Shown one piece after another: positions 1 through 45,005 of a stretch of DNA of 45,005 bases. The translations under genes were made by a program, and so were the position numbers. The DNA lies in IMG/VR virus record IMGVR_UViG_3300045988_045233, positions 1-45,005 of that record; one strand, given 5' to 3'. How positions within the stretch are numbered: position 1 is the stretch's first letter; every line of letters begins with the position of its first letter. Under the pieces are notes generated by a model. The model was given only the letters and a program-made list of their open reading frames with translations. It had not been told where the DNA came from and made no database searches. Source of the stretch: a virus.

Positions 1-342
1 GACATCAACTCTCTGGTCACCTATACCAGCGAGATCGGCGAGGTGTACCGCTACAACCGTACCATGCGGCTGTGCAACACCATTGCCAACGATCTGTACA
101 AGCAGTTCGCCCAGAGCTATGTGGGCATTGTGGACAACACCGAGGACGGCCGCCGCCAGTACAAGAGCGCCATTGTCAAATATCTGGATCAGATCCAGGC
201 ATCCGGCGGCATCCAGAACTTTGACGGCGAGACCGATGTCATTGTGGAAGCTGGCGAGGCAAAGGATGCCGTGCTCATCACTCTGGCCATCGAGGCCGTG
301 GGCAGCACCAACAAGATCTATATCACCTTGGATGTGGCGTAA
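1..342 (+). CDS. Tail sheath protein, C-terminal part (same gene as 43863..45005)
   Basis: Frame 1 is open from base 1 to the stop at 340-342. Bases 1-141 duplicate 44865-45005. Confidence 0.85.
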   Translation, partial: DINSLVTYTSEIGEVYRYNRTMRLCNTIANDLYKQFAQSYVGIVDNTEDGRRQYKSAIVKYLDQIQASGGIQNFDGETDVIVEAGEAKDAVLITLAIEAVGSTNKIYITLDVA

Positions 343-354
343 GGAGGAACAAAG

Positions 355-840
355 ATGAGTTATTTAATGGCTCAGGACACCCAGAACGGTGCGGAGGGCA
401 AGATCACCATCACCCGGAACGGCCGCATCTTCGAAGTATGCGGTATGCGCAACATCAAAACGTTGGCCGGCATCCAGACCGCCGATATGCGCACCATCGG
501 CACCCGGAAGATTCAGCCCAAGGCCAACGGCGTGAAGCAGACCGGCACCGGCAACGTCTATTTCGGCTCCAACGCCTCCAACCTGTTCACCGATATGGTG
601 CTGAACTACATCGAGAACGGCGTGCAGGATATGTTTGACATCACCATCACCAACCAGGACCCCACGTCCAGCGTGGGCGCGCAGGTAATGGGCTACTATG
701 GCTGTGTGCTGACCGGCGATATCCCGCTGTCCATTCTGGACGACGAGGAAGCCATGCTGAACTACGATTTCAATTTCAGCTATACCAGCGTCAAGCGTCT
801 GGAAGCATTCAAAGACCCTGCCAATCTGGGCAGCAACTGA
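355..840 (+). CDS. Tail tube protein (XkdM-like)
   Basis: 161 aa directly after the sheath gene, RBS AAGGAGG. Position and size are typical of contractile-tail tube proteins. Confidence 0.8.
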   Translation: MSYLMAQDTQNGAEGKITITRNGRIFEVCGMRNIKTLAGIQTADMRTIGTRKIQPKANGVKQTGTGNVYFGSNASNLFTDMVLNYIENGVQDMFDITITNQDPTSSVGAQVMGYYGCVLTGDIPLSILDDEEAMLNYDFNFSYTSVKRLEAFKDPANLGSN

Positions 841-858
841 TTTTAGGAGGTATTTTTT

Positions 859-1266
859 ATGAGCGCACTTTCTGCATTTCTGCATCCCACCGTCACCACC
901 GAGGAAAAAGAAGTCATCATCTCCAAGCGCTTTCTGGGTGAGGACGGTAAACCTGTCCCTTTCCGCATCCGCTCTCTGACGCAGGAAGAGAATTCCGCAT
1001 GCAACAAAGCTGCCACCCGGAACATCAAAGTGAACGGCGGTTATCAGGAAAAAACCAACCAGAACGAGTACATCAGCCGCATCATCGTGGCCGCAACGCT
1101 CGAGCCTGACTTTGCCAGTGCTGAGGTGTGTGAGCATTTCGGCACCAAAGACCCCATTCAGGTCCCCAACAAGATGCTCCTCGCGGGCGAGTTCGCCAAA
1201 CTCTCCGCCGCCATCCTGGAACTGTCCGGCTTCGAGCAGAACCTCGACGACGAAGCAAAAAACTGA
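859..1266 (+). CDS. Tail assembly chaperone (XkdN-like), zero-frame product
   Basis: 135 aa between the tube and tape measure genes, RBS AGGAGG. Ends in the slippery heptamer plus TGA. Confidence 0.75.
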   Translation: MSALSAFLHPTVTTEEKEVIISKRFLGEDGKPVPFRIRSLTQEENSACNKAATRNIKVNGGYQEKTNQNEYISRIIVAATLEPDFASAEVCEHFGTKDPIQVPNKMLLAGEFAKLSAAILELSGFEQNLDDEAKN

Positions 1267-1457
1267 TCACCGGAGACCTCTGGGATATCGACGTTCTGGT
1301 GGCATACTACTGCTTCGATAACCTCAGCTGGTCCCCGGGCAAGTACGATGCCCTGCCGGCGCGTGAAAAGGCACTGGTGAGGGCTTTCGCTTTGCGCTCC
1401 ATGGAAAAGCGCAGAGAAGAGACCCAGCGGATGAAGGAGGCGGGACGAAATGGCTAA
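859..1457 (+). CDS. Tail assembly chaperone, -1 frameshift-extended product (G/GT analogue)
   Basis: The -1 frame is open from 1263 to the TAA at 1455-1457 (64 extra aa, no start codon of its own) and overlaps the tape measure ATG at 1450. Confidence 0.65.
1257..1263 (+). promoter_or_regulatory. Programmed -1 ribosomal frameshift slippery heptamer A_AAA_AAC
   Basis: In the zero frame the sequence reads GCA AAA AAC TGA, which gives X_XXY_YYZ = A_AAA_AAC immediately before the stop codon. Confidence 0.65.
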
Positions 1458-3507
1458 AATTCAGGAAACGCTTGTCCTTCAGGATCGGTTTTCCTCTTCC
1501 TTTGGCGCATACATTCAGGCCGCACAGAGAGCATCAAGCTCTACCACAGCGGCACAAACCGCAGCCCGGAACTATCAGTCTGTTCTGAACAGCGTTTCCC
1601 GGCAGCTGATCTCTTCGAATGCAAAGTTTGAATCGTATGTGGCACAGCAGGAAGAAATGGTAGCCGCTGGGCAGCAGAACACGGAAGCGTTCAAAAAGTT
1701 GGACACCCAGACCGAGAAATTAGGCGCAACCATCCGAGGGCTGGAAACGCAACAGCAGACCCTGACCCAATCCATGAAAGCAGCTGAAAACGCTGCCAGT
1801 GTGGCGGCAACGGCCAAAGATGAGGCGGCAGCAGCTACAAAGCGGCTGCAGGAGCAGGAAAATATGGCGCAAAGCGTCACCAACTCCCTGACATCTTCGG
1901 TTCTCCGGCTGGCCGCGTCCTATGTCAGCATTCAAGGCCTGAAAAAGGCCGTTGACCTGTCTGACAGTCTGGTCTCCATGCGTGCCCGGCTTGACCGAAT
2001 GAACGACGGTCTGCAGACCACGCAGGAGCTGGAAACGATGATCTACCAGTCGGCCCAGCGTTCCAGGGGCAGCTTCACCGATACGATGGGGCTGGTCTCC
2101 CAGCTGGGCACAATGGCCGGTGATGCGTTCAGCAGCTCCAAAGAGATCGTGCAGTTCGCAGAGCAACTGAACAAGCAGCTGGCCCTTTCCGGTGCGTCCG
2201 GTTCGTCTGCGCAGGCCGCGATCCTTCAGCTGGAACAGGGACTTGCATCTGGCGTGCTGCGCGGCGATGAGCTGAACAGCGTGATGGAGCAGGCTCCTGC
2301 CCTCGCAAAGTCCATTGCAGACTATATGAAAGTCAGCGTGGGCGAGCTGCGCGAGATGGGCTCTCAGGGACAGATCACTGCCGACATTGTGAAAAACGCA
2401 CTGTTTGCGGCGGCCAAGGACACGAACGCGGAGTTTGAAAAGACCCCCATGACCTGGGCGCAGGTCTGGACTGTGGCAAGCAATACCGCCGTCCGGGCGC
2501 TTGACCCGCTGCTGACGGCCATCAACTGGGTGGCAAACAATCTGGATGTTGCGATTCCTCTGGTAGTCAGCCTGGGTGCGGCGTTCGGCGTGCTCCTGAT
2601 TGCCGCCAATTGGACAAACATCCTCGCAACGGCCACAAAAACAGCCGCATCCATGCAGGCGTTCTATAACGCCGTTATGGCGGCAAATCCCATCGCCCTG
2701 ACTGCTGCGGCAGTTCTGGTGCTGGTGGCTGCTCTGTATGGCGGCGTGGCAGCATTCAACAAGCTAACCGGTTCCAGCATTTCGGCCACGGGAATCATTA
2801 CCGGAGCTTTTACAACGATGGGGGCATTCATCCTCAACGGTACATTGGTTCCGCTGCACAATGGCTTCGCCGCCTTTGTGAACTTTTTGGGTAATGCGTT
2901 TAATGACCCGATCACAGCAATTGATGTTCTCTTTTATGATATGTCCATTACCATCCTGAAGTACGTCCAGAACGTAGCGCAGGGTTTGGAAGGCCTTATC
3001 AACATGATTCCGGGCGTGGAAGTAAACATGACATCCGGAATCGATAAGCTCATCGGAAAGCTGGAATATGGCCGGAACTGGACCATCAAACAGAACGGAT
3101 ACAAAGAGTATATCAAGCCGTGGGAGAACTTCGACCTGGGCAAGTCCTATAAAGCCGGTTATAACTGGGGCGCGAACCTCGGAAAATCCGGCCTTATGGG
3201 TACCAGCACGGGACAGCTGGAAATTCCGCAGGCGGCAGACGTGAAAGACCTGCTGGGTAATATCGACAAGAACACCGGCAAGATCGCAAAAACCGTTGAC
3301 CTGTCCGATGAGCAGATCAAGATGTTGGTGGATGTGGCAGAGCGCAAGTACGTCAATAACGTCAACCTGACAAGCCAGGCCCCCATGATCACCGTGCAGG
3401 GGCAGAACACCGGCAACACCGAAAAGGATGCCCGAAATCTGGCAGACAACCTGCGGGACCTTCTGTTGGATATGATGAACGCAGGCAGCACCGTCACCGT
3501 GCAGTAA
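1450..3507 (+). CDS. Tail tape measure protein
   Basis: 685 aa, coiled-coil N-terminal half, hydrophobic central segments, located after the chaperone pair. Confidence 0.85.
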   Translation: MAKIQETLVLQDRFSSSFGAYIQAAQRASSSTTAAQTAARNYQSVLNSVSRQLISSNAKFESYVAQQEEMVAAGQQNTEAFKKLDTQTEKLGATIRGLETQQQTLTQSMKAAENAASVAATAKDEAAAATKRLQEQENMAQSVTNSLTSSVLRLAASYVSIQGLKKAVDLSDSLVSMRARLDRMNDGLQTTQELETMIYQSAQRSRGSFTDTMGLVSQLGTMAGDAFSSSKEIVQFAEQLNKQLALSGASGSSAQAAILQLEQGLASGVLRGDELNSVMEQAPALAKSIADYMKVSVGELREMGSQGQITADIVKNALFAAAKDTNAEFEKTPMTWAQVWTVASNTAVRALDPLLTAINWVANNLDVAIPLVVSLGAAFGVLLIAANWTNILATATKTAASMQAFYNAVMAANPIALTAAAVLVLVAALYGGVAAFNKLTGSSISATGIITGAFTTMGAFILNGTLVPLHNGFAAFVNFLGNAFNDPITAIDVLFYDMSITILKYVQNVAQGLEGLINMIPGVEVNMTSGIDKLIGKLEYGRNWTIKQNGYKEYIKPWENFDLGKSYKAGYNWGANLGKSGLMGTSTGQLEIPQAADVKDLLGNIDKNTGKIAKTVDLSDEQIKMLVDVAERKYVNNVNLTSQAPMITVQGQNTGNTEKDARNLADNLRDLLLDMMNAGSTVTVQ

Positions 3508-3517
3508 GGAGAAAGAG

Positions 3518-4366
3518 ATGTCCCTGTACAAACTGTATTTTTCCAGCGGCGCAACGGTGATCGCTCTGCCCATCAACCCGGAAAAGCTGCCAGAGACCAT
3601 CTCTGCTGACAACGGAACCTATAACGTGTTGGGCCTTGGCCCTATCATGCAGCCCCGCACGCCGAACCTGCGCACCGTGTCCATTTCGGGTCTGCTGCCC
3701 GGTCGGCGGCTGCCGGGCCAGACCGGCATTCATCTGCCCCCGGCGGTGTACATGGCGTTCTTCACCACCGCCATGAAAAAAAAGTCCCCCATTGTCTACA
3801 CGCCCGTCCGGTTCTATGAGAACGGCGTACCGTTCCTGGGGCCGAGCCTGGGCTTTCGGTGCCTCGTTACCAGCTTCAAGGCAGAGGAGCGCGGCGCGGA
3901 GACAGGAGATTTCTATTTTGACCTGAGCCTGACCGAGTACAAAGATTACTCCCCGCAGAGGGCTGTTGTGCAGGGCGCTGGCCAGACCGGAACCTTTTCC
4001 CCGGCCAGCATCGTCTCTGACGTGGCCAGCATCGTCTCTGACGTGGCCAGCGTGGCCGCACGGGCTGTTTCGGCAGTCACGGCGGTAAACACTGCAGCAG
4101 ATGCGGCGGGCTCTGTAAAGCTCTCTCTGACCCCAAGCAGGAGCACCCCCGCAGACAAGCTCGTTGTGGGGGCCAGACGGAAAGCCACCGGAAAAGTCTA
4201 CGGCACCGGCAGCGGGGAGGAAGTTCTGACCAGCATCCATGGCCAGATCGTTGTGGTGCGGCGCATCATCGACCGCTCCCGGCCCTGCCCCGTCTGCGTG
4301 GCAGACACCGGCGGCACTGTGCTGGGCTGGATGCCGGAGAACAGCCTGCAGGAGGTGGAAGGATGA
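3518..4366 (+). CDS. Tail/baseplate protein at the XkdP position
   Basis: 282 aa after the tape measure gene. The N-terminal domain pattern resembles XkdP-type tail proteins. Contains a 21-bp tandem repeat. Confidence 0.5.
   Translation: MSLYKLYFSSGATVIALPINPEKLPETISADNGTYNVLGLGPIMQPRTPNLRTVSISGLLPGRRLPGQTGIHLPPAVYMAFFTTAMKKKSPIVYTPVRFYENGVPFLGPSLGFRCLVTSFKAEERGAETGDFYFDLSLTEYKDYSPQRAVVQGAGQTGTFSPASIVSDVASIVSDVASVAARAVSAVTAVNTAADAAGSVKLSLTPSRSTPADKLVVGARRKATGKVYGTGSGEEVLTSIHGQIVVVRRIIDRSRPCPVCVADTGGTVLGWMPENSLQEVEG
4004..4045 (+). repeat. 21-bp tandem repeat x2 (ASIVSDV ASIVSDV) inside the tail protein gene
   Basis: gccagcatcgtctctgacgtg occurs twice in tandem, followed by a partial third copy. 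Confidence 0.9.
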
Positions 4367-5331
4367 CCTATGAGCTTTTGGCCGCTCAGAAAGCCACCGG
4401 AAACACCCTGAACCTGACGAACAGCACCACGCAGGTGGTCTGGTCTACCCAGCGCACAGGTCAGCCGGGCAAACTGACCTTTACCTATCTTCGCACCCCG
4501 GAATCCGAGCTGGAAGAGGGAGACGTGATCCGCTTTTCTGTGGACGGCCAGCTGCAGTTTTACGGCTGGGTGTTTACCCGTGGCTTTGACCGCTGGGGGC
4601 CGGTGGACGTGGTCTGCTATGACCGCATCCGGTATCTCAAGGCCAATGCCAGCTACTCCTTTTACGGCCAGAGCGCCGGGGACATCATCAAGCAGATCGC
4701 AGAGGACTTTGAACTGGACGTGGGCGAGCTGGCCGACACCGGCTATAAGCTGCCCTCCCTCATCATGCAGGACAAAAGCTGCATCGACATCATCAACACT
4801 GCGTTGCAAAAGACTCTGCTCAACACCGGCAAGGTCTATGTGTTTTACGATTCCGGTGACGGACTGGCCCTCAAGGAGGCCAACGACCTGAAAACCGATA
4901 TTGTCATCGGTGATTACAGCCTGATGACAAATTACACCTTCGATTCCTCCATCGACACCCAGACCTACAACAGCATCAAGCTGGCCCGGCCCAATCAGAA
5001 GACGGGAAAGGCGGATGTTTTCGTGATGAAGGATTCGGAACACATCGGGAAGTGGGGCCTTTTGCAGCTGTACCAGACCGTGGACGAGGCTGCAAACGAC
5101 GCTCAGGTAAAGGAACAGGCGAAAGTGAGCCTGGAGTATTACAACCGGGTATTGCAGCAGCTCAAGTTCTCTTCTCTGGGCGTGCCGGGCCTGCGGGCCG
5201 GGGCGCTGATCCTGGTGAACCTGTCCGATCTGGACGGCGAACCGTTCAAACAGTATGTCATGCTGGAAAAGGTGGAGCACACCTTCAAAAATGACGAGCA
5301 CACCATGGAACTGGAAGCAAAAGCACTGTAA
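4363..5331 (+). CDS. Baseplate hub protein (XkdQ/YqbQ, late-control-D-like)
   Basis: 322 aa, ATGA overlap with the upstream gene, position and sequence pattern of the XkdQ family. Confidence 0.7.
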   Translation: MTYELLAAQKATGNTLNLTNSTTQVVWSTQRTGQPGKLTFTYLRTPESELEEGDVIRFSVDGQLQFYGWVFTRGFDRWGPVDVVCYDRIRYLKANASYSFYGQSAGDIIKQIAEDFELDVGELADTGYKLPSLIMQDKSCIDIINTALQKTLLNTGKVYVFYDSGDGLALKEANDLKTDIVIGDYSLMTNYTFDSSIDTQTYNSIKLARPNQKTGKADVFVMKDSEHIGKWGLLQLYQTVDEAANDAQVKEQAKVSLEYYNRVLQQLKFSSLGVPGLRAGALILVNLSDLDGEPFKQYVMLEKVEHTFKNDEHTMELEAKAL

Positions 5332-5343
5332 GGAGGGAGAAAC

Positions 5344-5853
5344 GTGGATTTACTGGCAGTATTGCAGGAAATCTACCGGCAGGCCAACGATGCCGTTCAG
5401 CCCACAGACCTTCAGATCGGAACAGTGACAAAGGCCCCGCCGGACGATGATGAATTGGAGATCCAGATCAGTGAAGCAATGGCCCCGCTGAAACAGGCAG
5501 TGCTCTATCTGGCGGAGCCTGTCATTGAAAAGAAGATTCCCATCCTGCGCCACCGGCACGAGATCAAGATCCTGCTGCACAAGCACGCAACACCATCCGG
5601 CCCCAGCGAGGACGCGTTTACGGCTCCGCCCTACTTCACGGAGTGGTCAGCCCTGCCGGATGGATTTGATGCAGAAGTGCAGGCAGAAAATTTTGTGGGC
5701 TGGGAAAACGGCGCTGCGCTGCCTTTGAGCAAGGACAAAAAGTACATCATCCTGAACCCGGCCCTGAAAGCCGGGGACAAAGTGCTGCTCCTCCGTGTTC
5801 AGAGCGGCCAGAAGTTCATTGTTCTTTCCCGGGTATACGGAGGTGAATCGTAA
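5344..5853 (+). CDS. Baseplate protein (XkdR/DUF2577-like)
   Basis: 169 aa, GTG start after GGAGGGAG, in conserved Xkd gene order. Confidence 0.55.
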   Translation: MDLLAVLQEIYRQANDAVQPTDLQIGTVTKAPPDDDELEIQISEAMAPLKQAVLYLAEPVIEKKIPILRHRHEIKILLHKHATPSGPSEDAFTAPPYFTEWSALPDGFDAEVQAENFVGWENGAALPLSKDKKYIILNPALKAGDKVLLLRVQSGQKFIVLSRVYGGES

Positions 5854-6269
5854 TGGCTACGCTTCCTACAGGATCGTCCATCGACCTTTCCGGCGGCGTG
5901 GAATACGTTTCTCAGCCGGCCAGAACCTGGTTCATTGACCAGACATCTGGCCGCATCGTCGGGGAATGCGATGGGTACGAGGCTGTAAAACAGGCCGTGA
6001 CCATCATTCTGAACGTGGAACGTTATCGATGGCAGATCTTCCGCTCTTACAGCGGCATGGAGTGGGAGGGGCTGCTGGGGCAAGAACCGGGCTACGTGGC
6101 TGCTGAACTGCAGCGCCGCCTGGAAGAGGCTCTGACCGTGGATGACCGGGTGACCGGCGTGAAGGACTTCTCTTACACGGTGCAGGGACAGGCCCTGACA
6201 ACATCGTTTACTGTCTCCACGATCTACGGCGAAATGCAGGCAAGCACGGAGGTGAACACCGCAGCATGA
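5853..6269 (+). CDS. Baseplate wedge protein (XkdS, gp25/W-like)
   Basis: 138 aa, translationally coupled, in conserved order before the baseplate J gene. Confidence 0.6.
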   Translation: MATLPTGSSIDLSGGVEYVSQPARTWFIDQTSGRIVGECDGYEAVKQAVTIILNVERYRWQIFRSYSGMEWEGLLGQEPGYVAAELQRRLEEALTVDDRVTGVKDFSYTVQGQALTTSFTVSTIYGEMQASTEVNTAA

Positions 6270-7384
6270 TCGATTTCTCTACCGCACAGTACCGGGCGAT
6301 TCTGGACTATATGCTGTCTCAGATCCCGGACGACTACGACAAGCGGGACACAAGCCCCATCCCAACGGCTCTTTCTCCCGCCGCCTATGTCTTTGAGGGA
6401 TTCTTTCTTTCCCTGAACATGGTGCAGCGGCAGGCGTTTTTTCGGACGGCCACTGGCCGCGCGCTGGATCTTCTGGCCCCCATCGCCAGCGTTACCCGCA
6501 AGCAGGCCACGGAAGCGGTGCGAAAAGGCGAGTTCAATATTGATATCCCGCTGGGCAGCCGGTTCTCTACCATCAACGGCGCGGACAGCATCAATTTTAT
6601 TGCGCTGTCCGCTCTGGGTTCCGGGCACACCTACCGCCTTCTGGCCGAAACGCCCGGCACCATCGGCAACGACTACACCGGCCCTATCCTGCCCATCGAC
6701 ACCATTCAGGGCCTGACTTCTGCCCGGATCTCGGATATCCTGACACCCGGAGACGAGACCGAGACCGATGATGAATTTCGCGCCCGCATCGAGGCGGCAA
6801 TGAACAGCCGCTCCTTTGGCGGCAATGTGGCGCAGTACAAGGAGGAAATCGAGAAGCTGGACGGCGTGGGCGCTGTGCAGGTATACCCTACATGGAGAGG
6901 CGGCGGCACGGTGCTCTGCTCCGTTCTGGGTGCGGACTGGCTGCCTGCATCCACCGACCTTGTGCAGACCATTCAGAACGCCATCGACCCGGTGCCGAAC
7001 TCCGGGCAGGGACTTGGTCTTGCGCCCATCGGTGCAAAGGCAACGATCACGGCCCCGGAGAAGCTGGAAGTTTCGGTCACCGCATCGGTGACGCTCTTGC
7101 CCAGCTACTCGCTGGATACAGTTCGCACTGCGGTACGGGAGGCGTTGGAGGCATATCTGCTCAATGTACGGAAAAGCTGGGCGACCAATATCAGCAAGAC
7201 CGGCATTGAGTATAGCGCCAACGTCTACACGGCCCGCGTATCTGCGGCCATCATCACGGCAGAGGGCGTGGTAAACGTGACAAACGTCCAGCTGAACGGA
7301 GCAGCGGACGATTTGATTCTGACAGAAACCGGCGCACAGCAGCAGGTTCCTGTGGTTGGGACGGTGACGCTGCATGAAGCTTGA
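6266..7384 (+). CDS. Baseplate J-like protein (XkdT)
   Basis: 372 aa, overlaps the upstream stop, baseplate J family pattern and position. Confidence 0.75.
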   Translation: MIDFSTAQYRAILDYMLSQIPDDYDKRDTSPIPTALSPAAYVFEGFFLSLNMVQRQAFFRTATGRALDLLAPIASVTRKQATEAVRKGEFNIDIPLGSRFSTINGADSINFIALSALGSGHTYRLLAETPGTIGNDYTGPILPIDTIQGLTSARISDILTPGDETETDDEFRARIEAAMNSRSFGGNVAQYKEEIEKLDGVGAVQVYPTWRGGGTVLCSVLGADWLPASTDLVQTIQNAIDPVPNSGQGLGLAPIGAKATITAPEKLEVSVTASVTLLPSYSLDTVRTAVREALEAYLLNVRKSWATNISKTGIEYSANVYTARVSAAIITAEGVVNVTNVQLNGAADDLILTETGAQQQVPVVGTVTLHEA

Positions 7385-8732
7385 TCTCTCGCACGATCTG
7401 CTGCCGCTGCTGCCGCCCATCTACCGGGAAGTGCAGGACTATCAGCAGATCTGCACTGCTGAAAAAGCTGAATTTGACCTGCTGGCCGGTTCCGTGGAAG
7501 GGGTCCAAAGCAACTTCTTTTTCCAGACCATGGACGAGGATTCCGTTGCACAGTGGGAAAAAGTGTTTCACATCGTGGCTGTCCCGGAAAAGGAATCTCT
7601 GGCGTTCCGCAGGCAGCGTGTAATGACCCGCATTGCGACCCGCCCGCCCTACACACTGGGGTTTCTGTATCAGAAGCTGGATGAGCTGATTGGCACGGGT
7701 GAATGGAAGTGCTCCATCACATACCCGCTCTACGAGCTGAGGCTTGCGACGAGCGCAAAGAGCCAGTCGTACTACGACGAGGTGACGCACCTGATCAACC
7801 AAATCAAACCCGCTCACATCGTCTTTATTAGTATGCCGTACCTCAAGACCGGGATCCTGATCACAGAGCAGGTCGATGTGCAGAAATATGATTATCAGTA
7901 TCGCCTGGGCGGCTGGGCCCTTGGGAAAAAGCCTTTTGCCGAGCTCGGAGGATGGACGACCGCAAAGGCTGCTGCATCGCCGACACTGACGCGGACGCTT
8001 CTTCTGGACGTGGCCCACAAGGCGGCAGAGCTTGCCACGACGGCACGGCTCAACCGCGCAACGACCGTGAAACCGCTGAAAAGCGTCATTGCATCTGCGA
8101 CACTGCAGGTGGGTTCTGAAATGTTGATGATCGAGGGTGAGAACCTGAAGCTGGAAGCATCCATTGAACCGGAGGCAGGTTCGACCGTCAACCACTATGA
8201 GCTCCTGAACGATGCGGGAGAAACGCTGTACGCATCGGACTGCTATTTCGGAATTACCGAAAAAACGGACGTGGACGTAAATCTATCCATTCTGGAGGGC
8301 GCAGACACCGTGCTGGCAAGCGGAAGCCGGTATCACTATCTTCTGGGCAGCTGGCTTTTGGGCAAGGATCCCTTTGCGTCACCGGGACAAAATAATTTTG
8401 TCCCGGTGACGGCCGCCGCGCCCGCTTCCGCATCTGTGACCCCGCTGTTCCTGGCAAGCCTAGCCTCGTACCTGGCAGATCACATCAACATGGTGCAGCT
8501 GAACGGAGATTATACCGTTCCGAACCTCGCAAAGAGCCTTTCCGGTGCGGCAGTCACGCTGCAGTATGAGCTTCTGCCATCGGAAAAGATCACAAAAGTC
8601 TCTTCCATCTCCGCGCAAGATGCGTTCGGATCCGCCCTCACACAGGACGATGTGAGCATCGAAACCACGTCCAGAACAAAGTTCAAACACACCATTATCT
8701 TCAAGGAGGGAACATTGCTTTATGGCGGATGA
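7374..8732 (+). CDS. Baseplate/tail protein, P2 gpI-like (DUF2313) N-terminus with a duplicated C-terminal extension
   Basis: 452 aa. The N-terminal ~150 aa show the gpI/XkdU pattern. The C-terminal part contains two modules, each starting Y-x-Y-x-L-G-x-W-x-L-G-K-x-P-F-A. Confidence 0.65.
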   Translation: MKLDLSHDLLPLLPPIYREVQDYQQICTAEKAEFDLLAGSVEGVQSNFFFQTMDEDSVAQWEKVFHIVAVPEKESLAFRRQRVMTRIATRPPYTLGFLYQKLDELIGTGEWKCSITYPLYELRLATSAKSQSYYDEVTHLINQIKPAHIVFISMPYLKTGILITEQVDVQKYDYQYRLGGWALGKKPFAELGGWTTAKAAASPTLTRTLLLDVAHKAAELATTARLNRATTVKPLKSVIASATLQVGSEMLMIEGENLKLEASIEPEAGSTVNHYELLNDAGETLYASDCYFGITEKTDVDVNLSILEGADTVLASGSRYHYLLGSWLLGKDPFASPGQNNFVPVTAAAPASASVTPLFLASLASYLADHINMVQLNGDYTVPNLAKSLSGAAVTLQYELLPSEKITKVSSISAQDAFGSALTQDDVSIETTSRTKFKHTIIFKEGTLLYGG

Positions 8733-9687
8733 TATCCTGAAAAACATTCCTCTTCCCGCTGATCTCCCGGAAAATTGGACATCCGGTCAGATCATCGCCC
8801 CGACCGGCGCAGAAGCTGGCCTGGATGACCAGCACGGGTACAACTACCTGATGATGCAGGTCAACAACGCACAGAAGGCAGCAACGGCGCTGAATGGGGG
8901 CAAGCTTTCCCTCTCAGGCGGTACGCTGACTGGCTCGCTGATTCTCCCCAGCAGTCTGACCGCTCTTGGCTATGCGAACAATGCGGGAAACCGCAACGCT
9001 ATGCCGCCCCGTGACCGCAGCCTCGGTGCGCCTACCACGGAGCATTTCGAGATGATCGCAAGTGACAAGTATAATGAGCTGTTCCTCGGCGACTACTGGA
9101 CGGTGGATGGCGTGGACTGGGTTATCGGCGATTTCAAGTTTTGGTATAACACTGGCGATACGGCTTGCACGAAGCCCCATGTTGTTGCGTTTCCCCGAAA
9201 CAACCTGTACAACTACCACATGAACGCCACCGATACGACCGCGGGCGGCTATGTTGGCTCTGACCTGTACAAGAACGGCTTGACAAAGGCAAAGCAGATG
9301 GTCACTGCTGCGTTTGGCTCCGCGCACATCCTGAACCACCGTGAACATCTGGTCAATGCCGTCACTGACGGTAAACCCACTGGCTCCGACTGGTACGATA
9401 GCACAGTTGAGATTATGAACGAGAACATGGTCTACGGATGCAGACAAATCAGCCCCATGCCGGACGGCATAACTAGACCGCAGGATACCTGTCGCAACTA
9501 CACCATCGACAAGAGCCAACTGTCCATTTTCCGCTACGAGCCGTGGATAATTTGTAACCGTGGCTGGTACTGGTTGCGAGATGTCGTCTCAGCAACCAGT
9601 TTCGCGGATGTCTACCGCTTCGGCAATACGGATGCCACCGCTGCTGTCAGCAGCGGTGGCATCCGCCCTGTCGTCGGTATCTGCTGA
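8722..9687 (+). CDS. Tail fibre / receptor-binding protein
   Basis: 321 aa. The N-terminal motif (PLPADLPENWTSGQ, NYLMMQVN) is typical of Firmicute phage fibres. It is the last baseplate-distal gene. Confidence 0.6.
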   Translation: MADDILKNIPLPADLPENWTSGQIIAPTGAEAGLDDQHGYNYLMMQVNNAQKAATALNGGKLSLSGGTLTGSLILPSSLTALGYANNAGNRNAMPPRDRSLGAPTTEHFEMIASDKYNELFLGDYWTVDGVDWVIGDFKFWYNTGDTACTKPHVVAFPRNNLYNYHMNATDTTAGGYVGSDLYKNGLTKAKQMVTAAFGSAHILNHREHLVNAVTDGKPTGSDWYDSTVEIMNENMVYGCRQISPMPDGITRPQDTCRNYTIDKSQLSIFRYEPWIICNRGWYWLRDVVSATSFADVYRFGNTDATAAVSSGGIRPVVGIC

Positions 9688-9709
9688 TAAGGTGAAAGGA
9701 GGGAAAAAG

Positions 9710-10078
9710 ATGAAAACATACACTATTACCTTTGCCGATGGGACAAAGCTCGAAAACTTGACCCTGAACCCCGGTGCGAATACATTTCACTCTCCCGCAG
9801 AGATCACGGAGGACACGTTTGACGGCAAGCTGTCGGAGGTGCATATCTCTGCCAGAGACGGCGATATGACCGGGTGTGCTTACCCGGACACCCTGCACGA
9901 TGCAGAGCTTGTGCAGATCATGCAGCCTGCTGACACCCCGGACGGCCAGTGGCAGTTTATCTTGCGAGAAATTCCAGAGGACGAAGCCGCTAAAGCCAAG
10001 ACTGAAAAACGTTTCACTTCGTTGGAATCGGCAAACGACGACCTTGTGCTCATGATGGCTGATTTGATTGGAGGTTAA
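9710..10078 (+). CDS. Hypothetical protein (possible fibre accessory)
   Basis: ATG at 9710 after AAGGAGGG. The track start at 9560 lies inside the fibre gene. Confidence 0.5.
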   Translation: MKTYTITFADGTKLENLTLNPGANTFHSPAEITEDTFDGKLSEVHISARDGDMTGCAYPDTLHDAELVQIMQPADTPDGQWQFILREIPEDEAAKAKTEKRFTSLESANDDLVLMMADLIGG

Positions 10079-10082
10079 AACT

Positions 10083-10235
10083 ATGAAGACTTTGAACGCA
10101 TTAAAACTTCGCATCATGGTGCGGGCATTCCGCATCCGGCTGGCCGCTGGTGAGACCTTTGAGGATATCGCGGCGGATTACCTGGCTCTGACAGCTGACG
10201 ACCTGGAAGCCATCAAAGAAGCCCTTTGGCAGTAA
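10083..10235 (+). CDS. Small hypothetical protein (50 aa), at the position of the PBSX xkdX-like gene
   Basis: ATG at 10083, TAA at 10233-10235, tightly packed between neighbouring genes. Confidence 0.35.
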   Translation: MKTLNALKLRIMVRAFRIRLAAGETFEDIAADYLALTADDLEAIKEALWQ

Positions 10236-10246
10236 GGAAGCGTGGA

Positions 10247-11032
10247 ATGAAAACACTTTTTGATTTTATCTCCAAGCTGCTGGCGGCGCTCTCCCACGCT
10301 GCCGGTGACAGCGCCGACAAGGAAGAACCTGCCCCCGCACCGGACGTGCCCACTGTGGACACCGTGACCGGATGGGCAGGGGAACCGCCCTACCGGTACA
10401 TTGACGTGAGCCGGTGGCAGGGAAAAATCAAAATGGAGGGCTGGGCGCAGGTAAAAGTGGCAGGCTACAAAGGCGTGATGCTGCGGGCCGTAGGGAGCCG
10501 CAACAGTGTGCCCTACATCGACCCCACCTTCGAGGGCAACTATGCCAACGCAAAAGCGGCAGGGCTGGACGTGGGCGTGTACTACTACACCAACGCCTCC
10601 TGCGAGAAGCTGGCAGACCGGGAGCTTGCCGTGCTGCGGAAGGCCCTGGTCGGGAAAGAGATGACCATGCCGGTAGCAGTGGATCTGGAATCGCCGAGTC
10701 TTGCCGGGATGCCCTATGGGGACTTATCCAATCTGGCAGCCTATCATCTTGAGCAGATCGAGAAGATGGGGTTCTACGCCCAGCTCTACACCTACACGAG
10801 CTACGCCAACGTCCATCTGGACATGGCAAGGCTTGCAGGGCGGTGGGACGTGTGGCTTGCTGACTACACTGGCAAGACCCCGAAGGTGGATTTCAAGTAC
10901 AGTGCCCACCAGCACACCAGCAAGGGCAGCGTGCCGGGCATCTCCGGCAACGTTGACCTCAACGTGACCACCCTCAACTACCCCCGTATCATCCGCAAGA
11001 AGGGCCTGACCCGTCTCCGGGAGGGTGCATGA
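10247..11032 (+). CDS. Endolysin, glycoside hydrolase family 25 muramidase
   Basis: YIDVSRWQG and VAVDLE motifs of GH25. ATG at 10247 after GGAAGCGTGGA. No recognisable cell-wall-binding domain. Confidence 0.8.
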   Translation: MKTLFDFISKLLAALSHAAGDSADKEEPAPAPDVPTVDTVTGWAGEPPYRYIDVSRWQGKIKMEGWAQVKVAGYKGVMLRAVGSRNSVPYIDPTFEGNYANAKAAGLDVGVYYYTNASCEKLADRELAVLRKALVGKEMTMPVAVDLESPSLAGMPYGDLSNLAAYHLEQIEKMGFYAQLYTYTSYANVHLDMARLAGRWDVWLADYTGKTPKVDFKYSAHQHTSKGSVPGISGNVDLNVTTLNYPRIIRKKGLTRLREGA

Positions 11033-11286
11033 GCGACGCTATCATCGTAGCACTCATCACTGGCGGCCTGAGCCTGATCGGCGTGCTTATCTCTAACAGC
11101 AGGGCCGCTCAAAACATGGACGCAAAGTTAGAAAAACAGCAGGCCATTACTGACACTAAGCTGGACGAGCTGACCCGGGAAGTCCGGACACACAACAATT
11201 TCGCCCAGCGCATCCCGGTGCTTGAAGAGCAGATGAAGGTGGCAAACCACCGCATTGCAGACCTTGAAAAAGAGAGAGGAGAGTAA
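11029..11286 (+). CDS. Holin-like membrane protein (one N-terminal TM plus coiled coil, BhlA/UviB-like architecture)
   Basis: 85 aa with hydrophobic residues at 4-24. ATGA overlap with the endolysin gene. Confidence 0.5.
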   Translation: MSDAIIVALITGGLSLIGVLISNSRAAQNMDAKLEKQQAITDTKLDELTREVRTHNNFAQRIPVLEEQMKVANHRIADLEKERGE

Positions 11287-11289
11287 TAC

Positions 11290-11628
11290 ATGGCAACAAT
11301 CAATAACATTTTGGGCATCATTCCCGTGCCGGTGGCCCTCGTGCTCATGATGGGCGGCTTCATCTTTTACGCCCTGGGCTGCATTCGGCTGGGCTATGGT
11401 GCCGTTGTCAAGGGCACTGTGCTTGACCTGATCGAGCAGGCAGAGCACGAAATTCAGGGAACCAAGAGAGGCGCAGAGCGTAAGGCGTGGGTCGTTAAGA
11501 TGCTTCGCGCTGCTCTGAGTACCAGCAAATACGGCAGGCTCATCAGCTGGGCCATCACCGATGAAACCATCGGCACCGTGATCCAGTTTTTCTTTGACCG
11601 CATGAAAGCGGCGCTGGAAAAGCAGTAA
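11290..11628 (+). CDS. Holin, LL-H-like
   Basis: 112 aa, N-terminal TM, GTKRGAERKAWVVKML motif typical of LL-H family holins. Confidence 0.55.
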   Translation: MATINNILGIIPVPVALVLMMGGFIFYALGCIRLGYGAVVKGTVLDLIEQAEHEIQGTKRGAERKAWVVKMLRAALSTSKYGRLISWAITDETIGTVIQFFFDRMKAALEKQ

Positions 11629-11638
11629 GGAGGATATC

Positions 11639-12050
11639 ATGGCAAGCACTACATACGAGCATTTTGTTGACATCAACAAAATGTACGCCGCACAAGAGCA
11701 ATTTCGGCACGTCACGAAAATGGTCTGCGATTTTGTTGGCCTTAACAAAATCGACCATTTTGCCGTGCTTGGCAATATGGTGCGCAACGCCGGAGAGTTG
11801 CCGCAGCCTTTCTGGCTCGGTGCTGCCTGTGGCGGCGGCTCGTGTAGTGCTGCCCGCTGCGTTGCAAGGCCTTGACCGACAGCAGATGACCGCCGCCATT
11901 AAAAGCGCACCGCTTGGGAGGGTAGACCGAAAGATAGCTCTTTTGCGGTACGTTGAGCGGCTCCCGCTGCCGGACATCGCAGCGCAGACGCATTACAGCC
12001 GGACGGCGGTAGGCTACCGGCTGAAAAGCATTGCAAAAGTTTTTGAGTAA
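11639..12050 (+). pseudogene. Split or frameshifted sigma-70 region-4-like HTH regulator
   Basis: A strong RBS (TAAGGAGG) and ATG at 11639 open a frame that stops at 11873-11875. The +1 frame carries the HTH (RKIALLRYVERLPLPDIAAQTHYSRTAVGYRLKSIAKVFE) through to 12050 but has no convincing start of its own. Confidence 0.4.
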
Positions 12051-12056
12051 AGTAAA

Positions 12057-12098
12057 CCCCCGGTGTTCCGTTTGGAGCATCGGGGGCCTTTTTATTTA
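12057..12098. terminator. Bidirectional intrinsic terminator between convergent genes
   Basis: 9-bp stem CCCCCGGTG/CATCGGGGG (one G-U pair) followed by CCTTTTTATTT. The reverse strand also has a T-rich tail. Confidence 0.6.
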
Positions 12099-12887
12099 TG
12101 CGAGCTGTTCAGCAGGGGCGGGGAGTACCTTGCGTTCCTTCGCTTTCTGCTCGGCCTGTTCCTTCACGGTCAAATAGCCGTGGTCGTACATCTGCTTGTA
12201 GATAAAAGCCTGCCCGGTGCGGTTCCAGCGGGTGTTCTCTTTGGTCTCACCGTTGCCAATTTCAACCGGAATACTTACAGTATAACCTTTATCGATATAC
12301 TTCCGCTTCGGGATCCACTGCCCATTCACTTTGCGCTGGATGCCCCATTCTTCCAGCAGCTTATTGAGCTTGTTGGCCGTCATACCAAAATTGAGCGCAA
12401 TTTGCGTCATGGTGAGCGTTTCGTCACTCAAAAGCATATTGTGGGCGTACTTGGCGGCGGGCTTGAGCTTGGCGTTTTCCTTTTCGAGCTGTTTGGAGCG
12501 TTCCTGTTCCCGGGCAATGATGCCCTGCGCCATCACCAGCGCTTTGGATAGTGCCAGCTCCGGCGGTTCAGGTTCGGGCGTGGTCAGCTTCTTCTCCATC
12601 TCGTTAAAGGCTTGGATGTACTTCAATTTCCAGTCAAGCGCTTCATCACCAGTAAAACCAAAGGTGAGCAAGGAGAACCCGTCGCGGTTCATCAAGTACA
12701 TGGGGTACAGCTTTCCTCGGTTTTCAAACGTGGTTTCGTAAAAAAATGATTTGGTGGCGCAATTTTGCGCCGCCAGATTCTCAATAGCGCGGAGAACATC
12801 TTTGTGGTTCTTGCCAAAACGCTCCGCCACTTCCCGGCTGGATACCACGGCCTGTCCGTTCTGGGTGGAAAGAACAATATCACTCAT
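12096..12887 (-). CDS. Antirepressor, Rha N-terminal domain plus KilAC (ANT) C-terminal domain
   Basis: The N-terminal pattern (SSREVAERFGKNHKDVLRAIENL, YLMNRDGFSLL) is Rha family. The C-terminal LTMTQIALNFGMTANKLNKLLEEWGIQ is KilAC-like. Confidence 0.8.
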   Translation of the reverse strand: MSDIVLSTQNGQAVVSSREVAERFGKNHKDVLRAIENLAAQNCATKSFFYETTFENRGKLYPMYLMNRDGFSLLTFGFTGDEALDWKLKYIQAFNEMEKKLTTPEPEPPELALSKALVMAQGIIAREQERSKQLEKENAKLKPAAKYAHNMLLSDETLTMTQIALNFGMTANKLNKLLEEWGIQRKVNGQWIPKRKYIDKGYTVSIPVEIGNGETKENTRWNRTGQAFIYKQMYDHGYLTVKEQAEQKAKERKVLPAPAEQLA

Positions 12888-13045
12888 GCGCCCACCGCCT
12901 TTTTACCGGCCTTTACACCCTCTGCATAAGCGAAGTTCATAAGTTTGCAGACATCATCGGCGCAGTCTCTCAGCGTTTCATTAAGGTCGGCATCGGTCAA
13001 GCCAGACAGCTTCAGGAGAAAATCGCGCGTAAAAGGATAGTTCAT
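12884..13045 (-). CDS. Small hypothetical protein (53 aa), coupled to the antirepressor
   Basis: ATG at 13045. Its stop overlaps the antirepressor ATG (ATGA). Confidence 0.4.
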   Translation of the reverse strand: MNYPFTRDFLLKLSGLTDADLNETLRDCADDVCKLMNFAYAEGVKAGKKAVGA

Positions 13046-13135
13046 TGTAAAATACCTTTACTTTCTCCGTGAAATAATATAAAATAAAGGTACAAGAGGG
13101 GCTTTTGCTATGGTTGCTTCTTGTGCTTGGAGTGA

Positions 13136-13231
13136 TTAGCTGTTACGAGCGGCTAACCACTCTTTTTTATATTGCTCAAACAATTTGCGCTGCTGTTCAC
13201 GGTTCAGCCGTTGAAACTCTTTGAACTTCAT
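13136..13231 (-). CDS. Small hypothetical peptide (31 aa)
   Basis: ATG at 13231 preceded by AAAGGAGG. First ORF downstream of the minus-strand promoter. Confidence 0.35.
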   Translation of the reverse strand: MKFKEFQRLNREQQRKLFEQYKKEWLAARNS

Positions 13232-13268
13232 GGGCGTCCTCCTTTCCGCCCCTCTTGACCATACGTCT

Positions 13269-13297
13269 ATTATAATACGGTTTACAGCATATGTAAA
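13269..13297 (-). promoter_or_regulatory. Sigma-70-type promoter for the antirepressor operon
   Basis: On the minus strand: TTTACA (13297-13292), 17-nt spacer, TATAAT (13274-13269). Confidence 0.45.
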
Positions 13298-13313
13298 TTG
13301 TCACATTGTATAA

Positions 13314-13353
13314 TGTTTACCGCATAATTTTGTTTAATTTTATAGTGTAAACA
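13314..13353. promoter_or_regulatory. Inverted-repeat operator candidates TGTTTAC...GTAAACA
   Basis: TGTTTAC at 13314-13320 and GTAAACA at 13347-13353. Related half-sites GTTTACA at 13280-13286 and TGTAAA at 13292-13297 overlap both promoters. Confidence 0.45.
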
Positions 13354-13374
13354 GTGTTGCAAATGTGCTATAAT
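13346..13374 (+). promoter_or_regulatory. Extended -10 promoter for the ribbon-helix-helix gene
   Basis: TGcTATAAT at 13366-13374, with a weak -35 TGTAAA 17 nt upstream. Confidence 0.45.
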
Positions 13375-13416
13375 AGCATCGGGAAGCTTTTCTGAAAGTT
13401 GAAAGGAGGGAAAAGC

Positions 13417-13683
13417 ATGACTTCGGAATCTCAAAAAAGAGCAAATGCCAAATGGGACAAGGAGAACATGACGGTGCTGGCCTGCAAGGTGAGGAAGGAA
13501 GTTGCTGACAAGTTTAAAGCAGCTTGTGCGGCAGAAAATACGACCTCGAACGCCGTTTTACAGCAGGCAGTGCGGGACTATATCAATGCTCATCCCGTGC
13601 CGGAAGAGCCAAAAGCGCCACCGGGAGATGCAGAGACGGAAACCCGGCGGGCTGCACTGCTGGAACAAATCAAGAATCTGTAA
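13417..13683 (+). CDS. Ribbon-helix-helix (CopG/Arc/Mnt-like) DNA-binding protein
   Basis: 88 aa, ATG at 13417 after GAAAGGAGGG. The N-terminal beta-strand plus two-helix pattern (KENMTVLACKVRKEVADKFKAACAAENTTSNAVLQQAVRDYI) fits the fold. Confidence 0.65.
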   Translation: MTSESQKRANAKWDKENMTVLACKVRKEVADKFKAACAAENTTSNAVLQQAVRDYINAHPVPEEPKAPPGDAETETRRAALLEQIKNL

Positions 13684-13832
13684 AATAGAATAGCTGAAAA
13701 TTAAGCGCTCATGCGGTGTAATGTCGTGTGGGCGCTTTTTCTTTTTGTCCTTCGTTGTGCGTTCGTTGACTCTCTCGGCGGTTTAAAAAGGTAAACTGGT
13801 GCTACAAGATCAAGAAAGGACGGGGAAGCTTT

Positions 13833-14282
13833 ATGGCGTATCCTTTTGGCGGCTGGCAATCGAACCCTTACAGTGGGATGCCACCGATTGGCTTTGGGCA
13901 AGGCCAGTATCAGCAGCAAATGGCCCAGCAGGCCGCTCCACAGAGCGGGGGACAAAGCCCCTTCACGATGGTGCCAACCATCGCAGACGTGGACAAGGTT
14001 ATGGTGCAGCCCGGCGAAACGCGCTGGATCATGGTGCAAAACGAGCCTGTTATGGCTGTCAAAAAAGCAGACACGATGGGCTATGCCTCCGGCGAGTACT
14101 ACCGCCTGACAAAGATCGACCCGGCGGCGATGCAGACCCCGGCAGAGGCGCAGTATCTGACCTCTGCACAGGCAGATCAGAAGATACAGGCTGCCGTAAA
14201 GGCCGAGGTGGAGCGCGTGATGGCGCAGTATCAGACGGCCCCGGCGGCTCCTGCAAGGACCGCACGGGCAAAGGAGGGTTAA
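13833..14282 (+). CDS. Hypothetical protein, Gln/Gly/Pro-rich N-terminus
   Basis: 149 aa. First gene of the attP-proximal cargo cassette. Confidence 0.55.
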   Translation: MAYPFGGWQSNPYSGMPPIGFGQGQYQQQMAQQAAPQSGGQSPFTMVPTIADVDKVMVQPGETRWIMVQNEPVMAVKKADTMGYASGEYYRLTKIDPAAMQTPAEAQYLTSAQADQKIQAAVKAEVERVMAQYQTAPAAPARTARAKEG

Positions 14283-14285
14283 GGT

Positions 14286-14513
14286 ATGGCAAATCCCTTG
14301 ATGCAGTTTCTGGGCGGCACCTCCGGCCCATCCATGCCCAGCCCGATGGGCAATGTGATGCAGCTTCTCCGGCAGTTTCAGCAGTTCCGCTCCGCTTTCC
14401 AGGGAGATCCCCAAAAGCAGGTGGAAGAGCTGCGCAAGTCCGGTAAGATGTCAGATGAGCAGTACCACCAGCTGGAAGCGATGGCAAAGCAGATCATACC
14501 TTTCATCAAGTAA
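14286..14513 (+). CDS. Hypothetical small helical protein
   Basis: 75 aa, 3-nt gap from the upstream gene, Gln-rich helices. Confidence 0.55.
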   Translation: MANPLMQFLGGTSGPSMPSPMGNVMQLLRQFQQFRSAFQGDPQKQVEELRKSGKMSDEQYHQLEAMAKQIIPFIK

Positions 14514-14573
14514 TCGAAAAATCGTGGCCACGATTTGAAATAATTTCACTATTCGCAAGAAAGGAAATCAACT

Positions 14574-15215
14574 ATGGATAACATGTCTTTGAGCGATATC
14601 GCTGCCGTGACCCGTGGCAACGATAACGACGGCTGGGGCCAGGGCGGCGCGTGGTGGATCATCATCCTCTTTTTGTTCGTCTTTATGGGCGGCAATGGTC
14701 TCTGGGGCAACCGCACCGGCGAGTACGGCCAGTATGCCACCGCGGCAAGCCAGCAGGAAATCCTCTATGGCCAGCAGTTTGGCCAGCTGAACGACCGCCT
14801 GACCAACATCGGCAACGGTATCTGTAATCTCGGTTATGAGATGCAGGGCAATATCGGTCAGCTGGGCAAAGAGGTTGCTCTGGCTCAGGCAGGCACCAAC
14901 ACCACCATCCTGCAGACCGGCAACGGCATCCAGGCACAGCTTGCTCAGTGCTGCTGCGACAACCGGCTGGCGACTGCCAACCTGGCAGCCCAGATGGACA
15001 AGCAGACCTGCGCGATCAACTCCAACATTGACGCAAAGTTTGCCGAGCTGCAGAAGAACCAGCTTGAGCAGACCATCGCGGCACAGGCCCAGCGGATCAG
15101 TCAGCTGGAGCTGGCCTCCCAGATGTACGGCGTTGTGAAGTACCCCAACGGCTACTCCTACAATGCGGGCCCGAGCCCCTTCTGCGGCTGCAATAACGGC
15201 TGCGGCAACATCTAA
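14574..15215 (+). CDS. Hypothetical membrane-anchored coiled-coil protein with Cys-rich motifs
   Basis: 213 aa. TM segment GGAWWIIILFLFVFMGG, long Gln/Asn-rich coiled region, CCCDN motif and C-terminal FCGCNNGCGNI. Confidence 0.6.
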   Translation: MDNMSLSDIAAVTRGNDNDGWGQGGAWWIIILFLFVFMGGNGLWGNRTGEYGQYATAASQQEILYGQQFGQLNDRLTNIGNGICNLGYEMQGNIGQLGKEVALAQAGTNTTILQTGNGIQAQLAQCCCDNRLATANLAAQMDKQTCAINSNIDAKFAELQKNQLEQTIAAQAQRISQLELASQMYGVVKYPNGYSYNAGPSPFCGCNNGCGNI

Positions 15216-15290
15216 CACATACGCCCTTTTGGCGAGGTTCGGCGGGGCGGCAAAGGCTGCTCCGCCTTTTATATAAGGAAGGAGATTTTT

Positions 15291-15692
15291 ATGTCTAAAT
15301 CTGCTATTTATACCGCCAACACCTCGGCTCAGACCGTGGCGGTAAACGATATTATTCCTGTCGGCACCACTTCCCGGCGGTTTGGCTGCAACATTCGGCA
15401 GGACGGCAACACCATCACCCTGTTGGGTCAGGGCTACTACCATGTGACCGTGTCCGCTACACTGGCTCCCACGGCTGCGGGCACTGTGACCCTGACCGGC
15501 CAGAAGGACGGCGTGGCTGTCATCGGCGCTACCGCTTCTCAGGCTGTGGCCACTGCGGCTGCACCGACCAATCTGGCATTGACTTTCCTGGTGCGCAATG
15601 CGTGCGGCTGCGAAAGCTCTATCCTGAGCTTCCTGCTGACCGGTACTGCTGCCGCGGTGAACAATATGGCTGTGGCCGTGGAAAAACTGTAA
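15291..15692 (+). CDS. Hypothetical beta-rich protein, BclA-C-terminal/C1q-like pattern
   Basis: 133 aa, RBS AAGGAAGGAG. Ala/Thr/Val-rich beta-strand pattern (GYYHVTVSATL, LTFLVRN). Confidence 0.5.
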   Translation: MSKSAIYTANTSAQTVAVNDIIPVGTTSRRFGCNIRQDGNTITLLGQGYYHVTVSATLAPTAAGTVTLTGQKDGVAVIGATASQAVATAAAPTNLALTFLVRNACGCESSILSFLLTGTAAAVNNMAVAVEKL

Positions 15693-15708
15693 GGGGGAGG
15701 ACCTGGTT

Positions 15709-16047
15709 ATGATGGACGAAGCAAAGTTTGCAGGGTATAAGGACACACTCGTTCATGCTGCAAAGCAAATGGCCGAAGAGTACAGCGATGCGATGAACTA
15801 CGCAAGCATGGCAATGGACTATAAAACTGTCTGCCCCTACGCTTCTTCTGAGTGGTATAAGCTCTCTGGGGAAGAAATGGAGCACGCTGACGCAAACCGC
15901 CGCATTGCACAGAAAATCCTTACCGGCGTTGACAGCGAGGATTCTGCAGCAGGCGTAGAGCTGCATCACATGTGGAGCATGGCGGAAGACCTTGTTTCTG
16001 GCCTGTGCGAAGCCGTTACAAAAGAACGCTCCGCATACATGCGTTGA
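15709..16047 (+). CDS. Hypothetical helical protein with an EEMEH motif
   Basis: 112 aa. Last gene before attP. Confidence 0.5.
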   Translation: MMDEAKFAGYKDTLVHAAKQMAEEYSDAMNYASMAMDYKTVCPYASSEWYKLSGEEMEHADANRRIAQKILTGVDSEDSAAGVELHHMWSMAEDLVSGLCEAVTKERSAYMR

Positions 16048-16116
16048 ATTTTTGCAACATTTGTTGTAAGATAAGGCGGGCGATTTATCGCTTTTAGAAT
16101 ACGCCATAAGCGAACA

Positions 16117-16127
16117 ACAAGCTAACA
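16117..16127 (+). repeat. Candidate integrase arm-type site ACAAGCTAACA (P arm)
   Basis: Exact 11-mer, repeated in direct orientation at 16311-16321 on the other side of the core. Confidence 0.45.
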
Positions 16128-16162
16128 CTTACTGCAAAAATAGCATAAATACGAAAAATATT

Positions 16163-16212
16163 ATTGATTTGTAATCAGTGGGTTGCAGGTTCAACTCCTG
16201 TCACCAGCTCCA
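16163..16212 (+). other. attP core: 3' 50 nt of a tRNA-Thr(UGU) gene (anticodon arm through CCA)
   Basis: ATTGA-TTTGTAA-TCAGT anticodon arm (anticodon TGT), GCAGG-TTCAACT-CCTGT T arm, CACCAGC acceptor strand, T, CCA. No D arm or 5' acceptor strand lies upstream. The integrase gene is adjacent. Confidence 0.7.
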
Positions 16213-16217
16213 AAAAA

Positions 16218-16265
16218 ATGCCGTTCATTCGTGATATTGAATCACATGAACGGCATTTTCTTTTG
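16218..16265 (+). terminator. Intrinsic terminator following the tRNA fragment
   Basis: Perfect 11-bp stem ATGCCGTTCAT/ATGAACGGCAT followed by TTTTCTTTT. Confidence 0.65.
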
Positions 16266-16310
16266 CGAAAACACGGCAAAAATCGGTAATAATCCGGAAT
16301 AAACTAACAA

Positions 16311-16321
16311 ACAAGCTAACA
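16311..16321 (+). repeat. Candidate integrase arm-type site ACAAGCTAACA (P' arm)
   Basis: Second exact copy. A partial CTAACA lies at 16304-16309. Confidence 0.45.
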
Positions 16322-16324
16322 AAA

Positions 16325-17455
16325 TCAGTATTTCATCTTTTGCATTTCCTGTAACAAGTATGTCGGGTCGTTGTGGGAAACGTACTTGTTTGCTGTGGTG
16401 GAAAAATTTTTGTGGCCGAGGATAGCCTGCACGGCAGTTTTTTCAAGACCGCACTCCACCATCTTGCTGCTGGCCGTGTGGCGAAGGGTGTGCGGGTGCA
16501 CACCATCGATCTGACACTCCTGCATCAAGGCTCGGAACTTTGTGGCCACGTTTCGCTTGTCCAGCTTCGTTCCGGCCTTGGAAGGTATCAGCCACTCGCA
16601 CCCGCTGTCCATCATCCAGAAGGCGATGATCTTGTAAATGGGGTCGAGGATGGGGATGATGCGGTTTTTGCCCGCTTCCGTTTTTTCACCGCCCTGCATG
16701 TAGTGCTCTTTCAGGTACACGTTCTCGCAGCGCATGGAAAGCAGCTCATCGATGCGCATACCGGTATAGAGAAGCACCATAGCGATCTGGGCCGTCTGGC
16801 CGAAGCGCTTGTCGGTCTGGTAGGCGCTGATCCGGGCAATCTCGTCCGCCGTAAGGGTGCGCTCTGCCTTTCCGGCTGCGGCAGGAAGGTGAAGGAGCTG
16901 GGCATAGTTCTTGTTTATGATGTCCTGGGCCATTGCCCACTCACATAGCTGGCTGAAAAGGGTGCGCTGCTTCTCACACGAGCTGCGGGAGAGACCGTCT
17001 GCAACCATCTGGTCTATGATCTGCTGATAGTCCTCCGCTTTCAGGTCTCGCATTTGTCGGCTGTACAGCGGAGCGGATTTTTTGAAAGCCAGCTCGTATC
17101 CATTTATCATGTCCCGGCTGAGACTTGAAAACTTCGGCTGTGCCCGCCATTTTTCGTAGGCATCCGCAAAAGTACACTTCAGGCGTTCTGCCGGGGTGTT
17201 CTGGGCATTGTATGCGTCAAGCGCCTGGACGGCTTCTCCGGGCGTTCCGTATGTGCCCAGCACTTCCTTTTTCCCGGTCATGGCTACATAGGGCCTTGCC
17301 CGGACCCCTTTCAGCTTGTACACGCTGCCGCTTCCCTTTGGGCGGCGGCGCTTTTTTCTATGCACGGGAGCGGACGTTGCATCCTGCTGCTTTCCGCACC
17401 ACGGGCAAAATAAAGCCTTGTCCGGGATGTTTACGTGGCATCTGACACACTTCAT
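16325..17455 (-). CDS. int: Tyrosine integrase with an N-terminal zinc ribbon
   Basis: 376 aa with the catalytic pattern TGMRIDELL, HTLRHT, LGH and ANKYVSH (R..HxxR..H..Y). N-terminal CxxC...CxxC. RBS AAAGGAG. Confidence 0.9.
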   Translation of the reverse strand: MKCVRCHVNIPDKALFCPWCGKQQDATSAPVHRKKRRRPKGSGSVYKLKGVRARPYVAMTGKKEVLGTYGTPGEAVQALDAYNAQNTPAERLKCTFADAYEKWRAQPKFSSLSRDMINGYELAFKKSAPLYSRQMRDLKAEDYQQIIDQMVADGLSRSSCEKQRTLFSQLCEWAMAQDIINKNYAQLLHLPAAAGKAERTLTADEIARISAYQTDKRFGQTAQIAMVLLYTGMRIDELLSMRCENVYLKEHYMQGGEKTEAGKNRIIPILDPIYKIIAFWMMDSGCEWLIPSKAGTKLDKRNVATKFRALMQECQIDGVHPHTLRHTASSKMVECGLEKTAVQAILGHKNFSTTANKYVSHNDPTYLLQEMQKMKY

Positions 17456-17458
17456 GCG

Positions 17459-18046
17459 CTACTCCTTTCTGCGCCCTATATAGCCCAAAGCGCCGTTCTC
17501 TGACGCTGCGCGCCCGGATTTGTAATTGATCTTCAAATCCTCCATCGGGGGATGCGGCTCGTCCGGGCACGGGTCAAGCCCTCTGATCTGGGCAAAGCTG
17601 TACTGATCGATGATGGTGCCGCACACGCTGACCCGGTTGTTGAGAGGGCAGTGGAGGTTTGCGGCTATTTCAGAGATAACTGCAGGCGGGCTGCTCCCGT
17701 GTCGGCCCTTGAGCACGAACAGCAGAAGCCGCCTGGAGAGCGGGGGAAGTGCCTGCACCAGCGTGTGAAGCTCCTTGTCTATGGCCGCGTCTTCCTTCTG
17801 GTTGTCTGGCACTGCGTACAGATCCGGGTGCATAACTTCCATAAACACCGTGATGGGGGACACTCCGCAGGCTGCGCACCAATCCATGATCTCGTCACTG
17901 TCTGGGCTTGTGTCTCCTTTTTCCCAGCTTTGCACCGTCCGCTCTCCCTTCTGGAGGCGGATCGCAATCTCTCTTTGACTTAGCCCGGCGGATACCCGCG
18001 CTTTTGAAAGTGCCTTCCCGATTTGAGCAGCGGTAAAATAACTCAT
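17459..18046 (-). CDS. XRE-family HTH regulator (candidate repressor), co-oriented with int
   Basis: ATG at 18046 after GGGTGA. HTH AAQIGKALSKARVSAGLSQREIAIRLQKGERTVQSWEKG, plus a ~130 aa C-terminal domain of unknown function. Confidence 0.75.
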   Translation of the reverse strand: MSYFTAAQIGKALSKARVSAGLSQREIAIRLQKGERTVQSWEKGDTSPDSDEIMDWCAACGVSPITVFMEVMHPDLYAVPDNQKEDAAIDKELHTLVQALPPLSRRLLLFVLKGRHGSSPPAVISEIAANLHCPLNNRVSVCGTIIDQYSFAQIRGLDPCPDEPHPPMEDLKINYKSGRAASENGALGYIGRRKE

Positions 18047-18070
18047 ACTTATCACCCCTAAACGCAACGT

Positions 18071-18110
18071 GTTATAAAAGAAAAATGGCGCAGAAAAACT
18101 CTGCGCCATT
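18071..18110 (-). terminator. Minus-strand intrinsic terminator upstream of the XRE-int operon
   Basis: Perfect 10-bp stem AATGGCGCAG/CTGCGCCATT, followed on the minus strand by TTTCTTTTAT. Confidence 0.55.
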
Positions 18111-18203
18111 CGACAAAAATTACACCAATTTCATTTTCCTCTGGCGCATGGTAGAATCTGGTACATAAGATGTAAATATTACCAAAAACAGGAGGAAAAT
18201 GAA

Positions 18204-18314
18204 ATGAAAAACAGTCAGACGATCAGCATGGACCCCGATATAACCATCATTGACGGAATGCCCGCCAGCGTGCTCACCGGCACGCGGCCCACTCCGAAGC
18301 CCTGGGAGGAATGA
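18204..18314 (+). CDS. Small hypothetical protein (36 aa)
   Basis: ATG after AGGAGGAAAATGAA. An extended -10 (TGgTAGAAT, 18149-18157) lies upstream. Confidence 0.35.
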   Translation: MKNSQTISMDPDITIIDGMPASVLTGTRPTPKPWEE

Positions 18315-18317
18315 TCT

Positions 18318-18527
18318 ATGGACAAGATGCAGAGCTTTTGTACCCACATCCGCGCCGCCCTGGCGTGCTATGAGGATATGCCGCCCGAGTGTCAGACTCG
18401 GGCCCGATTCTATGTGGTCCGCAAGGCGGAAAGCGTCCGGCGCTTGCTGGATGCCGCCAACTGCCCCGGCGGGGAGCTTGCCGGGGAACTGCTGCAGAAG
18501 ATGCAGCGGCTGGACGACTTCAAGTGA
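18318..18527 (+). CDS. Hypothetical protein (69 aa)
   Basis: RBS GGGAGGAA, ATG at 18318. More protein-like than the antisense ORF 18120..18554. Confidence 0.5.
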   Translation: MDKMQSFCTHIRAALACYEDMPPECQTRARFYVVRKAESVRRLLDAANCPGGELAGELLQKMQRLDDFK

Positions 18528-18619
18528 AAATCTAACTATTTTCAGAAAAATCAAATTTATTTTGTGATATCTATTGAATATTACAACTGAAAGATGTATA
18601 ATGCGTTTGTGGTAGGAAA

Positions 18620-19567
18620 TTAGCTATTAGGGAAAGCCTTAATAGGTTCAAGTCTTCGGTCCCCAATCTCTGCCATCCAAGCCTGATACTTTTCCGAATT
18701 GTCTTTCTTATGCTTAAAATAAGTTCTGAAGGTTTTTGGAAATGAAGTGATTCCGAGTTCAGAGTAAAATTCAAATTCTGACATCTCAAAATGGTATGGA
18801 TCTGTGCAGTCGTAGGTTCCGAGCTGAAAATTTCCATCCCACGAATCAATCAACCCAGTTGAAATAGAATTAAAGACATGAACCTTTGTGTTGTAGTAGA
18901 TGCTTAACCGAGGAATCTTTTTGAAAAGGCATTTTTCTTTTAGCTGCTTTTCCAGAGACGGGCAATTTAAGTATTCTCCGCGATACGTCTCAAAATCATC
19001 TGGAAGAGAAATATCACTGCTCCCAGATATTTGCGTTCCAACATAAAAGGCTCTTAGGTCACTCTTGAACGCTTCCGAGTTATTGCAATCTGAAAAATCG
19101 ATAGCTTCTGAATTGCGAATATAGCAGAGAACATGGGACGGAATTTCCTTTTCTTCTTTCCAATACTCATAAATTGAGTTTTGAGATGATGATGAGCCGG
19201 GAGAAGTAAGGCTGGAGCCAAAAGAAATCGATATTCCATGAGGAATAACACTGTTTCGTTCGTACTCTGCACGGGCATTATATGCACCGAGATAGTCTCT
19301 TTCCATTACAAGCGACATTATTTTTCGGTGTGCGGCGTTTCGTCGGTCTCTTTCGGTTTTCTTGAAATCTTTTGATACTGTTTTACCGGAATTTGTTAAA
19401 GCATATTTTTCAGGAGTGTCAATGATGTAACCTTCAGAAATGATCTCTTTGACATTTTTGTCGAAAGGATAAAACCGATCTTTTACATCATCATGGAGCC
19501 CCCACTTCTTTTCCCGGTCACCAAGGTAATTCACTAGGAAGCTTTTCTCTTGCCATGTCATAATCAA
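18620..19567 (-). CDS. Hypothetical cytoplasmic protein (313-315 aa), no recognisable domain; second gene of the low-GC cassette
   Basis: Long AT-rich ORF. Start is TTG at 19567 or ATG at 19561, 2 nt after the upstream stop (translational coupling). The N-terminal ~100 aa may be winged-helix-like. Confidence 0.6.
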   Translation of the reverse strand: MIMTWQEKSFLVNYLGDREKKWGLHDDVKDRFYPFDKNVKEIISEGYIIDTPEKYALTNSGKTVSKDFKKTERDRRNAAHRKIMSLVMERDYLGAYNARAEYERNSVIPHGISISFGSSLTSPGSSSSQNSIYEYWKEEKEIPSHVLCYIRNSEAIDFSDCNNSEAFKSDLRAFYVGTQISGSSDISLPDDFETYRGEYLNCPSLEKQLKEKCLFKKIPRLSIYYNTKVHVFNSISTGLIDSWDGNFQLGTYDCTDPYHFEMSEFEFYSELGITSFPKTFRTYFKHKKDNSEKYQAWMAEIGDRRLEPIKAFPNS

Positions 19568-19569
19568 AT

Positions 19570-20100
19570 TTAATTGAAGAATGTTGAGTAGGTGATAATA
19601 GACGTTGTGATTTTATTGTTCTCATAATTGATCCAAATGTCATTGATTCCGCAGTTATAAGCGCGATACCATGTTCCGGTGTCGTTTACAGTGGTCTTAC
19701 CTGTCTTTTTCAGATTGAACATTGTAAGGAACTGATCTTTATACTTATAAGGGAAAACGTCATAAAGTGTGATTCGATGCAGGCGTTCAAATACGAAATC
19801 ATATGTATTGTTTCCATAGAACAGCGTATGAATGGCTTGACCGTTGCTGTAAGTCCAGTCTTCGGTACTGTCTGGCTCTCCGATCATGCTGATAAGTTCA
19901 TCTTCTGTCAGGCCGGAACCGTCTTCGTGCTCATATTTTGTGGCATCGAATACAACGTCAACATCGTCTGCAATATTTTTGGCAGAAAGAAAACTAAACG
20001 CAAGCCCGAACACAAGAATCGCAACGATAATTGCGCATCCATTTGGTTTTTTCTTCGTTTTTTCGCCGTTGTTGACAATATCATTCTTTTTCCGAGCCAT
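19570..20100 (-). CDS. Hypothetical membrane-anchored protein (176 aa); first gene of the low-GC cassette
   Basis: ATG at 20100 after AGAGGTG. Lys-rich N-terminus, single TM (CAIIVAILVFGLAFSFLSA), then a ~130 aa extracytoplasmic domain. Confidence 0.6.
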   Translation of the reverse strand: MARKKNDIVNNGEKTKKKPNGCAIIVAILVFGLAFSFLSAKNIADDVDVVFDATKYEHEDGSGLTEDELISMIGEPDSTEDWTYSNGQAIHTLFYGNNTYDFVFERLHRITLYDVFPYKYKDQFLTMFNLKKTGKTTVNDTGTWYRAYNCGINDIWINYENNKITTSIITYSTFFN

Positions 20101-20113
20101 AAAAACACCTCTT

Positions 20114-20144
20114 AGATTCAAAAATAGGCAGCCAACCGGCTGCC
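20114..20144 (-). terminator. Minus-strand hairpin terminator or attenuator just upstream of the cassette
   Basis: 7-bp stem GGCAGCC/GGCTGCC with loop AACC, followed on the minus strand by TATTTTTGAAT. Confidence 0.5.
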
Positions 20145-20373
20145 AGAAAACAAATTTTCAATGACCAAAGGAGGAAAAGAAAGTGCGAGAACATAGCACA
20201 GAATTGATGAAGTCGGCCCCGGAATGTGTTATACTTGAGAAAATCAAGCTTGCACTTTCTCTTGACATTGACGTTGTCGCGCTGCTGGAAGCTGCGCAGA
20301 AAGGATGATTCCTATGACTTCCGAAAAATGGATGCTCGCAACCATCATCATCGATCATCTTCTGATCGGCTAC

Positions 20374-20577
20374 CTACTTCTTAAAACTCGCAATCTGTGA
20401 CATGACGGTCAAGATTCCGCTGAACCATGCAACGAATGGGGCTGTTTTCTCCATGAACTTCCAGATCGATGAACCGATCTGACGGACGGCTTTCTTTGGG
20501 AGTGATCGCTTGTATCGTTTCCACGCTTCTTTGTCCGCCCGGATGAACGGTTCAATCTCTTTGTTCCGAATCTTCAT
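20374..20577 (-). CDS. Small hypothetical protein (67 aa) with a hydrophobic C-terminus
   Basis: ATGA overlap with the upstream XRE gene. Confidence 0.45.
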   Translation of the reverse strand: MKIRNKEIEPFIRADKEAWKRYKRSLPKKAVRQIGSSIWKFMEKTAPFVAWFSGILTVMSQIASFKK

Positions 20578-20927
20578 TCTTTCCCCTTCGCTGCCTCAAG
20601 TGCAGCGTCAAGCATTTTTTCAAACATAACCCTTTGCGCAGGGTTAAGCTGCTCATACTTATATAGTATGGCTTTAGCGTGCGCATTCAGCTCACTCTCT
20701 TCACTGGGAGTGTGCTTTTCTTTTTGCTCCGGTGCTTCACCGGTCAGCTCTTCCACTGTTACACCTAGCGCATCTGCGACCGGTTTAATCATTTTTTCGG
20801 GGATATCCCGATTATTCGCAAGCATTTCAGACAGGTAACTCCGGCTTTTTCCTATCTGAGCGCACACAAATGCAAAGCTTATACCCTTGCTTTTAGCGAT
20901 TTGTTTAGCTCTTTCCACATTTCGCAT
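20574..20927 (-). CDS. XRE-family HTH regulator (CI-like side of the second switch)
   Basis: ATG at 20927 after GAGGTG. HTH SKGISFAFVCAQIGKSRSYLSEMLANNRDIP. Confidence 0.75.
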   Translation of the reverse strand: MRNVERAKQIAKSKGISFAFVCAQIGKSRSYLSEMLANNRDIPEKMIKPVADALGVTVEELTGEAPEQKEKHTPSEESELNAHAKAILYKYEQLNPAQRVMFEKMLDAALEAAKGKE

Positions 20928-20987
20928 AGAAAACACCTCGCATTTTTGTGCATCTAAACAAACTATTAGAAAATCGCAGATTCACTA

Positions 20988-21016
20988 TTGAAACCTAATC
21001 AATTGTTTAGTATAAT
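20988..21016 (+). promoter_or_regulatory. Strong sigma-70-type promoter for the Cro-like operon
   Basis: TTGAAA (20988-20993), 17-nt spacer, TATAAT (21011-21016), flanked by the inverted repeat CTAAACAA (20954-20961) / TTGTTTAG (21003-21010). Confidence 0.6.
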
Positions 21017-21118
21017 ACGAAGCACAGGGACAAAACATAACAAAGCCCCTGAATATTTTATCGGGCTTTCGCTGGATTTTATGCACTTGTATCTCGCACT
21101 TACATAGTAGCATATTTC

Positions 21119-21155
21119 CTAGCGATTTTCAAGCCCAGAAAGGAGAAATCGCTAG
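21119..21155 (+). promoter_or_regulatory. 10-bp perfect inverted repeat enclosing the Cro-like RBS
   Basis: CTAGCGATTT (21119-21128) and AAATCGCTAG (21146-21155). AAAGGAG sits in the 17-nt loop and the 3' arm ends on the first base of the GTG start. Confidence 0.5.
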
Positions 21156-21367
21156 TGAATCTTTCGAAAATTGACGAATTCAGGAAGCTGCATGGCCTAT
21201 CAAGAACGGAACTAGAGGTTGCCGCAGGCCTGAGCAATGGAGCACTCGGACGTTGGGAACGTAGCGTCTACGGCCCCAGCATCAAGCAGCTGATGAAGGT
21301 GGCCCGATACTTTAAGGTATCCGTGGACAAGCTGCTGGTGGAAGAAGAAGGGGGGAAGACAGCGTGA
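21155..21367 (+). CDS. XRE-family HTH protein (Cro-like)
   Basis: 70 aa, GTG start. HTH LSRTELEVAAGLSNGALGRWERSVYGPS. Divergent from 20574..20927. Confidence 0.7.
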   Translation: MNLSKIDEFRKLHGLSRTELEVAAGLSNGALGRWERSVYGPSIKQLMKVARYFKVSVDKLLVEEEGGKTA

Positions 21368-21486
21368 ACAAAAAGCCCAGCCGTAAGCACGACTGGACCA
21401 CAACGAAGATTTTGGCTGCGACGGTTTGCGTTCAGGTTGTGACACTTATCTTGCAAATCATCAACTTAATCAGGAAATTTACCTGA
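21364..21486 (+). CDS. Small hypothetical membrane peptide (40 aa)
   Basis: GTGA overlap with the Cro-like stop. Hydrophobic stretch ILAATVCVQVVTLILQIINLI. Confidence 0.3.
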   Translation: MNKKPSRKHDWTTTKILAATVCVQVVTLILQIINLIRKFT

Positions 21487-21581
21487 AAAGTGAAAGAAGC
21501 GCGCCGAAGGTTATTTAGAGCATCTGCAAGATTCTGGACATTAACTCGCCCACAGCTTAAAAAAGGAGATGAACAACACCT

Positions 21582-21743
21582 GTGCTTTCGTTAATACTTA
21601 TTTTGGCTATCTGGGTTGCAGTGGTTCTCTGCAATCTGATCGCACGGAAAGTGGCTTCGGAGATTTCCGGTTGGTATCTTCCGTACACTATCGTGATTGG
21701 AGTTCTTACAACGGGATTTCTTCTTTTGACTGCAATCTTGTAA
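21582..21743 (+). CDS. Small two-TM hypothetical protein (53 aa)
   Basis: GTG 13 nt after AAGGAG. The product is strongly hydrophobic and more protein-like than the overlapping track ORF 21569..21802. Confidence 0.4.
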   Translation: MLSLILILAIWVAVVLCNLIARKVASEISGWYLPYTIVIGVLTTGFLLLTAIL

Positions 21744-22137
21744 TGATTTTATTGAGAAGCTGCACTTTTTCATCCAGTTTATCACCAAAGGATGTTTCGT
21801 AGCTTATCAGTTTATCCATTGCAAGAATATCTTTCTGGATTTCTTTTGGGACGTAGTAAGCAGCCAGCGCCGAATGAGAGCCATATTCCTGCAGGTTTTC
21901 TACTGTGGGCGACTGAATAGCCGCACCAGCCGCACGGATGTAACCCTCGTAGATTTCACGCTCACGTTTTATGCGTTCCTCGTGCTCCTGATGCTCATAG
22001 TCCATCCGCTTCATTTTTTGTTGATGCCAGTTATTACAAAGCGCGGTCAGCATTGGAGACAGCAAAGCACAGAACGAAACGATCATTGCTACCAACCCAG
22101 ACCAGTCCGAAACAGACATCCCAGCATTTTGTTCCAT
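21706..22137 (-). CDS. Hypothetical membrane-anchored protein (143 aa)
   Basis: RBS GGGAGGTG. N-terminal TM, then a charged helical region. Lies on the opposite strand to the early genes. Confidence 0.55.
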   Translation of the reverse strand: MEQNAGMSVSDWSGLVAMIVSFCALLSPMLTALCNNWHQQKMKRMDYEHQEHEERIKREREIYEGYIRAAGAAIQSPTVENLQEYGSHSALAAYYVPKEIQKDILAMDKLISYETSFGDKLDEKVQLLNKIITRLQSKEEIPL

Positions 22138-22199
22138 TTTAACACCTCCCTTCCGACCGATTATACCACGGGAAGGGAGACCCCAACAAGGAGGTTTAC

Positions 22200-22895
22200 A
22201 TGACAGACATCATCTTATCCACCCAGAACGGCGAGCCGGTGGCATCCAGTCGCCAGATCGCTGAGAATTTTGGCAAGCGTCACAACGATGTGATGGAAGC
22301 GATTCGCAATGTTTTAGCTACGGAAAAATCCGTAACTAAATTTTTCCACGAATCATCGTTTGAGTATCGCGGCCAGACCTACCCCATGTACCTGATGAAC
22401 CGGGACGGGTTCAGCCTGCTGGTGATGGGCTTTACCGGCAAGGCGGCGCTGGAGTGGAAGCTGAAGTACATCCAGGCGTTCAACGAGATGGAAAAGAAGC
22501 TGGCCACTCCGCAGATGCCCAAGCTCAGCAAGGAGCTGCAGGCGCTGTTCCTGCTGGACGACCGCACCCAGAGGCAGAAGCAGCGGATCACGGCGCTGGA
22601 AAACAACATGGTCGTGGACTATGACCAGCAGCTTTCCCTCAAGAATGCCGTGAACCACGTTGTTGTGGAAGCTCTGGGCGGCAAGAACGCCCCGGCATAC
22701 GGCGATTCCCATGTACGGGGCATGGTTTACTGCGAGATCAACAAGGACATTCAGATGTGGTTCCGGGTCAGCAGCAGAAACAACATTCCCCGCAAGCGCT
22801 TTGACGAGGCGGTGGAGTACATCCAGCGCTGGAAGCCCAGCACCAACACCGTGATGCTGATCCAGCAGTCCAACGGCCAGACCAGCATGTTCTAA
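22200..22895 (+). CDS. Rha-family regulatory protein with an ORF6C-like C-terminal domain
   Basis: The N-terminus is a paralogue of 12096..12887 (SSRQIAENFGKRHNDVMEAIRN, YLMNRDGFSLL). The C-terminal domain is different. Confidence 0.8.
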   Translation: MTDIILSTQNGEPVASSRQIAENFGKRHNDVMEAIRNVLATEKSVTKFFHESSFEYRGQTYPMYLMNRDGFSLLVMGFTGKAALEWKLKYIQAFNEMEKKLATPQMPKLSKELQALFLLDDRTQRQKQRITALENNMVVDYDQQLSLKNAVNHVVVEALGGKNAPAYGDSHVRGMVYCEINKDIQMWFRVSSRNNIPRKRFDEAVEYIQRWKPSTNTVMLIQQSNGQTSMF

Positions 22896-22917
22896 GGAAG
22901 GAGATGGGGTGTGCAAA

Positions 22918-23124
22918 ATGACAAAGACCGGCTTTCGCAAGGCGCTCGCACAGGCAGACTGTTACAAGCCGTTCTGCTACACCGAGAAAAGCCAAAGCGG
23001 GCATGAGTACAAGTACTGCTTTATGAAAAGCAGAGAGGGCTACACCCTGCGCAACGAGACCACGGGCAATACCGTATTTTGTGGCTACAACCGCAAATTG
23101 GCAGAAGAAATCATGGTTTACTAA
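22918..23124 (+). CDS. Hypothetical protein (68 aa)
   Basis: ATG at 22918 downstream of AAGGAAGGAG. Early operon. Confidence 0.5.
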   Translation: MTKTGFRKALAQADCYKPFCYTEKSQSGHEYKYCFMKSREGYTLRNETTGNTVFCGYNRKLAEEIMVY

Positions 23125-23158
23125 AACCAATTTGTTTTGAAAGGAAGGAGACAGCGGC

Positions 23159-23413
23159 ATGAGCGAAAGGATCACAATGAAAGGCGTTGCAGAGTGCTGC
23201 GAGATGTTCCGGGCAAACCTCGTTCCGATGAGCCCGAGCAAGTTCTGGAATAATGTTGCACACGGCGAGTATGACGGGTGGGTGGTCCCCCGGGAAGATA
23301 CCAAACGGCGGCAGGCTACAATCTACATCGACGGTTTTATCGATTATATGCACCGGCACGGACGCAAGATCGTCCGCCCGTATGAGAACTACAAGGAGGA
23401 AATGGAAGTATGA
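23159..23413 (+). CDS. Hypothetical protein (84 aa), possibly DNA-binding
   Basis: RBS AAGGAAGGAG. Early operon. Confidence 0.5.
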   Translation: MSERITMKGVAECCEMFRANLVPMSPSKFWNNVAHGEYDGWVVPREDTKRRQATIYIDGFIDYMHRHGRKIVRPYENYKEEMEV

Positions 23414-23628
23414 ATATCAGTCCGAACGCTCAGTTAAAAATCCAGTTGGGGAAGGATGGAAACCCCGAGATTTATGCCTGCGGTACAGAGATGGAACAGA
23501 GAGCCCTTTGCGCCGCTCTGATTGCCGGGATTTGCATAGATCAAAGAAATCCGGAAACATTGCTCAGCATATTGAATACTGCCACAGACATCATGGACAG
23601 AATGGAGGAATCACCCAATGAAGATTAA
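23410..23628 (+). CDS. Hypothetical protein (72 aa)
   Basis: ATGA-type overlap with the upstream gene. Confidence 0.5.
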   Translation: MNISPNAQLKIQLGKDGNPEIYACGTEMEQRALCAALIAGICIDQRNPETLLSILNTATDIMDRMEESPNED

Positions 23629-23899
23629 ATCCTGCGTCTGGTACTGGCTGGCTGCTGCCAGCGGTGCCGCAAGTCTGCTGTACGGCATGGGCATCGAGGG
23701 CAGCGCACAGACGGGCAGCACCATCTCCGACGGCCAGTTCGCCACGGCTTTGTGCCTGGTGCTGGCAGCGGTGATGTTCCTGCGGCTGGGCTTTGCCGCC
23801 CAGGATCGTGAGCAGAACGCCCGCCGTTATGGCCGCGTTGACCGCACCCACGCCCGCACCGAGGAGCCGGAGTACCGGCAGAACCGGAGGGGCGCATGA
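23618..23899 (+). CDS. Hypothetical membrane protein (93 aa, two hydrophobic segments)
   Basis: RBS GGAGGAA. Overlaps its neighbours. Confidence 0.5.
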   Translation: MKIKSCVWYWLAAASGAASLLYGMGIEGSAQTGSTISDGQFATALCLVLAAVMFLRLGFAAQDREQNARRYGRVDRTHARTEEPEYRQNRRGA

Positions 23900-24099
23900 G
23901 CATGACTGTATATGCTTACGCCTACCGTAAGAGCCCTCGGGGCTGCGATGTCAGACAGTTCACAGACCCGCTCACGCCGGACGAATACCCCGGGGAGCCC
24001 GCCAGCGTTAAGGCCCAGCACTGGGCAGATGAGAACATCCTACATTACGAGATGATCCAGGTGCGGGACGCTCTGGGGAACCTGCTGTACGCAAGATAA
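23896..24099 (+). CDS. Hypothetical protein (67 aa)
   Basis: Overlapping start, RBS GGAGGGG. Confidence 0.5.
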   Translation: MSMTVYAYAYRKSPRGCDVRQFTDPLTPDEYPGEPASVKAQHWADENILHYEMIQVRDALGNLLYAR

Positions 24100-24143
24100 T
24101 GCGTTTTGGATTACATAAACCACAAGATATAGGAGAAATCGGC

Positions 24144-24773
24144 ATGAAAACCAAAATTTTGAAAGTCAAGATCACCTTCCTGGAGCCGGTGCTGGGCACT
24201 TGGCCCTCCAACCAGAACGTTGCCCGGGACTTCATTGCCAGCAAGAGCCCGGATGCAGCCACGATCGAGGACGAGGTTGCCGCTCTGGGCGCGGATGCCG
24301 TGGCAGACAAGGGCATGACCGTCTTTCCCCGCAACGAGAACGGAGAGCCGGTGCTCTACGACTACCAGATCAAGGGATTCTTTAAGGATTCCTGCGGTAT
24401 GCTGGCCCGCGTGGGCGGCAAGACCGAAACAGGCAAGAAGCGGGCCGTCAACGAGAGCGGCAAGCTCTCCGCCTACAAGAAGGTCATCGACGGCCTGATC
24501 TTCCCGCAGCCCCGCATGATCCCCATCAAGGTCAACGGCAAGATCGGCGACTGCCAGCGCCCCCTGCGTGCCCAGACGGCCCAGGGTGAGCGTGTGAGCC
24601 TGGCTAACTCCGAGGAGATCCCGGCAGGCAGCACCTGCGAGTTTGAGATCCTTCTCATGGACGAATCGCTCGAGAATGCGGTTCTGGAGTGGCTGGACTA
24701 CGGCGTTCTGCGCGGCATCGGCCAGTGGAGAAACAGCGGAAAGGGCCGCTTCACCTTTGACATCATCGACTGA
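24144..24773 (+). CDS. Hypothetical protein with a RAMP-like (Cas7/Csm3-type) motif pattern
   Basis: ATG at 24144 after TAGGAGAA, 209 aa. Beta-strand start KILKVKITFLEPVLG, mid motif YQIKGFFKDS, C-terminal EEIPAGSTCEFEILL ... GIGQWRNSGKGRFTF glycine-rich loop. Confidence 0.55.
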   Translation: MKTKILKVKITFLEPVLGTWPSNQNVARDFIASKSPDAATIEDEVAALGADAVADKGMTVFPRNENGEPVLYDYQIKGFFKDSCGMLARVGGKTETGKKRAVNESGKLSAYKKVIDGLIFPQPRMIPIKVNGKIGDCQRPLRAQTAQGERVSLANSEEIPAGSTCEFEILLMDESLENAVLEWLDYGVLRGIGQWRNSGKGRFTFDIID

Positions 24774-25410
24774 GCAACGGCATTGCATGGATAGGATTTG
24801 ATCTGCTACGGCAATGATATGATTTGCAAAGGCGCTGAATAGCCTGTAACAGCTTTGCGAAGGCGCGGATATGTGCGCATAACTCGGCAACGGCATTGTG
24901 CTGACAAGTTTGCTCAGCAGGGGCACAGGTAGTCACTGCAGTGCAGCGCGGGGCAAAGGCAAGGCTCAGCTGGAAAGCGCAGCGCAACGGCGTAGATAGG
25001 CGCGTAGATCGCTTGGATCAGACTTGCCTCGATAAGCAAAGCAAAGGCAATGCAGGGCCTCGTGTCGAAAAGCGAAGGCAAGGCTGGGCGTGGTGTGGGC
25101 GGCAAGGCATCGCAAGGGCGTAGAGCAGATACGCGCCGCTCTGCTATGCATTGCAAAGGCATAGCACTTCATGGCTACGGCGATGCGGGGCAAAGAAAAG
25201 CTCAGCGATGGCAAAGAAACGCTGAGTTACGAAATGTTTTGCGACGGCTGTGCGGTGCTGCGTGAAGAAGGGCAAGGGCTTGGAAAAGCGGAGTGGAGCG
25301 AAGCTTTGCTATGGCATGGATAAGCCAGGCTGACCTTTGCAATGCAAAGGCAAAGAAACGCAAGTAGAGGCGGCGAAGCGCGTAGCAAAGGCAAAGCAAA
25401 GTATTCTTGA
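24774..25410. repeat. Purine-rich, ORF-poor tract of degenerate GCAAAGGC-type repeats and palindromes
   Basis: GCAAAGGC at 24826, 24953, 25041, 25153, 25344 and 25386. GCGAAGGC at 24857 and 25072. GGCAAAGAAACGC at 25210 and 25349. GCAACGGCATTG at 24774 and 24887. Palindromes at 24934-24943 and 25334-25350. Confidence 0.7.
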
Positions 25411-25428
25411 ACGAAAGGAGATTTTACA

Positions 25429-25587
25429 GTGAGTAAAACAGAGCTGCTGTTCCGGGCCGTGGAAGCACTTTCCACCCCGGCGGCAAAGGCGGTGGCCCGT
25501 GGGCTGACCTTATGGATCGGATTCAACGTGCTTGTCGTGGTCTTTCTGGTCTGGCGGGCATGGAAAAACGGGAGGTGGCGCAAATGA
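25429..25587 (+). CDS. Small hypothetical membrane protein (52 aa)
   Basis: GTG 8 nt after AAAGGAG. TM LTLWIGFNVLVVVFLVW. Confidence 0.4.
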   Translation: MSKTELLFRAVEALSTPAAKAVARGLTLWIGFNVLVVVFLVWRAWKNGRWRK

Positions 25588-25748
25588 GCACGGTTCAGAT
25601 CTATGGGGCAGATATGTCCTTCCTGAACGAGATCCCTTTCCGGTGTGTGCAGGACGCAGAACAGTATGCGGATCAGCTCAAAAAGACTGACCCGGCGCTC
25701 ACGTACCTTGTCATGGACGATTCCGGGCAGCAGGTATCTATGAGGTGA
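25584..25748 (+). CDS. Hypothetical protein (54 aa)
   Basis: ATGA overlap with the upstream ORF. Confidence 0.45.
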   Translation: MSTVQIYGADMSFLNEIPFRCVQDAEQYADQLKKTDPALTYLVMDDSGQQVSMR

Positions 25749-25872
25749 TCCTTATGCAGTGTGATGAAAAAAAGAGATCTGCCTGAACTATGCGGCCAAT
25801 ATTCCGGAATGGAAGCTGGCGCTGATTCTGGACGCTCTGGCAAAGCTGGGCGATGCATCCCGGTGCTGCGGC

Positions 25873-26175
25873 ATGGTTCAGAAGGCAGTTGCCGGTGGGC
25901 AGTCGTATATGAGACTTCACCCGGACAGGGAATACACAGGAGAGGATCAGGCTGATTATGTGCACATCTGCCAGGAAGCGGCCAGAGCATTGGGCTGCGC
26001 AGTCTATGCGGTGGAGATCGTGCTGTCACAGTCAGAGTGCTTCGGATTGATCAAGGACCTGGCATACGGTGCAGAGACAGCATACAACAGCGCCTATGCT
26101 GAACTGGAGAGCATGTGCCGGAAGCACGGATGCAGAGAGGTGGAGTACAAACATGGACAAAATGACCATTTATGA
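25873..26175 (+). CDS. Hypothetical Cys-rich protein (may begin at 25754 via a frame change at the A7 run)
   Basis: The frame is open from 25768. The only RBS-backed ATG (25754) is in the +1-offset frame and stops after 10 codons. Confidence 0.5.
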   Translation: MVQKAVAGGQSYMRLHPDREYTGEDQADYVHICQEAARALGCAVYAVEIVLSQSECFGLIKDLAYGAETAYNSAYAELESMCRKHGCREVEYKHGQNDHL

Positions 26176-26794
26176 AAGCGCCCGTGGCGTGCCCGATGAA
26201 GCGCGGAAGTCGATCGGCGGCGGCCGCCTGCAGGGTATGACGGACATCAATCCCATGTGGAGGGTCAAGAAGCTGACGGAACTTTTCGGTCCCGCTGGCA
26301 TTGGCTGGCGGTTCGATCCGCCCATCTTTGAGGAAAAGCCCGGAGTAAACGGAGAGATCATGGTGCACTGCTGCACCAATCTTTACATTCGGCAGCTCGA
26401 TGAGAGCGGGGAAAAGAACGAATGGAGCGCCCCGATTCCCGGCGTGGGCGGCTCGATGCTGATCTCCACAGAAAAAGGCGGCAAGCGCACGGATGACGAT
26501 GCCTATAAAAAAGCCTACACGGACGCGCAGAGCGTGGCCTGCAAGGCCCTGGGCATTGGCGCGGATGTTTACTGGGAGAAAGATCCGACCAAGTACGACA
26601 GGCCCACAGCACCGCCCCCGGCAAAGCCCACCTGCGCCAGCTGCGGGAAGCCCGTGGAAGGGTTTACTTACAAGGGCGAAAAGGTCACTGCTCAGCAGGC
26701 AGCTGACCGGAGTAAGAAAAAATACGGGCGTATCCTGTGCATGGAATGCGCCAAAAAGCAGCCGAAAGAAGATGGAGGATTGACGCATGCTTAA
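26153..26794 (+). CDS. Single-strand annealing protein, Rad52/Sak-like, with a C-terminal zinc ribbon
   Basis: GGGRLQGMTDINPMWRVKKLTELFGPAGIGW pattern. CxxC...CxxC at the C-terminus. Located upstream of ssb. Confidence 0.6.
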   Translation: MDKMTIYESARGVPDEARKSIGGGRLQGMTDINPMWRVKKLTELFGPAGIGWRFDPPIFEEKPGVNGEIMVHCCTNLYIRQLDESGEKNEWSAPIPGVGGSMLISTEKGGKRTDDDAYKKAYTDAQSVACKALGIGADVYWEKDPTKYDRPTAPPPAKPTCASCGKPVEGFTYKGEKVTAQQAADRSKKKYGRILCMECAKKQPKEDGGLTHA

Positions 26795-27266
26795 CATCGT
26801 GGCATTGAATGGCCGCCTGACCCATACCCCGGAGCTGAAGACCACCCAGAACGGCACCAGCGTGTGCAGCTTCAGCATTGCGGTTGACCGTACATACACC
26901 CCGAAGGGCGAGGAGCGCAAGGCCGATTTCATCGATATCGTTGCCTGGCGGCAGACGGCAGAGTTTATCTGCAAGTACTTCCAGAAGGGCAGCATGATCG
27001 CCATTGACGGCAGCATCCAGACCCGCTCGTATCAGGACAAGCAGGGCAGCAACCGCACGAAAGTGGAGGTTCTGGCAAACAACGTCAGCTTCTGCGGTCC
27101 AAAGGCGGCAGACAAGCCCGCTGTGTGCGATTTCGATCAGCAGACGGAAAGTTATACTTCCGAAGCAAAAACCTCTTACAGCGCCCCGCAGGCGGCGCAG
27201 AACTTCTCGCAGGGTTCCGCGGATGATTTCGCAGAGATCACAGACGACGGCGATCTCCCGTTCTGA
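26787..27266 (+). CDS. ssb: Single-stranded DNA-binding protein
   Basis: OB-fold N-terminus (NIVALNGRLTHTPELKTTQNGTSVCSFSIAVDR) and an acidic tail ending DDGDLPF. Confidence 0.9.
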   Translation: MLNIVALNGRLTHTPELKTTQNGTSVCSFSIAVDRTYTPKGEERKADFIDIVAWRQTAEFICKYFQKGSMIAIDGSIQTRSYQDKQGSNRTKVEVLANNVSFCGPKAADKPAVCDFDQQTESYTSEAKTSYSAPQAAQNFSQGSADDFAEITDDGDLPF

Positions 27267-27318
27267 CCTCCCAGCTGTGCTATCTGGCTATACGGGCGTG
27301 TAAGGAAGGAGGTGCACC

Positions 27319-28119
27319 GTGGACGATGAAATCAGGCCGAAAGCGTTGATGATTCCATTCGACAAATTTGTGATTTTGGATATTCTTCCACCTGAGCAGT
27401 ACAAAAATACCATCACCAAGATGCGGCGGTATGTGGAGCACGGAGAGGAACCGGATGGACTGGAACCTCTGGAACAGATGGCTTTTGAAGCACTTCGACC
27501 GTTCATGGATGAGAATATTAAAACGTATCAACGTTCCGTTTTGTCTCATAGAGAATCCGGCAGTAAAGGCGGCAGACCCAAGAAAACCGAGAAAAACCAA
27601 ATGGTTATTTCAGAAAACCGAGAGAAACCAAATGGTTTTCCGGAGAAACCGGAAGAAACCAAATGCACACCAAAGTACAAAGGTCAAAGTACAAAGTACA
27701 AAGTACAGTCGTCGTCTACTATCGTAGACTCCGACACGCGCGCGGATGCGCGAGACGACTTGACGACGACCATTGTTTTTGAAGAATTCCGGGGCCGTAT
27801 CGGAAAGCTGAGCGAAACAGGCAAGAAAGAGCTGCCCGTTTACGTTGAGCGCCTTGGTGCTGACCTTGTGACAGAGATCATCCGCAAGTGCGAGGATCTG
27901 GGCGGCCACAGCTGGGCCTATGTACGCAAGGCACTGGCGGAAGCCGCCCGGCAGGGCTGCACGTCTGTGGAAGAGTACCGCAAGACAAACCCCATCGGGG
28001 CGGGGCGTGACAAACTGGTCACGCGCCCCCCAGAAGATGCAGCAAAAGCCCCCGATTTCCTCAAAAACGCTGCAAATCGCAGGCCTTTGCGCAAGAAAGG
28101 AGAGGCGAAGAGTGCCTAA
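27319..28119 (+). CDS. Replication protein with a DnaD/replisome-organiser-like C-terminal domain
   Basis: GTG after GGAAGGAGGTG. C-terminal LVTEIIRKCEDLGGHSWAYVRKALAEAARQG pattern. Confidence 0.65.
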   Translation: MDDEIRPKALMIPFDKFVILDILPPEQYKNTITKMRRYVEHGEEPDGLEPLEQMAFEALRPFMDENIKTYQRSVLSHRESGSKGGRPKKTEKNQMVISENREKPNGFPEKPEETKCTPKYKGQSTKYKVQSSSTIVDSDTRADARDDLTTTIVFEEFRGRIGKLSETGKKELPVYVERLGADLVTEIIRKCEDLGGHSWAYVRKALAEAARQGCTSVEEYRKTNPIGAGRDKLVTRPPEDAAKAPDFLKNAANRRPLRKKGEAKSA

Positions 28120-28294
28120 ATATCACGTTGTTGTGCTGTGCAGCGGCCCGGTAGGAGACGCGGCCCTGACCTACCGTCTGACCGCCAGCAGCCCGCAGGC
28201 CGCAGAATTTCACGCCTGCCAGATGGCGGGCGACCACTACCCGGAGTACCGGGACATCCATGTCAAGAGAACGGAGGTTTTGACACATGGCTGA
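28112..28294 (+). CDS. Small hypothetical protein (60 aa)
   Basis: GTG after AAAGGAGAGG. Overlaps the stop of the replication gene. Confidence 0.4.
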   Translation: MPKYHVVVLCSGPVGDAALTYRLTASSPQAAEFHACQMAGDHYPEYRDIHVKRTEVLTHG

Positions 28295-28691
28295 GAAAAA
28301 GAAGATTGTCCGGCTGGCTGATGTTGGCGAGCTGGAAAACATCTTGAAAAAAGACCTTGCAGAGGAAGAAGCGAAAGGAAAAGATGCTGACACCCTGTTC
28401 TGTGAAGATGTTGCAGGTGAGCTGACGGATCTCGAAAGCCTCCCCACTATTGACCCCGAAAGCCTGCGGCCTGTGTCTGAGTGGGAGCTGAACCCTCACC
28501 GATTTAGCTGCGAGCACTTCCGCTGCAAGTTGTGTCATCACATTTCCTGCCTTACGGATGCTTTTTGCGGCGGGTGCGGAGCTAAGATGAAAAATGCGGG
28601 CACAAAAGCTGAGGATTTGCCGTTACCGATAGATGAGTACGAGTACAAGAAGGGGGAAACGGACAATGTGTGGACCGAAGTGCAATTATGA
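28287..28691 (+). CDS. Hypothetical protein, shared N-terminal module plus zinc ribbon (paralogue of 31731..32102)
   Basis: The N-terminal 65 aa are collinear with 31731..32102, including LPTIDPESLRPV. C-terminal CxxC...CGGCG. Confidence 0.55.
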   Translation: MAEKKKIVRLADVGELENILKKDLAEEEAKGKDADTLFCEDVAGELTDLESLPTIDPESLRPVSEWELNPHRFSCEHFRCKLCHHISCLTDAFCGGCGAKMKNAGTKAEDLPLPIDEYEYKKGETDNVWTEVQL

Positions 28692-29163
28692 TGAGAAACG
28701 CCTGATTGATGCAAATGCTTTGCACAAGCGCATTGAAATGAACCTTCGTGCCAGCAATCCGTTCACTATTGAAGAATGCTGCTATAAGTATGCCCTGAAC
28801 AGTGTGGACGAGGCTCCCACCATTAACCCGGAAACCCTGCGGCCCGTATGGAGAGACCCAGAAACCGACCCGCCGGAGGTCGAAACCGAAGTGCTGATTC
28901 TGTACTGCAATTCGATTAGCAGCTATGGGATTACAACGGCACACTATGAGAACGGTAATGTCTTGTCCCAAAATAGCGCTTTTTACTGGGAAGATCTTTG
29001 GGATTGGGGCCTTTACGACGAAGAACAGGACGATTATCGTATCCCGGAAGGCTGGTGGGAGTATCGGCACTTTAATCCGGACGAAGTTTTTAACAACAGG
29101 GTTGATTATCCGGTTGTGGGCTGGATGCCCTTGCCTCCGAAGGAGGTTGATCAAAATGGCTGA
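28666..29163 (+). CDS. DUF551-type protein with an APTINPETLRPV linker
   Basis: C-terminal WWEY...VVGWMPLPP pattern typical of DUF551. N-terminal KRLIDANAL module. Confidence 0.55.
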   Translation: MCGPKCNYDEKRLIDANALHKRIEMNLRASNPFTIEECCYKYALNSVDEAPTINPETLRPVWRDPETDPPEVETEVLILYCNSISSYGITTAHYENGNVLSQNSAFYWEDLWDWGLYDEEQDDYRIPEGWWEYRHFNPDEVFNNRVDYPVVGWMPLPPKEVDQNG

Positions 29164-29578
29164 GAAACGCCTGATCTATGCGGAGGATGTGATTCAGCAT
29201 CTTGAAAAATGGATTATCGAGGCTGAGAAATGTGAGGCGGCCTCGACATACATTGTGGCAGCCACGCTGAAGCACGTGTTAAAACTCGTCAATTTGGCAC
29301 CTACCGCACACCCTGCATGCACCTGCCAGAAATGGCACCCGGCCAGTGAGATCCCGCTGCTGCACCACGAGGTGGACGAGAATAAATGCGAGGGCACTAT
29401 TGAGTGCGACGTGAGCGAACAGATTCTCTTGTACACGGAAGAGGAGGGCTACAAGGTCGGTGTCTACATGAAGGACTGCTACGGCTTTGACGGCTGGTTG
29501 AACCCTGACTATGGCGGCACCATCCATCATGTGGTGGAGTGGCAGTATCCGCAGAAACCATCAAGGGAGAGAGGCTGA
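29156..29578 (+). CDS. DUF551-type protein
   Basis: RBS AAGGAGG. N-terminal KRLIYAEDV module. C-terminal W...VVEWQYP pattern. Confidence 0.5.
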   Translation: MAEKRLIYAEDVIQHLEKWIIEAEKCEAASTYIVAATLKHVLKLVNLAPTAHPACTCQKWHPASEIPLLHHEVDENKCEGTIECDVSEQILLYTEEEGYKVGVYMKDCYGFDGWLNPDYGGTIHHVVEWQYPQKPSRERG

Positions 29579-29584
29579 ACATTC

Positions 29585-30229
29585 GTGAAGCTGTCAAAAC
29601 GGAGGAAGAGCATGAAACCGAAAACTAAATCAGAGCTGATGGCCGAGTGGGACAGCCAGCCCGGCCGGCTCAAGAAAGAGCGGGAGGTCAAGGCTGTCCG
29701 CAAGGCGATGGACGATGCCCGCGCCGTGATGCAGGACGGTCTGACCCGGTACGTCAAGAAAAAGACCAAAGCCCGCAGCATGGCAAAGGCTGAAGCTAAC
29801 CCCTTTGCTGAGCTGGAAGGCTGGGAAAGCATGGAGCAGATCCAGGATGCCTACGGCTATGGCGAGATCACTGCCGACAGGCGGGATAAACTCACCGACC
29901 TGTGGGAAGCCCGGGAAGCGGCCCAGAAGCAGGAAGAACAGCAGCGCGGAAGGAAGACGCTGCATATGCTGGCCGAAAAAACGATAAAAGAAACTGCGCC
30001 GTGGGAACTGGCGTGGGAAGATGTACAGTTTGGGCTTGAATATTACAAACAACCTCTTCCCGGCGGGGCAATGTTTTGGAAACGAATAGATCAAAACCGC
30101 CAACATGCCGGAATCATGAATTACGACGATTACGCAATCATTTTGCAGGACGGAAAATTTTTTACTTGCGGATGGATTCCGAAAATCAGCGTGATAGCTG
30201 AACTTGTAAGATATTTTGTTTTGAAATAA
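29585..30229 (+). CDS. Hypothetical protein (214 aa; start could be ATG at 29612)
   Basis: Long ORF in the operon. Basic/coiled N-terminal half. Confidence 0.5.
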   Translation: MKLSKRRKSMKPKTKSELMAEWDSQPGRLKKEREVKAVRKAMDDARAVMQDGLTRYVKKKTKARSMAKAEANPFAELEGWESMEQIQDAYGYGEITADRRDKLTDLWEAREAAQKQEEQQRGRKTLHMLAEKTIKETAPWELAWEDVQFGLEYYKQPLPGGAMFWKRIDQNRQHAGIMNYDDYAIILQDGKFFTCGWIPKISVIAELVRYFVLK

Positions 30230-30244
30230 TGGGGTGGACGGACG

Positions 30245-30895
30245 ATGAGAGTGCTTGTTGCTTGCGAAGAATCGCAGGAAGTTTGCAAGGCCTTTCGTGC
30301 GAGAGGTCACGAAGCCTACTCCTGCGATATTCAGGATCCATCCGGCGGACACCCTGAGTGGCATATTCTGGGAGATGCTTTGAAGGCTCTTGAAGGGGGG
30401 CGAATCGTGACAATGGACGGCGTAGAGCATGATGTAGGAAAGTGGGACTTGCTCATTGCACACCCGCCTTGCACATATCTGAGCAACGCCGGAGCAAGGC
30501 ATCTCTGGAAGGGACACCAGCTTCAGGCTGATCGCGTGATGCTCGGAATTCAGGGCCGCGATTTGTTCATGCGGTTTTGGTGGGCAGACGTCCCGAAAAT
30601 TTGCGTAGAGAATCCTATACCGAGCAGAGTTTTTTGTTTGCCGCCATATACACAGGCCATACAGCCGTATGAGTATGGACACCCCTACAGCAAGAAAACA
30701 TGCCTTTGGCTGAAGGGACTTCCGACTTTGCTTCCGACCGATATCGTGGAGCCTGAGGCTACATGGTGCCCGTCCGGCTCATATGCACACAAGCACGATG
30801 AACGCAGCAAGGGCATGTTTACCGCTAACCGTGCAAAAAATCGAGCAAAAACGTTTCCCGGCATTGCAAAAGCAATGTCAGAACAATGGGGGTGA
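30245..30895 (+). CDS. Short DNA cytosine-C5 methyltransferase-like protein
   Basis: 216 aa with AHPPCTYLS (PC catalytic motif) and VENP (ENV-like motif). No obvious target-recognition domain. Confidence 0.55.
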   Translation: MRVLVACEESQEVCKAFRARGHEAYSCDIQDPSGGHPEWHILGDALKALEGGRIVTMDGVEHDVGKWDLLIAHPPCTYLSNAGARHLWKGHQLQADRVMLGIQGRDLFMRFWWADVPKICVENPIPSRVFCLPPYTQAIQPYEYGHPYSKKTCLWLKGLPTLLPTDIVEPEATWCPSGSYAHKHDERSKGMFTANRAKNRAKTFPGIAKAMSEQWG

Positions 30896-30899
30896 TTGT

Positions 30900-31124
30900 A
30901 TGACACAGAAACAGTTTATCAAGCAGCTGATGGGCCGCGGCGTTTCGTATTCGGATGCCTGCGGGCTGGTGGCCTACATGAAAGAGCTTCGCCAGCTGAT
31001 CGAGAAGCATGAGGACGTTGTGATGCTGGCGGATGCAAACACAATGCAGTTCGTCCCGGCAAAGGTTTACTCCTACGAGGAAACCTTCCAACGGATGCAG
31101 GAAGGGAGAGATATCTTTTGCTGA
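30900..31124 (+). CDS. Hypothetical protein (74 aa)
   Basis: ATG at 30900, a few nt after the upstream stop. Confidence 0.45.
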   Translation: MTQKQFIKQLMGRGVSYSDACGLVAYMKELRQLIEKHEDVVMLADANTMQFVPAKVYSYEETFQRMQEGRDIFC

Positions 31125-31738
31125 ATGTGCTTTATATCCCGACAGATAAAGAAGCTGTGGAAGCGGCCCTTGTCCTGCAAAGATATTGCGAGGCAAAATC
31201 TGAAAATGGGTGTAAGGATTGCATCCACAACCTCGGAAGCCATGAAAGTTGTGGTCTTTCTAACGAACTTCCGTATGATTATATTATACCAGATAGAATT
31301 GTAAAAGAAACAGAAGCAAAGCTGAGTGGAAACGAGCTACTGGGAGGCGATGACGATTGCCACCTGATCCTTTACGGCGACCCTCGCACAAAGAAAAACT
31401 CCGCCCGCATCCTTAAGGCCCACGCAAACCGACGCATTGTGGCCCCCAGCGAGGCGTTCATGCAGTATCAGGAAAAGTGCCTGTGGCAGATCAAGCGGCC
31501 TTACAACCCCATCACAGCCCGCGTGAACGTGCGGTGTGTGTACTACATGGCCACCCGGCGCAAGGTTGACCTTGCAAATCTCATCGAGGCTACAACTGAC
31601 ATTCTGGTGAAGGCCAAGGTGCTGGCGGACGATAACAGCCAGATCGTGGCCGCTCACGATGGCAGCCGGGTGGATTACGACAAGAAAAACCCCAGAGCAG
31701 AAATCTGGATCGAGGAAATGGAGGACGAAAATGGATAA
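31118..31738 (+). CDS. RusA-like Holliday junction resolvase with an N-terminal extension
   Basis: The C-terminal ~125 aa show LYGDPRTKKNS ... VDLANLIEATTDILVKAKVLADDNQI, the RusA pattern. The TTG start is uncertain. Confidence 0.65.
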   Translation: MLNVLYIPTDKEAVEAALVLQRYCEAKSENGCKDCIHNLGSHESCGLSNELPYDYIIPDRIVKETEAKLSGNELLGGDDDCHLILYGDPRTKKNSARILKAHANRRIVAPSEAFMQYQEKCLWQIKRPYNPITARVNVRCVYYMATRRKVDLANLIEATTDILVKAKVLADDNSQIVAAHDGSRVDYDKKNPRAEIWIEEMEDENG

Positions 31739-32102
31739 GAAAGAAAAAACTGTACGTTTGGTCGATGTCAGCGAGCTGGAAGCTGACCTCAAAAAAGAAC
31801 TCGCCAAAGAAGATGCCAAGGGCAAGGGTGCCGATATCCTGTTCTGTGAAAGCATCGAAGATGAACTATCAGACCTCGAAAACCTTCCCACCATCGACCC
31901 GAAGTCTCTGCGGCCTGTGGCGCACTGGGAAGAAATTCATGGCTCCTGTGTGAGCAGCGCTGGGAAGAGCGGATCGTGGTGCGTACCTGCAACACGCTGT
32001 ACGAACCCGAAATGCGGAGAGGTCAATCCGTGCGGCCTCAAAACGCCGTTTTGTCCGATGTGCGGATTCAGAATGGAGGACGTGCCGTATGACGATGATT
32101 GA
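31731..32102 (+). CDS. Hypothetical protein, shared N-terminal module plus zinc ribbon (paralogue of 28287..28691)
   Basis: MDKKEKTVRLVDVSELEADLKKELAKEDAKGKGADILFCE...LPTIDPKSLRPV. C-terminal CPMCG. Confidence 0.55.
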   Translation: MDKKEKTVRLVDVSELEADLKKELAKEDAKGKGADILFCESIEDELSDLENLPTIDPKSLRPVAHWEEIHGSCVSSAGKSGSWCVPATRCTNPKCGEVNPCGLKTPFCPMCGFRMEDVPYDDD

Positions 32103-32595
32103 CCGCATTCAGTCATGGACACCTGACACCAACGAGCCGGAAACGCCGGATTACCGTGCCGTCAAAGCATGGTTTCAGCAGTGCAGAGATCTGGCGGAAC
32201 AGGTCGAGGCCCAAAAACAGAAGATCCAGCGCATCCGGGACACTGCAGAAAAGTGCACCCAGAGCATGAGCGGGATGCCCGCGGGCGGTGGAGCCGGTGA
32301 CAAGGTGGGCTTTGCCGTGGAGAGAATCGACACAGAAGAGCGGAACCTCAAGCAGATGGAGCTGGATCTCTGTGAGCTGCGCACCGAGGCTGCCCGGCGG
32401 GCCTACTGCCTGAGTGGGTCTGCACGTGCTCGTAAACAAGCTGACTGCATCTATGATTATTACGTCCAGAACCTGTGCCAACGCAAAATCGCGGAGAGCG
32501 TGAGTTTTAAAAACGTCAATGCCGTTTCCGTCTATATCCGGGAGGGGATGGAGGCACTTGCTGAAATTTGGGAAAATATCCAAACTGACCAATAA
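32089..32595 (+). CDS. Sigma-70 region-4-like / DUF1492-type transcription regulator (candidate late activator)
   Basis: C-terminal IYDYYVQNLCQRKIAESVSFKNVNAVSVYIREGMEAL HTH pattern. Last early gene before the late region. Confidence 0.55.
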   Translation: MTMIDRIQSWTPDTNEPETPDYRAVKAWFQQCRDLAEQVEAQKQKIQRIRDTAEKCTQSMSGMPAGGGAGDKVGFAVERIDTEERNLKQMELDLCELRTEAARRAYCLSGSARARKQADCIYDYYVQNLCQRKIAESVSFKNVNAVSVYIREGMEALAEIWENIQTDQ

Positions 32596-32799
32596 AACGC
32601 ACATTATTTTGGCACTTGTTTTGTGCCGTTTGAATCGACATTTGTGCTAACTTCCTGTATCATGGCATAAGCGGAACCGCGCAAAGCGGTGCGCCGCTTC
32701 TCAGCAGCTTCCAAAGCGCGGCCCCATACGGATTCTCCTTTCGTTCATGCCGCTTAACGCTTTTTCGCTTTGACACCGTGCTTTGCGGGCTGCTTCTAT

Positions 32800-32866
32800 G
32801 CGATGTAACATTTGGGTGCCCCACCGACCCGGGAGATGGGACGCGGTTCGACTCCGCGACATCGCA
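32800..32866 (+). ncRNA. tRNA-like acceptor/T-arm element with a non-canonical core
   Basis: 7-bp acceptor GCGATGT/ACATCGC, perfect T arm CGCGG-TTCGACT-CCGCG, discriminator A then CCG. The 35-nt core cannot form standard D and anticodon arms. Confidence 0.35.
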
Positions 32867-33046
32867 CCGAACGCCGCAAAGTCTGTAACGCGGCATGTCT
32901 GACGCATGGAGTGATTCACCACCGGTGTGCGGGTGGGTGTGGAATTCCTGAAATCTTGCCCACGCCCTGAAACCTCCGCCCGTGAACAGCAGCACCGGAA
33001 ATCCGAGCGGGCCAGCATGCCCCGCAGGATGTGCGTCAACTCAAGC

Positions 33047-33080
33047 AGCCCCGGCGGCGAACCGCGGGCTGTTTTTATTT
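33047..33080 (+). terminator. Intrinsic terminator
   Basis: Stem AGCCC(CG)GCGG-CGAA-CCGC-GGGCT followed by GTTTTTATTT. Confidence 0.6.
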
Positions 33081-33087
33081 GCTATAT

Positions 33088-33157
33088 GGCCGCCTGAGCG
33101 CAATGTGGAGCGCGGTGCGTGTGTGTAGACACGGCTGGTTCGATTCCAAGGGCGGCT
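33088..33157 (+). ncRNA. Degenerate tRNA-like element (probable tRNA remnant)
   Basis: 7-bp acceptor pairing (GGCCGCC/GGCGGCT), D arm GCGC-AATGTGGA-GCGC and TTCGATT loop are present. However, the T stem has only 3 pairs and the anticodon hairpin (CGTGT-GTGTAG-ACACG) has a 6-nt loop. Confidence 0.3.
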
Positions 33158-33163
33158 TTTTAT

Positions 33164-33239
33164 ACTCCGGCAGCTCAAGTGGTAGAGCAGCGGTCTCCAA
33201 AACCGCAGGTTGCAGGTTCGAGCCCTGCCTGGAGTGCCA
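33164..33239 (+). tRNA. tRNA-Trp (anticodon CCA), CCA-encoded
   Basis: 76-nt cloverleaf: acceptor ACTCCGG/CTGGAGT, D arm GCTC-AAGTGGTA-GAGC, anticodon arm GCGGT-CTCCAAA-ACCGC, T arm GCAGG-TTCGAGC-CCTGC, discriminator G, CCA. Position 8 is C. Confidence 0.85.
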
Positions 33240-33361
33240 GACTTTGCATGACCGGGGGACGGCATGCAGAGAGTAGCGGGGCATCCGGCCGCGAAAGTCC
33301 CAGATGCAGCGGCAACGTCTTACTGTCCGGTAAAAGCAGATAACGGCGTTGCTGCTTATAT

Positions 33362-33497
33362 GCCGTCATAGCTCAACTGGGAGAGCGCCGCCCATTTAAG
33401 GCGGGACAACGCTGGTGACACCACGGGAACATCGCTGCACAGCCAACCACTGCGCACATCCATTCCGTGGGTGCTGGTTCAAATCCAGCTGGCGGCT
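33362..33497 (+). ncRNA. tRNA-Lys(UUU)-like element with A33 and a 68-nt insertion at the variable-arm position
   Basis: Acceptor GCCGTCA/TGGCGGC, D arm GCTC-AACTGGGA-GAGC, anticodon arm CCGCC-CATTTAA-GGCGG, T arm GCTGG-TTCAAAT-CCAGC. Bases 33405-33472 are inserted between the anticodon and T arms. Confidence 0.4.
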
Positions 33498-33508
33498 ACC
33501 GTGATTTT

Positions 33509-33538
33509 TAGCTTGAAATAGCTTGAGGTTTAGCTTGA
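33509..33538 (+). repeat. Three direct TAGCTTGA repeats (starts 33509, 33519, 33531)
   Basis: Exact 8-mers roughly one helical turn apart. The third copy forms the 5' arm of the downstream hairpin. Confidence 0.6.
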
Positions 33539-33560
33539 GCAGTTTCGGGCTTTTTTGTTT
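33533..33560 (+). terminator. Hairpin plus U-tract immediately upstream of the late operon
   Basis: GCTTGA-gcagtt-TCGGGC (6 bp, two G-U pairs) followed by TTTTTTGTTTTATT. The RBS of the next gene starts at about 33566. Confidence 0.45.
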
Positions 33561-33577
33561 TATTGGGAGGTGAGCGC

Positions 33578-34402
33578 ATGGCGTTCGGCGAATCGTACGA
33601 GGAGTTTGTTGAAAAGTTCAAGCCGAAAAAGACCACGGACGACTGCTATACACCGCCCGGCGTGTATGCGGTCATACGGGACTGGGCTTGCAAAGAGTAC
33701 GGCATTGACCCGGCCAAAATCGTGAGGCCATTCTACCCCGGCGGAGATTATGAGCACTACGACTACCCGGAAGGTGCTGTGGTGTTGGATAACCCGCCGT
33801 TTTCCATTCTGTCTAAAATCTGCACGTTTTACCTCGATCGTGGCATTCCGTTCTTCCTGTTCGCTCCATCTTTGACAGCGTTTTCTGGAAGGGCAAATAA
33901 TATGCGGATGAACCATATCGTTTGCGACTGTAGTATCGAGTACGAAAACGGCGCAATTGTCAGAACAAGTTTTGTGACAAGCTACGGCGGGGACATCATA
34001 GCGCAGACCGAGCCTCGCCTGACGAAGCTGGTAAACGATGAGGTGAAACGCCTGCGACGCACCAAAACGGTACAGCTGCCAAAGTATACATACCCAGATC
34101 ATATTGTGACGGCTGCATTGCTTCAACGATACAGCCGTTACGGTGTGAATTTCAAAATTCACAAAAAGGATTGCGCTCCGATTTATGCGCTGGATGCACA
34201 ACGCTCCACGGGAAAAGCTATTTTTGGCGGTGGCCTTCTGCTGTCTGATTGTGCTGCGGCTGAGAGGGATGCGGCTGAGAGGGATGCGGCTGAGAGGGCT
34301 GCGGCTGAGAGGGATGCGGCTGAGAGGGATGCGGCCATAAAATGGGAACTGTCCGCGAGGGAGCGCGCTATTGTAGAGTATTTGAACAGCCATGAAAACT
34401 GA
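33578..34402 (+). CDS. N6-adenine DNA methyltransferase-like protein with a C-terminal AAERD repeat
   Basis: ATG after GGGAGGTGA. DDCYTPP and LDNPPF (motif IV-like) present. First gene of the late operon. Confidence 0.6.
   Translation: MAFGESYEEFVEKFKPKKTTDDCYTPPGVYAVIRDWACKEYGIDPAKIVRPFYPGGDYEHYDYPEGAVVLDNPPFSILSKICTFYLDRGIPFFLFAPSLTAFSGRANNMRMNHIVCDCSIEYENGAIVRTSFVTSYGGDIIAQTEPRLTKLVNDEVKRLRRTKTVQLPKYTYPDHIVTAALLQRYSRYGVNFKIHKKDCAPIYALDAQRSTGKAIFGGGLLLSDCAAAERDAAERDAAERAAAERDAAERDAAIKWELSARERAIVEYLNSHEN
34256..34330 (+). repeat. 15-bp tandem repeat x5 (AAERD pentapeptide repeat)
   Basis: gcggctgagagggat occurs five times in tandem, with one unit carrying a single substitution. Confidence 0.9.
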
Positions 34403-34423
34403 ATATGACATCAAGAATTTAGG

Positions 34424-34891
34424 ATGGTGGTGGCGGTGGGTGCGCATCGGTTGACAGACAAGCAGAAAAAGAAGATCATTGCGGACTATGTGCAGCTGCA
34501 GAACTACACCAAGACCGCCAAGCTCAACGGAGTATCTGACACGACGGTAAAGCGGCTGATTTCAACGGCTCCGTCCGAAATGTTGAAAAAAGTTGAGCAA
34601 AAAAAAGAGCAGAACACACTTGAGATGCTGGACTACATGGACAGCAAGAAAGAGCGCGTTCAGGAGATCATAGACGTTTATCTCGGTGTCCTGACCGACC
34701 CGGAGAAGCTGGAAGGGGCGACCCTGCAGCAGATCACTACGGCGCTGGGCACGCTCATCGATAAATGGACCAAGATGGATGACATCAAACGGGATAGCAC
34801 GGCATCGGCCAAGGCCTTCGACTTTCAGACTCTCGCAGACCTTTTGCAGCATCCGGCCCCTGACCGGAACATCAAGGATTTTGAGACATGA
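34424..34891 (+). CDS. Terminase small subunit (start uncertain)
   Basis: 155 aa with an N-terminal HTH-like KKIIADYVQLQNYTKTAKLNGVSDTTVKRLI. Directly upstream of TerL, overlapping its start. Confidence 0.6.
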   Translation: MVVAVGAHRLTDKQKKKIIADYVQLQNYTKTAKLNGVSDTTVKRLISTAPSEMLKKVEQKKEQNTLEMLDYMDSKKERVQEIIDVYLGVLTDPEKLEGATLQQITTALGTLIDKWTKMDDIKRDSTASAKAFDFQTLADLLQHPAPDRNIKDFET

Positions 34892-36156
34892 ACATTCCTG
34901 CACCCTTCACGAAAAATCAGACCCGCTTTTTCTTTGACTGCTTCGACCACTGGCTCAATGTGGCCGAGGGCGGCAAGCGCGGCGGGAAAAACGTGCTCAT
35001 CACGATGGCCTACTGCGCCATCCTCGAAAAGCATCCCAGCCGCATCCATCTGATTGCAGGGGTATCCACCGCGACGGCGCGGCTAAACATTCTGGACTGC
35101 GACGGCTTCGGCATGAAGAACTATTTCGAGGGCCGCTGCCGGGAGGGCGTGTACCAGAACCGCGACTGCCTGTATGTGCAGACCGCGACCGGCGAAAAGA
35201 TCGTGCTGGTCTCCGGCGGCGGCAAGGCCGGGGACGAAAAGCTCATCAAGGGCAACACCTACGGCACCGCCTATATAACCGAGGTGAACGAGTGCAGTGA
35301 AGCGTTCATTCAGGAAGTGTTCGACCGAACGCTTTCCAGCCCGAACCGCAAGGTGTTCCACGACCTGAACCCGAAGGCGGAGGGTCACTGGTACTATAAA
35401 ACCGTTCTGGATTTCCACGAAGAAAAGCAAAAAGCAGACCCTCACTATGGCCTGAACTACGGTCATTTCACCATTGCGGACAATATGAGCATATCGGACG
35501 ACCAGCTCCGGGCTGTGCTGGCGACGTATGACCGGAAAAGCATCTGGTATGCCCGCGATATCTTGGGCCAGCGCAAGGCCGCCGAGGGACTGATCTACGA
35601 TATGTTCGACCCAAAGGCTAATGTCTACACTGTGCCGCCGGTGGCGATGCGGGCGGTTTCGACCCGAACGATTGCGGTAGACTACGGAACCTTGAACGCA
35701 TGTATTTTCGCAGACACGTATGACGACGGCGAGGTCGTCCGTGTTGACCGGGAATACCGCTGGGATGGCCGCAGGGAGCGCCGCCAGAAGACCGATGAAG
35801 AATATGCCGACGACTTCATGGAGTTTATGGGGAAAGACCCCTGCGCCGCCTATGTGGACCCATCGGCGGCTTCTTTCATTGCGGCGCTGCGGCAGCGCGG
35901 TGTCTATGTGATGGAAGCCAACAACGACGTTCTGAACGGCATCCGCCGGTGCAGCACCCTGATCGCCAAGCGCCGCCTTCTGGTGAATGCGTCCTGCGTG
36001 GGCATTCTGGAAGAGTTCGGGCTTTACCGCTGGGATGACAAAGCGGCACTGCTGGGAGTAGAAAAGCCAGTGAAAGAAAACGATCACGGCATGGATGCCA
36101 TCCGCTATTATATCAACTCACTGCCTGATTGGAGGTTTGAACGTGTCCAGACGTAA
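34888..36156 (+). CDS. terL: Terminase large subunit (PBSX-type)
   Basis: 422 aa with a Walker-A-like GGKRGGKN, ATPase then nuclease pattern (DPSAASFIAAL). Conserved position. Confidence 0.9.
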   Translation: MNIPAPFTKNQTRFFFDCFDHWLNVAEGGKRGGKNVLITMAYCAILEKHPSRIHLIAGVSTATARLNILDCDGFGMKNYFEGRCREGVYQNRDCLYVQTATGEKIVLVSGGGKAGDEKLIKGNTYGTAYITEVNECSEAFIQEVFDRTLSSPNRKVFHDLNPKAEGHWYYKTVLDFHEEKQKADPHYGLNYGHFTIADNMSISDDQLRAVLATYDRKSIWYARDILGQRKAAEGLIYDMFDPKANVYTVPPVAMRAVSTRTIAVDYGTLNACIFADTYDDGEVVRVDREYRWDGRRERRQKTDEEYADDFMEFMGKDPCAAYVDPSAASFIAALRQRGVYVMEANNDVLNGIRRCSTLIAKRRLLVNASCVGILEEFGLYRWDDKAALLGVEKPVKENDHGMDAIRYYINSLPDWRFERVQT

Positions 36157-37567
36157 CAAAAACCGCCCCGCCGGGGGCACAGAGAAACCGATGACGGCCA
36201 CGCTGGACGCATTTTCCAACCCGCTGTTCTCGCTGGGGTACGGCTCCCAAAGCCCGCTGGAAGCAACGGAATACCCCCTGACCCGGATGACGGACAATTA
36301 CGCTCTGCTGAACAGCTTGTACCGCAGCAACTGGGTGGTGCAGAACGTTGTGGGCTTGCTCGTGGACGATATGCTGCGAGAGTGGTACGACCTCAAGAGC
36401 ACCACACCGGAGCAAGGAAAGGCGATCCAGACTGTGGAGCGTTCCACCCGGCTCCGTGACCGTGTGAGCACTGGCTTGAAATGGGGCCGCCTGTACGGCG
36501 GTGCCGCCGGTCTCATCCTCATTGACGGGCAGGAGGACCTTTCCCGCCCGCTGGATACAGAAGCCATTCTCCCTGGCAGTTTCCGGGGATTGTACATCCT
36601 CGACCGCTGGCAGGGAATCAGCCCGGACGCAGGCCTGACCTTTGAGGGCGGGGAGCTTGTCCCGGAGTATTACAGCATCAACGATGCCGCCGGGCACACT
36701 GCCGCCCGTGTCCATCACTCCCGCCTTGTGCGGTTCGTGGGCCGGGAGCTTCCCGATCTGGAACGGCAGGCGGAGCTTTACTGGGGCGAGTCCGAGGTGG
36801 AAGCGCTCTATAATGACGTGGTGGCCCACGACAACGTAAGCGCCAACATGGCCGCATTGACCTTCCAGGCGAACATCAACACGATGGAGGTAAAAGGGCT
36901 GGAGCAGCTGCTCTCCATGTCCAGCCCGGATGTGCAGCGGCGTTTCTGGAACACCATGCAGGCCCAGAAGGTCCTGCGCTCCAGTTTCGGGATGCAACTG
37001 GTGGAGCAAGGAAACAAGATCAGCAACACCCAGTACACCTTTACGGGCCTGTCTGATGTGTACGAGAGCATGTGCCTGAACCTGTGCGGTGCGTCCCACT
37101 ATCCCATGACCAAGCTGTTTGGCCGTTCCCCGGCGGGCATGAACGCCACTGGCGAAAGCGACCTGAAGAACTACTATGACTACGTGGACACCCTGCGGGA
37201 AAGCAAGCTGCGGCCCATTCTGGACAAGCTGCTCCCGGTGGTAGCCCGCAGCGCAGGCATTGAGCAGCTCGACCTTGACGTAACGTTCCCGCCGCTGTGG
37301 ACACCCACCGCCAGCGAGACGGCGACGATCGCCAAGGAAAAGACCGATGTCATCATTGCGGCATTTCAGGCAGGGCTTCTGGATGCAGATGTGGCAATGC
37401 GCGAGCTCAAGAAACTGGAGGACGAGACAGGCCTGTTCGGCTCCCTGACCGACGAATTGATTGCCGCAAAGCAGGGCCAGACCTATCAGGACGTGACCGC
37501 CCTGCGCGACCCGCTGGCAGGGCTGATGACAGAAAAGACGCAGGAAGACACCGAGGAGGGCGAATAA
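36143..37567 (+). CDS. Portal protein (DUF1073-type)
   Basis: GTG after TGGAGG, 474 aa, follows TerL. Typical portal sequence pattern. Confidence 0.85.
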   Translation: MSRRNKNRPAGGTEKPMTATLDAFSNPLFSLGYGSQSPLEATEYPLTRMTDNYALLNSLYRSNWVVQNVVGLLVDDMLREWYDLKSTTPEQGKAIQTVERSTRLRDRVSTGLKWGRLYGGAAGLILIDGQEDLSRPLDTEAILPGSFRGLYILDRWQGISPDAGLTFEGGELVPEYYSINDAAGHTAARVHHSRLVRFVGRELPDLERQAELYWGESEVEALYNDVVAHDNVSANMAALTFQANINTMEVKGLEQLLSMSSPDVQRRFWNTMQAQKVLRSSFGMQLVEQGNKISNTQYTFTGLSDVYESMCLNLCGASHYPMTKLFGRSPAGMNATGESDLKNYYDYVDTLRESKLRPILDKLLPVVARSAGIEQLDLDVTFPPLWTPTASETATIAKEKTDVIIAAFQAGLLDADVAMRELKKLEDETGLFGSLTDELIAAKQGQTYQDVTALRDPLAGLMTEKTQEDTEEGE

Positions 37568-37570
37568 TAC

Positions 37571-38725
37571 ATGCCGACCCTTGCACGTGCATCCCCTGAG
37601 CGGGAGCTGCAACGCCTGATCCGGCTTTATCTCAAGGCTGAGACCGATATCATCAACGAGATCGGCCGCCTGCGCAGCCGGGGGCTTGTGGACTATCACG
37701 CCGTGGCCGCACTGGAACGGGTGCAGGAAATTCTCCGAAAGCTGGAAACGGATGAATGGGAGTATGTGCCCCGCATGGTCGAGGCGCAGTTTTACGTTCA
37801 TCACCCGGAGGCCCGGGCGATTCCCGGCGAGACAGCGGAAAAGCACCTGCGCGGCTACACCAACGCCCAGAGCCTTACCAGCACCCAGACGGATATCGTG
37901 CAGAAGCTCACGATGAACCTCATGGGCCAGCTGGTGGACGGGAACATGACGGTGCTTTCCGCTCTGCAAAGCGCCCTTCTGGGCCGGACTGAGCCAGACG
38001 TTTACCGGCGTATCGGTCTGGAGCAGGTGGCGGCACAGCAGGCTGTGGGAAGGGGCGTGAACCAGAGCGTTCCAGCCTTTGTGGATGCTCTGCGCCGGGA
38101 TGGCGTGACGGCGTTCACAGACAAGGCGGGACGGAATTGGAGTCTGCACACCTATGCAACGATGGTCTCCCGCACCACGTCTCGGCAGGCCGAAATCCTG
38201 TCTGTGGTGACGCAGGACGAGGGGCAGGACTTATATCAGATCAGCTCCCACGGCACAACCTGTGCCCTCTGCGCTCCGTATGAGGGCCGGGTATACAGCA
38301 AGAGCGGTAAAGACCCGCACTTCCCTCCGCTTTCGGATGCGTTCGGCAAAGTAGACCAAGCCGGGCCGGATGACCTGACAAACAGCTGGTTGAACATCCA
38401 CCCGAACTGCCTGCACGCCCTTCGCCCATGGACACCCGCCGGGCGGACGGAGGAAGAGCTGGAACGGATCAGGCGCTTTTCTGACCCCACAACAAATCCT
38501 TACAGCCGAGACCCGCGCACTAAGGCACAGATCGAGGCCTACCGCAAAAAGGAGCAGGGTCGCTCCAAATGGCTGCGAGATTACCGCCAGTGGGAAAATT
38601 ACCGCACGGCTCTGGGAGACAAGGTGCCCAAGACCTTTGAAACCTTCCAGCGGCACAAGCTGGCAGATGACGAAAAATATCACAAATGGATGAACGCATA
38701 CAGAACCGGAGGTGATGCCGATTGA
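37571..38725 (+). CDS. Head morphogenesis protein (Mu F / SPP1 gp7-like)
   Basis: 384 aa. WLNIHPNCLHALRPW motif of the F-like family. Follows the portal gene. Confidence 0.8.
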   Translation: MPTLARASPERELQRLIRLYLKAETDIINEIGRLRSRGLVDYHAVAALERVQEILRKLETDEWEYVPRMVEAQFYVHHPEARAIPGETAEKHLRGYTNAQSLTSTQTDIVQKLTMNLMGQLVDGNMTVLSALQSALLGRTEPDVYRRIGLEQVAAQQAVGRGVNQSVPAFVDALRRDGVTAFTDKAGRNWSLHTYATMVSRTTSRQAEILSVVTQDEGQDLYQISSHGTTCALCAPYEGRVYSKSGKDPHFPPLSDAFGKVDQAGPDDLTNSWLNIHPNCLHALRPWTPAGRTEEELERIRRFSDPTTNPYSRDPRTKAQIEAYRKKEQGRSKWLRDYRQWENYRTALGDKVPKTFETFQRHKLADDEKYHKWMNAYRTGGDAD

Positions 38726-40002
38726 TTGCGTACTATGGAAGCAAACTGAGCCCTCACATGACGGAAACGCCGGAGGGCTTTTTAATTTGCCACGATGTCA
38801 AAATCGCCCGTACCGGCACGCAGAACTATCTGGCCCGGGAGATCGGTCTGGACGGGATGCCAGAGCGTGTTCTTCAGGTGACACGAAGCGCCGAGGATGT
38901 GTTTGACCCGGCGGCAATTGCCAGTTTTGAGGGCAAAGATGTCACCAACACCCACCCCTCGGAGATGATCGTGCAGGAAAATCAGGCTGCCTACTCCAAA
39001 GGCCACGCAGAGAATGTTCGCCGAGTGGGTGATTATCTGGTGGCTGACCTGTACCTGAAAGACCCCACACTGATCTCTGAGGTCAAGAACGGGGCCATGC
39101 GGGATGTGTCCTGCGGCTATTACTGCCAGTATGAGGCAGACGGCGCAGGATACCGGCAGACCCATATCAGAGGAAATCACATCGCCATCGTGCCCCGTGG
39201 GCGCGCTGGCCGTGATGTCGCAATAAAAGATAGCGCCGCCGAACTTCCGGCGGAGAAAGGCAAGGTAAAACACATGAGCAAGAGCAAGAGTTTGCTGTCT
39301 CTGTTCGGTCTGGCGGCAAAGAACGCGGCCCCCGAAGAGCTTGACAGCATGGTGGAGACCGCTGCCGCAGCGCTGGATGCAGCACACGCTGCCGCAGCGC
39401 TGGATGCAGCACACGCTGCCGCAGCGCTGGATGCAGCACCCGCCGTTCCGGCGCAGGATGCAGCACCCGCCGTTCCGGCGCAGGATGCAGGCCCCGCTAA
39501 AGACAAAGATCCCACTGACATCCAGAACACCGCTGTTCTGGACGCACTGAACAACCTTTCCGGCAAGCTGGATCAGCTGATCGCTGCCAACACCAAAAAG
39601 GCAGAGGACAAAGAGCCGGAAGACCTGGACAAGGTGATCGCTGAAATGTCCGGCGAAAAGCCTGGCAAGAAGGAAGAGGACGAGGACGAAAGCGGCTCCA
39701 CCACTGTTCCTTCCGAGGACGAGTGCGCAAAGCCTGCCGCCAATGACAGCGGCCTGGCTCTGCTGAAAGCCATGCGCCCCATCATCAACGGCATTCAGGA
39801 CAAGGCCACCCGTGATGCCCTGTCCAAGACCCTGATCGAGCAGGTCAAGGGCACCAGCTCCGTGGATGCTATCGCAAAGGCTGCGCAGGACAGCGCCGCC
39901 GCTGCCGCCAGCGCATCCGGTAAGAGCCAGTATGAGCAGGTGTGCCAGGCTTCCCAGCTCGCTTACAACGAACGCAATCCCCACATGAAGAAGGAGGGCT
40001 AA
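38722..40002 (+). CDS. DUF2213-like protein with a scaffold-like acidic C-terminal half
   Basis: 426 aa. The N-terminal domain shows the DUF2213 pattern. The C-terminal half is Ala/Asp/Glu-rich with tandem repeats. Lies between the MuF-like and capsid genes. Confidence 0.6.
   Translation: MIAYYGSKLSPHMTETPEGFLICHDVKIARTGTQNYLAREIGLDGMPERVLQVTRSAEDVFDPAAIASFEGKDVTNTHPSEMIVQENQAAYSKGHAENVRRVGDYLVADLYLKDPTLISEVKNGAMRDVSCGYYCQYEADGAGYRQTHIRGNHIAIVPRGRAGRDVAIKDSAAELPAEKGKVKHMSKSKSLLSLFGLAAKNAAPEELDSMVETAAAALDAAHAAAALDAAHAAAALDAAPAVPAQDAAPAVPAQDAGPAKDKDPTDIQNTAVLDALNNLSGKLDQLIAANTKKAEDKEPEDLDKVIAEMSGEKPGKKEEDEDESGSTTVPSEDECAKPAANDSGLALLKAMRPIINGIQDKATRDALSKTLIEQVKGTSSVDAIAKAAQDSAAAAASASGKSQYEQVCQASQLAYNERNPHMKKEG
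39361..39495 (+). repeat. 27-bp tandem repeats (AAALDAAHA x2.9, then APAVPAQDA x2)
   Basis: gctgccgcagcgctggatgcagcacac is repeated, followed by a repeated cgccgttccggcgcaggatgcagcacc unit. Confidence 0.85.
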
Positions 40003-40006
40003 AATT

Positions 40007-40531
40007 ATGTCCCTGAATACTCAGATTATCGGCAAGACCATGCCCCACGGCTTTGCTGGCACTTATGCCCGTCAGCCGGATATGATCGTCAACACCCGCC
40101 CCGTTGGCGGCACCGAAAGCATTCCTTTTGGCACTGCCCTGAAGTATGACAACGGCAAGGTCATCGTGATGGGCGGCGCAGGCACTACCGCTGCACAGTT
40201 CGCAGGCATTGCGGGCAGCGAAGTCAAGAGCGCCCTGGTTTATCCTGACCAGAACGGCGGCAAATACGCCCCCGGCGAGGCCTGCAGCGTGTTCCAGCGC
40301 GGCAGCATCAACGTGCTGTGCCAGCGCGGCACCCCGGCTCTGGGCGGTGACGTTTACGTCCGCATTGTCAAGACCGCTGACTATGCCACCGCACTGGTCG
40401 GCGGCTTTGAGGCGGAAGCGGACGAAAAGACCGCCGGAAACTCCGTCAAACTCACCAACTGCCAGTGGGGCGGCGCGGCTGATGCCAACGGCGTGGCCGA
40501 GCTGGTCATCCTCACCCGTGCAAACGCCTGA
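40007..40531 (+). CDS. Head-associated protein (decoration or cement, DUF2190-like position)
   Basis: 174 aa, RBS AAGGAGGG, immediately upstream of the major capsid gene. Confidence 0.45.
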   Translation: MSLNTQIIGKTMPHGFAGTYARQPDMIVNTRPVGGTESIPFGTALKYDNGKVIVMGGAGTTAAQFAGIAGSEVKSALVYPDQNGGKYAPGEACSVFQRGSINVLCQRGTPALGGDVYVRIVKTADYATALVGGFEAEADEKTAGNSVKLTNCQWGGAADANGVAELVILTRANA

Positions 40532-40547
40532 TAGGAGGGCTTAGACT

Positions 40548-41591
40548 ATGGCAAACTTCCAGAACGTCGGCACCACCAATGCCGGCACCTTTACCGTAAA
40601 CAACGCCGGTGCTGCGCTGCCCGGCGGCACTCCCACCATGGACGCGGCTGCTATCCAGAGCGGCAATGCGTTCCTCACCAGCGAGCTGGAAAAGCGTGAC
40701 CCGCTGATCCGCAAGCCCCTCACCAGCGTCACCTATCCCCGTGATATCCCCATCGAGGTAGGCGGCGGCTGGGTGGATTACGTCTCCGCCATGTCCGTGG
40801 CCTACGGTATGGCAGGCGGCTCCGGCGCTTCTGCCGTCAACGGCGGCGGTTCCAACGGCATCCCTGTTGTGCAGGCCAGCGTGAGCAAGGGTGCATTCAA
40901 AGCCCATGTCTTTGCCGCCGCTCTGCGCGTCATGTTCGTGGATATGCAGCGCGCAAACTTCATTGGCCGCAGCCTTGACCAGATGCTGCAGGACGGCATC
41001 CGGCTGGCTTATGACAAGCACATGGATCAGAACACCTACGTGGGTTTCGACGAGTACGCTACCACCGGCCTTGTCAACAATCCCGATGTCACCAAGACCA
41101 CTGCCGCAGCTTCCGGCACCGGCTCCTCTGCCAAGTGGGCGGACAAGACCCCCAAGCAGATTTTGACGGACATCAACAATGCCATCACTGCCGTGTGGGC
41201 TGCCAACGAGTACGACGAGGCAGGCATTCCCAACCACATCCTCATCCCCTACGAACAGTACAGCTACATCACCACCACCATGGTCAGCGACCTGGGCACT
41301 GAGACCATCTACGACTTCCTGAAGAAGCACAACGTGGCCGCAAACCACGGCGTGGATCTGGAGATCGTTCCCACCCGCTGGGTCAAGGGCGCTGGTACTT
41401 CCGGCGGCGACCGCATGGTGGTGTACGTCAACAACCGCCGCTTTGTCAAGGCGGACGAGCTGGTGCCCCTGTCCCGCGTGATGAGCGCCCCCAACGTCAC
41501 CAATGTCTGCTACGACACCGCCTATATGGCAAACGCATCCGAGGTGCAGCTCATGTACCAGACCTCCATGCTGTACGTGGACGGCATCTGA
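40548..41591 (+). CDS. Major capsid protein (DUF2184-type)
   Basis: 347 aa, RBS TAGGAGGG. Position and sequence pattern match capsid genes that accompany DUF2213. Confidence 0.75.
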   Translation: MANFQNVGTTNAGTFTVNNAGAALPGGTPTMDAAAIQSGNAFLTSELEKRDPLIRKPLTSVTYPRDIPIEVGGGWVDYVSAMSVAYGMAGGSGASAVNGGGSNGIPVVQASVSKGAFKAHVFAAALRVMFVDMQRANFIGRSLDQMLQDGIRLAYDKHMDQNTYVGFDEYATTGLVNNPDVTKTTAAASGTGSSAKWADKTPKQILTDINNAITAVWAANEYDEAGIPNHILIPYEQYSYITTTMVSDLGTETIYDFLKKHNVAANHGVDLEIVPTRWVKGAGTSGGDRMVVYVNNRRFVKADELVPLSRVMSAPNVTNVCYDTAYMANASEVQLMYQTSMLYVDGI

Positions 41592-41607
41592 TCAGGAGGT
41601 GGCAGAA

Positions 41608-41865
41608 ATGGCTTTCGTGCTTTCCAAAGCAAACATCATCCTGCCCAGCGCAGACGGCTCTCAGACCTTCCCGCTCCACCGGGAGCAACTGGTCGAAGTG
41701 CCAGGCTGGGCGGCAGAGACGGCCTATTTCAAGGCGCTGGTGGCCGATGGTGACATCGTGCCCACGAACCGCAGTGACAAGGCCGTACAGGATGCCGCAG
41801 ACAAGCCCGTCCGCAAGAAAAAGACTGCGGACTGGGACAAGCCTGCCGAACCGCAGAAAGACTGA
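41608..41865 (+). CDS. Hypothetical head-proximal protein (85 aa)
   Basis: ATG at 41608 after CAGGAGGTG. Confidence 0.45.
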   Translation: MAFVLSKANIILPSADGSQTFPLHREQLVEVPGWAAETAYFKALVADGDIVPTNRSDKAVQDAADKPVRKKKTADWDKPAEPQKD

Positions 41866-41876
41866 GGAGGTTGCCC

Positions 41877-42365
41877 ATGTGCTGGACGATGAAACCGCAG
41901 TTTCAGGGCGTTCTTGCGCAGGCCGCAAATCTGGGGCAGAGCGTTGGCAATTACACCGCAGAGCAGTTCAAGGCGGAATACCCGCAGTTCTGTGACGCGG
42001 ACGGCAATTGTCACCTTCCGGATGCGCTGCTGGAAGAGATCGTGAAAATGGCAAACGTCAGCATTCAGCCTGATAAATGGCTGGACAGCTGGCATTATGC
42101 CGTGGGGCTTTATGTGGCCCACTACGTCACTTTGCAGCTGCGCACCTATGCGGAGAACACCGCCACCCCGGCGCAGGCGGCAGCGTCCGGCGCTCTGGTG
42201 GGTGTGGTGAAGTCTGCCACGCTGGGCGACAGCTCCGTGACCTACGACACCAGCGCCCTGACCGCAGGAACAGAGGACTGGGGCGATCTGAACGCCACCA
42301 CCTACGGTCAGATGCTGGCAAACCGTGCCCGCTTTATCGGTGCGGCCGGAACTTTTGTGATGTGA
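41877..42365 (+). CDS. Head-tail connector protein (DUF4054-like)
   Basis: ATG after GAGGAGG. WHYAVGLYVAHYVTLQLR pattern. Confidence 0.55.
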   Translation: MCWTMKPQFQGVLAQAANLGQSVGNYTAEQFKAEYPQFCDADGNCHLPDALLEEIVKMANVSIQPDKWLDSWHYAVGLYVAHYVTLQLRTYAENTATPAQAAASGALVGVVKSATLGDSSVTYDTSALTAGTEDWGDLNATTYGQMLANRARFIGAAGTFVM

Positions 42366-42374
42366 GGTGCACCC

Positions 42375-42758
42375 ATGAACTGGAATGACTGGTATACCGA
42401 CCTGATGGAGATCAGGCGCACGGAAACCGTGAAGGACGGAAATCTGACCCGCAAGGAACGGAAGGTCATCCGCTCCGGTGTTCCGTGCCGGGTGTACCGC
42501 AGCCAGGACAAGGCCCCGACGATGACCCAGACAGCAGCCAATGTCCAGAAAACGGACAAGCTGGCCTGTGATATTGATGTGGATATCAAGCCCTTGGATG
42601 AGCTAGTGATCCACAGGGGGGCACGGCTGGGGCACACCGTGCAGGAGACCCGGTATTTTGCCGGGGACCCTGACCTGTACTATGAGCCCTTCGGGGCAGT
42701 GCTGCCCGGGCTGGCCCATCAGGAGATCACGCTTCTCAGTCAGGAGCGTGCGAAATGA
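42375..42758 (+). CDS. Head-tail adaptor / head closure protein
   Basis: 127 aa, RBS GAGGTG, conserved position. Confidence 0.5.
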   Translation: MNWNDWYTDLMEIRRTETVKDGNLTRKERKVIRSGVPCRVYRSQDKAPTMTQTAANVQKTDKLACDIDVDIKPLDELVIHRGARLGHTVQETRYFAGDPDLYYEPFGAVLPGLAHQEITLLSQERAK

Positions 42759-43258
42759 ACCTGCAGGAATACATCAAGAAGCTGGAAGCGGCGCAGGCCG
42801 CTTTTCCCGAAATGCTCGCAGACGTTGCCCGCAATGCCACCCTCCGGGCCGTGGAAGCGGCGCAGGATAAGACCCCGCCCACAACGGACAGCCTGAGCGG
42901 CACCAATACCCGCACCGGAGAGCTGAAACAGCACTGGGCAACTGACAGCCTCGCCGAGCCCCGGTTGCAGGGTGGAGAGATCGTCACCGAGCTGAACAAC
43001 AACAAGGAATACGCCTCCTACGTCAACGACGGTCACCGGATGGACAAGCACTTTGTGCCGGGTCTGCACGCAGACCAATATACCGGAATGCTGGAATACG
43101 ACCCGGGCCTCCGGGGCGAGGTTGGCATGATGGTGGGCACGAAAACGACCTACGTTGAGGGCCTGCACATGTCAGATGCGGGAATTGAAGCCTATAAGCA
43201 CACCGTGAAAGTAGAGACAGAAAAAGCCGTGAACAAGCTGGGAGAGATGCTGAAATGA
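42755..43258 (+). CDS. HK97 gp10-like neck protein
   Basis: 167 aa, ATGA overlap. The N-terminal pattern resembles the gp10 family. Confidence 0.55.
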   Translation: MNLQEYIKKLEAAQAAFPEMLADVARNATLRAVEAAQDKTPPTTDSLSGTNTRTGELKQHWATDSLAEPRLQGGEIVTELNNNKEYASYVNDGHRMDKHFVPGLHADQYTGMLEYDPGLRGEVGMMVGTKTTYVEGLHMSDAGIEAYKHTVKVETEKAVNKLGEMLK

Positions 43259-43704
43259 ACTTTACCATTACAACGCTGGCCCGGTCTCTGGCGGAGTATC
43301 TGGCTCCCTTCCTGCCCGGCGTGCAGATGTTGGAAGACCCTGCACAGCAAGGCGTAGAGCCGCCCTGCATGTTTATCCAGCAGAGGGGCAGCGATATCAA
43401 GCCTTACCCCGGCGGGCGCTGGCTGCGCACCATCCGGCTCGACCTGACCTATCTGCTGGACTATAACCTCACAGACCTGCGCCAGCAGTACAACAAAGCC
43501 GCTGAAGCGCTCGATTTCTGCATGGAAACGTTCCCTTATTCCGATGGAACAGAAGCGGAAAAGCTCCTGCACGCCTACGAGCGCAGCACGGATATCGACG
43601 ATGACGGCCTGCATTACAAGTTTGAGCTGCGTGTCTTTGTGGAAAAGCCCGTGGACGCAGTGAAAATGCAGACCCAGACCGTAAACCAGAAGGTAGACCA
43701 ATGA
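43255..43704 (+). CDS. Tail completion / sheath terminator-like protein
   Basis: 149 aa, ATGA overlap. Last gene but one before the sheath gene. Confidence 0.45.
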   Translation: MNFTITTLARSLAEYLAPFLPGVQMLEDPAQQGVEPPCMFIQQRGSDIKPYPGGRWLRTIRLDLTYLLDYNLTDLRQQYNKAAEALDFCMETFPYSDGTEAEKLLHAYERSTDIDDDGLHYKFELRVFVEKPVDAVKMQTQTVNQKVDQ

Positions 43705-43856
43705 AACAGGACAATACCCAATACAGCCGGGAAGTGCTGCTGAAAGACCCGCGTTTTGCGGGGTATCAGCCGGATTTTCTGGCTGTTGTTTTACACAAAC
43801 CGTTTTACACCCTCGCAGAGGCTGATGCCGCTGTGAAAGAATTTTGGAAGGAGTGA
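43701..43856 (+). CDS. Small hypothetical protein (51 aa)
   Basis: ATGA overlap with the upstream gene. Stop at 43854-43856, just before the sheath RBS. Confidence 0.4.
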   Translation: MKQDNTQYSREVLLKDPRFAGYQPDFLAVVLHKPFYTLAEADAAVKEFWKE

Positions 43857-43862
43857 CACCCT

Positions 43863-45005
43863 ATGGCAGCAGGCGGAACCTGGACTGTACAGAACAAGGT
43901 GCGGCCCGGCATTTACTTTAAATTTCGCTCCAAGAACCAACAGAATCTGACCGTTGGCGACCGCGGCAAGGTCACGATCTGCGAACCCATGAGCTGGGGC
44001 CCCGTTGGCAAGGTGATGGAGATCGCCGCCGGAGATGACCTGACCCCTTATACCGGTTACGACATCACAGACGCACACAATCGCTTTGCATCCATGATCT
44101 TCAGCGGCTCCAACCGCACCGCAGCACCCACCAAGCTGCTGCTTTACCGCCCGGCCGCTGCGGACAGCGCAAAGGCCACTGGCACTATCGCCCCGCTGAC
44201 GGCTACCGCAAAATTCCCCGGCTCCCGAGGCAACGACATCGTTGTGATCGTCACTGCACTGACGGAACCTGCGGGCAGTTTCCAGGTCTCCACGGTCGTT
44301 GACGGTGTGGTGAAGGATCAGCAGACTGGCAAGACCGTTGCAGACCTGACCGGCAATGACTGGGCGGATTTCAGCGGCACGGGCACTCTGGCTGCAAATG
44401 TCGGCACCCAGCTTTCCGGCGGCAAGGACGGCGAGGTAAACTCTGCCGCATACAGCACCTACCTGACGAATATCGAGCCCTACAACTTCGATTCCATGCT
44501 GTACGACGGCGAGGATGCCACCGTAAAGACCGCGATGGAGACCTTTATCAAGCGCGTGAACACCGAAGTGGGCCGCTTCTCTCAGCTGGTGGAAGCCAAT
44601 GCCACCAACCCTGACACCCGCTTTATCGTCAACGTCTGCAGCGGTCTGGTGATGAACGATGGTACTACCCTGACCCCGAAGGAAGCCGTCTGGTGGGTCG
44701 GCGGTGCGCTTTCCGGCGCGACCTACGCCAACGACCTGACGAATGCCGCCGTTCCCAACGCGGTGGACGTTTCCCCCAAGATGACCCACAACCAGTATGT
44801 GGATGCCATCAATGCGGGCAAGTTCGTGTTCAACGCCGATGACGGCACTGTCCGGGTGGAGTATGACATCAACTCTCTGGTCACCTATACCAGCGAGATC
44901 GGCGAGGTGTACCGCTACAACCGTACCATGCGGCTGTGCAACACCATTGCCAACGATCTGTACAAGCAGTTCGCCCAGAGCTATGTGGGCATTGTGGACA
45001 ACACC
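43863..45005 (+). CDS. Tail sheath protein, N-terminal 381 codons (continues at 142..342 after the wrap)
   Basis: ATG at 43863 is preceded by GGAAGGAG. The frame stays open to the window end and is in frame with 1..342. XkdK-like sheath sequence pattern, followed by the tube gene. Confidence 0.85.
   Translation, partial: MAAGGTWTVQNKVRPGIYFKFRSKNQQNLTVGDRGKVTICEPMSWGPVGKVMEIAAGDDLTPYTGYDITDAHNRFASMIFSGSNRTAAPTKLLLYRPAAADSAKATGTIAPLTATAKFPGSRGNDIVVIVTALTEPAGSFQVSTVVDGVVKDQQTGKTVADLTGNDWADFSGTGTLAANVGTQLSGGKDGEVNSAAYSTYLTNIEPYNFDSMLYDGEDATVKTAMETFIKRVNTEVGRFSQLVEANATNPDTRFIVNVCSGLVMNDGTTLTPKEAVWWVGGALSGATYANDLTNAAVPNAVDVSPKMTHNQYVDAINAGKFVFNADDGTVRVEYDINSLVTYTSEIGEVYRYNRTMRLCNTIANDLYKQFAQSYVGIVDNT

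What the first reader, a model, noticed from the sequence alone, without database searches (positions are those of the whole stretch)
13833..16047. Five-gene cargo cassette of unknown function between the immI-like block and attP
In the integrated state these five co-oriented, tightly spaced genes would sit at the prophage end, next to attR and after the lysis genes. That is the classical moron or lysogenic-conversion position.

Products:
- a 149-aa protein with a Q/G/P-rich N-terminus;
- a 75-aa Gln-rich helical protein;
- a 213-aa protein with a GGAWWIIILFLFVFMGG membrane segment, a long Q/N-rich coiled region, a CCCDN motif and a FCGCNNGCGNI tail;
- a 133-aa beta-rich protein whose pattern resembles the BclA C-terminal / C1q-like jelly roll;
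- a 112-aa helical protein with an EEMEH motif.

None is a recognisable phage structural, lysis or regulatory protein. Their GC content matches the phage, so they are long-term residents. The combination of membrane anchor, Cys-rich motifs and a C1q-like fold suggests a cell-surface assembly made in the lysogen.
Basis: partly seen in the sequence, partly recalled or inferred. Interest (0 to 1): 0.62.

Follow-up and report, generated by a model that had tools for sequence, protein, structure and literature searches.

The report
Conserved gut-phage membrane/BclA-like gene cassette
The five genes are real, but they are one copy of a widespread, uncharacterised, self-contained cassette that also occurs in phages with no integrase, so they are probably a phage function at the cell membrane and not a surface structure given to the lysogen.

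Summary
Observation confirmed. Five co-oriented genes (13833-16047) lie between the antirepressor/RHH block and a tRNA-Thr attP plus integrase, and third-codon substitution bias supports all five frames.

Interpretation only partly supported.
- The genes are not sporadic cargo. The order g1-g2-g3-g4-g5, usually preceded by a small sigma-70-region-4-type HTH gene, recurs in all 80 related IMG/VR loci examined and in 23 MAG loci, down to about 33% identity.
- The cassette also occurs in two complete IMG/VR phage genomes with no integrase hit. Its g1 and g3 families also occur in the cultured Clostridium perfringens phage CPD1.
- The g3 family (phrog_16490) reaches Crassvirales and a virus assigned to Methanomassiliicoccales.
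- g4 is BclA_C/C1q-like (sub-threshold but recurrent). The EEMEH motif of g5 is a ferritin-type ExxH site.
- Only g3 has a membrane segment, and none of the other four has an export signal, so a lysogen surface assembly is unlikely.
- New here: a covarying two-hairpin terminator-like RNA element between g3 and g4.

Function remains unknown. My best guess is a self-regulated, membrane-anchored stalk-and-knob complex made during phage development. This scan has met the same cassette at least 18 times on other DNA.

The parts
11639..12050 (+). Small sigma-70-region-4-type HTH gene, split over two frames in this phage. It corresponds to the regulator gene that precedes the cassette in relatives.
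   Evidence: Pfam Sigma70_r4_2, E 9.6e-4, on the frame-2 product. Relatives carry 79-95-aa Sigma70_r4 proteins directly upstream of g1. The split versus the single 140-aa ORF in L006 was seen.
13703..13737 (+). Terminator-like hairpin plus T-run that marks the 5' boundary of the cassette.
   Evidence: The same hairpin precedes g1 in relatives whose upstream genes differ.
13751..13797 (+). Candidate promoter region: direct repeats TTCGTTG (13751-13757 and 13762-13768), TTGACT (13766-13771), a 20-nt spacer, then TAAACT (13792-13797).
   Evidence: Read from the sequence. No canonical sigma-70 site was scored here. In other subfamilies a -10-like TAYCAT/TATGAT follows the upstream hairpin directly. 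This is inference only.
13833..14282 (+). g1: disordered Q/G/P/Y-rich N-terminus (1-40), a small beta core (about 41-100), a C-terminal helix and a basic tail. Family phrog_21718.
   Evidence: AF2 gives the core pLDDT 82-91. No PDB fold match. 27 uncharacterised viral matches in BFVD.
14286..14513 (+). g2: 75-aa helical protein, family phrog_22984.
   Evidence: PHROG E 1.2e-14. Conserved position.
14519..14536 (+). GC-centred palindrome AAATCGTGGCCACGATTT followed by an AT-rich tract in the g2-g3 spacer.
   Evidence: An equivalent palindrome plus TTTAT tract is present in the g2-g3 spacers of nearly all loci listed.
14574..15215 (+). g3: single hydrophobic Gly/Trp-flanked segment (about 26-40), an invariant juxtamembrane Q-rich block, a long helix, a CCC motif and a Cys-rich C-terminal tail. 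Family phrog_16490.
   Evidence: 3,888 homologues at 90% clustering. 1,967 clusters at 50% identity. The AF2 model is poor, pLDDT 46.6.
15222..15272 (+). Conserved two-hairpin RNA element (hairpin 1 at 15222-15234, hairpin 2 at 15241-15266) plus a U-tract. It is a terminator or attenuator between g3 and g4.
   Evidence: 91.6% of cells are paired against 41-51% in slid controls, and 9 of 11 pairs show compensatory changes.
15291..15692 (+). g4: BclA C-terminal / C1q-TNF-like beta protein with conserved Cys.
   Evidence: Pfam BclA_C E 1.8e-4, below the cut-off. 14 of 17 diverse members hit BclA_C and nothing else, best E 7.4e-7. The top five PDB profile hits are all BclA.
15709..16047 (+). g5: short ferritin-like helical protein. 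EEMEH is the ExxH metal-site motif.
   Evidence: The profile matches ferritin BfrB helices A-B, E 1.9e-4. Weak Rubrerythrin hits in relatives. E24, E56 and H59 are nearly invariant.
16163..16213 (+). attP core: 3' part of a tRNA-Thr gene (context).
   Evidence: blastn to phage tRNA-Thr genes. Rfam tRNA partial match at 16145-16201.
16325..17455 (-). Tyrosine integrase (context).
   Evidence: Pfam Phage_integrase E 2.4e-29, phrog_1.

Best explanation
**Identity (shown).** The five genes are one copy of a widespread, self-contained phage cassette: a small HTH regulator followed by g1-g5. It moves as a unit among phages of gut Clostridia. Parts of it reach Crassvirales and a virus assigned to an archaeon.

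**Mechanism (inferred).**
- The cassette is its own transcription unit. A terminator hairpin upstream is followed by a promoter with a weak or absent -35, probably switched on by the linked HTH protein.
- Hairpin and U-tract elements after g2 and after g3 probably grade expression as g1, g2 >= g3 > g4, g5.
- g3 inserts in the cytoplasmic membrane by its single Gly/Trp-flanked segment. It carries a long helical stalk with Cys clusters.
- g4, a BclA_C/TNF-like protein and presumably a trimer, is the knob-type partner.
- g1 (disordered head plus small beta domain), g2 (helical) and g5 (ferritin-like di-metal hairpin) are cytoplasmic accessories.
- Four of the five proteins have no export signal and the cassette is not tied to lysogeny. 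So the complex most likely forms on the inner face of the membrane during phage development and serves the phage. Candidate roles are control of membrane events around lysis or entry, or exclusion. It is unlikely to decorate the lysogen's surface.
For: **Synteny**
- All 80 IMG/VR loci keep the g3-g4 core. 78 of 80 have the g4 cluster. The g1 slot is filled by two subfamilies, both phrog_21718. The g5 slot is filled by the ferritin-like protein (44 loci) or DUF7841 (26 loci).
- The order is kept in MAG loci down to 33-42% g3 identity.
- A regulator gene of Sigma70_r4 type lies directly upstream.

**Transcription signals**
- Insulation and promoter-like elements upstream of g1.
- The covarying hairpin element between g3 and g4.

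**No export signals**
- Maximum hydropathy over 15 residues is 2.32 for g3 only.

**Not lysogeny-bound**
- The records holding L020 (41.3 kb) and L025 (38.7 kb, terminal repeats) are rated 100% complete and have no PF00589 or PF00239 hit. The L020 record encodes its own PolA and PurA.
- CPD1 carries g1 and g3 homologues and has no integrase-family hit.
- The crass-like phage cr116_1 carries a phrog_16490 protein with the same Gly/Trp segment, a QCCCS motif and a Cys tail. It lies between the lysis/terS genes and the capsid gene.
- vir215, assigned to Methanomassiliicoccales, carries a phrog_16490 gene.
Against: - There are no expression data of any kind, so neither 'late' nor 'not in the lysogen' is shown.
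- The g3 model is unreliable, so the stalk, its topology and its oligomeric state are inferred.
- The g3-g4 contact is inferred only from linkage and from Cys-rich ends.
- In this phage the cassette is separated from the late genes by an opposite-strand antirepressor operon and sits next to attP. That fits expression from the prophage.
- In this phage the regulator gene is split over two frames.
- Absence of integrase hits does not prove a strictly lytic lifestyle.
- A ferritin-like protein and a TNF-like protein have no precedent in lysis or exclusion systems.
Confidence: 0.45

Rival explanations
1. Virion-associated fibre or decoration. g3 would be a coiled-coil stalk and g4 a trimeric C1q/TNF-like knob, attached to capsid or tail. 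The Cys clusters would cross-link it outside the cell, and the hydrophobic segment would act in assembly or membrane penetration.
For: - Depositors annotated the Crassvirales homologues 'spike protein/glycoprotein' or 'outer capsid protein/viral fiber'. In cr116_1 the gene lies between terS and the scaffold-like and capsid genes.
- Stalk-plus-TNF-like-knob is a common fibre design (general knowledge).
- The family occurs in phages of hosts with three different envelope types. That argues for a host-independent role.
- Earlier notes of this scan report the cassette inside head-gene clusters (not checked here for Clostridia phages).
Against: - In this phage the cassette lies outside the contiguous structural block, behind the lysis genes and an opposite-strand operon.
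- It has its own regulator and insulation.
- A Gly/Trp-flanked hydrophobic segment is unusual in a fibre.
- The depositor annotations are untested names.
- No virion proteome exists for any carrier.
Confidence: 0.2
2. Prophage-expressed superinfection-exclusion or defence module. A membrane complex made in the lysogen (and early by lytic carriers) would block DNA entry or abort infection by other phages.
For: - The position next to attP at the prophage end.
- A terminator-insulated unit with its own promoter-like region.
- Mosaic exchange of alleles. In L007, g3 is 95% identical but g4 only 66%. In L008, g3 is 95% but g1 only 41%. The g5 slot has alternative occupants and the C-terminal half of g3 varies. 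This pattern is typical of arms-race genes.
- Lytic phages also carry exclusion genes (general knowledge: T4 imm and sp).
Against: - No PADLOC or NCBIfam defence model matches. The best hit is ZorA at E 0.03-0.06, which is not significant.
- The g3 core is far more conserved than the neighbouring lysins and integrases and spans phages of unrelated hosts. Known exclusion proteins are not like that.
- Five proteins, including a ferritin-like one, are not explained.
Confidence: 0.2
3. One reading: lysogenic-conversion cargo that builds a structure on the surface of the lysogen.
For: - The classical lysin-to-attR slot.
- A membrane segment in g3.
- A BclA_C/C1q-like g4.
Against: - g1, g2, g4 and g5 have no signal peptide or lipobox-like N-terminus.
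- The cassette is present in complete phage genomes without integrases, and its core families are in CPD1.
- It is near-universal, not sporadic, in related phages.
Confidence: 0.07
4. A spore-coat or exosporium-type kit: BclA-like knob, YjcZ-like peptide, Cys-rich and Tyr-rich proteins, a ferritin-like protein and a GerE-size HTH, delivered by the phage to sporulating hosts.
For: - The BclA_C similarity.
- The compositional resemblance of g1, g3 and g5 to coat proteins (recalled from memory, not tested).
- Some hosts, such as C. perfringens, form spores.
Against: - No NCBIfam sporulation family matches, YjcZ included.
- g4 lacks the collagen-like region and N-terminal leader of BclA.
- g3 homologues occur in Crassvirales, whose hosts are Bacteroidales, and in a virus assigned to an archaeon.
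- Earlier agents report carriers in non-sporulating hosts (not tested here).
Confidence: 0.03

Closest known systems
BclA C-terminal domain (Pfam PF18573; PDB 1wck, 2z5w, 3twi), a C1q/TNF-like trimeric jelly roll of the Bacillus exosporium nap
   Same: g4 aligns over about 105 residues with the domain. 14 of 17 diverse g4 homologues hit only this Pfam family, and the top five PDB profile hits are all BclA.
   Different: All scores are below Pfam's gathering cut-off (21.8 against 38 bits for this copy). g4 is the bare domain, with no collagen-like stalk and no exosporium-targeting leader. It is encoded by phages whose hosts include non-spore-formers. The fold was not modelled here.
Phage morons and lysogenic-conversion genes in the lysin-attR slot of Gram-positive prophages (for example lambda bor/lom, HK97 gp15, streptococcal and staphylococcal toxin genes; from general knowledge)
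   Same: The position at the prophage end after the lysis genes. A terminator upstream and a promoter-like region of its own.
   Different: Morons are sporadic single genes. This is a six-gene unit conserved across thousands of phages, with its own regulator. It is also found in integrase-less phages and, for g3, in head-gene neighbourhoods.
Ferritin / bacterioferritin / rubrerythrin superfamily
   Same: The g5 profile matches ferritin BfrB helices A-B, including the E...ExxH metal ligands. These residues are nearly invariant in the g5 family.
   Different: g5 is only about 100-112 aa, roughly half a ferritin subunit. Relatives can replace it with a DUF7841 protein or a 189-aa protein. Metal binding is untested.
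Membrane-anchored superinfection-exclusion proteins (Ltp of Streptococcus phage TP-J34, Sie2009 of lactococcal phages, HK97 gp15; from general knowledge)
   Same: A small phage-encoded membrane protein beside the lysogeny region that could act on incoming phage at the membrane.
   Different: There is no sequence similarity and no lipoprotein signal. This is a multi-protein operon, and g3 is conserved across phages of unrelated hosts.
Crassvirales 'spike protein/glycoprotein' and 'outer capsid protein/viral fiber' genes as annotated in GenBank (for example cr116_1 gp_24157)
   Same: The same PHROG family (phrog_16490, E 1.8e-50). They share the Gly/Trp-rich hydrophobic segment, the CCC motif and the Cys-rich C-terminus, and are followed by a small Cys-containing beta-rich protein.
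   Different: They are longer (298 aa, with an extra N-terminal helical part) and lie between terS and the capsid genes. g1, g4 and g5 profiles do not detect their neighbours. The names are untested annotations.

Membership tests
BclA_C (PF18573) / C1q-TNF-like trimers | Sequence match above the curated Pfam cut-off | tested here: not met
   21.8 bits against a cut-off of 38 for the window's g4. The best E-value among 17 homologues is 7.4e-7.
BclA_C (PF18573) / C1q-TNF-like trimers | Consistent, exclusive remote similarity across diverse members | tested here: met
   14 of 17 members hit BclA_C and no other family. The profile's top five PDB hits are all BclA, E 7e-4 to 8e-3.
BclA_C (PF18573) / C1q-TNF-like trimers | Jelly-roll fold forming a trimer | not tested
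BclA-type exosporium protein | N-terminal targeting leader plus a collagen-like GXX repeat stalk | tested here: not met
   g4 is 133 aa and starts directly with the beta domain.
Moron / lysogenic-conversion gene | Own promoter and terminator, insulated from the late operon | tested here: inconclusive
   The upstream terminator hairpin is clear. Only weak or atypical promoter candidates were found. There is no strong terminator after g5.
Moron / lysogenic-conversion gene | Sporadic presence among otherwise related phages | tested here: not met
   The g3-g4 core is in 78-80 of 80 loci, and the order is kept down to 33% identity.
Moron / lysogenic-conversion gene | Restricted to temperate phages and expressed from the prophage | tested here: not met
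   Present in two complete genomes without PF00589 or PF00239 hits, with core families also in CPD1. Expression could not be tested.
Secreted or surface-displayed proteins | Sec or lipoprotein signal peptide, or a wall-anchor motif | tested here: not met
   No hydrophobic N-terminal region in g1, g2, g4 or g5. The best 15-residue hydropathy among windows starting in the first 25 residues is -0.47, 0.22, 0.71 and -0.15. This was a simple hydropathy test only.
Ferritin-like superfamily | E ... ExxH di-metal ligands on paired helices | tested here: met
   E24, E56 and H59 are nearly invariant. They align to ferritin BfrB helices A-B at E 1.9e-4.
Ferritin-like superfamily | Complete four-helix bundle of about 140-180 aa with two ligand pairs | tested here: not met
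   g5 is 112 aa, and only profile positions 7-56 align.
YjcZ-family sporulation peptides and other spore-coat families | Match to the curated NCBIfam or Pfam models | tested here: not met
   No such family at E <= 1 (NCBIfam) or E <= 0.1 (Pfam) for any of the five proteins.
Known anti-phage defence systems (PADLOC-DB) | Match to a defence-protein model | tested here: not met
   Only non-significant hits: ZorA at E 0.028 and DrmMI at E 0.013.
phrog_16490 / phrog_21718 / phrog_22984 (viral families of unknown function) | Significant match to the PHROG profile | tested here: met
   g3 3.6e-16 and g2 1.2e-14. g1 itself is weak at 0.012, but its subfamily partners score 1e-7 to 1.6e-8 and align with it.

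The most novel reading that the evidence does not exclude
The g3/g4 'membrane segment - Cys-rich stalk - C1q/TNF-like knob' device may be independent of the bacterial host and directed at the gut environment. It would be shared by viruses of Clostridia, Bacteroidales and methanogenic archaea. It would be released on lysis, or carried on particles or membrane debris, and act outside the cell, for example by binding mucosal or particulate ligands or cell debris. It would not be a lysis, exclusion or lysogenic-conversion function.
Probability: 0.15. Interest if true: 0.8.

Novelty: new variant of a known kind. Interest (0 to 1): 0.55.

Why it matters
About 2,000 clusters at 50% identity (3,888 at 90%) of the central protein exist in public data. 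Nearly all those whose source was seen come from animal-gut samples. No member has a tested function or a paper that I could find.

A six-gene unit kept intact across temperate and integrase-less phages, with its core protein reaching Crassvirales and a virus assigned to an archaeon, probably encodes a general step of gut-phage biology that current models lack.

C. perfringens phages that have been isolated in culture carry its core families, and these can be manipulated. The cassette also has clear, testable parts: a regulator, a promoter, an internal attenuator, a membrane protein and a small knob protein.

For this window specifically, the result removes a tempting but unsupported claim that the prophage gives its host a new surface structure.

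Tried and rejected
- **AlphaFold2 on g3** with a 26-sequence alignment gave pLDDT 46.6, so it was unusable for fold search.
- **The g1 model** has a confident core but no PDB match (best E 0.095, SH2-like, not meaningful). BFVD returned only uncharacterised gut-phage proteins.
- **The g3 profile against PDB** gave nothing significant. AhlC at E 0.095 over 32 residues was rejected as chance.
- **NCBIfam and PADLOC** gave no significant family.
- **Rfam** gave no family in 13000-16400 apart from the partial tRNA.
- **Two searches of the 5.8-billion-protein set** returned only 'hypothetical protein' names.
- **Literature searches** (DUF7841, Faecalibacterium prophage proteomics, CPD1-type phages, crAss 'spike protein') found nothing about these genes.
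- **The order-level genome search** returned no taxon names and only 9 of 401 genomes with hits, 2 of them strong. It gave sporadic distribution but no host list.
- **The 392-aa antisense ORF** over g3-g4 was considered and rejected because of the codon-position bias.
- **The collagen-repeat gene** beside the cassette in one relative was considered as a cassette member and rejected. It occurs in only one of the three loci shown.
Full report
**1.

One search lists five + strand ORFs at the stated coordinates:
- g1: 13833-14282, 149 aa
- g2: 14286-14513, 75 aa
- g3: 14574-15215, 213 aa
- g4: 15291-15692, 133 aa
- g5: 15709-16047, 112 aa

They are 3, 60, 75 and 16 nt apart, and every quoted motif is present.

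Differences from relatives fall mainly on third codon positions in all five frames. So these are coding frames, and the 392-aa antisense ORF over g3-g4 is an artefact of the high GC content. GC over 14-16 kb (0.56-0.57) equals that of the late genes.

The window is a complete 45-kb virus record with terminal repeats.
- Upstream lie a GH25-type lysin, holin-like genes, a small split sigma-70-region-4-like gene, a Rha/KilAC antirepressor on the other strand and an RHH gene.
- Downstream lie a tRNA-Thr 3' fragment and a tyrosine integrase.

In a relative integrated in a 917-kb contig, the five genes are the last phage genes before unrelated mobile-element genes.

**2. What the proteins are.**

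- **g4.** It matches the BclA C-terminal domain below Pfam's threshold (E 1.8e-4). The signal is consistent, however. 14 of 17 diverse homologues hit BclA_C and nothing else, and a profile of them finds only BclA chains at the top of the PDB list.
- **g5.** The family has nearly invariant E24, E56 and H59. Its profile aligns with helices A-B of ferritin BfrB (E 1.9e-4). The 'EEMEH motif' is therefore a ferritin-type ExxH site in a half-length protein.
- **g3.** It belongs to phrog_16490. It has the only hydrophobic segment of the five, an almost invariant block just after it (YATAASQQEILFGQQFGQLNDRLTNIGNGIC), a long predicted helix, a CCC motif and a Cys-rich tail. Its AlphaFold model is unreliable (pLDDT 46.6).
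- **g1.** It has a disordered Q/G/P/Y-rich head, a confidently modelled small beta core (pLDDT 82-91) and a helix. The PDB holds no match. BFVD returns 27 uncharacterised proteins from uncultured viruses.
- **g2.** It belongs to phrog_22984.

NCBIfam and PADLOC give nothing significant. None of g1, g2, g4 or g5 has a signal-peptide-like N-terminus.

**3. The five genes are a conserved unit, not cargo.**

A scan of IMG/VR with g3 found more than 540 relatives. In the best 80 loci:
- the g4 family follows g3 in 78;
- the slot before g3 holds g2;
- the slot before g2 holds one of two g1 subfamilies, which align with each other and both match phrog_21718;
- the slot after g4 holds either the ferritin-like g5 (44 loci) or a DUF7841 protein (26 loci).

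The neighbouring lysins and integrases are unrelated or only 22-35% identical in many of these loci, while g3 stays at 62-98%. Alleles are shuffled. In L007, g3 is 95% identical but g4 only 66%. In L008, g3 is 95% but g1 only 41%.

In 23 loci from species-representative genomes, all of them MAGs and mostly labelled Oscillospiraceae or Clostridia, the same order persists down to 33-42% g3 identity. A small Sigma70_r4-type HTH gene sits directly upstream in most loci. In this window its counterpart is at 11639-12050. It is separated from g1 by the inserted antirepressor/RHH block and is split over two frames, as in most close relatives.

The family is large: 3,888 clusters at 90% identity and 1,967 at 50% identity.

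**4. The cassette is not tied to lysogeny or to one host type.**

- **Integrase-less complete genomes.** Two IMG/VR genomes rated 100% complete carry the cassette: the records holding L020 (41.3 kb) and L025 (38.7 kb, terminal repeats). Neither has a hit to tyrosine-integrase or resolvase-type serine-recombinase models. In the L020 record the cassette is followed by the phage's own adenylosuccinate synthetase and family-A DNA polymerase genes.
- **A cultured phage.** The Clostridium perfringens phage CPD1 has a g1 homologue (CPD1_036, phrog_21718). This is followed by a g2-like 77-aa gene, an inserted 207-aa gene, and a g3 homologue (CPD1_039, phrog_16490; my g3 profile gives E 3.7e-16). Next comes a Cys-rich 125-aa protein. 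The genome gives no integrase-family hit, and five further C. perfringens phages carry the g3 homologue.
- **Crassvirales.** The strongest phrog_16490 match seen here is in this order. cr116_1 gp_24157 (E 1.8e-50 to the PHROG, 1.2e-12 to my profile) has the same Gly/Trp-flanked hydrophobic segment, a QCCCS motif and a Cys-rich end. It lies between the holin/endolysin/terS genes and the capsid gene.
- **A virus assigned to an archaeon.** A virus assigned by its depositors to Methanomassiliicoccales carries a phrog_16490 gene between its tail/retroelement genes and its integrase.

These results contradict a lysogen-specific or spore-specific role.

**5. Transcription signals.**

- **Upstream of g1.** A terminator-like hairpin (13703-13737) precedes g1. 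The same hairpin bounds the cassette in relatives whose upstream genes differ.
- **Promoter in other subfamilies.** The regulator gene's terminator is followed at once by a -10-like TAYCAT/TATGAT/TACAAT element and the RBS, with no room for a normal -35.
- **Promoter in this window.** The best candidate is TTGACT, a 20-nt spacer and TAAACT, overlapped by two TTCGTTG repeats. This fits an activator-dependent promoter, but that is inference.
- **g2-g3 spacer.** Nearly all loci have a GC-centred palindrome followed by an AT-rich tract.
- **g3-g4 spacer.** Nearly all loci have a small hairpin, a strong GC hairpin and usually a U-tract, ending 10-25 nt before the g4 start. On 32 diverse sequences, 91.6% of cells pair against 41-51% for slid controls. 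9 of 11 pairs show compensatory changes, and no shuffle reaches the observed covariation score. Rfam has no such family.

With no room for a promoter after it, this element most simply acts as an attenuator or 3' stabiliser that makes g1-g3 more abundant than g4-g5.

**6. Best reading and its limits.**

- **Shown:** gene reality, family assignments, the conserved six-gene unit, its independence from integration, and the conserved RNA element.
- **Inferred:** g3 is a membrane-inserted stalk, g4 a trimeric knob-type partner, the others cytoplasmic accessories, and the unit is switched on by its own HTH protein during phage development.

I put 0.45 on that general reading. Within it I cannot choose between a role in lysis or egress and a role in blocking further infection.

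Rivals:
- a virion fibre or decoration (0.2), helped by the Crassvirales context and depositor names;
- a prophage-expressed exclusion module (0.2), helped by the att-proximal insulated position and allele shuffling;
- a spore-coat kit (0.03).

**7. Relation to earlier work in this scan.**

The same cassette has been reported at least 18 times on other DNA, with the same overall verdict: conserved, widespread, function unknown.

- the synteny;
- the BclA_C and regulator assignments;
- the occurrence in integrase-less phages.

It adds, as far as the notes shown tell:
- the ferritin-type site of g5;
- the covarying g3-g4 RNA element;
- the C. perfringens phage carriers;
- the placement of g3 in the family whose strongest match seen here is in Crassvirales.

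Noticed in passing
window 11639-12050: The small sigma-70-region-4-like gene after the lysis genes is split over two frames here and in most close relatives. One relative (L006) has a single 140-aa ORF joining both parts. This could be a programmed frameshift, an internal start (MTAAIK...) or decay.
   Followed up: partly
window 15222-15272 and the g3-g4 spacers of about 60 loci: A conserved two-hairpin plus U-tract RNA element with compensatory base changes. It has no Rfam family. It is probably an attenuator that sets the g3:g4 ratio.
   Followed up: yes
window 14519-14536 and the g2-g3 spacers of about 55 loci: A GC-centred palindrome (CGTGGCCACG, CGGTGCGCAACG or GGGTCGACAC types) followed by TTTAT..ATAAA. 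It could be an operator or a weak terminator.
   Followed up: partly
window 13751-13768: Two direct TTCGTTG repeats overlap the candidate -35 of the cassette promoter. Relatives have two or three such repeats, or TTGCGCACTC-type repeats, at the same place.
   Followed up: no
L116:6681-8462: One close relative carries a 593-aa protein with collagen GXX repeats, inserted between the lysis genes and the cassette. The window and the other two loci shown lack it.
   Followed up: partly
L118:6182-6805 (CPD1_038): In C. perfringens phage CPD1 a 207-aa Cys-motif protein is inserted between the g2-like and g3-like genes. It looks like a homing-endonuclease-type insertion, but it was not scanned.
   Followed up: no
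L102:3655-5215: A g1-g3-g4 trio without g2 or g5 sits between a response-regulator gene and a HAD-hydrolase gene on a contig binned as Eggerthellaceae. This may be a non-phage context or a binning artefact.
   Followed up: no
L020:7295-7861, L103:7095-7658, L094:7063-7935: In several carriers, including the integrase-less L020 genome, the g5 slot holds a 188-291-aa protein (MTV.EI...H....G.M.H.Q...Y..FL.L.G). It has no Pfam match. By eye it looks like a full-length ferritin-like protein.
   Followed up: partly
window 33164-33239: The phage carries a complete tRNA-Trp (CCA) gene just before its packaging and head genes.
   Followed up: no
L030-L052, upstream of g1 (for example L037:5258-5392): One subfamily has an extra 45-60-aa ORF (MYDRLIACGYTEQMA...) between the cassette promoter and g1. 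This could be a seventh, optional cassette gene.
   Followed up: no

Follow-up and report, generated by a model that had tools for sequence, protein, structure and literature searches.

An AT-rich stretch within a Faecalibacterium prophage lysogeny region is a composite that includes a gene with a MuF2-type tail

The lysogeny region of this phage contains an AT-rich stretch at about 18.5–22.2 kb, which raises the question of whether the stretch is one defence or exclusion module or a set of independent genes. The window (the whole stretch of DNA analysed, 45,005 nucleotides) is a Faecalibacterium temperate phage or prophage, and its DNA matches to Faecalibacterium phages are partial. The mean GC of the window was 0.549 (SD of 1-kb windows, 0.049), and the minimum of all 45 kb was the 1-kb window from 18501, with a GC of 0.38, approximately 3.4 SD under the mean. 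The GC was 0.37–0.40 in the 500-nt windows from 18501 to 20000 and 0.44–0.46 in those from 20001 to 22000; the deep trough is confined to 18.5–20.1 kb and a shallower dip continues to 22.2 kb. The GC3 values of genes two and one were 0.38 and 0.45, and those of the integrase, terminase, portal, and other structural genes were 0.66–0.80. The low-GC island in a GC-rich genome proposed in the preliminary description is thus borne out by the sliding GC profile and GC3. The features of the region are as follows.

16325-17455, minus strand: tyrosine integrase (Phage_integrase, E 2.4e-29)
17459-18109, minus strand: XRE-HTH protein, 216 aa (HTH_3, E 1.3e-8)
18318..18527, plus strand: 69-aa ORF convergent on gene two (GC3 0.81)
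18620..19567, minus strand: gene two (ORF list), cytoplasmic protein of 315 aa (TTG at 19567) or 313 aa (ATG at 19561)
19570..20100, minus strand: gene one (ORF list), signal-anchored protein, 176 aa
20127..20144, minus strand: hairpin GGCAGCC-GGTT-GGCTGCC (perfect 7-bp stem), then TATTTTTGAA
20183..20308, plus strand: 41-aa ORF divergent from gene one (tblastn)
20374-20577, minus strand: 67-aa ORF, hydrophobic in a C-terminal segment (hydropathy), overlapping the CI-like gene
20574-20936, minus strand: CI-like XRE repressor, 120 aa (HTH_3, E 1.2e-5; PHROG transcriptional repressor families)
20937..21154: divergent CI-like/Cro-like control region with inverted repeats I1-I3 and facing promoter-like sites
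21155..21367, plus strand: Cro-like XRE protein, 70 aa (HTH_3, E 4.9e-12)
21582..21743, plus strand: very hydrophobic 53-aa ORF, converging on and overlapping the 3' end of the 143-aa gene
21706..22137, minus strand: gene for a 143-aa protein, between the Cro-like and antirepressor genes
22200-22895, opposite to the accessory ORFs: Rha/ORF6C antirepressor (lysogeny layout)

The integrase, HTH protein, CI-like and Cro-like proteins, and Rha/ORF6C antirepressor are in the places expected of the prophage lysogeny region that had been described. The integrase and 216-aa XRE-HTH genes, which form the left flank of the island, have a normal GC (0.55–0.56), and the promoter-like sites of the control region are at 20988-21016 (plus strand, 11/12 matches) and 21132-21104 (minus strand). 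The three ORFs named earlier (176 aa, ~315 aa, and 143 aa) are all present in the ORF list, as are small hydrophobic ORFs (21364..21486, 21582..21743, and 20374..20577, by hydropathy). The accessory ORFs run against the early genes as claimed: they are on the minus strand together with the integrase and CI-like repressor, and the Cro-like, Rha, and early genes are oriented oppositely. The idea of a foreign island agrees with the composition (GC and GC3) but fails for the island as a whole; because the phage's own CI-like/Cro-like switch (20574-21367) lies within it, not all of the island is foreign cargo. The island is a composite of this switch and independent accessory genes.

We examined whether genes one and two belong together by comparison with related prophages. 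In six loci (L005-L010), the integrase is 99% identical to that of the window and gene one is present, but gene two is absent. By blastn, window positions 15001-18522 and 19573-20268 match these loci at ~97%, and locus positions 8529-8541 separate the two matches there. In the comparison that had been proposed, these near-identical prophages thus differ by an indel of gene two. We read the junction base by base.

18523..19572: 1050-bp segment with gene two and its 3' flank only; 13 bp instead in otherwise 97% identical prophages
18613..18625, minus strand: 13-mer AGCTAATTTCCTA, comprising the last Ser codon of gene two, its stop, and 7 nt downstream
19562..19575 (right) and 18549-18562 (left): 14-nt direct repeat bracketing gene two, 13/14 identical (repeat family D2)

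The same 13-mer ends gene one in the relatives without gene two. For this reason, it appears that the relatives lost 18626-19572 and 18523-18612, rather than that the window gained gene two. Repeats as long as this one are common in the AT-rich stretch, where four similar families are present, and only the position of the 14-nt repeat is notable. The ready loss of gene two within the lineage was counted against a reading of the gene as exclusion cargo.

Relatives of gene two were found in 13 other loci, where gene one never adjoins it; outside the lineage of the window, the two genes are always apart. The two genes are adjacent in the window, yet the claim that they form a tightly coupled two-gene system did not survive, with gene one alone in L005-L010, a gene-one relative alone in L011, and gene-two relatives without gene one in the 13 loci. 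The earlier statement that gene two starts 2 nt past the upstream stop is correct for the TTG codon; the ATG at 19561, 8 nt past the stop of gene one, is the likelier start (313 aa) because the relatives begin with MTxQE.

None of the three proteins matched anything described, and Pfam, PHROGs, PADLOC, and NCBIfam gave no defence assignment. The statement that neither protein of the pair has a recognisable domain is in that respect supported, but it does not hold for gene two, which consists of an N-terminal winged helix, an all-α domain, and a MuF2-type C-terminal tail. The relevant features are listed below.

19304..19555, minus strand: winged helix-turn-helix and, after it, a helix of 30 residues, gene two residues 5-88 in the 315-aa numbering (pI 9.1)
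18647..18799, minus strand: three-helix tail, gene two residues 257-307 (motif FPKTFxTYxKHKxxNSEKYQxWM)
36095-37567, immediately before the MuF2 gene: portal (PF06381, E 2.7e-94)
37571..38725, plus strand: minor capsid protein Phage_min_cap2 (MuF2) of the phage itself (PF06152, E 3.6e-21, residues 13-326 only)

The gene two family has 32 relatives, and a search of 1.84 billion proteins yielded just 93 representatives at E<=1e-3. The AF2 model of gene two was confident (pLDDT 89.8, pTM 0.82), and no hydrophobic segment was detected by hydropathy. Pfam HTH_45 was matched by 25 of the 30 family members, the window copy being below the threshold. In the PDB, the family profile gave weak matches to AspA and Sso10a (E 0.012–0.04), and Foldseek gave MarR/OhrR/AspA across ~75 residues with a probability of 0.9–0.95 but an E of ~1; the winged helix and long helix thus resemble Sso10a/AspA/MarR. 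The all-α domain is novel and had no structural match. Gene two encodes an undescribed protein with a putative DNA-binding function.

The last 52 residues of the window's MuF2 protein (nt 38567-38722) were found by motif scan and hhalign to be common with gene two. In hhalign, residues 257-307 of gene two aligned with MuF2 residues 333-384 (probability 99.1%, E 1.4e-18, 52 columns), and pairwise BLASTP of gene two against this MuF2 gave an E of 2e-5. At the level of sequence, the C-terminal tail of gene two (~50 residues) is homologous to that of the MuF2 minor capsid protein. About half of the remote HMM matches of gene two cover the tail only, and the same tail ends MuF2 cores elsewhere, including ones that run on into ADP-ribosyltransferase, Ntox50, or ATLF-like toxin domains. 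No solved structure covers the MuF2 tail, and no sequence relation was found between it and the DNA-binding C-terminal domain of 80alpha gp44. MuF-type proteins are low-copy, portal-bound ejection proteins required at the start of infection (PMC6316719, PMC5576092, PMC7290940).

All nine of the non-structural tail-bearing proteins examined (the window copy, P0002, P0008, P0011, P0052, P0070, P0082, P0074, and the 618-aa protein of L035) are encoded between the repressor and the integrase or recombinase. The C-terminal half of the MuF2 core is also kept in four of the nine (P0070, P0082, the L035 protein, and P0074, the last assigned by inspection only), and in the first three its fusion partners are SAP, zinc-ribbon, or FtsK-gamma modules. 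Gene-two relatives begin 2 nt past the stop codon of an S24 repressor, ahead of the integrase, in L012-L014, and the relative in L004 follows a 120-aa HTH repressor. The same slot in related gut prophages contains varied cargo, including the exclusion lipoprotein Ltp, DUF2513, RhuM, and, in L035, DUF3800; one such locus has an Abi_alpha gene elsewhere in its early region. Ltp is an exclusion gene within a lysogeny module (PMC3952083).

Gene one has a ribosome-binding site (AAGAGG) 8 nt ahead of its ATG. In its product, a basic N-terminus precedes a transmembrane helix that spans roughly residues 22-41 (hydropathy maximum 2.6 at residue 22) and an acidic β-rich ectodomain of ~130 aa (pI 4.4) with a pLDDT >90 in the AF2 model. 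The top Foldseek match was 3d4e, a putative β-lactamase-inhibitor-like lipoprotein (E 2.7e-3, probability 0.99), with a TM of only 0.30–0.33, which suggests a weak likeness of the modelled ectodomain to the BLIP-like lipoprotein fold. None of the 12 relatives is annotated. Gene one occupies the repressor-to-integrase slot, the same position as known superinfection-exclusion proteins, and its relative in L011 is located between an S24 repressor and the integrase, with no gene two there. The hairpin that ends 26 nt 5' of the ATG of gene one looks like a terminator or attenuator, and no convincing promoter for the gene pair was found in the search for promoter-like sites; these two observations point against cargo expressed in the lysogen.

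The best overall explanation, which we put forward tentatively, is that the lysogeny region carries exclusion cargo expressed by the lysogen, with gene two as a MuF mimic. The findings beneath it are the base composition and layout of the region, the separate occurrence of the genes, the homology of the tail, and a position in the lysogeny module that is conserved. The AT-rich core would consist of single-gene cargo cassettes, each mobile on its own and located within or next to the variable repressor-integrase slot, not of one system, and the genes would probably be expressed in the lysogen, most likely for competition with other phages. By position and topology, the outward-facing domain of gene one would most likely act in superinfection exclusion at the cell surface. 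The tail homology suggests a way for gene two to interfere with rival phages: with a winged-helix DNA-binding head, probably as a dimer, the lysogen-made protein may mimic or compete with MuF by engaging the partner of its tail, either the portal/procapsid or injected DNA ends. Related phages that enter the cell would then fail in infection or in the assembly of their heads. We infer lysogen expression, DNA binding, the partner of the tail, and any exclusion phenotype. Prophage defences that sabotage packaging are known, for example TERi (bioRxiv 10.1101/2025.02.27.640495). Because the resident MuF2 has the same tail, such a mimic would endanger assembly of its own phage unless it were off at induction. 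The PADLOC result, the low TM of the gene one match, and the packing of the gene two tail into the modelled fold also count against this explanation.

It is unlikely, in our estimate, that gene two instead regulates transcription in the lysogeny circuit, for example as an accessory repressor, as an anti-repressor, or by modulating excision or induction, with its winged helix on specific operators and the α domain and tail serving only folding, oligomerisation, or signal sensing. The likeness to Sso10a, AspA, and MarR regulators agrees with this proposal, as does the co-orientation, sometimes with translational coupling, with the repressor gene. The tail is also packed confidently into the fold of the AF2 model, so its role may be structural and not that of a free peptide that binds a partner. 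However, gene two is dispensable in prophages that share the immunity region and integrase, members without a winged helix (P0052, L018) hold the same position, and the N-terminal module is swapped for the non-specific DNA binders SAP, HeH, Rho_N, and FtsK-gamma, which are ill-suited to operator recognition. Retention of the MuF2 tail, and in some members of half the MuF2 core, would be left unexplained.

We consider it quite unlikely that the cargo comprises lysogenic-conversion factors for fitness of the host in the gut, with gene one as a surface protein with an envelope, adhesion, or inhibitor role, gene two acting on host DNA, and no anti-phage role. Morons at such a position can have non-defence functions, the nearest folds of gene one are extracellular BLIP-like lipoproteins and N-terminal domains of SCP-domain proteins, and the defence models of PADLOC gave no match. 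Nevertheless, all loci examined for the two families belong to prophages or viruses, and the module shared with a virion protein ties gene two to phage biology.

Gene two could also encode an additional pilot protein for the capsid interior of the resident phage, produced at induction or earlier, that enters the procapsid by its MuF2-type tail and is ejected with the DNA to act in the next host. The tail otherwise ends MuF2 proteins, whose packaging is via the portal and which can bear cargo domains to be delivered (PMC5576092, PMC6316719), and P0070 and L035 have fusions of DNA-binding modules with MuF2 parts. This proposal is improbable, given that the gene is located in the lysogeny module in 9/9 cases, distant from the head genes and with the late genes on the other strand, and given the loss of gene two while the phage lineage persists. 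Still less probable is a single two-component system in the abortive-infection or toxin-antitoxin style, with gene one as a membrane sensor or effector and gene two as its cytoplasmic partner, for which the gap of 2–8 nt, the lack of a ribosome-binding site of gene two's own, and the ≥94% identity of the pair in 11 IMG/VR contigs (integrase and repressor diverged to 83% and 56%) would speak, but L005-L010 and L011 have gene one on its own, the 13 loci have gene-two relatives that are coupled to repressor genes instead, and no PADLOC or TA model was matched.

The 143-aa gene is a separate cargo gene. By hydropathy, its product crosses the membrane once near the N-terminus (helix at residues 15-33), and the rest, which is helical and charged, is probably cytoplasmic; none of its 96 relatives is named. 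In four other prophages it occupies the same place, on the opposite strand between the Cro side and Bro-N, and in L005-L010, which do not have it, AntA/ANT stands in place of that stretch. Three small ORFs are also conserved. The 69-aa ORF is conserved at amino-acid identities down to 78% in diverged relatives and appears in L005-L010 as a called gene of 71 aa, and the 41-aa ORF is kept at 66–100% amino-acid identity in every related locus (tblastn) and corresponds to a 43-aa gene in L006-L010. The 53-aa ORF shows 47% identity beside the distant homologues of the 143-aa gene in L041-L044 (tblastn), where a 52-aa gene is called at the same place.

The GC content of the window in 500-nt windows was 0.37–0.40 at 18501–20000 and 0.44–0.46 at 20001–22000, and it was mostly 0.53–0.62 outside 18501–22000. 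In 1-kb windows the mean was 0.549 (SD 0.049), and the minimum of 0.38 was found in the 1-kb window starting at 18501. This profile bears out the low-GC island that the preliminary description had placed in the lysogeny region. The GC3 values of gene two and gene one were 0.38 and 0.45, respectively, against 0.66–0.80 in core genes such as those for integrase, terminase and portal. Two shallower GC dips were observed elsewhere, at 13001–13500 (0.40) and 16001–16500 (0.42), the latter just left of the integrase gene. The similarity to prophages lying beside a glmS-like gene ends at about 16163, which indicates that 16001–16500 probably holds attP. The three ORFs named earlier (gene one, gene two and the 143-aa gene) are all present, and the region is arranged as follows.

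Genes and ORFs of the lysogeny region
16325–17455, minus strand, tyrosine integrase
17459–18109, minus strand, XRE-HTH protein of 216 aa (195 aa as called in relatives)
18318–18527, plus strand, 69-aa ORF conserved at the protein level in relatives
18620–19567, minus strand, gene two (313 or 315 aa)
19570–20100, minus strand, gene one (176 aa)
20183–20308, plus strand, 41-aa ORF conserved at the protein level in relatives
20374–20577, minus strand, 67-aa ORF conserved at the protein level in relatives
20374–20936, minus strand, the 67-aa ORF overlapping a CI-like XRE protein of 120 aa
21155–21367, plus strand, Cro-like protein of 70 aa
21706–22137, minus strand, 143-aa gene
22200–22895, plus strand, Rha/ORF6C antirepressor

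The CI/Cro intergenic region contains promoter-like sites facing each other and inverted repeats. Since the CI-like and Cro-like genes lie inside the island, the island contains both the phage's own immunity switch and cargo. As a whole it is a familiar kind of thing, the moron-rich lysogeny region of a temperate phage. The 216-aa XRE-HTH protein directly upstream of the integrase is a second HTH protein besides the CI-like one, and a terminator-like hairpin with a 13-bp stem (18083–18111) overlaps the annotated start of its gene. No Rfam family or tRNA was found within 15.5–23 kb of the window; a tRNA-Trp gene (anticodon CCA) is located at 33164–33239 on the plus strand, upstream of the terminase region.

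The DNA matches among GenBank phages were only short stretches of FP_Lugh, FP_Epona and Aster, together with unannotated faecal contigs, and the nearest cluster of gene one carries a name from Faecalibacterium duncaniae. The window is a temperate phage of Faecalibacterium. This genus is among the most abundant bacteria of the human gut, and its prophages are common; to our knowledge, the accessory genes of these prophages are almost entirely uncharacterised. The BFVD entry A0A8S5URI9 (Myoviridae sp. ctsIb3, a human-virome assembly), an uncharacterised protein of 313 aa, was 100% identical to the gene-two product over the aligned columns, which indicates that the same or a near-identical phage is already present, unannotated, in public viral databases.

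Gene two has two possible starts, TTG 19567 and ATG 19561. The latter gives 313 aa, 8 nt past the gene one stop, and is likelier because the relatives begin MTxQE. The family is small: we found 32 relatives in a collection of 5.8 billion proteins, and an exhaustive profile search of 1.84 billion representatives gave only 93 matches at E≤1e-3. The alignment is marked by the motifs FLVNYLGDR, NARAxYE..SVIPHGI, LDFSDCxNS, CPxLD, WDGxFxLGxYDC and FPKTFxTFxKHKxxNSEKYQxW. The AF2 model was confident (pLDDT 89.8, pTM 0.82) except for a Ser-rich loop at 112–130, and it contains three parts.

Parts of the gene-two product
Residues 5–88, winged helix and 30-residue helix, pI 9.1
Residues about 92–256, all-alpha domain with no PDB or BFVD match
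Residues 257–307, tail of three helices in the AF2 model

HTH_45 was matched by 25 of 30 gene-two relatives (best E 9.5e-6), mostly under the gathering score, and the window's own gene two gave no HTH_45 match at E≤0.1. The head resembled MarR, OhrR and AspA with Foldseek probabilities of 0.9–0.95, but with E values of about 1. The gene-two profile gave only weak winged-helix matches (AspA, Sso10a) against PDB sequences, and a Foldseek search of PDB and BFVD with the whole model recovered winged helices and A0A8S5URI9 only, with no relative of the alpha domain. No model in Pfam, PHROGs, PADLOC or NCBIfam describes gene two or gives a family for gene one, and a scan of the three cargo proteins and the small ORFs with these collections returned nothing; HTH families were obtained for the regulators only. 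The island had been proposed as a candidate for a DefenseFinder or PADLOC check; a run of PADLOC-DB 2.0 assigned gene one, gene two and the 143-aa protein to no defence system and gave a single weak winged-helix match, WH_III-A (E 0.023).

Profile scans of IMG/VR and GTDB with the gene-two family (the GTDB genome scan giving five loci) produced many partial matches restricted to residues 258–305. These were the C-termini of proteins that Pfam assigns to Phage_min_cap2, the MuF2 branch of the MuF superfamily, which includes SPP1 gp7 (PMC5576092). The window encodes its own MuF2 minor capsid protein at 37571–38725, directly after the portal gene (36095–37567), and this protein ends ...VPKTFETFQRHKLADDEKYHKWMNAY. 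The next gene downstream (38722–40002) codes for a protein with a DUF2213 domain. Alignment of the gene-two family with 13 MuF2 sequences by hhalign gave a probability of 99.1% and an E value of 1.4e-18 over 52 columns, and nothing elsewhere; residues 257–307 of gene two align with MuF2 residues 333–384 in the profile-profile comparison. Pairwise BLASTP of gene two against the MuF2 of the window gave E 2e-5, and gene two carries the pattern PKTFxTFxKHKxxNxEKYxxW of the MuF2-clade tail. The Pfam MuF2 model ends at residue 326, ahead of the tail, and in longer MuF2 proteins the tail is placed between the core and ADP-ribosyltransferase, Ntox50 or ATLF-like toxin domains. In the gene-two model, the tail is an integral part of the fold; among solved structures, none covers it.

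Gene two is not a MuF protein. It gave no PF06152 or PF04233 match and thus has no MuF core, and some 17 kb separate it from the portal gene, which is on the other strand; the tail alone is common to gene two and MuF2 proteins. The preliminary description recognised no domain in either gene one or gene two. That still applies to gene one, and it no longer applies to gene two, which has a predicted winged-helix head (judged by the HTH_45 matches of its relatives) and a MuF2 tail. We also compared the MuF2 tail with the DNA-binding C-terminal domain of 80alpha gp44; hhalign shows no similarity, so the function of gp44 is not transferable to the tail. The Pfam models DUF7893 and TcpC-like_C touch the tail at E 0.04–0.1, which we treated as not significant.

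A separate observation concerns a 704-aa MuF2 (L034:914–3028, IMGVR_UViG_3300028805_001444), whose conserved core motif NIHPNCL...C is interrupted by roughly 330 inserted residues. With its terminal ...VTHN and the C that comes next, the insertion resembles an intein within the minor capsid protein. P0085, P0113, P0114 and P0120 belong to the same observation, and representatives of 705–719 aa have the tail at about residues 655–712.

We examined nine proteins that carry the tail outside the head module, and all nine were encoded in a lysogeny module.

Tail-bearing proteins in lysogeny modules: protein, architecture, position
Gene two of the window: winged helix, alpha domain and tail; between the CI-like gene and the integrase
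P0002: same architecture as gene two; starts 2 nt past the S24 repressor stop, before the integrase
P0011: same architecture as gene two; preceded by a 120-aa HTH repressor and followed by the integrase
P0008: same architecture as gene two; adjoins the integrase
P0052: alpha domain and tail only; between S24 repressor and serine recombinase, in that order
P0070: winged helix/SAP, C-half of the MuF2 core and tail; between repressor genes and integrase, in that order
P0082: zinc ribbon, MuF2 C-half and tail; between S24 repressor and integrase, in that order
P0074: other N-terminus, MuF2-like C-half and tail; between repressor and serine recombinase, in that order
618-aa protein of locus L035: FtsK-gamma, MuF2 C-half, tail and SAP; between S24 repressor and serine recombinase, in that order

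The MuF2 C-half was confirmed in three of them, P0070, P0082 and the 618-aa protein. In tblastn, L035 and the locus of P0070 (L046) were 50–53% identical to the MuF2 of the window over about 180 residues, and P0070 and P0082 could be aligned with genuine MuF2 proteins. For P0074, the MuF2-like C-half was recognised by sequence inspection only. Other members of the gene-two family have SAP, HeH or Rho_N modules in place of, or added to, the winged helix. The nine positions and architectures together indicate a recurrent class in which a DNA-binding head is joined to a C-terminal part of an ejection protein and which is encoded where lysogen-expressed genes sit. A literature search for MuF parts in lysogeny modules found none.

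Binding to DNA and to the portal has been described for MuF proteins (PMC6316719, PMC7290940). SPP1 gp7 is present in few copies, enters the procapsid through a strong interaction with the portal and helps infection to begin (PMC6316719); in the ejection protein 80alpha gp44, the C-terminal 60 residues bind and protect DNA ends (PMC7290940); and MuF proteins can bear toxins for delivery (PMC5576092). By analogy with these roles, gene two is best read as encoding a protein by which the lysogen mimics or competes with MuF. The product would be made in the lysogen, as its position suggests, and its targets would be related phages that come in, at the stage of head assembly or through the DNA that they inject. 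Such a decoy, with a winged helix, SAP, FtsK-gamma or zinc ribbon as its N-terminal DNA-binding head, would occupy the MuF partner of the incoming phage (the portal and procapsid, or the injected DNA ends), and the infection or the infectivity of the progeny would then fail. Points that weaken this reading are the integration of the tail into the modelled fold, its lack of sequence similarity to the gp44 C-terminal domain, and the terminator-like hairpin ahead of gene one, where no convincing promoter was recognised. That the repressor-to-integrase proteins with a MuF2 tail, with or without half of the core, form an undescribed prophage class of superinfection exclusion through virion-protein mimicry is a tentative proposal, and we regard it as rather improbable as a whole.

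Sabotage of virion assembly or packaging of incoming phages is the defence exerted by Tab of Pseudomonas prophages, and its logic is that proposed here for gene two. The logic of TERi from Listeria comK prophages is also alike, in that a lysogen-expressed protein hits a conserved late-stage component (bioRxiv 10.1101/2025.02.27.640495). Gene two has no sequence or structural relationship to TERi or Tab, and its putative target, the partner of the MuF tail, differs. We know of no mimicry of a virion protein's own module in the TERi or Tab systems.

Other readings of gene two were considered. Gene two may be a lysogeny regulator: its N-terminal ~90 residues, modelled as a winged helix followed by a long helix, recall the Sso10a/AspA dimers, and the gene lies beside the repressor and the integrase. 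However, Sso10a, AspA and MarR are small stand-alone DNA binders or regulators, whereas in gene two this module heads a 313-aa protein, and across its family SAP, HeH, Rho_N or FtsK-gamma modules stand in for the head or accompany it. Gene two may also be cargo for host fitness, since morons at this position can have functions other than defence; set against this is the module shared with a virion protein, which ties gene two to phage biology. The link to the MuF tail leads to an exclusion hypothesis that is specific and open to testing. A further reading, an additional pilot protein that is packaged, would fit the last ~50 residues common to MuF2 and gene two, and the C-terminal half of the core common to MuF2 and the sister lysogeny-module proteins; unlike the MuF superfamily (SPP1 gp7, 80alpha gp44, Phage_Mu_F, MuF2 and the MuF polymorphic toxins), gene two is located on the lysogeny strand and has a winged helix and an unrelated alpha domain. 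Should these proteins prove to be decoys, they would give resident phages a novel means of keeping out relatives, and the conserved C-terminal module of MuF2 proteins would gain its first link to a function. Otherwise, a small lysogeny-module family whose members have taken the tail, and in some cases half of the core, from the ejection protein of the phage itself would still record repeated movement of a domain out of a structural gene into the lysogeny module, and this movement needs explanation.

The weakest alternative is a true two-gene system, the tightly coupled operon of the preliminary description: gene one and gene two are paired in 11 IMG/VR contigs, even where identity has dropped to 83% for the integrase and 56% for the CI-like protein, but these contigs belong to one phage lineage (L020–L030), gene one occurs alone in L005–L011, and the gene-two relatives in 13 other loci have no gene one nearby. 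The two genes were found apart in L001–L004, L005–L011, L012–L017, L031 and L045–L047, and in L011 a gene-one relative (46% identical) stands alone between the S24 repressor and the integrase. The co-occurrence across lineages that marks two-gene toxin-antitoxin or abortive-infection systems was thus not found, and the separate occurrence indicates that each gene is a self-sufficient cassette. The unknown island is now resolved into three concrete, separately testable genes.

A near-identical gene-one cluster (P0033) was found on hundreds of contigs. We read six loci in full (L005–L010), in which the integrase is 99% and the 216-aa HTH protein 98.6–99% identical to those of the window and gene two is absent. 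Positions 15001–18522 and 19573–20268 of the window match these loci at about 97% in blastn, and merely 13 bp replace 18523–19572. Read base by base, the junction is AGCTAATTTCCTA, which in the window (18613–18625) forms the last Ser codon of gene two, its stop codon and the next 7 nt. By use of AGCTAATTTCCTA, gene one terminates ...FFNS-stop in L005–L010, and it ends ...FFN-stop in the window and in the relative P0035 (62–66% identical). The shared 13-mer favours deletion in the relatives over insertion of gene two. In the simplest reading of the junction, the relatives would have lost gene two by a 947-bp deletion between two AAT triplets together with 90 bp of 3′ flank, a direction that we infer. 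Gene two is bracketed by a 14-nt direct repeat (18549–18562 and 19562–19575, 13/14 identical), to which we give little weight because repeats of that length are common in this AT-rich stretch. A transposon-like insertion of gene two is unlikely, as the repeat is missing from the empty site and such repeats are frequent here.

Two broken variants were also observed. In P0034 (193 aa), gene one runs out of frame into the start region of gene two, through a frameshift or an assembly error. In a Lachnospiraceae MAG (L015:3435–4234), the gene-two relative is broken after 75 codons and is pseudogene-like. In L009 (ERZ1689423 NODE_41, 35797–52330), phage lysis and antirepressor genes, not the host glmS-like gene, come after the same integrase, and the contig holds a second gene-one copy (L008) at a distance of about 44 kb, which suggests tandem or adjacent related prophages.

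Gene one is preceded by AAGAGG 8 nt before its ATG. The product has a basic N-terminus, a single strongly hydrophobic helix at about residues 22–41 (hydropathy 2.6) and an acidic ectodomain of about 130 residues (pI 4.4), which the positive-inside rule places outward. The N-terminus is MARKKNDIVNNGEKTKKKPNGCAIIVAILVFGLAFSFLSA; the sole Cys is located upstream of the hydrophobic core, which indicates a signal anchor and no lipobox. Only 12 sequences went into the AF2 model, which gave an ectodomain of beta-sheets and short helices with pLDDT above 90. The best Foldseek match was 3d4e, a putative beta-lactamase-inhibitor-like lipoprotein of Streptococcus mutans (E 2.7e-3, probability 0.99, TM 0.30–0.33, rmsd 13 Å over 164 columns), followed by N-terminal domains of extracellular SCP-domain proteins. 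As TM-scores were only 0.30–0.38 throughout, the BLIP-like match is a lead and not an assignment. Gene one and 11 relatives gave no Pfam match, Ltp domain included, even at E≤5, and the gene-one profile gave only chance-level matches against PDB and Pfam (EF-hand, GLEYA, and zinc ribbons in one variant). Neither gene one nor gene two had a tblastn match in 50,697 GenBank phage records, and gene one has no sequence relationship to any annotated phage protein in PHROGs or these records.

Surface-exposed superinfection-exclusion proteins of Gram-positive prophages include the lactococcal Sie2009-type. Gene one is located in the interval from the CI-like gene to the integrase, its L011 relative directly between the S24 repressor and the integrase, and a lysogeny-module position near repressor and integrase is common to gene one and Ltp of Streptococcus thermophilus phage TP-J34 (PMC3952083). 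By analogy, gene one matches known surface exclusion proteins such as Ltp in position, topology and prophage restriction, and its product would most likely work in a similar way. Nevertheless, gene one is not a member of the Ltp family, for it has no lipobox and no Ltp domain (PF07553). Ltp-type lipoproteins block DNA injection by superinfecting phages. Ltp consists of helix-turn-helix repeats, whereas the modelled ectodomain of gene one has a beta-rich, weakly BLIP-like fold.

No convincing promoter was recognised before gene one. A terminator-like hairpin with a perfect 7-bp inverted repeat and a T-rich tail (20127–20144) ends 26 nt upstream of the gene one start on the coding strand, in a stretch that is 96.7% identical among relatives. 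It could be an attenuator of read-through from the repressor operon or a protein-binding site.

In the 143-aa protein, an N-terminal transmembrane helix (residues 15–33) precedes basic residues and a charged helical segment, the latter probably cytoplasmic. Its 96 relatives are all unnamed, and tblastn against the 50,697 GenBank phage records gave two unannotated faecal contigs only. Relatives in four other prophages occupy the same place on the opposite strand, between the Cro side and a Bro-N antirepressor, and their 3′ end is overlapped by a conserved hydrophobic ORF of 52–53 aa on the other strand. The gene is missing from L005–L010, where AntA/ANT replaces the whole stretch. It is the third independent cargo gene of the island.

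The interval from S24 repressor to recombinase carries different cargo in each of L041–L044 and L035: DUF2513; Ltp and DUF2513; Virulence_RhuM; a 140-aa protein together with a separate HTH_37 protein, a toxin-antitoxin-like pair; and DUF3800. The Ltp gene fills the slot in L042, a related gut prophage. In these phages, the slot between repressor and integrase is a hot spot for cargo. An Abi_alpha gene was also observed in the early region of L043.

What the first reader, a model, noticed from the sequence alone, without database searches (positions are those of the whole stretch)
24144..24773. Early-region protein with a RAMP-like (Cas7/Csm3-type) motif pattern and no CRISPR-Cas context
The 209-aa product has three features that recall RAMP-superfamily RNA-binding proteins:
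- It starts with a beta-strand followed by a glycine (KILKVKITFLEPVLGTWP).
- It has a mid-protein YQIKGFFKDS motif, reminiscent of the (S/T)-x-K-G-x-x-R segment.
- It ends with EEIPAGSTCEFEILL, then about 20 aa, then GIGQWRNSGKGRFTF. This looks like the (E)-x-(I/V)-P-x-G-x-x-F-x-F-x-(I/L) strand plus the C-terminal glycine-rich loop.

There are no cas genes or CRISPR array in the genome. The gene is immediately followed by a 640-bp repeat-rich non-coding tract. A solo RAMP-like protein in a phage early operon would be unusual. It could be an RNA processing or binding factor, or an anti-CRISPR-type decoy.
Basis: inference. Interest (0 to 1): 0.62.

Follow-up and report, generated by a model that had tools for sequence, protein, structure and literature searches.

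The report
Phage VIPR guide-RNA system (Vipr)
The gene encodes a lone Cas7-like protein, and the repeat-rich stretch after it is most likely that protein's array of five-base-repeat guide RNAs; this pairing is a "VIPR" system, a CRISPR-like phage weapon first described in 2026 preprints, so the hunch was right but the kind is already known.

Summary
Window 24144-24773(+) encodes a 209-aa protein with the stated motifs. It sits in a complete 45-kb temperate phage genome, probably of Faecalibacterium, with no CRISPR array and no Cas1 or Pfam-RAMP match.

The RAMP reading is supported:
- The AlphaFold model is confident (pLDDT 91.8).
- All 50 best PDB fold matches are Cas7-family subunits (type VII Cas7, Csm3, Csf2, Cas7-11).

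It is not a CRISPR protein and shows no sign of being a decoy. It aligns end-to-end with the experimentally studied Vipr of Escherichia phage SUSP1 (hhalign E 2.6e-5).

The downstream tract (24774-25405) is a chain of about 20 blocks. Each block has 4-8 pentamers G-Y-N-N-N plus one extra G. A 5-nt-periodic array directly adjoins the gene in 38 of 39 full-length divergent bacterial loci and follows it in all 81 viral loci. No neighbouring gene is conserved with it.

This matches VIPR systems (bioRxiv 10.64898/2026.04.26.720920), in their non-canonical YNNNG, apparently "staggered" form. The two residues that read the first G in SUSP1 Vipr are replaced here, which fits the loss of that G from the repeat.

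I could not find targets or establish the pairing rule. This scan has already noted VIPR on other DNA many times. Verdict: a new member of a known kind.

The parts
24131..24136 (+). Ribosome-binding site (AGGAGA) 7 nt upstream of the ATG of vipr
   Evidence: Read directly from the sequence. Homologs start at the equivalent MK..K..V residues, which supports the 24144 start over the upstream ATG at 24099.
24144..24773 (+). vipr gene: 209-aa minimal RAMP with a single RRM core, a thumb beta-hairpin (about residues 135-159) and a glycine-rich loop (residues 189-202, GIGQWRNSGKGRF)
   Evidence: Translation. AF2 model: pLDDT 91.8, pTM 0.87, with secondary structure beta1, helix 73-87, long hairpin 135-159, strand, helix 174-188, G-loop, strand. 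Foldseek against PDB: top 50 all Cas7 family. Profile hits to type VII Cas7 and Csm4. hhalign to SUSP1 Vipr: E 2.6e-5 over 175 columns.
24774..25405 (+). Candidate vrRNA (guide RNA) array: about 20 head-to-tail blocks, each of 4-8 (once 12) pentamers G-Y-N-N-N plus one extra G. The extra G gives block lengths of 5n+1 and a +1 register shift at every junction (junction motif GCNAN-G|GC).
   Evidence: 19 same-strand GCNANGGC motifs in and just beyond the tract, against 31 on both strands of the remaining 44 kb. Autocorrelation peaks at lags 5, 10, 21, 26, 31, 36 and 41. Phase segmentation gives G 0.89 and C 0.67 at the fixed positions. The same architecture occurs in 81 loci, with block lengths peaking at 26/31/36 and a +1 shift at 883 of 1001 junctions. 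The RNA is not more structured than shuffles, z = +0.59. No terminator-like site lies between gene and array.
24780..25098 (+). Gene-proximal, conserved half of the array. Most well-defined blocks here are shared with many sister phages.
   Evidence: Blocks starting at 24780, 24811, 24923, 24959, 25011 and 25078 are found identically in 6-14 of 16 phages whose Vipr is 99-100% identical. Two other proximal blocks, at 24832 and 25047, are shared by only 0 and 3.
25118..25390 (+). Gene-distal, hypervariable half of the array. Blocks here are unique or nearly unique to this phage.
   Evidence: Blocks starting at 25118, 25159, 25180, 25211, 25247, 25278, 25314 and 25350 are shared with only 0-3 of the 16 sister phages. 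Those 17 phages carry 118 distinct blocks between them.
25278..25313 (+). Example of one block (candidate single vrRNA): GCTTG GAAAA GCGGA GTGGA GCGAA GCTTT GCTAT + G
   Evidence: Segmentation. The terminal unit follows the conserved punctuation pattern GC(A/G/T)A(N)+G. The last unit is GCAAA, GCAAC or GCAAT in 279 of 583 unique blocks.

Best explanation
The gene and the tract after it form a VIPR (Viral Interference Programmable Repeat) system carried by a temperate gut phage, probably of Faecalibacterium.

The 209-aa protein is a Vipr: a minimal, single-RRM relative of Cas7. The roughly 630-nt tract is its guide-RNA array, most likely transcribed together with the gene.

By analogy with the studied SUSP1 system (inferred, not shown here), Vipr protomers would polymerise along each RNA, one per pentamer. 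They would hold the fixed G-Y bases in protein pockets and expose the variable bases to pair discontinuously with double-stranded DNA of a competing phage, prophage or satellite. That would silence the competitor's transcription.

This lineage differs from the studied type II systems in four ways:
- Only G-Y of the canonical G-G-Y is fixed, so there are three variable bases per unit.
- Guides are short blocks of 4-8 units.
- Blocks are chained with a one-base register shift and closed by a conserved GCAAN+G unit, not by a long structured tail.
- No accessory (vap) gene travels with it.

Shown here: the fold, the similarity to SUSP1 Vipr, the array architecture, the co-inheritance of protein and array, and the rapid turnover of array content.

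Inferred: transcription and processing of the array, RNP formation, DNA targeting and silencing.
For: Protein fold
- The AF2 model is confident: pLDDT 91.8, pTM 0.87.
- All 50 best PDB fold matches are Cas7-family backbone subunits. Type VII Cas7 is best (E 6.7e-9, TM 0.55-0.59), followed by Csm3, Csf2 and Cas7-11.
- The family profile hits type VII Cas7 (E 9.2e-6) and Csm4 (E 1.4e-3) over the strand, helix and G-loop.
- 19 of 71 family members weakly hit TIGR01903.

Link to a characterised Vipr
- In phage SUSP1, my YNNGG detector finds one upstream and three downstream arrays around agp039/agp038, as published. agp039 carries the published contact residues H17, E71, M72, R138, C173, D177, W178 and R179 (preprint 10.64898/2026.04.26.720927).
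- hhalign of my family against agp039 gives E 2.6e-5, probability 75% and 175 collinear columns. Pairwise BLASTP gives E 5e-4.
- The G-loops align as GVGDWRP-RFGRF against GIGQWRNSGKGRF. The G2 and Y3 contacts (W, R) are kept. The G1 readers are replaced (D177 to Q194, H17 to T19), which matches the loss of the first G in the repeat.
- Natural controls agree. A second Vipr in L119 has the loop G-E-W-R and sits next to a canonical GGY/NN array. The Hydrogenobaculum phage 1 homolog has S-G-W-R and a GY/NNN-type array.

Array
- 5-nt periodicity and block structure.
- Substitutions between near-identical blocks fall on unit positions 0-4 as 41, 151, 188, 285 and 243. The G is nearly fixed and three positions are variable.
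- 583 unique blocks among 1050 block instances.
- 118 distinct blocks among 17 phages with 99-100% identical Vipr, with a conserved proximal half and a variable distal half.

Co-inheritance
- A motif-free autocorrelation scan finds a 5-nt-periodic region directly adjoining the gene in 38 of 39 full-length genome loci at 47-84% identity, from Faecalibacterium to a Dehalococcoidia MAG. The exception is L113; L123 is truncated.
- No window neighbour gene is conserved with it.

Context
- Complete phage genome with no CRISPR array, Cas1 or Pfam RAMP match.
- The preprint lists YNNNG repeats and staggered arrays among VIPR variants.
Against:
- No targets were found under any pairing or skip model:
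  - in about 1 Mb of related phage and prophage DNA, compared with mirror controls;
  - in IMG/VR, one guide, exact match;
  - in 91 Faecalibacterium genomes, one guide, two models, up to 2 mismatches.
- Similarity to SUSP1 Vipr is only moderate. hhalign probability is 75%, and a plain HMM search of the SUSP1 genome finds nothing.
- The canonical YNNGG consensus occurs only once as a 4-unit run in the tract.
- No structured 3' tail and no vap gene were found.
- hhalign places the SUSP1 thumb residue R138 opposite E157 rather than an arginine, so the thumb contact is not confirmed at residue level.
- I could not see the preprints' figures or data tables. The match to 'staggered arrays' rests on a figure legend, and the VIPR type (I-VII) is not assigned.
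Confidence: 0.85

Rival explanations
1. The protein is a Cas7-like RNA-binding protein that uses the tract RNA for something other than guiding DNA recognition. Examples would be an RNA scaffold or sponge, or a translational or RNA-stability regulator acting on messenger RNA.
For: No DNA targets were found under any model tested. When the three variable bases are concatenated, ribosome-binding-site-like strings are slightly enriched: 26 blocks against 18.2 +/- 3.3 in unit-shuffled controls. Cas7 relatives in type III and type VII systems act on RNA.
Against: The RBS enrichment is weak (z about 2.4) and is one of several statistics examined. The nearest characterised relative binds double-stranded DNA. 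Rapid cassette-like turnover of the blocks suggests changing external targets rather than a fixed housekeeping role.
Confidence: 0.07
2. The tract is the phage replication origin or another array of protein-binding DNA iterons. The protein binds it as DNA, and the 5.17-nt period reflects half-helical-turn phasing.
For: The period (31 nt per six units, about 5.17 nt) is half a B-DNA turn. The tract lies just upstream of the recombination and replication module: SSAP-like protein, SSB, DnaD-like protein.
Against: All motifs lie on one strand. Block content is hypervariable among phages with essentially identical proteins, whereas origin iterons are normally conserved copies of one binding site. 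The array follows the vipr gene in loci whose replication genes differ or lie elsewhere. A more typical origin candidate lies inside the DnaD-like gene: 31-nt x 2.8 and 7-nt x 5.3 tandem repeats at 27581-27707. The protein has an RNA-binding RAMP fold and aligns with Vipr.
Confidence: 0.04
3. The protein is a decoy Cas7 (anti-CRISPR) that poisons host type III or type I effector complexes or sequesters their crRNAs.
For: The fold resembles Csm3 and type VII Cas7. The gene lies in an early-region position typical of counter-defence genes.
Against: Identity to any Cas7 is only 9-17%, too low for co-assembly mimicry to be assumed. The strictly co-inherited pentamer array has no role in a decoy model. 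The tract contains no CRISPR-repeat-like units. The family is conserved across hosts of many phyla.
Confidence: 0.03

Closest known systems
VIPR systems (Vipr protein plus vrRNA). Studied examples are the type II systems of Escherichia phage SUSP1 and a Pseudomonas fulva prophage. Sources: bioRxiv 10.64898/2026.04.26.720920, 10.64898/2026.04.26.720927, 10.64898/2026.10.15.759431
   Same: - A phage-borne minimal RAMP with RRM core, thumb and G-loop.
- No CRISPR array or cas genes.
- A flanking same-strand array of pentanucleotide repeats in which fixed bases alternate with hypervariable ones.
- The W-R pair of the G-loop that holds G2 and Y3 is kept.
- Array content differs between closely related phages.
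   Different: - The repeat is G-Y-N-N-N (the preprint's 'YNNNG' variant) rather than GGY/NN.
- The G1-reading residues are replaced (H17 to T, D177 to Q).
- Guides are 4-8 units rather than 9-16.
- There is no long structured 3' tail. Each block ends in a conserved GCAAN unit plus one G, which shifts the register by +1. This resembles the preprint's 'staggered arrays', but I judged that from a legend only.
- No vap gene.
- The host is a gut Firmicute.
- The pairing rule and the targets are not established.
Type VII CRISPR-Cas Cas7 (PDB 8yhd, 8yhe, 8z4j; catalytically inactive backbone subunit, about 200 aa)
   Same: Best fold match (E 6.7e-9, TM 0.55-0.59) and best sequence-profile match (E 9.2e-6). 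Similar size. Same strand, helix and glycine-rich loop at the C-terminus.
   Different: Type VII Cas7 works with Cas5, Cas14 and a CRISPR array, and binds crRNA in a 6-nt register. Here there are no partner cas genes and no CRISPR array, and the RNA period is 5 nt. Identity is 12-17%.
Type III-A Csm3 (for example Lactococcus lactis, Enterococcus italicus, Streptococcus thermophilus Csm complexes)
   Same: Same RAMP fold. The mid-protein (S/T)xKGxxR-like segment (here YQIKGFFK) and the C-terminal G-loop are shared.
   Different: Csm3 is an RNase subunit of a multi-protein effector guided by CRISPR RNA. This protein stands alone with a pentamer array.

Membership tests
VIPR system | Vipr protein: a minimal RAMP with a single RRM core, a thumb hairpin and a glycine-rich loop | tested here: met
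   AF2 model with pLDDT 91.8 showing beta-alpha-beta core, long hairpin 135-159 and G-loop 189-202. Foldseek top 50 hits are all Cas7 family. Profile hits to Cas7 and Csm4 over the G-loop region.
VIPR system | Sequence relationship to an experimentally characterised Vipr (SUSP1 agp039) | tested here: met
   hhalign E 2.6e-5, probability 74.8%, 175 collinear columns. BLASTP E 5e-4. The link is moderate: a plain HMM search of the SUSP1 genome finds nothing.
VIPR system | RNA-contact residues of the G-loop and thumb (SUSP1: D177, W178, R179, R138, H17) | tested here: inconclusive
   W178/R179 align to the nearly invariant W195/R196. D177 aligns to Q194 and H17 to T19; both of these are G1 readers. 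R138 aligns to E157 in a low-confidence stretch, although R139, R142 and R150 on the hairpin are conserved.
VIPR system | Flanking intergenic array of tandem pentamers with fixed bases alternating with hypervariable bases (canonical GGY/NN; described variants NNNGG, YNNNG, NNNNG) | tested here: met
   G-Y-N-N-N units with G at 0.89-0.94. Substitutions by unit position: 41, 151, 188, 285, 243. Strict YNNGG is absent, so this is the YNNNG variant named in the preprint.
VIPR system | Co-occurrence of protein and array across divergent relatives | tested here: met
   A 5-nt-periodic region directly adjoins the gene in 38 of 39 full-length genome loci at 47-84% identity (exception L113), and follows it in all 81 viral loci.
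VIPR system | Encoded by a virus or provirus without a CRISPR array or cas genes | tested here: met
   Complete phage record with terminal repeats. Lysogeny switch and Rha-type anti-repressor nearby. No CRISPR-like array. No PF03787 or PF01867 match.
VIPR system | Conserved 3' tail capping each vrRNA (a pseudoknot in the SUSP1 clade) | tested here: not met
   No structured element: fold z = +0.59. Each block instead ends in a conserved GCAAN unit plus one G. The preprint describes tail-less 'staggered' arrays as a variant, so this feature is not universal.
VIPR system | Accessory vap gene next to vipr | tested here: not met
   None of 18 neighbouring window ORFs is conserved with vipr in 40 divergent loci. 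The preprint names six vap genes for seven types, so a vap-less type is compatible.
VIPR system | vrRNAs are expressed and co-purify with Vipr | not testable with these tools
Only indirect support is available: same strand as the gene, and no terminator between gene and array.
VIPR system | Variable bases match DNA of competing mobile elements under a gapped pairing rule | tested here: inconclusive
   No excess over mirror controls for 13-16 pairing/skip models in 0.34-1 Mb of phage DNA. No hits for one guide in IMG/VR or in 91 Faecalibacterium genomes. These databases are small compared with those used in the preprint.
CRISPR-Cas Cas7 (type III or type VII backbone subunit) | Encoded with partner cas genes (Cas5, Cas10/Cas14 and so on) and a CRISPR array | tested here: not met
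   None in the complete genome for the models run. The neighbours are phage regulatory and recombination genes.
CRISPR-Cas Cas7 (type III or type VII backbone subunit) | Passes a curated Cas7/RAMP family model | tested here: not met
   No Pfam hit. The best NCBIfam hit is TIGR01903 at 11.2 bits against a cut-off of 55. No PADLOC hit.

The most novel reading that the evidence does not exclude
This very large gut-phage lineage of VIPR may use a code different from the published one-base-skip GGY/NN rule. It would have three programmable bases per pentamer, because the pocket for the first G has been lost (H17 to T, D177 to Q). Its guides would be mini-guides of 4-8 units separated by a GCAAN+G punctuation mark. 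New cassettes would be gained or exchanged at the gene-distal end of the array by an unknown mechanism. If so, the pairing geometry, the guide processing and the way arrays diversify would all be new relative to what has been shown experimentally.
Probability: 0.3. Interest if true: 0.65.

Novelty: new member of a known kind. Interest (0 to 1): 0.38.

Why it matters
VIPR is a newly described RNA-guided DNA-recognition system proposed to predate CRISPR, so well-characterised new members help map its diversity.

This member belongs to a very large family:
- More than 7,700 clusters at 90% identity and 1,715 at 50%.
- Centred on phages of abundant human-gut Firmicutes such as Faecalibacterium.

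It therefore suggests that VIPR-mediated conflict between phages is common in the gut virome.

It also offers a natural experiment on the code. The protein residues that read the first G are replaced, and the repeat has lost that G. That makes a specific, testable prediction about how protein pockets set the repeat consensus and how many bases per unit are programmable.

For annotation, it explains a recurrent "orphan RAMP plus purine-rich repeat tract" feature that this scan has flagged repeatedly.

Tried and rejected
1. Direct family assignment failed. Pfam, PADLOC and PDB sequence searches with the single protein found nothing. PHROGs and NCBIfam gave only sub-threshold hits.

2. Strict canonical YNNGG repeats occur only as one 4-unit run in the tract. 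I rejected the canonical consensus and derived the unit without assuming one.

3. I considered a 6-nt Cas7 register for the tract and rejected it. The period is 5 nt with +1 shifts.

4. An HMM search of the SUSP1 genome with my family profile found nothing. The link needed hhalign after I located the SUSP1 locus by its arrays.

5. Target prediction gave no result:
- Models pairing unit positions 2-3, 3-4, 2-3-4, 1-2-3 or 1-2-3-4 with skips of 0-3 showed no excess over mirrored guides, first in 337 kb and then in about 1 Mb of DNA. The larger set included ten complete sister-clade genomes.
- The only excess was at period 5, which simply re-finds other arrays.
- One exact scan of IMG/VR and two scans of 91 Faecalibacterium genomes found nothing.
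- A single 1-mismatch hit in G092 is within chance.

6. Ribosome-binding-site reading: block 25278 decodes to AAAGGAGGAGAATTTTATG. Across 583 blocks the enrichment is weak (z about 2.4), so I did not adopt the idea.

7. A search for a conserved accessory gene found none.

Full report
**Observation**

Window 24144-24773(+) is an intact 209-aa ORF with a good ribosome-binding site. The motifs are real family signatures:
- In an alignment of 71 cluster representatives (each from a different 50%-identity cluster), G78, K81, R139, S156, G191 and G201 are invariant.
- The loop Q194-W195-R196-N197 is at least 90% conserved.

The window is a complete 45,005-bp virus record with direct terminal repeats. 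The gene sits in the early region of a temperate phage:
- Upstream are a cI-like repressor (20574-20936, minus strand), a Cro-like regulator (21155-21367) and a Rha/ORF6C anti-repressor (22200-22895).
- Downstream are an SSAP/exonuclease-like protein, SSB and a DnaD-like protein.

No CRISPR-like array exists in the genome. Pfam RAMP and Cas1 models find nothing, while both respond in control genomes.

**Is it a RAMP?**

Single-sequence searches were almost blank. The family, however, is very large: more than 7,700 clusters at 90% identity and 1,715 at 50% identity.

A profile of diverse members matched three sets of PDB chains over the C-terminal strand, helix and glycine-rich loop:
- the catalytically inactive Cas7 of type VII CRISPR-Cas (E 9.2e-6);
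- two Csm4 sequences at E 1.4e-3;
- a third Csm4 at E 0.023.

AlphaFold2 with that alignment gave a confident model, pLDDT 91.8 and pTM 0.87. Foldseek against the PDB returned only Cas7-family backbone subunits in the top 50: type VII Cas7, Csm3 from several species, Csf2 and Cas7-11 domains. The best hit had E 6.7e-9, probability 1.00 and TM 0.55-0.59.

In the viral structure library, a 72%-identical protein is already named 'Cas system-associated RAMP superfamily protein'.

**What the tract is**

The roughly 630 nt after the stop codon carry 19 same-strand GCNANGGC motifs (18 in the tract, one just beyond it), against 31 on both strands of the remaining 44 kb. Sequence autocorrelation peaks at lags 5, 10, 21, 26, 31, 36 and 41.

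A phase-tracking segmentation that assumes no consensus resolves the tract as follows:
- It is a chain of about 20 blocks.
- Each block has 4-8 (once 12) pentamers G-Y-N-N-N, with G at 89% and C at 67%.
- Each block is closed by one extra G. This makes block lengths 5n+1, shifts the register by +1, and creates the junction motif.

The same architecture holds in all 81 viral loci that carry a close homolog:
- G is 94% at the fixed position.
- Block lengths peak at 26, 31 and 36 nt.
- The register shift is +1 at 883 of 1,001 junctions.

The last unit of a block is conserved: GCAAA, GCAAC or GCAAT in 279 of 583 unique blocks. The RNA is not predicted to be more structured than shuffled sequence (z = +0.59). 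No terminator-like site separates gene and array.

**Identification as VIPR**

According to those preprints:
- A minimal phage-encoded RAMP (Vipr) polymerises on vrRNAs made of GGY/NN pentamers.
- The complex recognises double-stranded DNA through a gapped code.
- It silences competing mobile elements.

I tested the defining features myself.

*Positive control.* My detector recovers one upstream and three downstream YNNGG arrays around agp039/agp038 of phage SUSP1. agp039 carries the published contact residues.

*Similarity to SUSP1 Vipr.* My family aligns end-to-end with agp039: hhalign E 2.6e-5, probability 75%, 175 columns; BLASTP E 5e-4.

*G-loop comparison.* The loops align as GVGDWRP-RFGRF against GIGQWRNSGKGRF.
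- The tryptophan and arginine that hold G2 and Y3 are kept.
- Both residues that read G1 are replaced (D177 to Q194, H17 to T19). This matches an array in which only G-Y of G-G-Y is fixed.

*Natural controls.*
- A Lachnospiraceae prophage (L119) carries two systems 3 kb apart. One is a homolog of my protein with a GY/NNN array. The other is a protein that matches SUSP1 Vipr directly, has the loop G-E-W-R and sits next to a canonical GGY/NN array.
- The distant Hydrogenobaculum phage 1 homolog has S-G-W-R and a GY/NNN-type array.

The preprint itself lists YNNNG repeats among alternative vrRNAs. [quoted passage not shown] That resembles the +1 junctions here, but I could not see the figure.

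**Co-inheritance and dynamics**

Forty bacterial loci at 47-84% identity carry homologs. The closest are Faecalibacterium MAGs; others are Oscillospiraceae and Lachnospiraceae, and the most distant is a Dehalococcoidia MAG.

A motif-free autocorrelation scan finds a 5-nt-periodic region directly adjoining the gene in 38 of the 39 loci with a full-length gene. The exception is L113, whose only signal is weak and about 840 nt downstream; L123 is truncated. Away from the gene there are only two other periodic regions: a small one in L106 and the canonical array in L119.

None of 18 neighbouring window ORFs is conserved with the gene. The functional unit is therefore the protein plus the array, without an accessory gene.

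Between near-identical blocks, substitutions fall on unit positions 0-4 as 41, 151, 188, 285 and 243. The G is nearly fixed and three positions behave as variable.

Among 17 phages whose Vipr is 99-100% identical:
- There are 118 distinct blocks.
- Six gene-proximal blocks are shared by 6-14 of the 16 sisters.
- Distal blocks are shared by 0-3.

The array thus turns over in cassettes much faster than the protein, and it shows polarity.

**Mechanism**

Shown here:
- the fold;
- similarity to Vipr;
- the array anatomy;
- co-inheritance of protein and array;
- hypervariability of array content.

Inferred from the SUSP1 work:
- The array is transcribed with vipr and yields short RNAs.
- Vipr protomers bind one pentamer each, sequester G-Y and present the variable bases.
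- The complex binds matching double-stranded DNA of rival phages or prophages and represses them.

An information argument suggests three programmable bases per unit. With 4-7 units, two bases per unit would give only 8-14 specified bases, whereas three per unit gives 12-21. That is close to the 18-32 of type II guides. This argument is inference only.

**What failed**

- I could not find targets. Thirteen to sixteen pairing and skip models showed no excess over mirrored guides in 0.34-1 Mb of related phage and prophage DNA.
- One guide had no exact match in IMG/VR.
- The same guide had no match with up to 2 mismatches in 91 Faecalibacterium genomes under two models.
- A ribosome-binding-site-like reading of some blocks is statistically weak.

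**Rivals**

- Replication origin: disfavoured by strand asymmetry, by hypervariable content, by linkage to vipr rather than to replication genes, and by a better origin candidate inside the DnaD-like gene.
- Anti-CRISPR decoy: does not explain the co-inherited array.
- Non-guide RNA role: cannot be excluded while targets remain unknown.

**Verdict**

The locus is a member of the recently described VIPR systems. It has a non-canonical G-Y-N-N-N repeat, short chained guides and no accessory gene. This scan has already noted VIPR many times on other DNA. It is a new member of a known kind. The open points of interest are its pairing code and its targets.

Noticed in passing
L119:6001-7150 and L119:9832-10775: A Lachnospiraceae MAG prophage carries two VIPR systems about 3 kb apart. 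One is a 54%-identical homolog of the window protein with a GY/NNN array. The other is a 213-aa protein that matches SUSP1 Vipr (phmmer E 2.4e-11), has the G-loop GIGEWRP, and is followed by a canonical GGY/NN array (36 GGYNNGGY matches).
   Followed up: partly
L158:2261-3760 (Hydrogenobaculum phage 1, KP282676.1, protein ALG96927.1): A hot-spring Aquificae phage encodes a 256-aa distant homolog (25% identity; G-loop GHSGWRTARYGRY), annotated as hypothetical. It is followed by about 700 nt of 5-nt-periodic G-Y-N-N-N-type sequence (39 GYNNNGY matches against 1 GGYNN). This is probably an unannotated VIPR system.
   Followed up: partly
window 27581-27707: Tandem repeats of 31 nt x 2.8 copies and 7 nt (CAAAGTA) x 5.3 copies lie inside the DnaD-like/DUF6291 replication gene (27319-28119). 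This is a plausible phage replication origin of the iterons-within-initiator-gene kind.
   Followed up: no
window 33164-33236 and 33362-33497: Two tRNA genes by Rfam. The second match spans 136 nt for a 71-position model, so it contains a roughly 65-nt insertion (an intron or another insert).
   Followed up: no
window 34255-34335 and 39359-39497: In-frame-sized tandem repeats (15 nt x 5.4 copies; 27 nt x 4-5 copies) in the late, structural part of the genome. They are likely repeat-containing structural proteins.
   Followed up: no
window 24780-25390, compared with L001-L016: The array shows polarity. Six gene-proximal blocks are shared by 6-14 of 16 sister phages, while distal blocks are nearly unique. 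This suggests that cassettes are exchanged or added at the distal end. No acquisition machinery is evident.
   Followed up: partly
BFVD entries A0A8S5R426, A7WKN2, A0A0A0P750: A 72%-identical Siphoviridae protein is already labelled 'Cas system-associated RAMP superfamily protein'. Weaker fold matches (E 3e-4 and 1.3e-3) are to uncharacterised proteins of a Betalipothrixvirus and of Los Azufres archaeal virus 2. This is in line with the preprint's statement that archaeal viruses carry Vipr.
   Followed up: no
L022, L029, L031, L032, L035, L037: In these sister-clade phages a small ORF is inserted directly after vipr, and the pentamer array starts about 195-216 nt further downstream instead of at the stop codon.
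   Followed up: no

What the first reader, a model, noticed from the sequence alone, without database searches (positions are those of the whole stretch)
24774..25410. 640-bp purine-skewed, ORF-poor tract packed with degenerate GCAAAGGC repeats and palindromes
Between the RAMP-like gene and the next RBS-backed ORF (25429) no frame has a convincing gene. The plus strand is roughly two-thirds purine by eye, which leaves all three minus-strand frames artefactually open.

Repeats and palindromes seen:
- GC(A/G)AAGGC occurs at least 8 times (24826, 24857, 24953, 25041, 25072, 25153, 25344, 25386).
- GGCAAAGAAACGC occurs twice exactly (25210, 25349), with a variant at 25189.
- GCAACGGCATTG occurs twice (24774, 24887).
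- GCGTAGAT occurs in tandem (24990, 25002).
- Perfect palindromes: CACTGCAGTG (24934-24943) and CCTTTGCAaTGCAAAGG (25334-25350).
- Hairpins: GCTATGC...GCATAGC (25143-25165) and CTCAGC...GCTGAG (25200-25226).

The tract lies just upstream of the SSAP, SSB and DnaD-like genes. It could be an iteron-type replication origin. It could also be a protein-titrating or structured non-coding RNA locus, possibly a partner of the adjacent RAMP-like protein.
Basis: seen in the sequence. Interest (0 to 1): 0.65.

Follow-up and report, generated by a model that had tools for sequence, protein, structure and literature searches.

The report
Repeat array partnered with phage Cas7-like gene
The odd 640-base stretch is real, non-coding and not a replication origin: it is a periodic repeat array that in hundreds of phages sits beside one gene, a lone relative of the CRISPR protein Cas7, and I found no description of this pairing.

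Summary
Bases 24774-25410 are non-coding, 61.5% purine, G-rich and C-poor. The GCAAAGGC-type motif occurs only on the + strand and far above chance.

It consists of NNNGC pentamers with an AAAGGC-type hexamer core every 4-8 units. That gives about 21 blocks of roughly 31 nt, and there is no 3-nt periodicity.

The upstream gene (24144-24773) encodes a stand-alone Cas7/Csm3-like RAMP protein. Its AF2 model has pLDDT 92, and every top PDB fold match is a Cas7-type subunit.

Gene and tract form a conserved, reciprocal pair:
- The same-strand array abuts the gene in nearly all 125 loci sampled (43-100% protein identity). Hosts include Faecalibacterium and other Clostridia, and some loci come from other metagenomes.
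- The array lies downstream, upstream or on both sides of the gene.
- 73 of 119 IMG/VR loci found by the DNA motif alone carry the gene.

The flanking genes vary. The tract matches no Rfam family and folds no better than shuffled sequence.

A better origin candidate lies inside the DnaD-like gene (27581-27712).

Best reading (about 0.5): an unstructured RNA scaffold that the RAMP protein binds repeatedly. Its biological role is unknown; counter-defence is a guess. Transcription and binding were not tested.

The parts
24144..24773 (+). Gene for a stand-alone Cas7/Csm3-like RAMP protein of 209 aa. The likely start is the ATG at 24144, preceded by GGAGAG. The 224-aa ORF starting at 24099 is probably too long.
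   Evidence: - There is no Pfam, PHROG or PDB sequence hit for the single sequence.
- A profile of 46 homologs hits type VII Cas7 (E = 1e-5) and the Csm4 G-rich loop.
- The AF2 model has pLDDT 92.
- The top Foldseek matches in the PDB are all Cas7-type subunits from type VII, III-A, IV-A and III-B complexes and from Cas7-11. Probability is 1.0 and TM is about 0.5-0.55.
- A 71%-identical BFVD entry is named 'Cas system-associated RAMP superfamily protein'.
- Most database homologs start at the MKTKILKV position.
24774..25410 (+). Non-coding periodic repeat array. It consists of NNNGC pentamers with an AAAGGC-type hexamer core every 4-8 units, giving about 21 degenerate blocks of roughly 31 nt. 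It starts at the first base after the RAMP gene's stop codon.
   Evidence: - Autocorrelation peaks lie at 5, 10/11, 21, 26, 31, 36 and 41, with none at 3.
- Repeat families show 31-nt spacing (D1, D6 and D8; TRF).
- Motif enrichment is restricted to the + strand.
- Close relatives carry frame-breaking indels.
- The array is conserved next to homologous genes.
24805..25083 (+). The best-ordered part of the array: nine consecutive 31-nt blocks that keep the core (TTTGCRAAGGC / AGCRAAGGCAA) in the same register.
   Evidence: - This comes from slicing the sequence by hand into 31-nt rows.
- Cores lie at 24826/24857 and 25041/25072, each pair exactly 31 nt apart.
- L029 and L016 have an exact 31-nt deletion between the first two cores.
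25165..25380 (+). The hypervariable 3' half of the array. Among phages whose RAMP gene is 98-100% identical, it is replaced, shortened or expanded block by block.
   Evidence: Alignment A2 and the blastn comparison of tract lengths and identities.
25385..25428 (+). The conserved end of the array (GCAAAGGCAAAGCAAAG) followed by the ribosome-binding site AAAGGAG for the next gene, whose GTG start is at 25429.
   Evidence: These columns are invariant in alignment A2; the sequence is.

Best explanation
The tract is the non-coding partner of the gene directly upstream, which encodes a lone Cas7/Csm3-like RAMP protein.

Proposed mechanism:
- The tract is transcribed on the sense strand, as the untranslated extension of the RAMP mRNA within the phage's early rightward operon.
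- The resulting RNA is G-rich, C-poor and largely unstructured.
- It is a long array of NNNGC pentamers punctuated by AAAGGC-type cores, and it offers many equivalent binding sites in a 5-nt register.
- The RAMP protein binds the array repeatedly, with the cores as likely nucleation or register marks. The product would be a phage-made ribonucleoprotein, probably filament-like or beads-on-a-string.

Shown here:
- The array is real, non-coding and periodic.
- The neighbouring protein has a Cas7 fold.
- Gene and array are a conserved, reciprocal, same-strand pair whose order is flexible.
- Array length is free to vary (about 190 to more than 1000 nt).

Inferred:
- The tract is transcribed.
- The RAMP protein is what binds it.
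- It acts as RNA rather than DNA.
- The 5-nt period is a protein footprint.

Speculative: the biological role. The module lies in the early region next to the lysogeny switch, and the protein has CRISPR ancestry. My guess is therefore counter-defence, for example a decoy or aberrant complex that ties up host class 1 CRISPR parts or another RNA-directed host factor.
For: The protein:
- It has a Cas7 fold and a RAMP G-rich loop.
- The most conserved residues (R139, L141, R142, G148, R150, S156, E157) lie in the long beta-hairpin at 135-159 of the model. By my reading, that is where Cas7 proteins carry their RNA-contacting thumb.
- Tandem double-RAMP fusions exist (P0143, P0158). This is what one would expect of subunits that sit side by side.

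The pairing:
- The period-5, purine-rich tract follows the gene in 98-100%-identical and 84%-identical IMG/VR loci.
- It also follows the gene in 43-48%-identical loci: L082, L085 and L122.
- Core GCAAWGGMA clusters, on the + strand, abut the gene in most of the 125 loci, which include 40 genome and MAG loci.
- The array lies upstream of the gene in L125, and by motif positions in L123 and L101. It lies on both sides in L143.
- In L071 and L056 a homing endonuclease gene has inserted between gene and array, and the array is still there.
- Reciprocal test: 73 of 119 loci found only by GCAAAGGC-N23-GCAAAGGC contain a G-Q-W-R-N coding pattern. In those I checked it lies close by on the same strand. 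My estimate of chance is about 0.002 per locus.

Acts as a single strand or RNA:
- The array is always on the gene's sense strand.
- It starts at the stop codon with no room for a promoter.
- The strand skew runs through the whole tract, not just the cores.
- In L143 a T-run precedes the module, and in L085 a T-run plus a TTGACA-type promoter follow it.
- Spacings of 26 and 36 nt are as strong as 21, 31 and 41 nt, which argues against same-face phasing on B-DNA. L143 has exact 26-nt tandem units.

Unstructured: folding z-scores are near zero and there is no Rfam match.
Against: - There is no direct evidence of transcription, of RNA stability or of RAMP binding. Every functional step is inferred.
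- From established structural work, known Cas7 backbones hold crRNA in 6-nt steps and without sequence preference. A 5-nt, GC-marked register does not match that.
- The protein falls below every curated RAMP family threshold. Fold similarity is moderate (TM about 0.5).
- One lineage (L125) folds better than shuffles, z = -2.44.
- The purine-rich, C-poor composition could partly serve to avoid Rho-dependent termination in an untranslated operon segment.
- The rapid block turnover of the 3' half shows weak constraint on the exact sequence.
Confidence: 0.5

Rival explanations
1. The tract acts as double-stranded DNA. It would be an array of protein-binding sites, such as an iteron origin, a partition or centromere-like site, or an operator array, bound by a phage DNA-binding protein. 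This includes the first reader's origin idea.
For: - The tract has direct repeats with a preferred spacing of about 31 bp, roughly three turns of B-DNA.
- It lies in the early region upstream of the SSAP, SSB and DnaD-like genes.
- Block gain and loss resembles the behaviour of iteron arrays.
Against: - There is no AT-rich unwinding element.
- Spacings of 26 and 36 nt are as strong as 21, 31 and 41 nt, and L143 has exact 26-nt units. The sites would therefore alternate between faces of the helix.
- The strand skew is pervasive and always tied to the sense strand.
- The only constant neighbour is a protein with an RNA-binding RAMP fold, while the replication genes vary.
- A better origin candidate lies inside the DnaD-like gene: three 31-bp iterons and CAAAGTA tandems at the GC minimum.
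Confidence: 0.13
2. The tract is a mini-array that is cut into short guide-like RNAs of about 26-36 nt, each carrying one core as a handle. The RAMP protein would process or carry them, making a stripped-down, CRISPR-like RNA-guided module.
For: - The blocks have a regular size with one conserved core each.
- The tract is adjacent to a Cas7-like gene.
- One end of the array varies between near-identical phages, as happens in CRISPR arrays.
Against: - The stretches between cores are not unique spacers. They follow the same NNNGC rule and the same composition as the rest of the tract, so they do not look acquired.
- No adaptation or other cas gene was found among the window genes scanned with Pfam, PHROGs or PADLOC. 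Only part of the window was scanned.
- There are no repeat hairpins.
- The core occurs once on the opposite strand in the window, so no in-window target array is evident.
Confidence: 0.12
3. The tract RNA is a sponge or decoy for a host factor, such as an RNA-binding regulator, a ribonuclease, Rho or the ribosome. The RAMP protein would be only a bystander or a stabiliser.
For: - The RNA offers many reiterated short purine-rich motifs in an unstructured molecule, like known titrating RNAs.
- The AAAGG cores resemble half of a Firmicute Shine-Dalgarno sequence (direct reading).
- The tract lies in the early operon.
Against: - The motif is GGC/GC, not the GGA of CsrA-type sponges.
- The strict mutual linkage with the RAMP gene across very different hosts points to a phage-encoded binder.
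Confidence: 0.1
4. The tract is a fast-evolving minisatellite made by slippage and unequal recombination. It would have no function of its own and would merely be tolerated as an intergenic spacer or a recombination junction.
For: - Length ranges from about 190 to more than 1000 nt.
- Blocks turn over among near-identical phages, and an exact 31-nt deletion lies between repeats.
Against: - The same rule (NNNGC plus core), the same strand and the same gene partner persist down to 43% protein identity.
- They persist across different GC contents, and whether the array lies before, after or on both sides of the gene.
- Such arrays in 2.9 million viral contigs are mostly next to the gene.
Confidence: 0.07

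Closest known systems
Class 1 CRISPR effector backbones (Csm3/Cmr4/Csf2 and type VII Cas7 on crRNA), including type IV-B Csf2 filaments that assemble on non-CRISPR RNAs (PMC7937560, abstract seen)
   Same: - A Cas7-fold RAMP protein is encoded next to a repeat array on the same strand.
- The expected product is protein subunits lined up on a single-stranded RNA.
- Type IV-B shows that a Cas7-type filament can work without a CRISPR array, and it occurs on mobile elements.
   Different: - No Cas5, Cas8, Cas10, Cas11, Cas6 or Cas1/2 gene was found nearby.
- The array has no repeat-spacer organisation.
- Its units are 5-6 nt long and carry a GC mark, whereas canonical Cas7 uses a 6-nt, sequence-independent step.
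- The protein is below every curated Cas family threshold.
RNA anti-CRISPRs (Racrs; PMC10651486) and protein-RNA anti-CRISPRs such as AcrIIIA1 (PMC11662646)
   Same: These are phage-encoded non-coding RNAs, or protein-RNA pairs, that engage Cas7-type machinery. They are encoded in early or accessory regions.
   Different: - Racrs mimic the host CRISPR repeat and are solitary units. This tract is a long pentamer array with its own RAMP gene.
- No similarity to a host repeat was tested.
- AcrIIIA1 binds host t(m)RNA fragments, not a dedicated array.
Periodic protein-binding RNAs: TRAP sites ((G/U)AG every 5-6 nt) and the TMV origin of assembly (G every third base). Both are recalled from established knowledge and were not tested here.
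   Same: A short sequence mark recurs at the footprint of one protein subunit on an otherwise unstructured RNA. As with TRAP, a mixture of 5- and 6-nt spacings is tolerated.
   Different: - The proteins are unrelated.
- The array here is 10-20 times longer than a TRAP site.
- No binding has been demonstrated.
Iteron-type phage and plasmid replication origins
   Same: Both have tandem direct repeats, some spaced at about 31 bp, and in this phage they lie near replication genes.
   Different: - There is no AT-rich element.
- The spacings do not keep to one helical face.
- The tract is linked to the RAMP gene, not to an initiator.
- A better candidate lies inside the DnaD-like gene.
Fused multi-Cas7 effectors (Cas7-11 / gRAMP)
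   Same: Some members of this family are tandem fusions of two RAMP domains (P0143, P0158). Cas7-11 chains are among the fold matches.
   Different: The fusions have only two domains, no CRISPR array, and none of the processing or protease partners known for Cas7-11.

Membership tests
Iteron-type replication origin | Tandem direct repeats bound by the initiator and phased on the DNA helix | tested here: inconclusive
   Direct repeats exist and 31-nt spacing is common. However, 26 and 36 nt are equally strong, and L143 has exact 26-nt units.
Iteron-type replication origin | An adjacent AT-rich DNA-unwinding element | tested here: not met
   GC stays at 0.50-0.60 across 24700-25450. The local GC minimum (0.44) is at 27400-27699 instead.
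Iteron-type replication origin | Genetic linkage to the initiator or replication module | tested here: not met
   The array follows the RAMP gene in loci whose downstream modules differ. Candidate iterons lie inside the DnaD-like gene.
CRISPR array | Near-identical repeats of about 23-55 nt separated by unique spacers of similar length | tested here: not met
   The units are degenerate 26-36-nt blocks. The stretches between cores obey the same NNNGC rule as the rest and are not unique.
CRISPR-Cas locus | Other cas genes alongside the Cas7-like gene (adaptation genes, Cas5, the large subunit, Cas6) | tested here: not met
   Scans of neighbouring genes with Pfam, PHROGs, PADLOC and NCBIfam found none. 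Only part of the window was scanned.
Cas7 / RAMP superfamily (for the neighbouring gene) | A Cas7-type RRM core with a thumb-like beta-hairpin, shown by fold similarity | tested here: met
   The AF2 model has pLDDT 92. There are 210 PDB matches at E <= 1e-3, and the top 50 are all chains of class 1 effector complexes or Cas7-11, with TM of 0.42-0.55.
Cas7 / RAMP superfamily (for the neighbouring gene) | A C-terminal glycine-rich loop | tested here: met
   The motif G(L/I)GQWRNxGxGRF is nearly invariant. It aligns to the loops of type VII Cas7 and of Csm4.
Cas7 / RAMP superfamily (for the neighbouring gene) | A score above the curated family threshold (Pfam or NCBIfam) | tested here: not met
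   There is no Pfam hit. The Csm4 model TIGR01903 scores 11-16 bits against a cut-off of 55. The PADLOC Csm3 model gives E = 0.006 for one homolog only.
Cas7 / RAMP superfamily (for the neighbouring gene) | Binds crRNA in 6-nt steps; a catalytic Asp cleaves the target RNA | not testable with these tools
   No protein-RNA modelling or assay was available. No conserved acidic residue is obvious after strand 1 in alignment A1, but this was not mapped onto a structure.
Known structured RNA families (Rfam 15) | A match to a covariance model, or a fold more stable than chance | tested here: not met
   There are no hits in the tract at gathering score or at E <= 10, and none in eight other loci. Folding z-scores are -0.48, +0.31, -1.02, +0.62 and -2.44.
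CsrB/RsmZ-type protein-sponge RNAs | Many GGA motifs presented in hairpin loops | tested here: not met
   The reiterated motif is GC/GGCA, not GGA, and there is no hairpin organisation.
RNA anti-CRISPR (Racr) | Sequence or structure mimicry of the host's CRISPR repeat | not tested
   The host CRISPR repeats were not retrieved, so no comparison was made.

The most novel reading that the evidence does not exclude
The module would be a previously unrecognised kind of phage ribonucleoprotein. A Cas7-derived protein, detached from CRISPR, would polymerise in a 5-nt register on its own dedicated (NNNGC)n RNA. The RNA would specify assembly through a periodic GC mark, much as a viral origin-of-assembly does. 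Temperate phages of gut Clostridia and of other environments would use it early in infection for counter-defence or RNA protection. It would be the first example of a Cas7 backbone with a sequence-programmed, non-guide RNA.
Probability: 0.3. Interest if true: 0.9.

Novelty: new variant of a known kind. Interest (0 to 1): 0.8.

Why it matters
If the pairing works as proposed, it matters in several ways.
- It extends the known uses of the CRISPR RAMP/Cas7 fold beyond guide-RNA complexes. Here the RNA would be a self-encoded, periodic scaffold rather than a guide.
- The family is large: at least 7,739 related proteins, 1,715 clusters at 50% identity, and more than 599 IMG/VR loci. It is common in prophages of abundant human-gut Clostridia such as Faecalibacterium. 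Seven literature searches found no description of it.
- It gives a concrete, cheap experiment: co-express the gene and the tract, then pull down, sequence and image the product.
- It could reveal a new anti-defence strategy or a programmable RNA-coating protein.
- It corrects the annotation. The tract should not be called an origin, and the likely origin lies inside the DnaD-like gene.

Tried and rejected
- Rfam at gathering score on the whole window, at E <= 10 on the tract, and on eight other loci gave nothing in any tract.
- There is no tRNA or tmRNA in the tract.
- The sigma-70 promoter and intrinsic-terminator scan found nothing convincing inside the tract.
- RNA folding gave no excess stability in 4 of 5 lineages. 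I therefore dropped the structured-RNA idea and did not build a covariance model.
- DNA similarity to deposited phages gave only two 35-40-nt matches, which lie in the end of the upstream gene.
- A protein search of deposited phages found only 4 unannotated uncultured records, so there is no cultured model.
I used the single protein instead.
- Two look-ups of divergent homologs returned contigs with almost no sequence beyond the gene. A third, L084, kept only about 240 nt beyond it.
- I searched for more double-RAMP fusions to build an alignment for a two-domain model. No further two-domain homologue turned up (one 404-aa hit matched only 43% of the query), so I did not predict that structure.
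- The script machine was lost. Periodicity in the other loci was therefore judged, from motif positions, and by reading the sequences, not from new statistics.
- Seven literature searches found nothing on a phage Cas7-like gene with a pentamer array. I also read parts of three papers.
- I considered and set aside several other ideas because the motif or layout does not fit: a Chi-site cluster, sigma-54 promoters, G-quadruplexes, a Shine-Dalgarno decoy, an R-loop origin, and a primase-site cluster. None of these was formally tested.
Full report
**1. The observation**

The tract 24774-25410 was read directly. One coordinate is off by a single base: the last GCAAAGGC starts at 25385, not 25386. 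No ORF in the tract exceeds 82 aa and none has support.

The + strand is 61.5% purine. The window mean for segments of this size is 52.7% (sd 3.6), so the tract ties for the window maximum. GC skew reaches +0.30.

The motif is far above chance and restricted to one strand:
- There are eight GCRAAGGC hits, all on the + strand, in 655 nt. Shuffles predict 5.9 +/- 2.7 for the entire 45 kb on both strands.
- There are ten GGCAWWG hits, all on the + strand.
- 12 of the 35 GC-N3-GC-N3-GC matches in the window fall in this 1.5% of it.

**2. Hidden order**

Base autocorrelation shows a strong peak at lag 5 (z = 10.4). Further peaks lie at 10/11, 15/16, 21, 26, 31 (z = 8.3), 36 and 41. Lag 3 is depleted, so the tract is not coding.

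Reading the sequence shows why. The tract is a run of NNNGC pentamers. About every 4-8 units there is a hexamer of the AAAGGC type. This 'core' has the wider consensus GCAAnGGCAnnGC, so core-to-core distances are 5n+1.

When the sequence is sliced into 31-nt rows, the core keeps its column from 24805 to 25083 and is back in the same column at 25385. This comes from my manual slicing. It agrees with repeat families D1, D6 and D8 and with the period-31 hit from Tandem Repeats Finder. The tract is therefore about 21 degenerate blocks of roughly 31 nt.

**3. It is not a known or structured RNA, and no signals lie inside it**
- Rfam gives nothing in the tract at gathering score or at E <= 10, and nothing in the tracts of eight other loci.
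- The tract folds no better than dinucleotide shuffles (z = -0.48). Equivalent tracts from four other lineages give +0.31, -1.02, +0.62 and -2.44.
- There is no tRNA in the tract, and no promoter-like or convincing terminator-like site inside it.

**4. The upstream gene**

The ORF 24144-24773 encodes 209 aa from MKTKILKV, and its start is preceded by GGAGAG. As a single sequence it has no Pfam, PHROG or PDB match. It nevertheless belongs to a very large unnamed family:
- at least 7,739 related proteins;
- 1,715 clusters at 50% identity;

A profile of 46 diverse members matches the chain that depositors call Cas7 in the type VII CRISPR complexes (E = 1e-5). It also matches the glycine-rich loop of Csm4.

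The AlphaFold2 model is confident, with pLDDT 92 and pTM 0.85. Its best PDB matches are all from class 1 CRISPR effector complexes:
- type VII Cas7 (E = 1e-9);
- chains of 200-220 residues from Lactococcus, Enterococcus, Streptococcus and Staphylococcus Csm complexes;
- chains from type IV-A3 and type III-B (Cmr) effector complexes;
- Cas7-11.

The matches have probability 1.0 and TM of 0.42-0.55.

A 71%-identical viral protein in BFVD already carries the automatic name 'Cas system-associated RAMP superfamily protein'. The most conserved residues are in two places. One is a long beta-hairpin (R139, R142, G148, R150, S156, E157). The other is the C-terminal loop GxGQWRNxGxGRF.

Some members are tandem fusions of two such domains. 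Curated Cas models are not reached. The protein is therefore Cas7-like by fold, not a member of a named Cas family.

**5. Gene and tract are a conserved pair**
- In 80 IMG/VR loci, the 650 nt after the gene show the same period-5 signal and purine excess. This holds both for 98-100%-identical proteins and for 84%-identical ones, whose tract no longer aligns by blastn.
- I read the tract directly in L062 (84%), L082 (48%, a low-GC phage whose core is GGCATAG), L085 (43%), L122 (47%, a Dehalococcoidia MAG), L110, L113, L118 and L120. Each has a same-strand array of 250-550 nt that starts at the stop codon.
- L112 carries about 1,030 nt of array.
- The core pattern GCAAWGGMA clusters on the + strand beside the gene in most of the 125 loci then held. 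These include 40 genome loci from Faecalibacterium, Oscillospiraceae, Lachnospiraceae, Olsenella and others. Cores are often exactly 31 nt apart in unrelated lineages.
- The array lies upstream of the gene in L125 and, judging by motif positions, in L123 and L101.
- In L143 it lies on both sides. A T-run is followed by about 830 nt of array, then the gene, then about 575 nt of array. That array includes exact 26-nt tandem units.
- In L071 and L056 an HNH homing endonuclease gene sits between gene and array. It duplicates the RAMP C-terminus, and the array is still there.
- Flanking genes otherwise differ from locus to locus.

The link holds in the other direction too. I scanned 2.9 million viral contigs for two GCAAAGGC cores 31 nt apart, a pattern that says nothing about the gene. 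Of the 119 new loci, 73 contain an exact coding pattern for the RAMP pentapeptide G-Q-W-R-N. In those I checked it lies within a few hundred bases on the same strand. By my estimate, chance would give about 0.002 per locus. Some of the remaining loci are cut at contig ends, or may have variant loops such as LQWRN or GQWRS, which occur in the family.

**6. How the tract evolves**

Among phages whose RAMP protein is 98-100% identical, the first 250-400 nt of the tract are almost invariant. The 3' half is replaced, shortened or expanded in blocks. L029 and L016 have an exact 31-nt deletion between the first two cores, and there are 1- and 2-nt indels. Length and exact sequence are therefore free to vary, while the rule (NNNGC plus cores, sense strand, next to the gene) is kept.

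**7. RNA or DNA?**

Points favouring a single-stranded, probably RNA, role:
- The array is always on the gene's sense strand.
- It starts at the stop codon.
- The skew runs through the whole tract, not only the cores.
- The module is bounded by T-runs in L143 and L085. In L085 a TTGACA-type promoter follows.
- The constant partner has an RNA-binding fold.

Points against double-stranded DNA sites phased on one helical face:
- Spacings of 26 and 36 nt are as strong as 21, 31 and 41 nt.
- There is no AT-rich element.

The origin reading is weakened further by a classical candidate elsewhere. It lies inside the DnaD-like/DUF6291 gene and has three 31-bp direct repeats of AAACCGAGAAAAACCAAATG at 27584-27665. 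Tandem CAAAGTA heptamers follow at 27671-27712. Both sit in the local GC minimum. From established knowledge, this matches the in-gene origins of replisome-organiser genes in SPP1 and in lactococcal phages.

**8. Most likely mechanism**

The window is a temperate siphophage. An integrase gene and HTH repressor genes lie at 16.3-20.9 kb on the minus strand. The rightward early operon begins with a Rha/antirepressor gene at 22200. The RAMP gene and its array lie 2-3 kb into that operon, before the SSAP-like, SSB and DnaD-like genes.

I propose that the array is transcribed with the gene. It would yield an unstructured, C-poor RNA that the RAMP protein binds many times in a 5-nt register, with the cores acting as nucleation or register marks.

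The closest working analogies are periodic protein-binding RNAs: TRAP sites, and the G-every-third-base origin of assembly of TMV. Both are recalled from established knowledge. Another analogy is the Cas7-type filament of type IV-B, which assembles on RNA other than crRNA (PMC7937560).

A counter-defence role is only a guess. One precedent is RNA anti-CRISPRs, which draw Cas7 into aberrant complexes (PMC10651486). Another is the protein-RNA anti-CRISPR AcrIIIA1 (PMC11662646).

The main difficulty is that canonical Cas7 backbones use a sequence-independent 6-nt step, whereas this array has a GC-marked 5-nt step. That mismatch is unexplained.

**9. Rivals**
- A double-stranded DNA site array, including an origin: about 0.13.
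- A mini-array processed into 26-36-nt guide-like RNAs: about 0.12.
- A sponge for a host factor: about 0.10.
- A functionless minisatellite: about 0.07.

Each is discussed in its own section, together with the result that would refute it.

**10. Novelty and verdict**

Seven full-text searches found no description of a phage Cas7-like gene with a pentamer or 31-nt array. I also read parts of three papers. The non-CRISPR arrays reported by Altae-Tran et al. 2023 (PMC10910872) are different systems. Deposited phage genomes hold only four unannotated uncultured relatives.

The finding is real and statistically solid. The origin and structured-RNA readings are not supported. The 'partner of the RAMP-like protein' reading is strongly supported by comparative genomics but has not been tested biochemically.

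I class it as a new variant of a known kind: a CRISPR-derived RAMP-plus-array module without CRISPR architecture. Interest is 0.8.

Noticed in passing
window 27581-27712 (inside the DnaD-like gene 27319-28119): A classical origin-like arrangement. Three 31-bp direct repeats of AAACCGAGAAAAACCAAATG (27584, 27615, 27646) are followed by tandem 7-bp CAAAGTA repeats (27671-27712). They sit in the local GC minimum (0.44) and are read in shifting reading frames. This is probably the phage's replication origin.
   Followed up: partly
L071 5644-6261 (also L056): A low-GC HNH-type homing endonuclease gene of 205 aa is inserted between the RAMP gene and its array. Its last residues (NSGKGRFSYEILN) duplicate the RAMP C-terminus, which suggests it inserted within the gene's 3' end.
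   Followed up: partly
proteins P0143 (458 aa, locus L084 52-1428) and P0158 (432 aa): These are tandem fusions of two RAMP-like domains, 39% and 33% identical to the window protein. They are reminiscent of fused multi-Cas7 effectors. L084 has a hairpin and then the start of a similar array after the gene.
   Followed up: partly
L143 2070-4200 (minus strand): This GC-rich contig (metagenome 3300031565; habitat not looked up) carries the array on both sides of the RAMP gene, about 830 nt plus about 575 nt. A T-run precedes the module, and three exact or near-exact 26-nt tandem units lie around 3960-3880.
   Followed up: partly
window 33362-33497: Rfam reports a second tRNA match (45 bits) that spans 136 nt, about twice the normal length. 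It lies 120 nt after tRNA-Trp (33164-33239), and ARAGORN did not call it. It may be an interrupted or intron-bearing tRNA.
   Followed up: no
window about 29350-30250: This is the only other stretch of the window as purine-rich as the tract, at 61.5% in 655-nt segments. It overlaps + strand ORFs, including 29585-30229, which has no Pfam match. Its periodicity was not examined.
   Followed up: no
window 25429-25587; L071 6695-6934; L085 1750-1893; L112 from 2390: In several lineages the first gene after the array encodes a small protein with a hydrophobic, membrane-like segment. I did not test whether these proteins are related or whether the pattern is meaningful.
   Followed up: no
proteins P0287, P0289, P0295, P0296, P0307: A few database proteins combine partial RAMP homology with unrelated Pfam domains (PLD-like nuclease, RNase T-type exonuclease, helicase). 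They could be real fusions, or gene-calling artefacts on short contigs.
   Followed up: no
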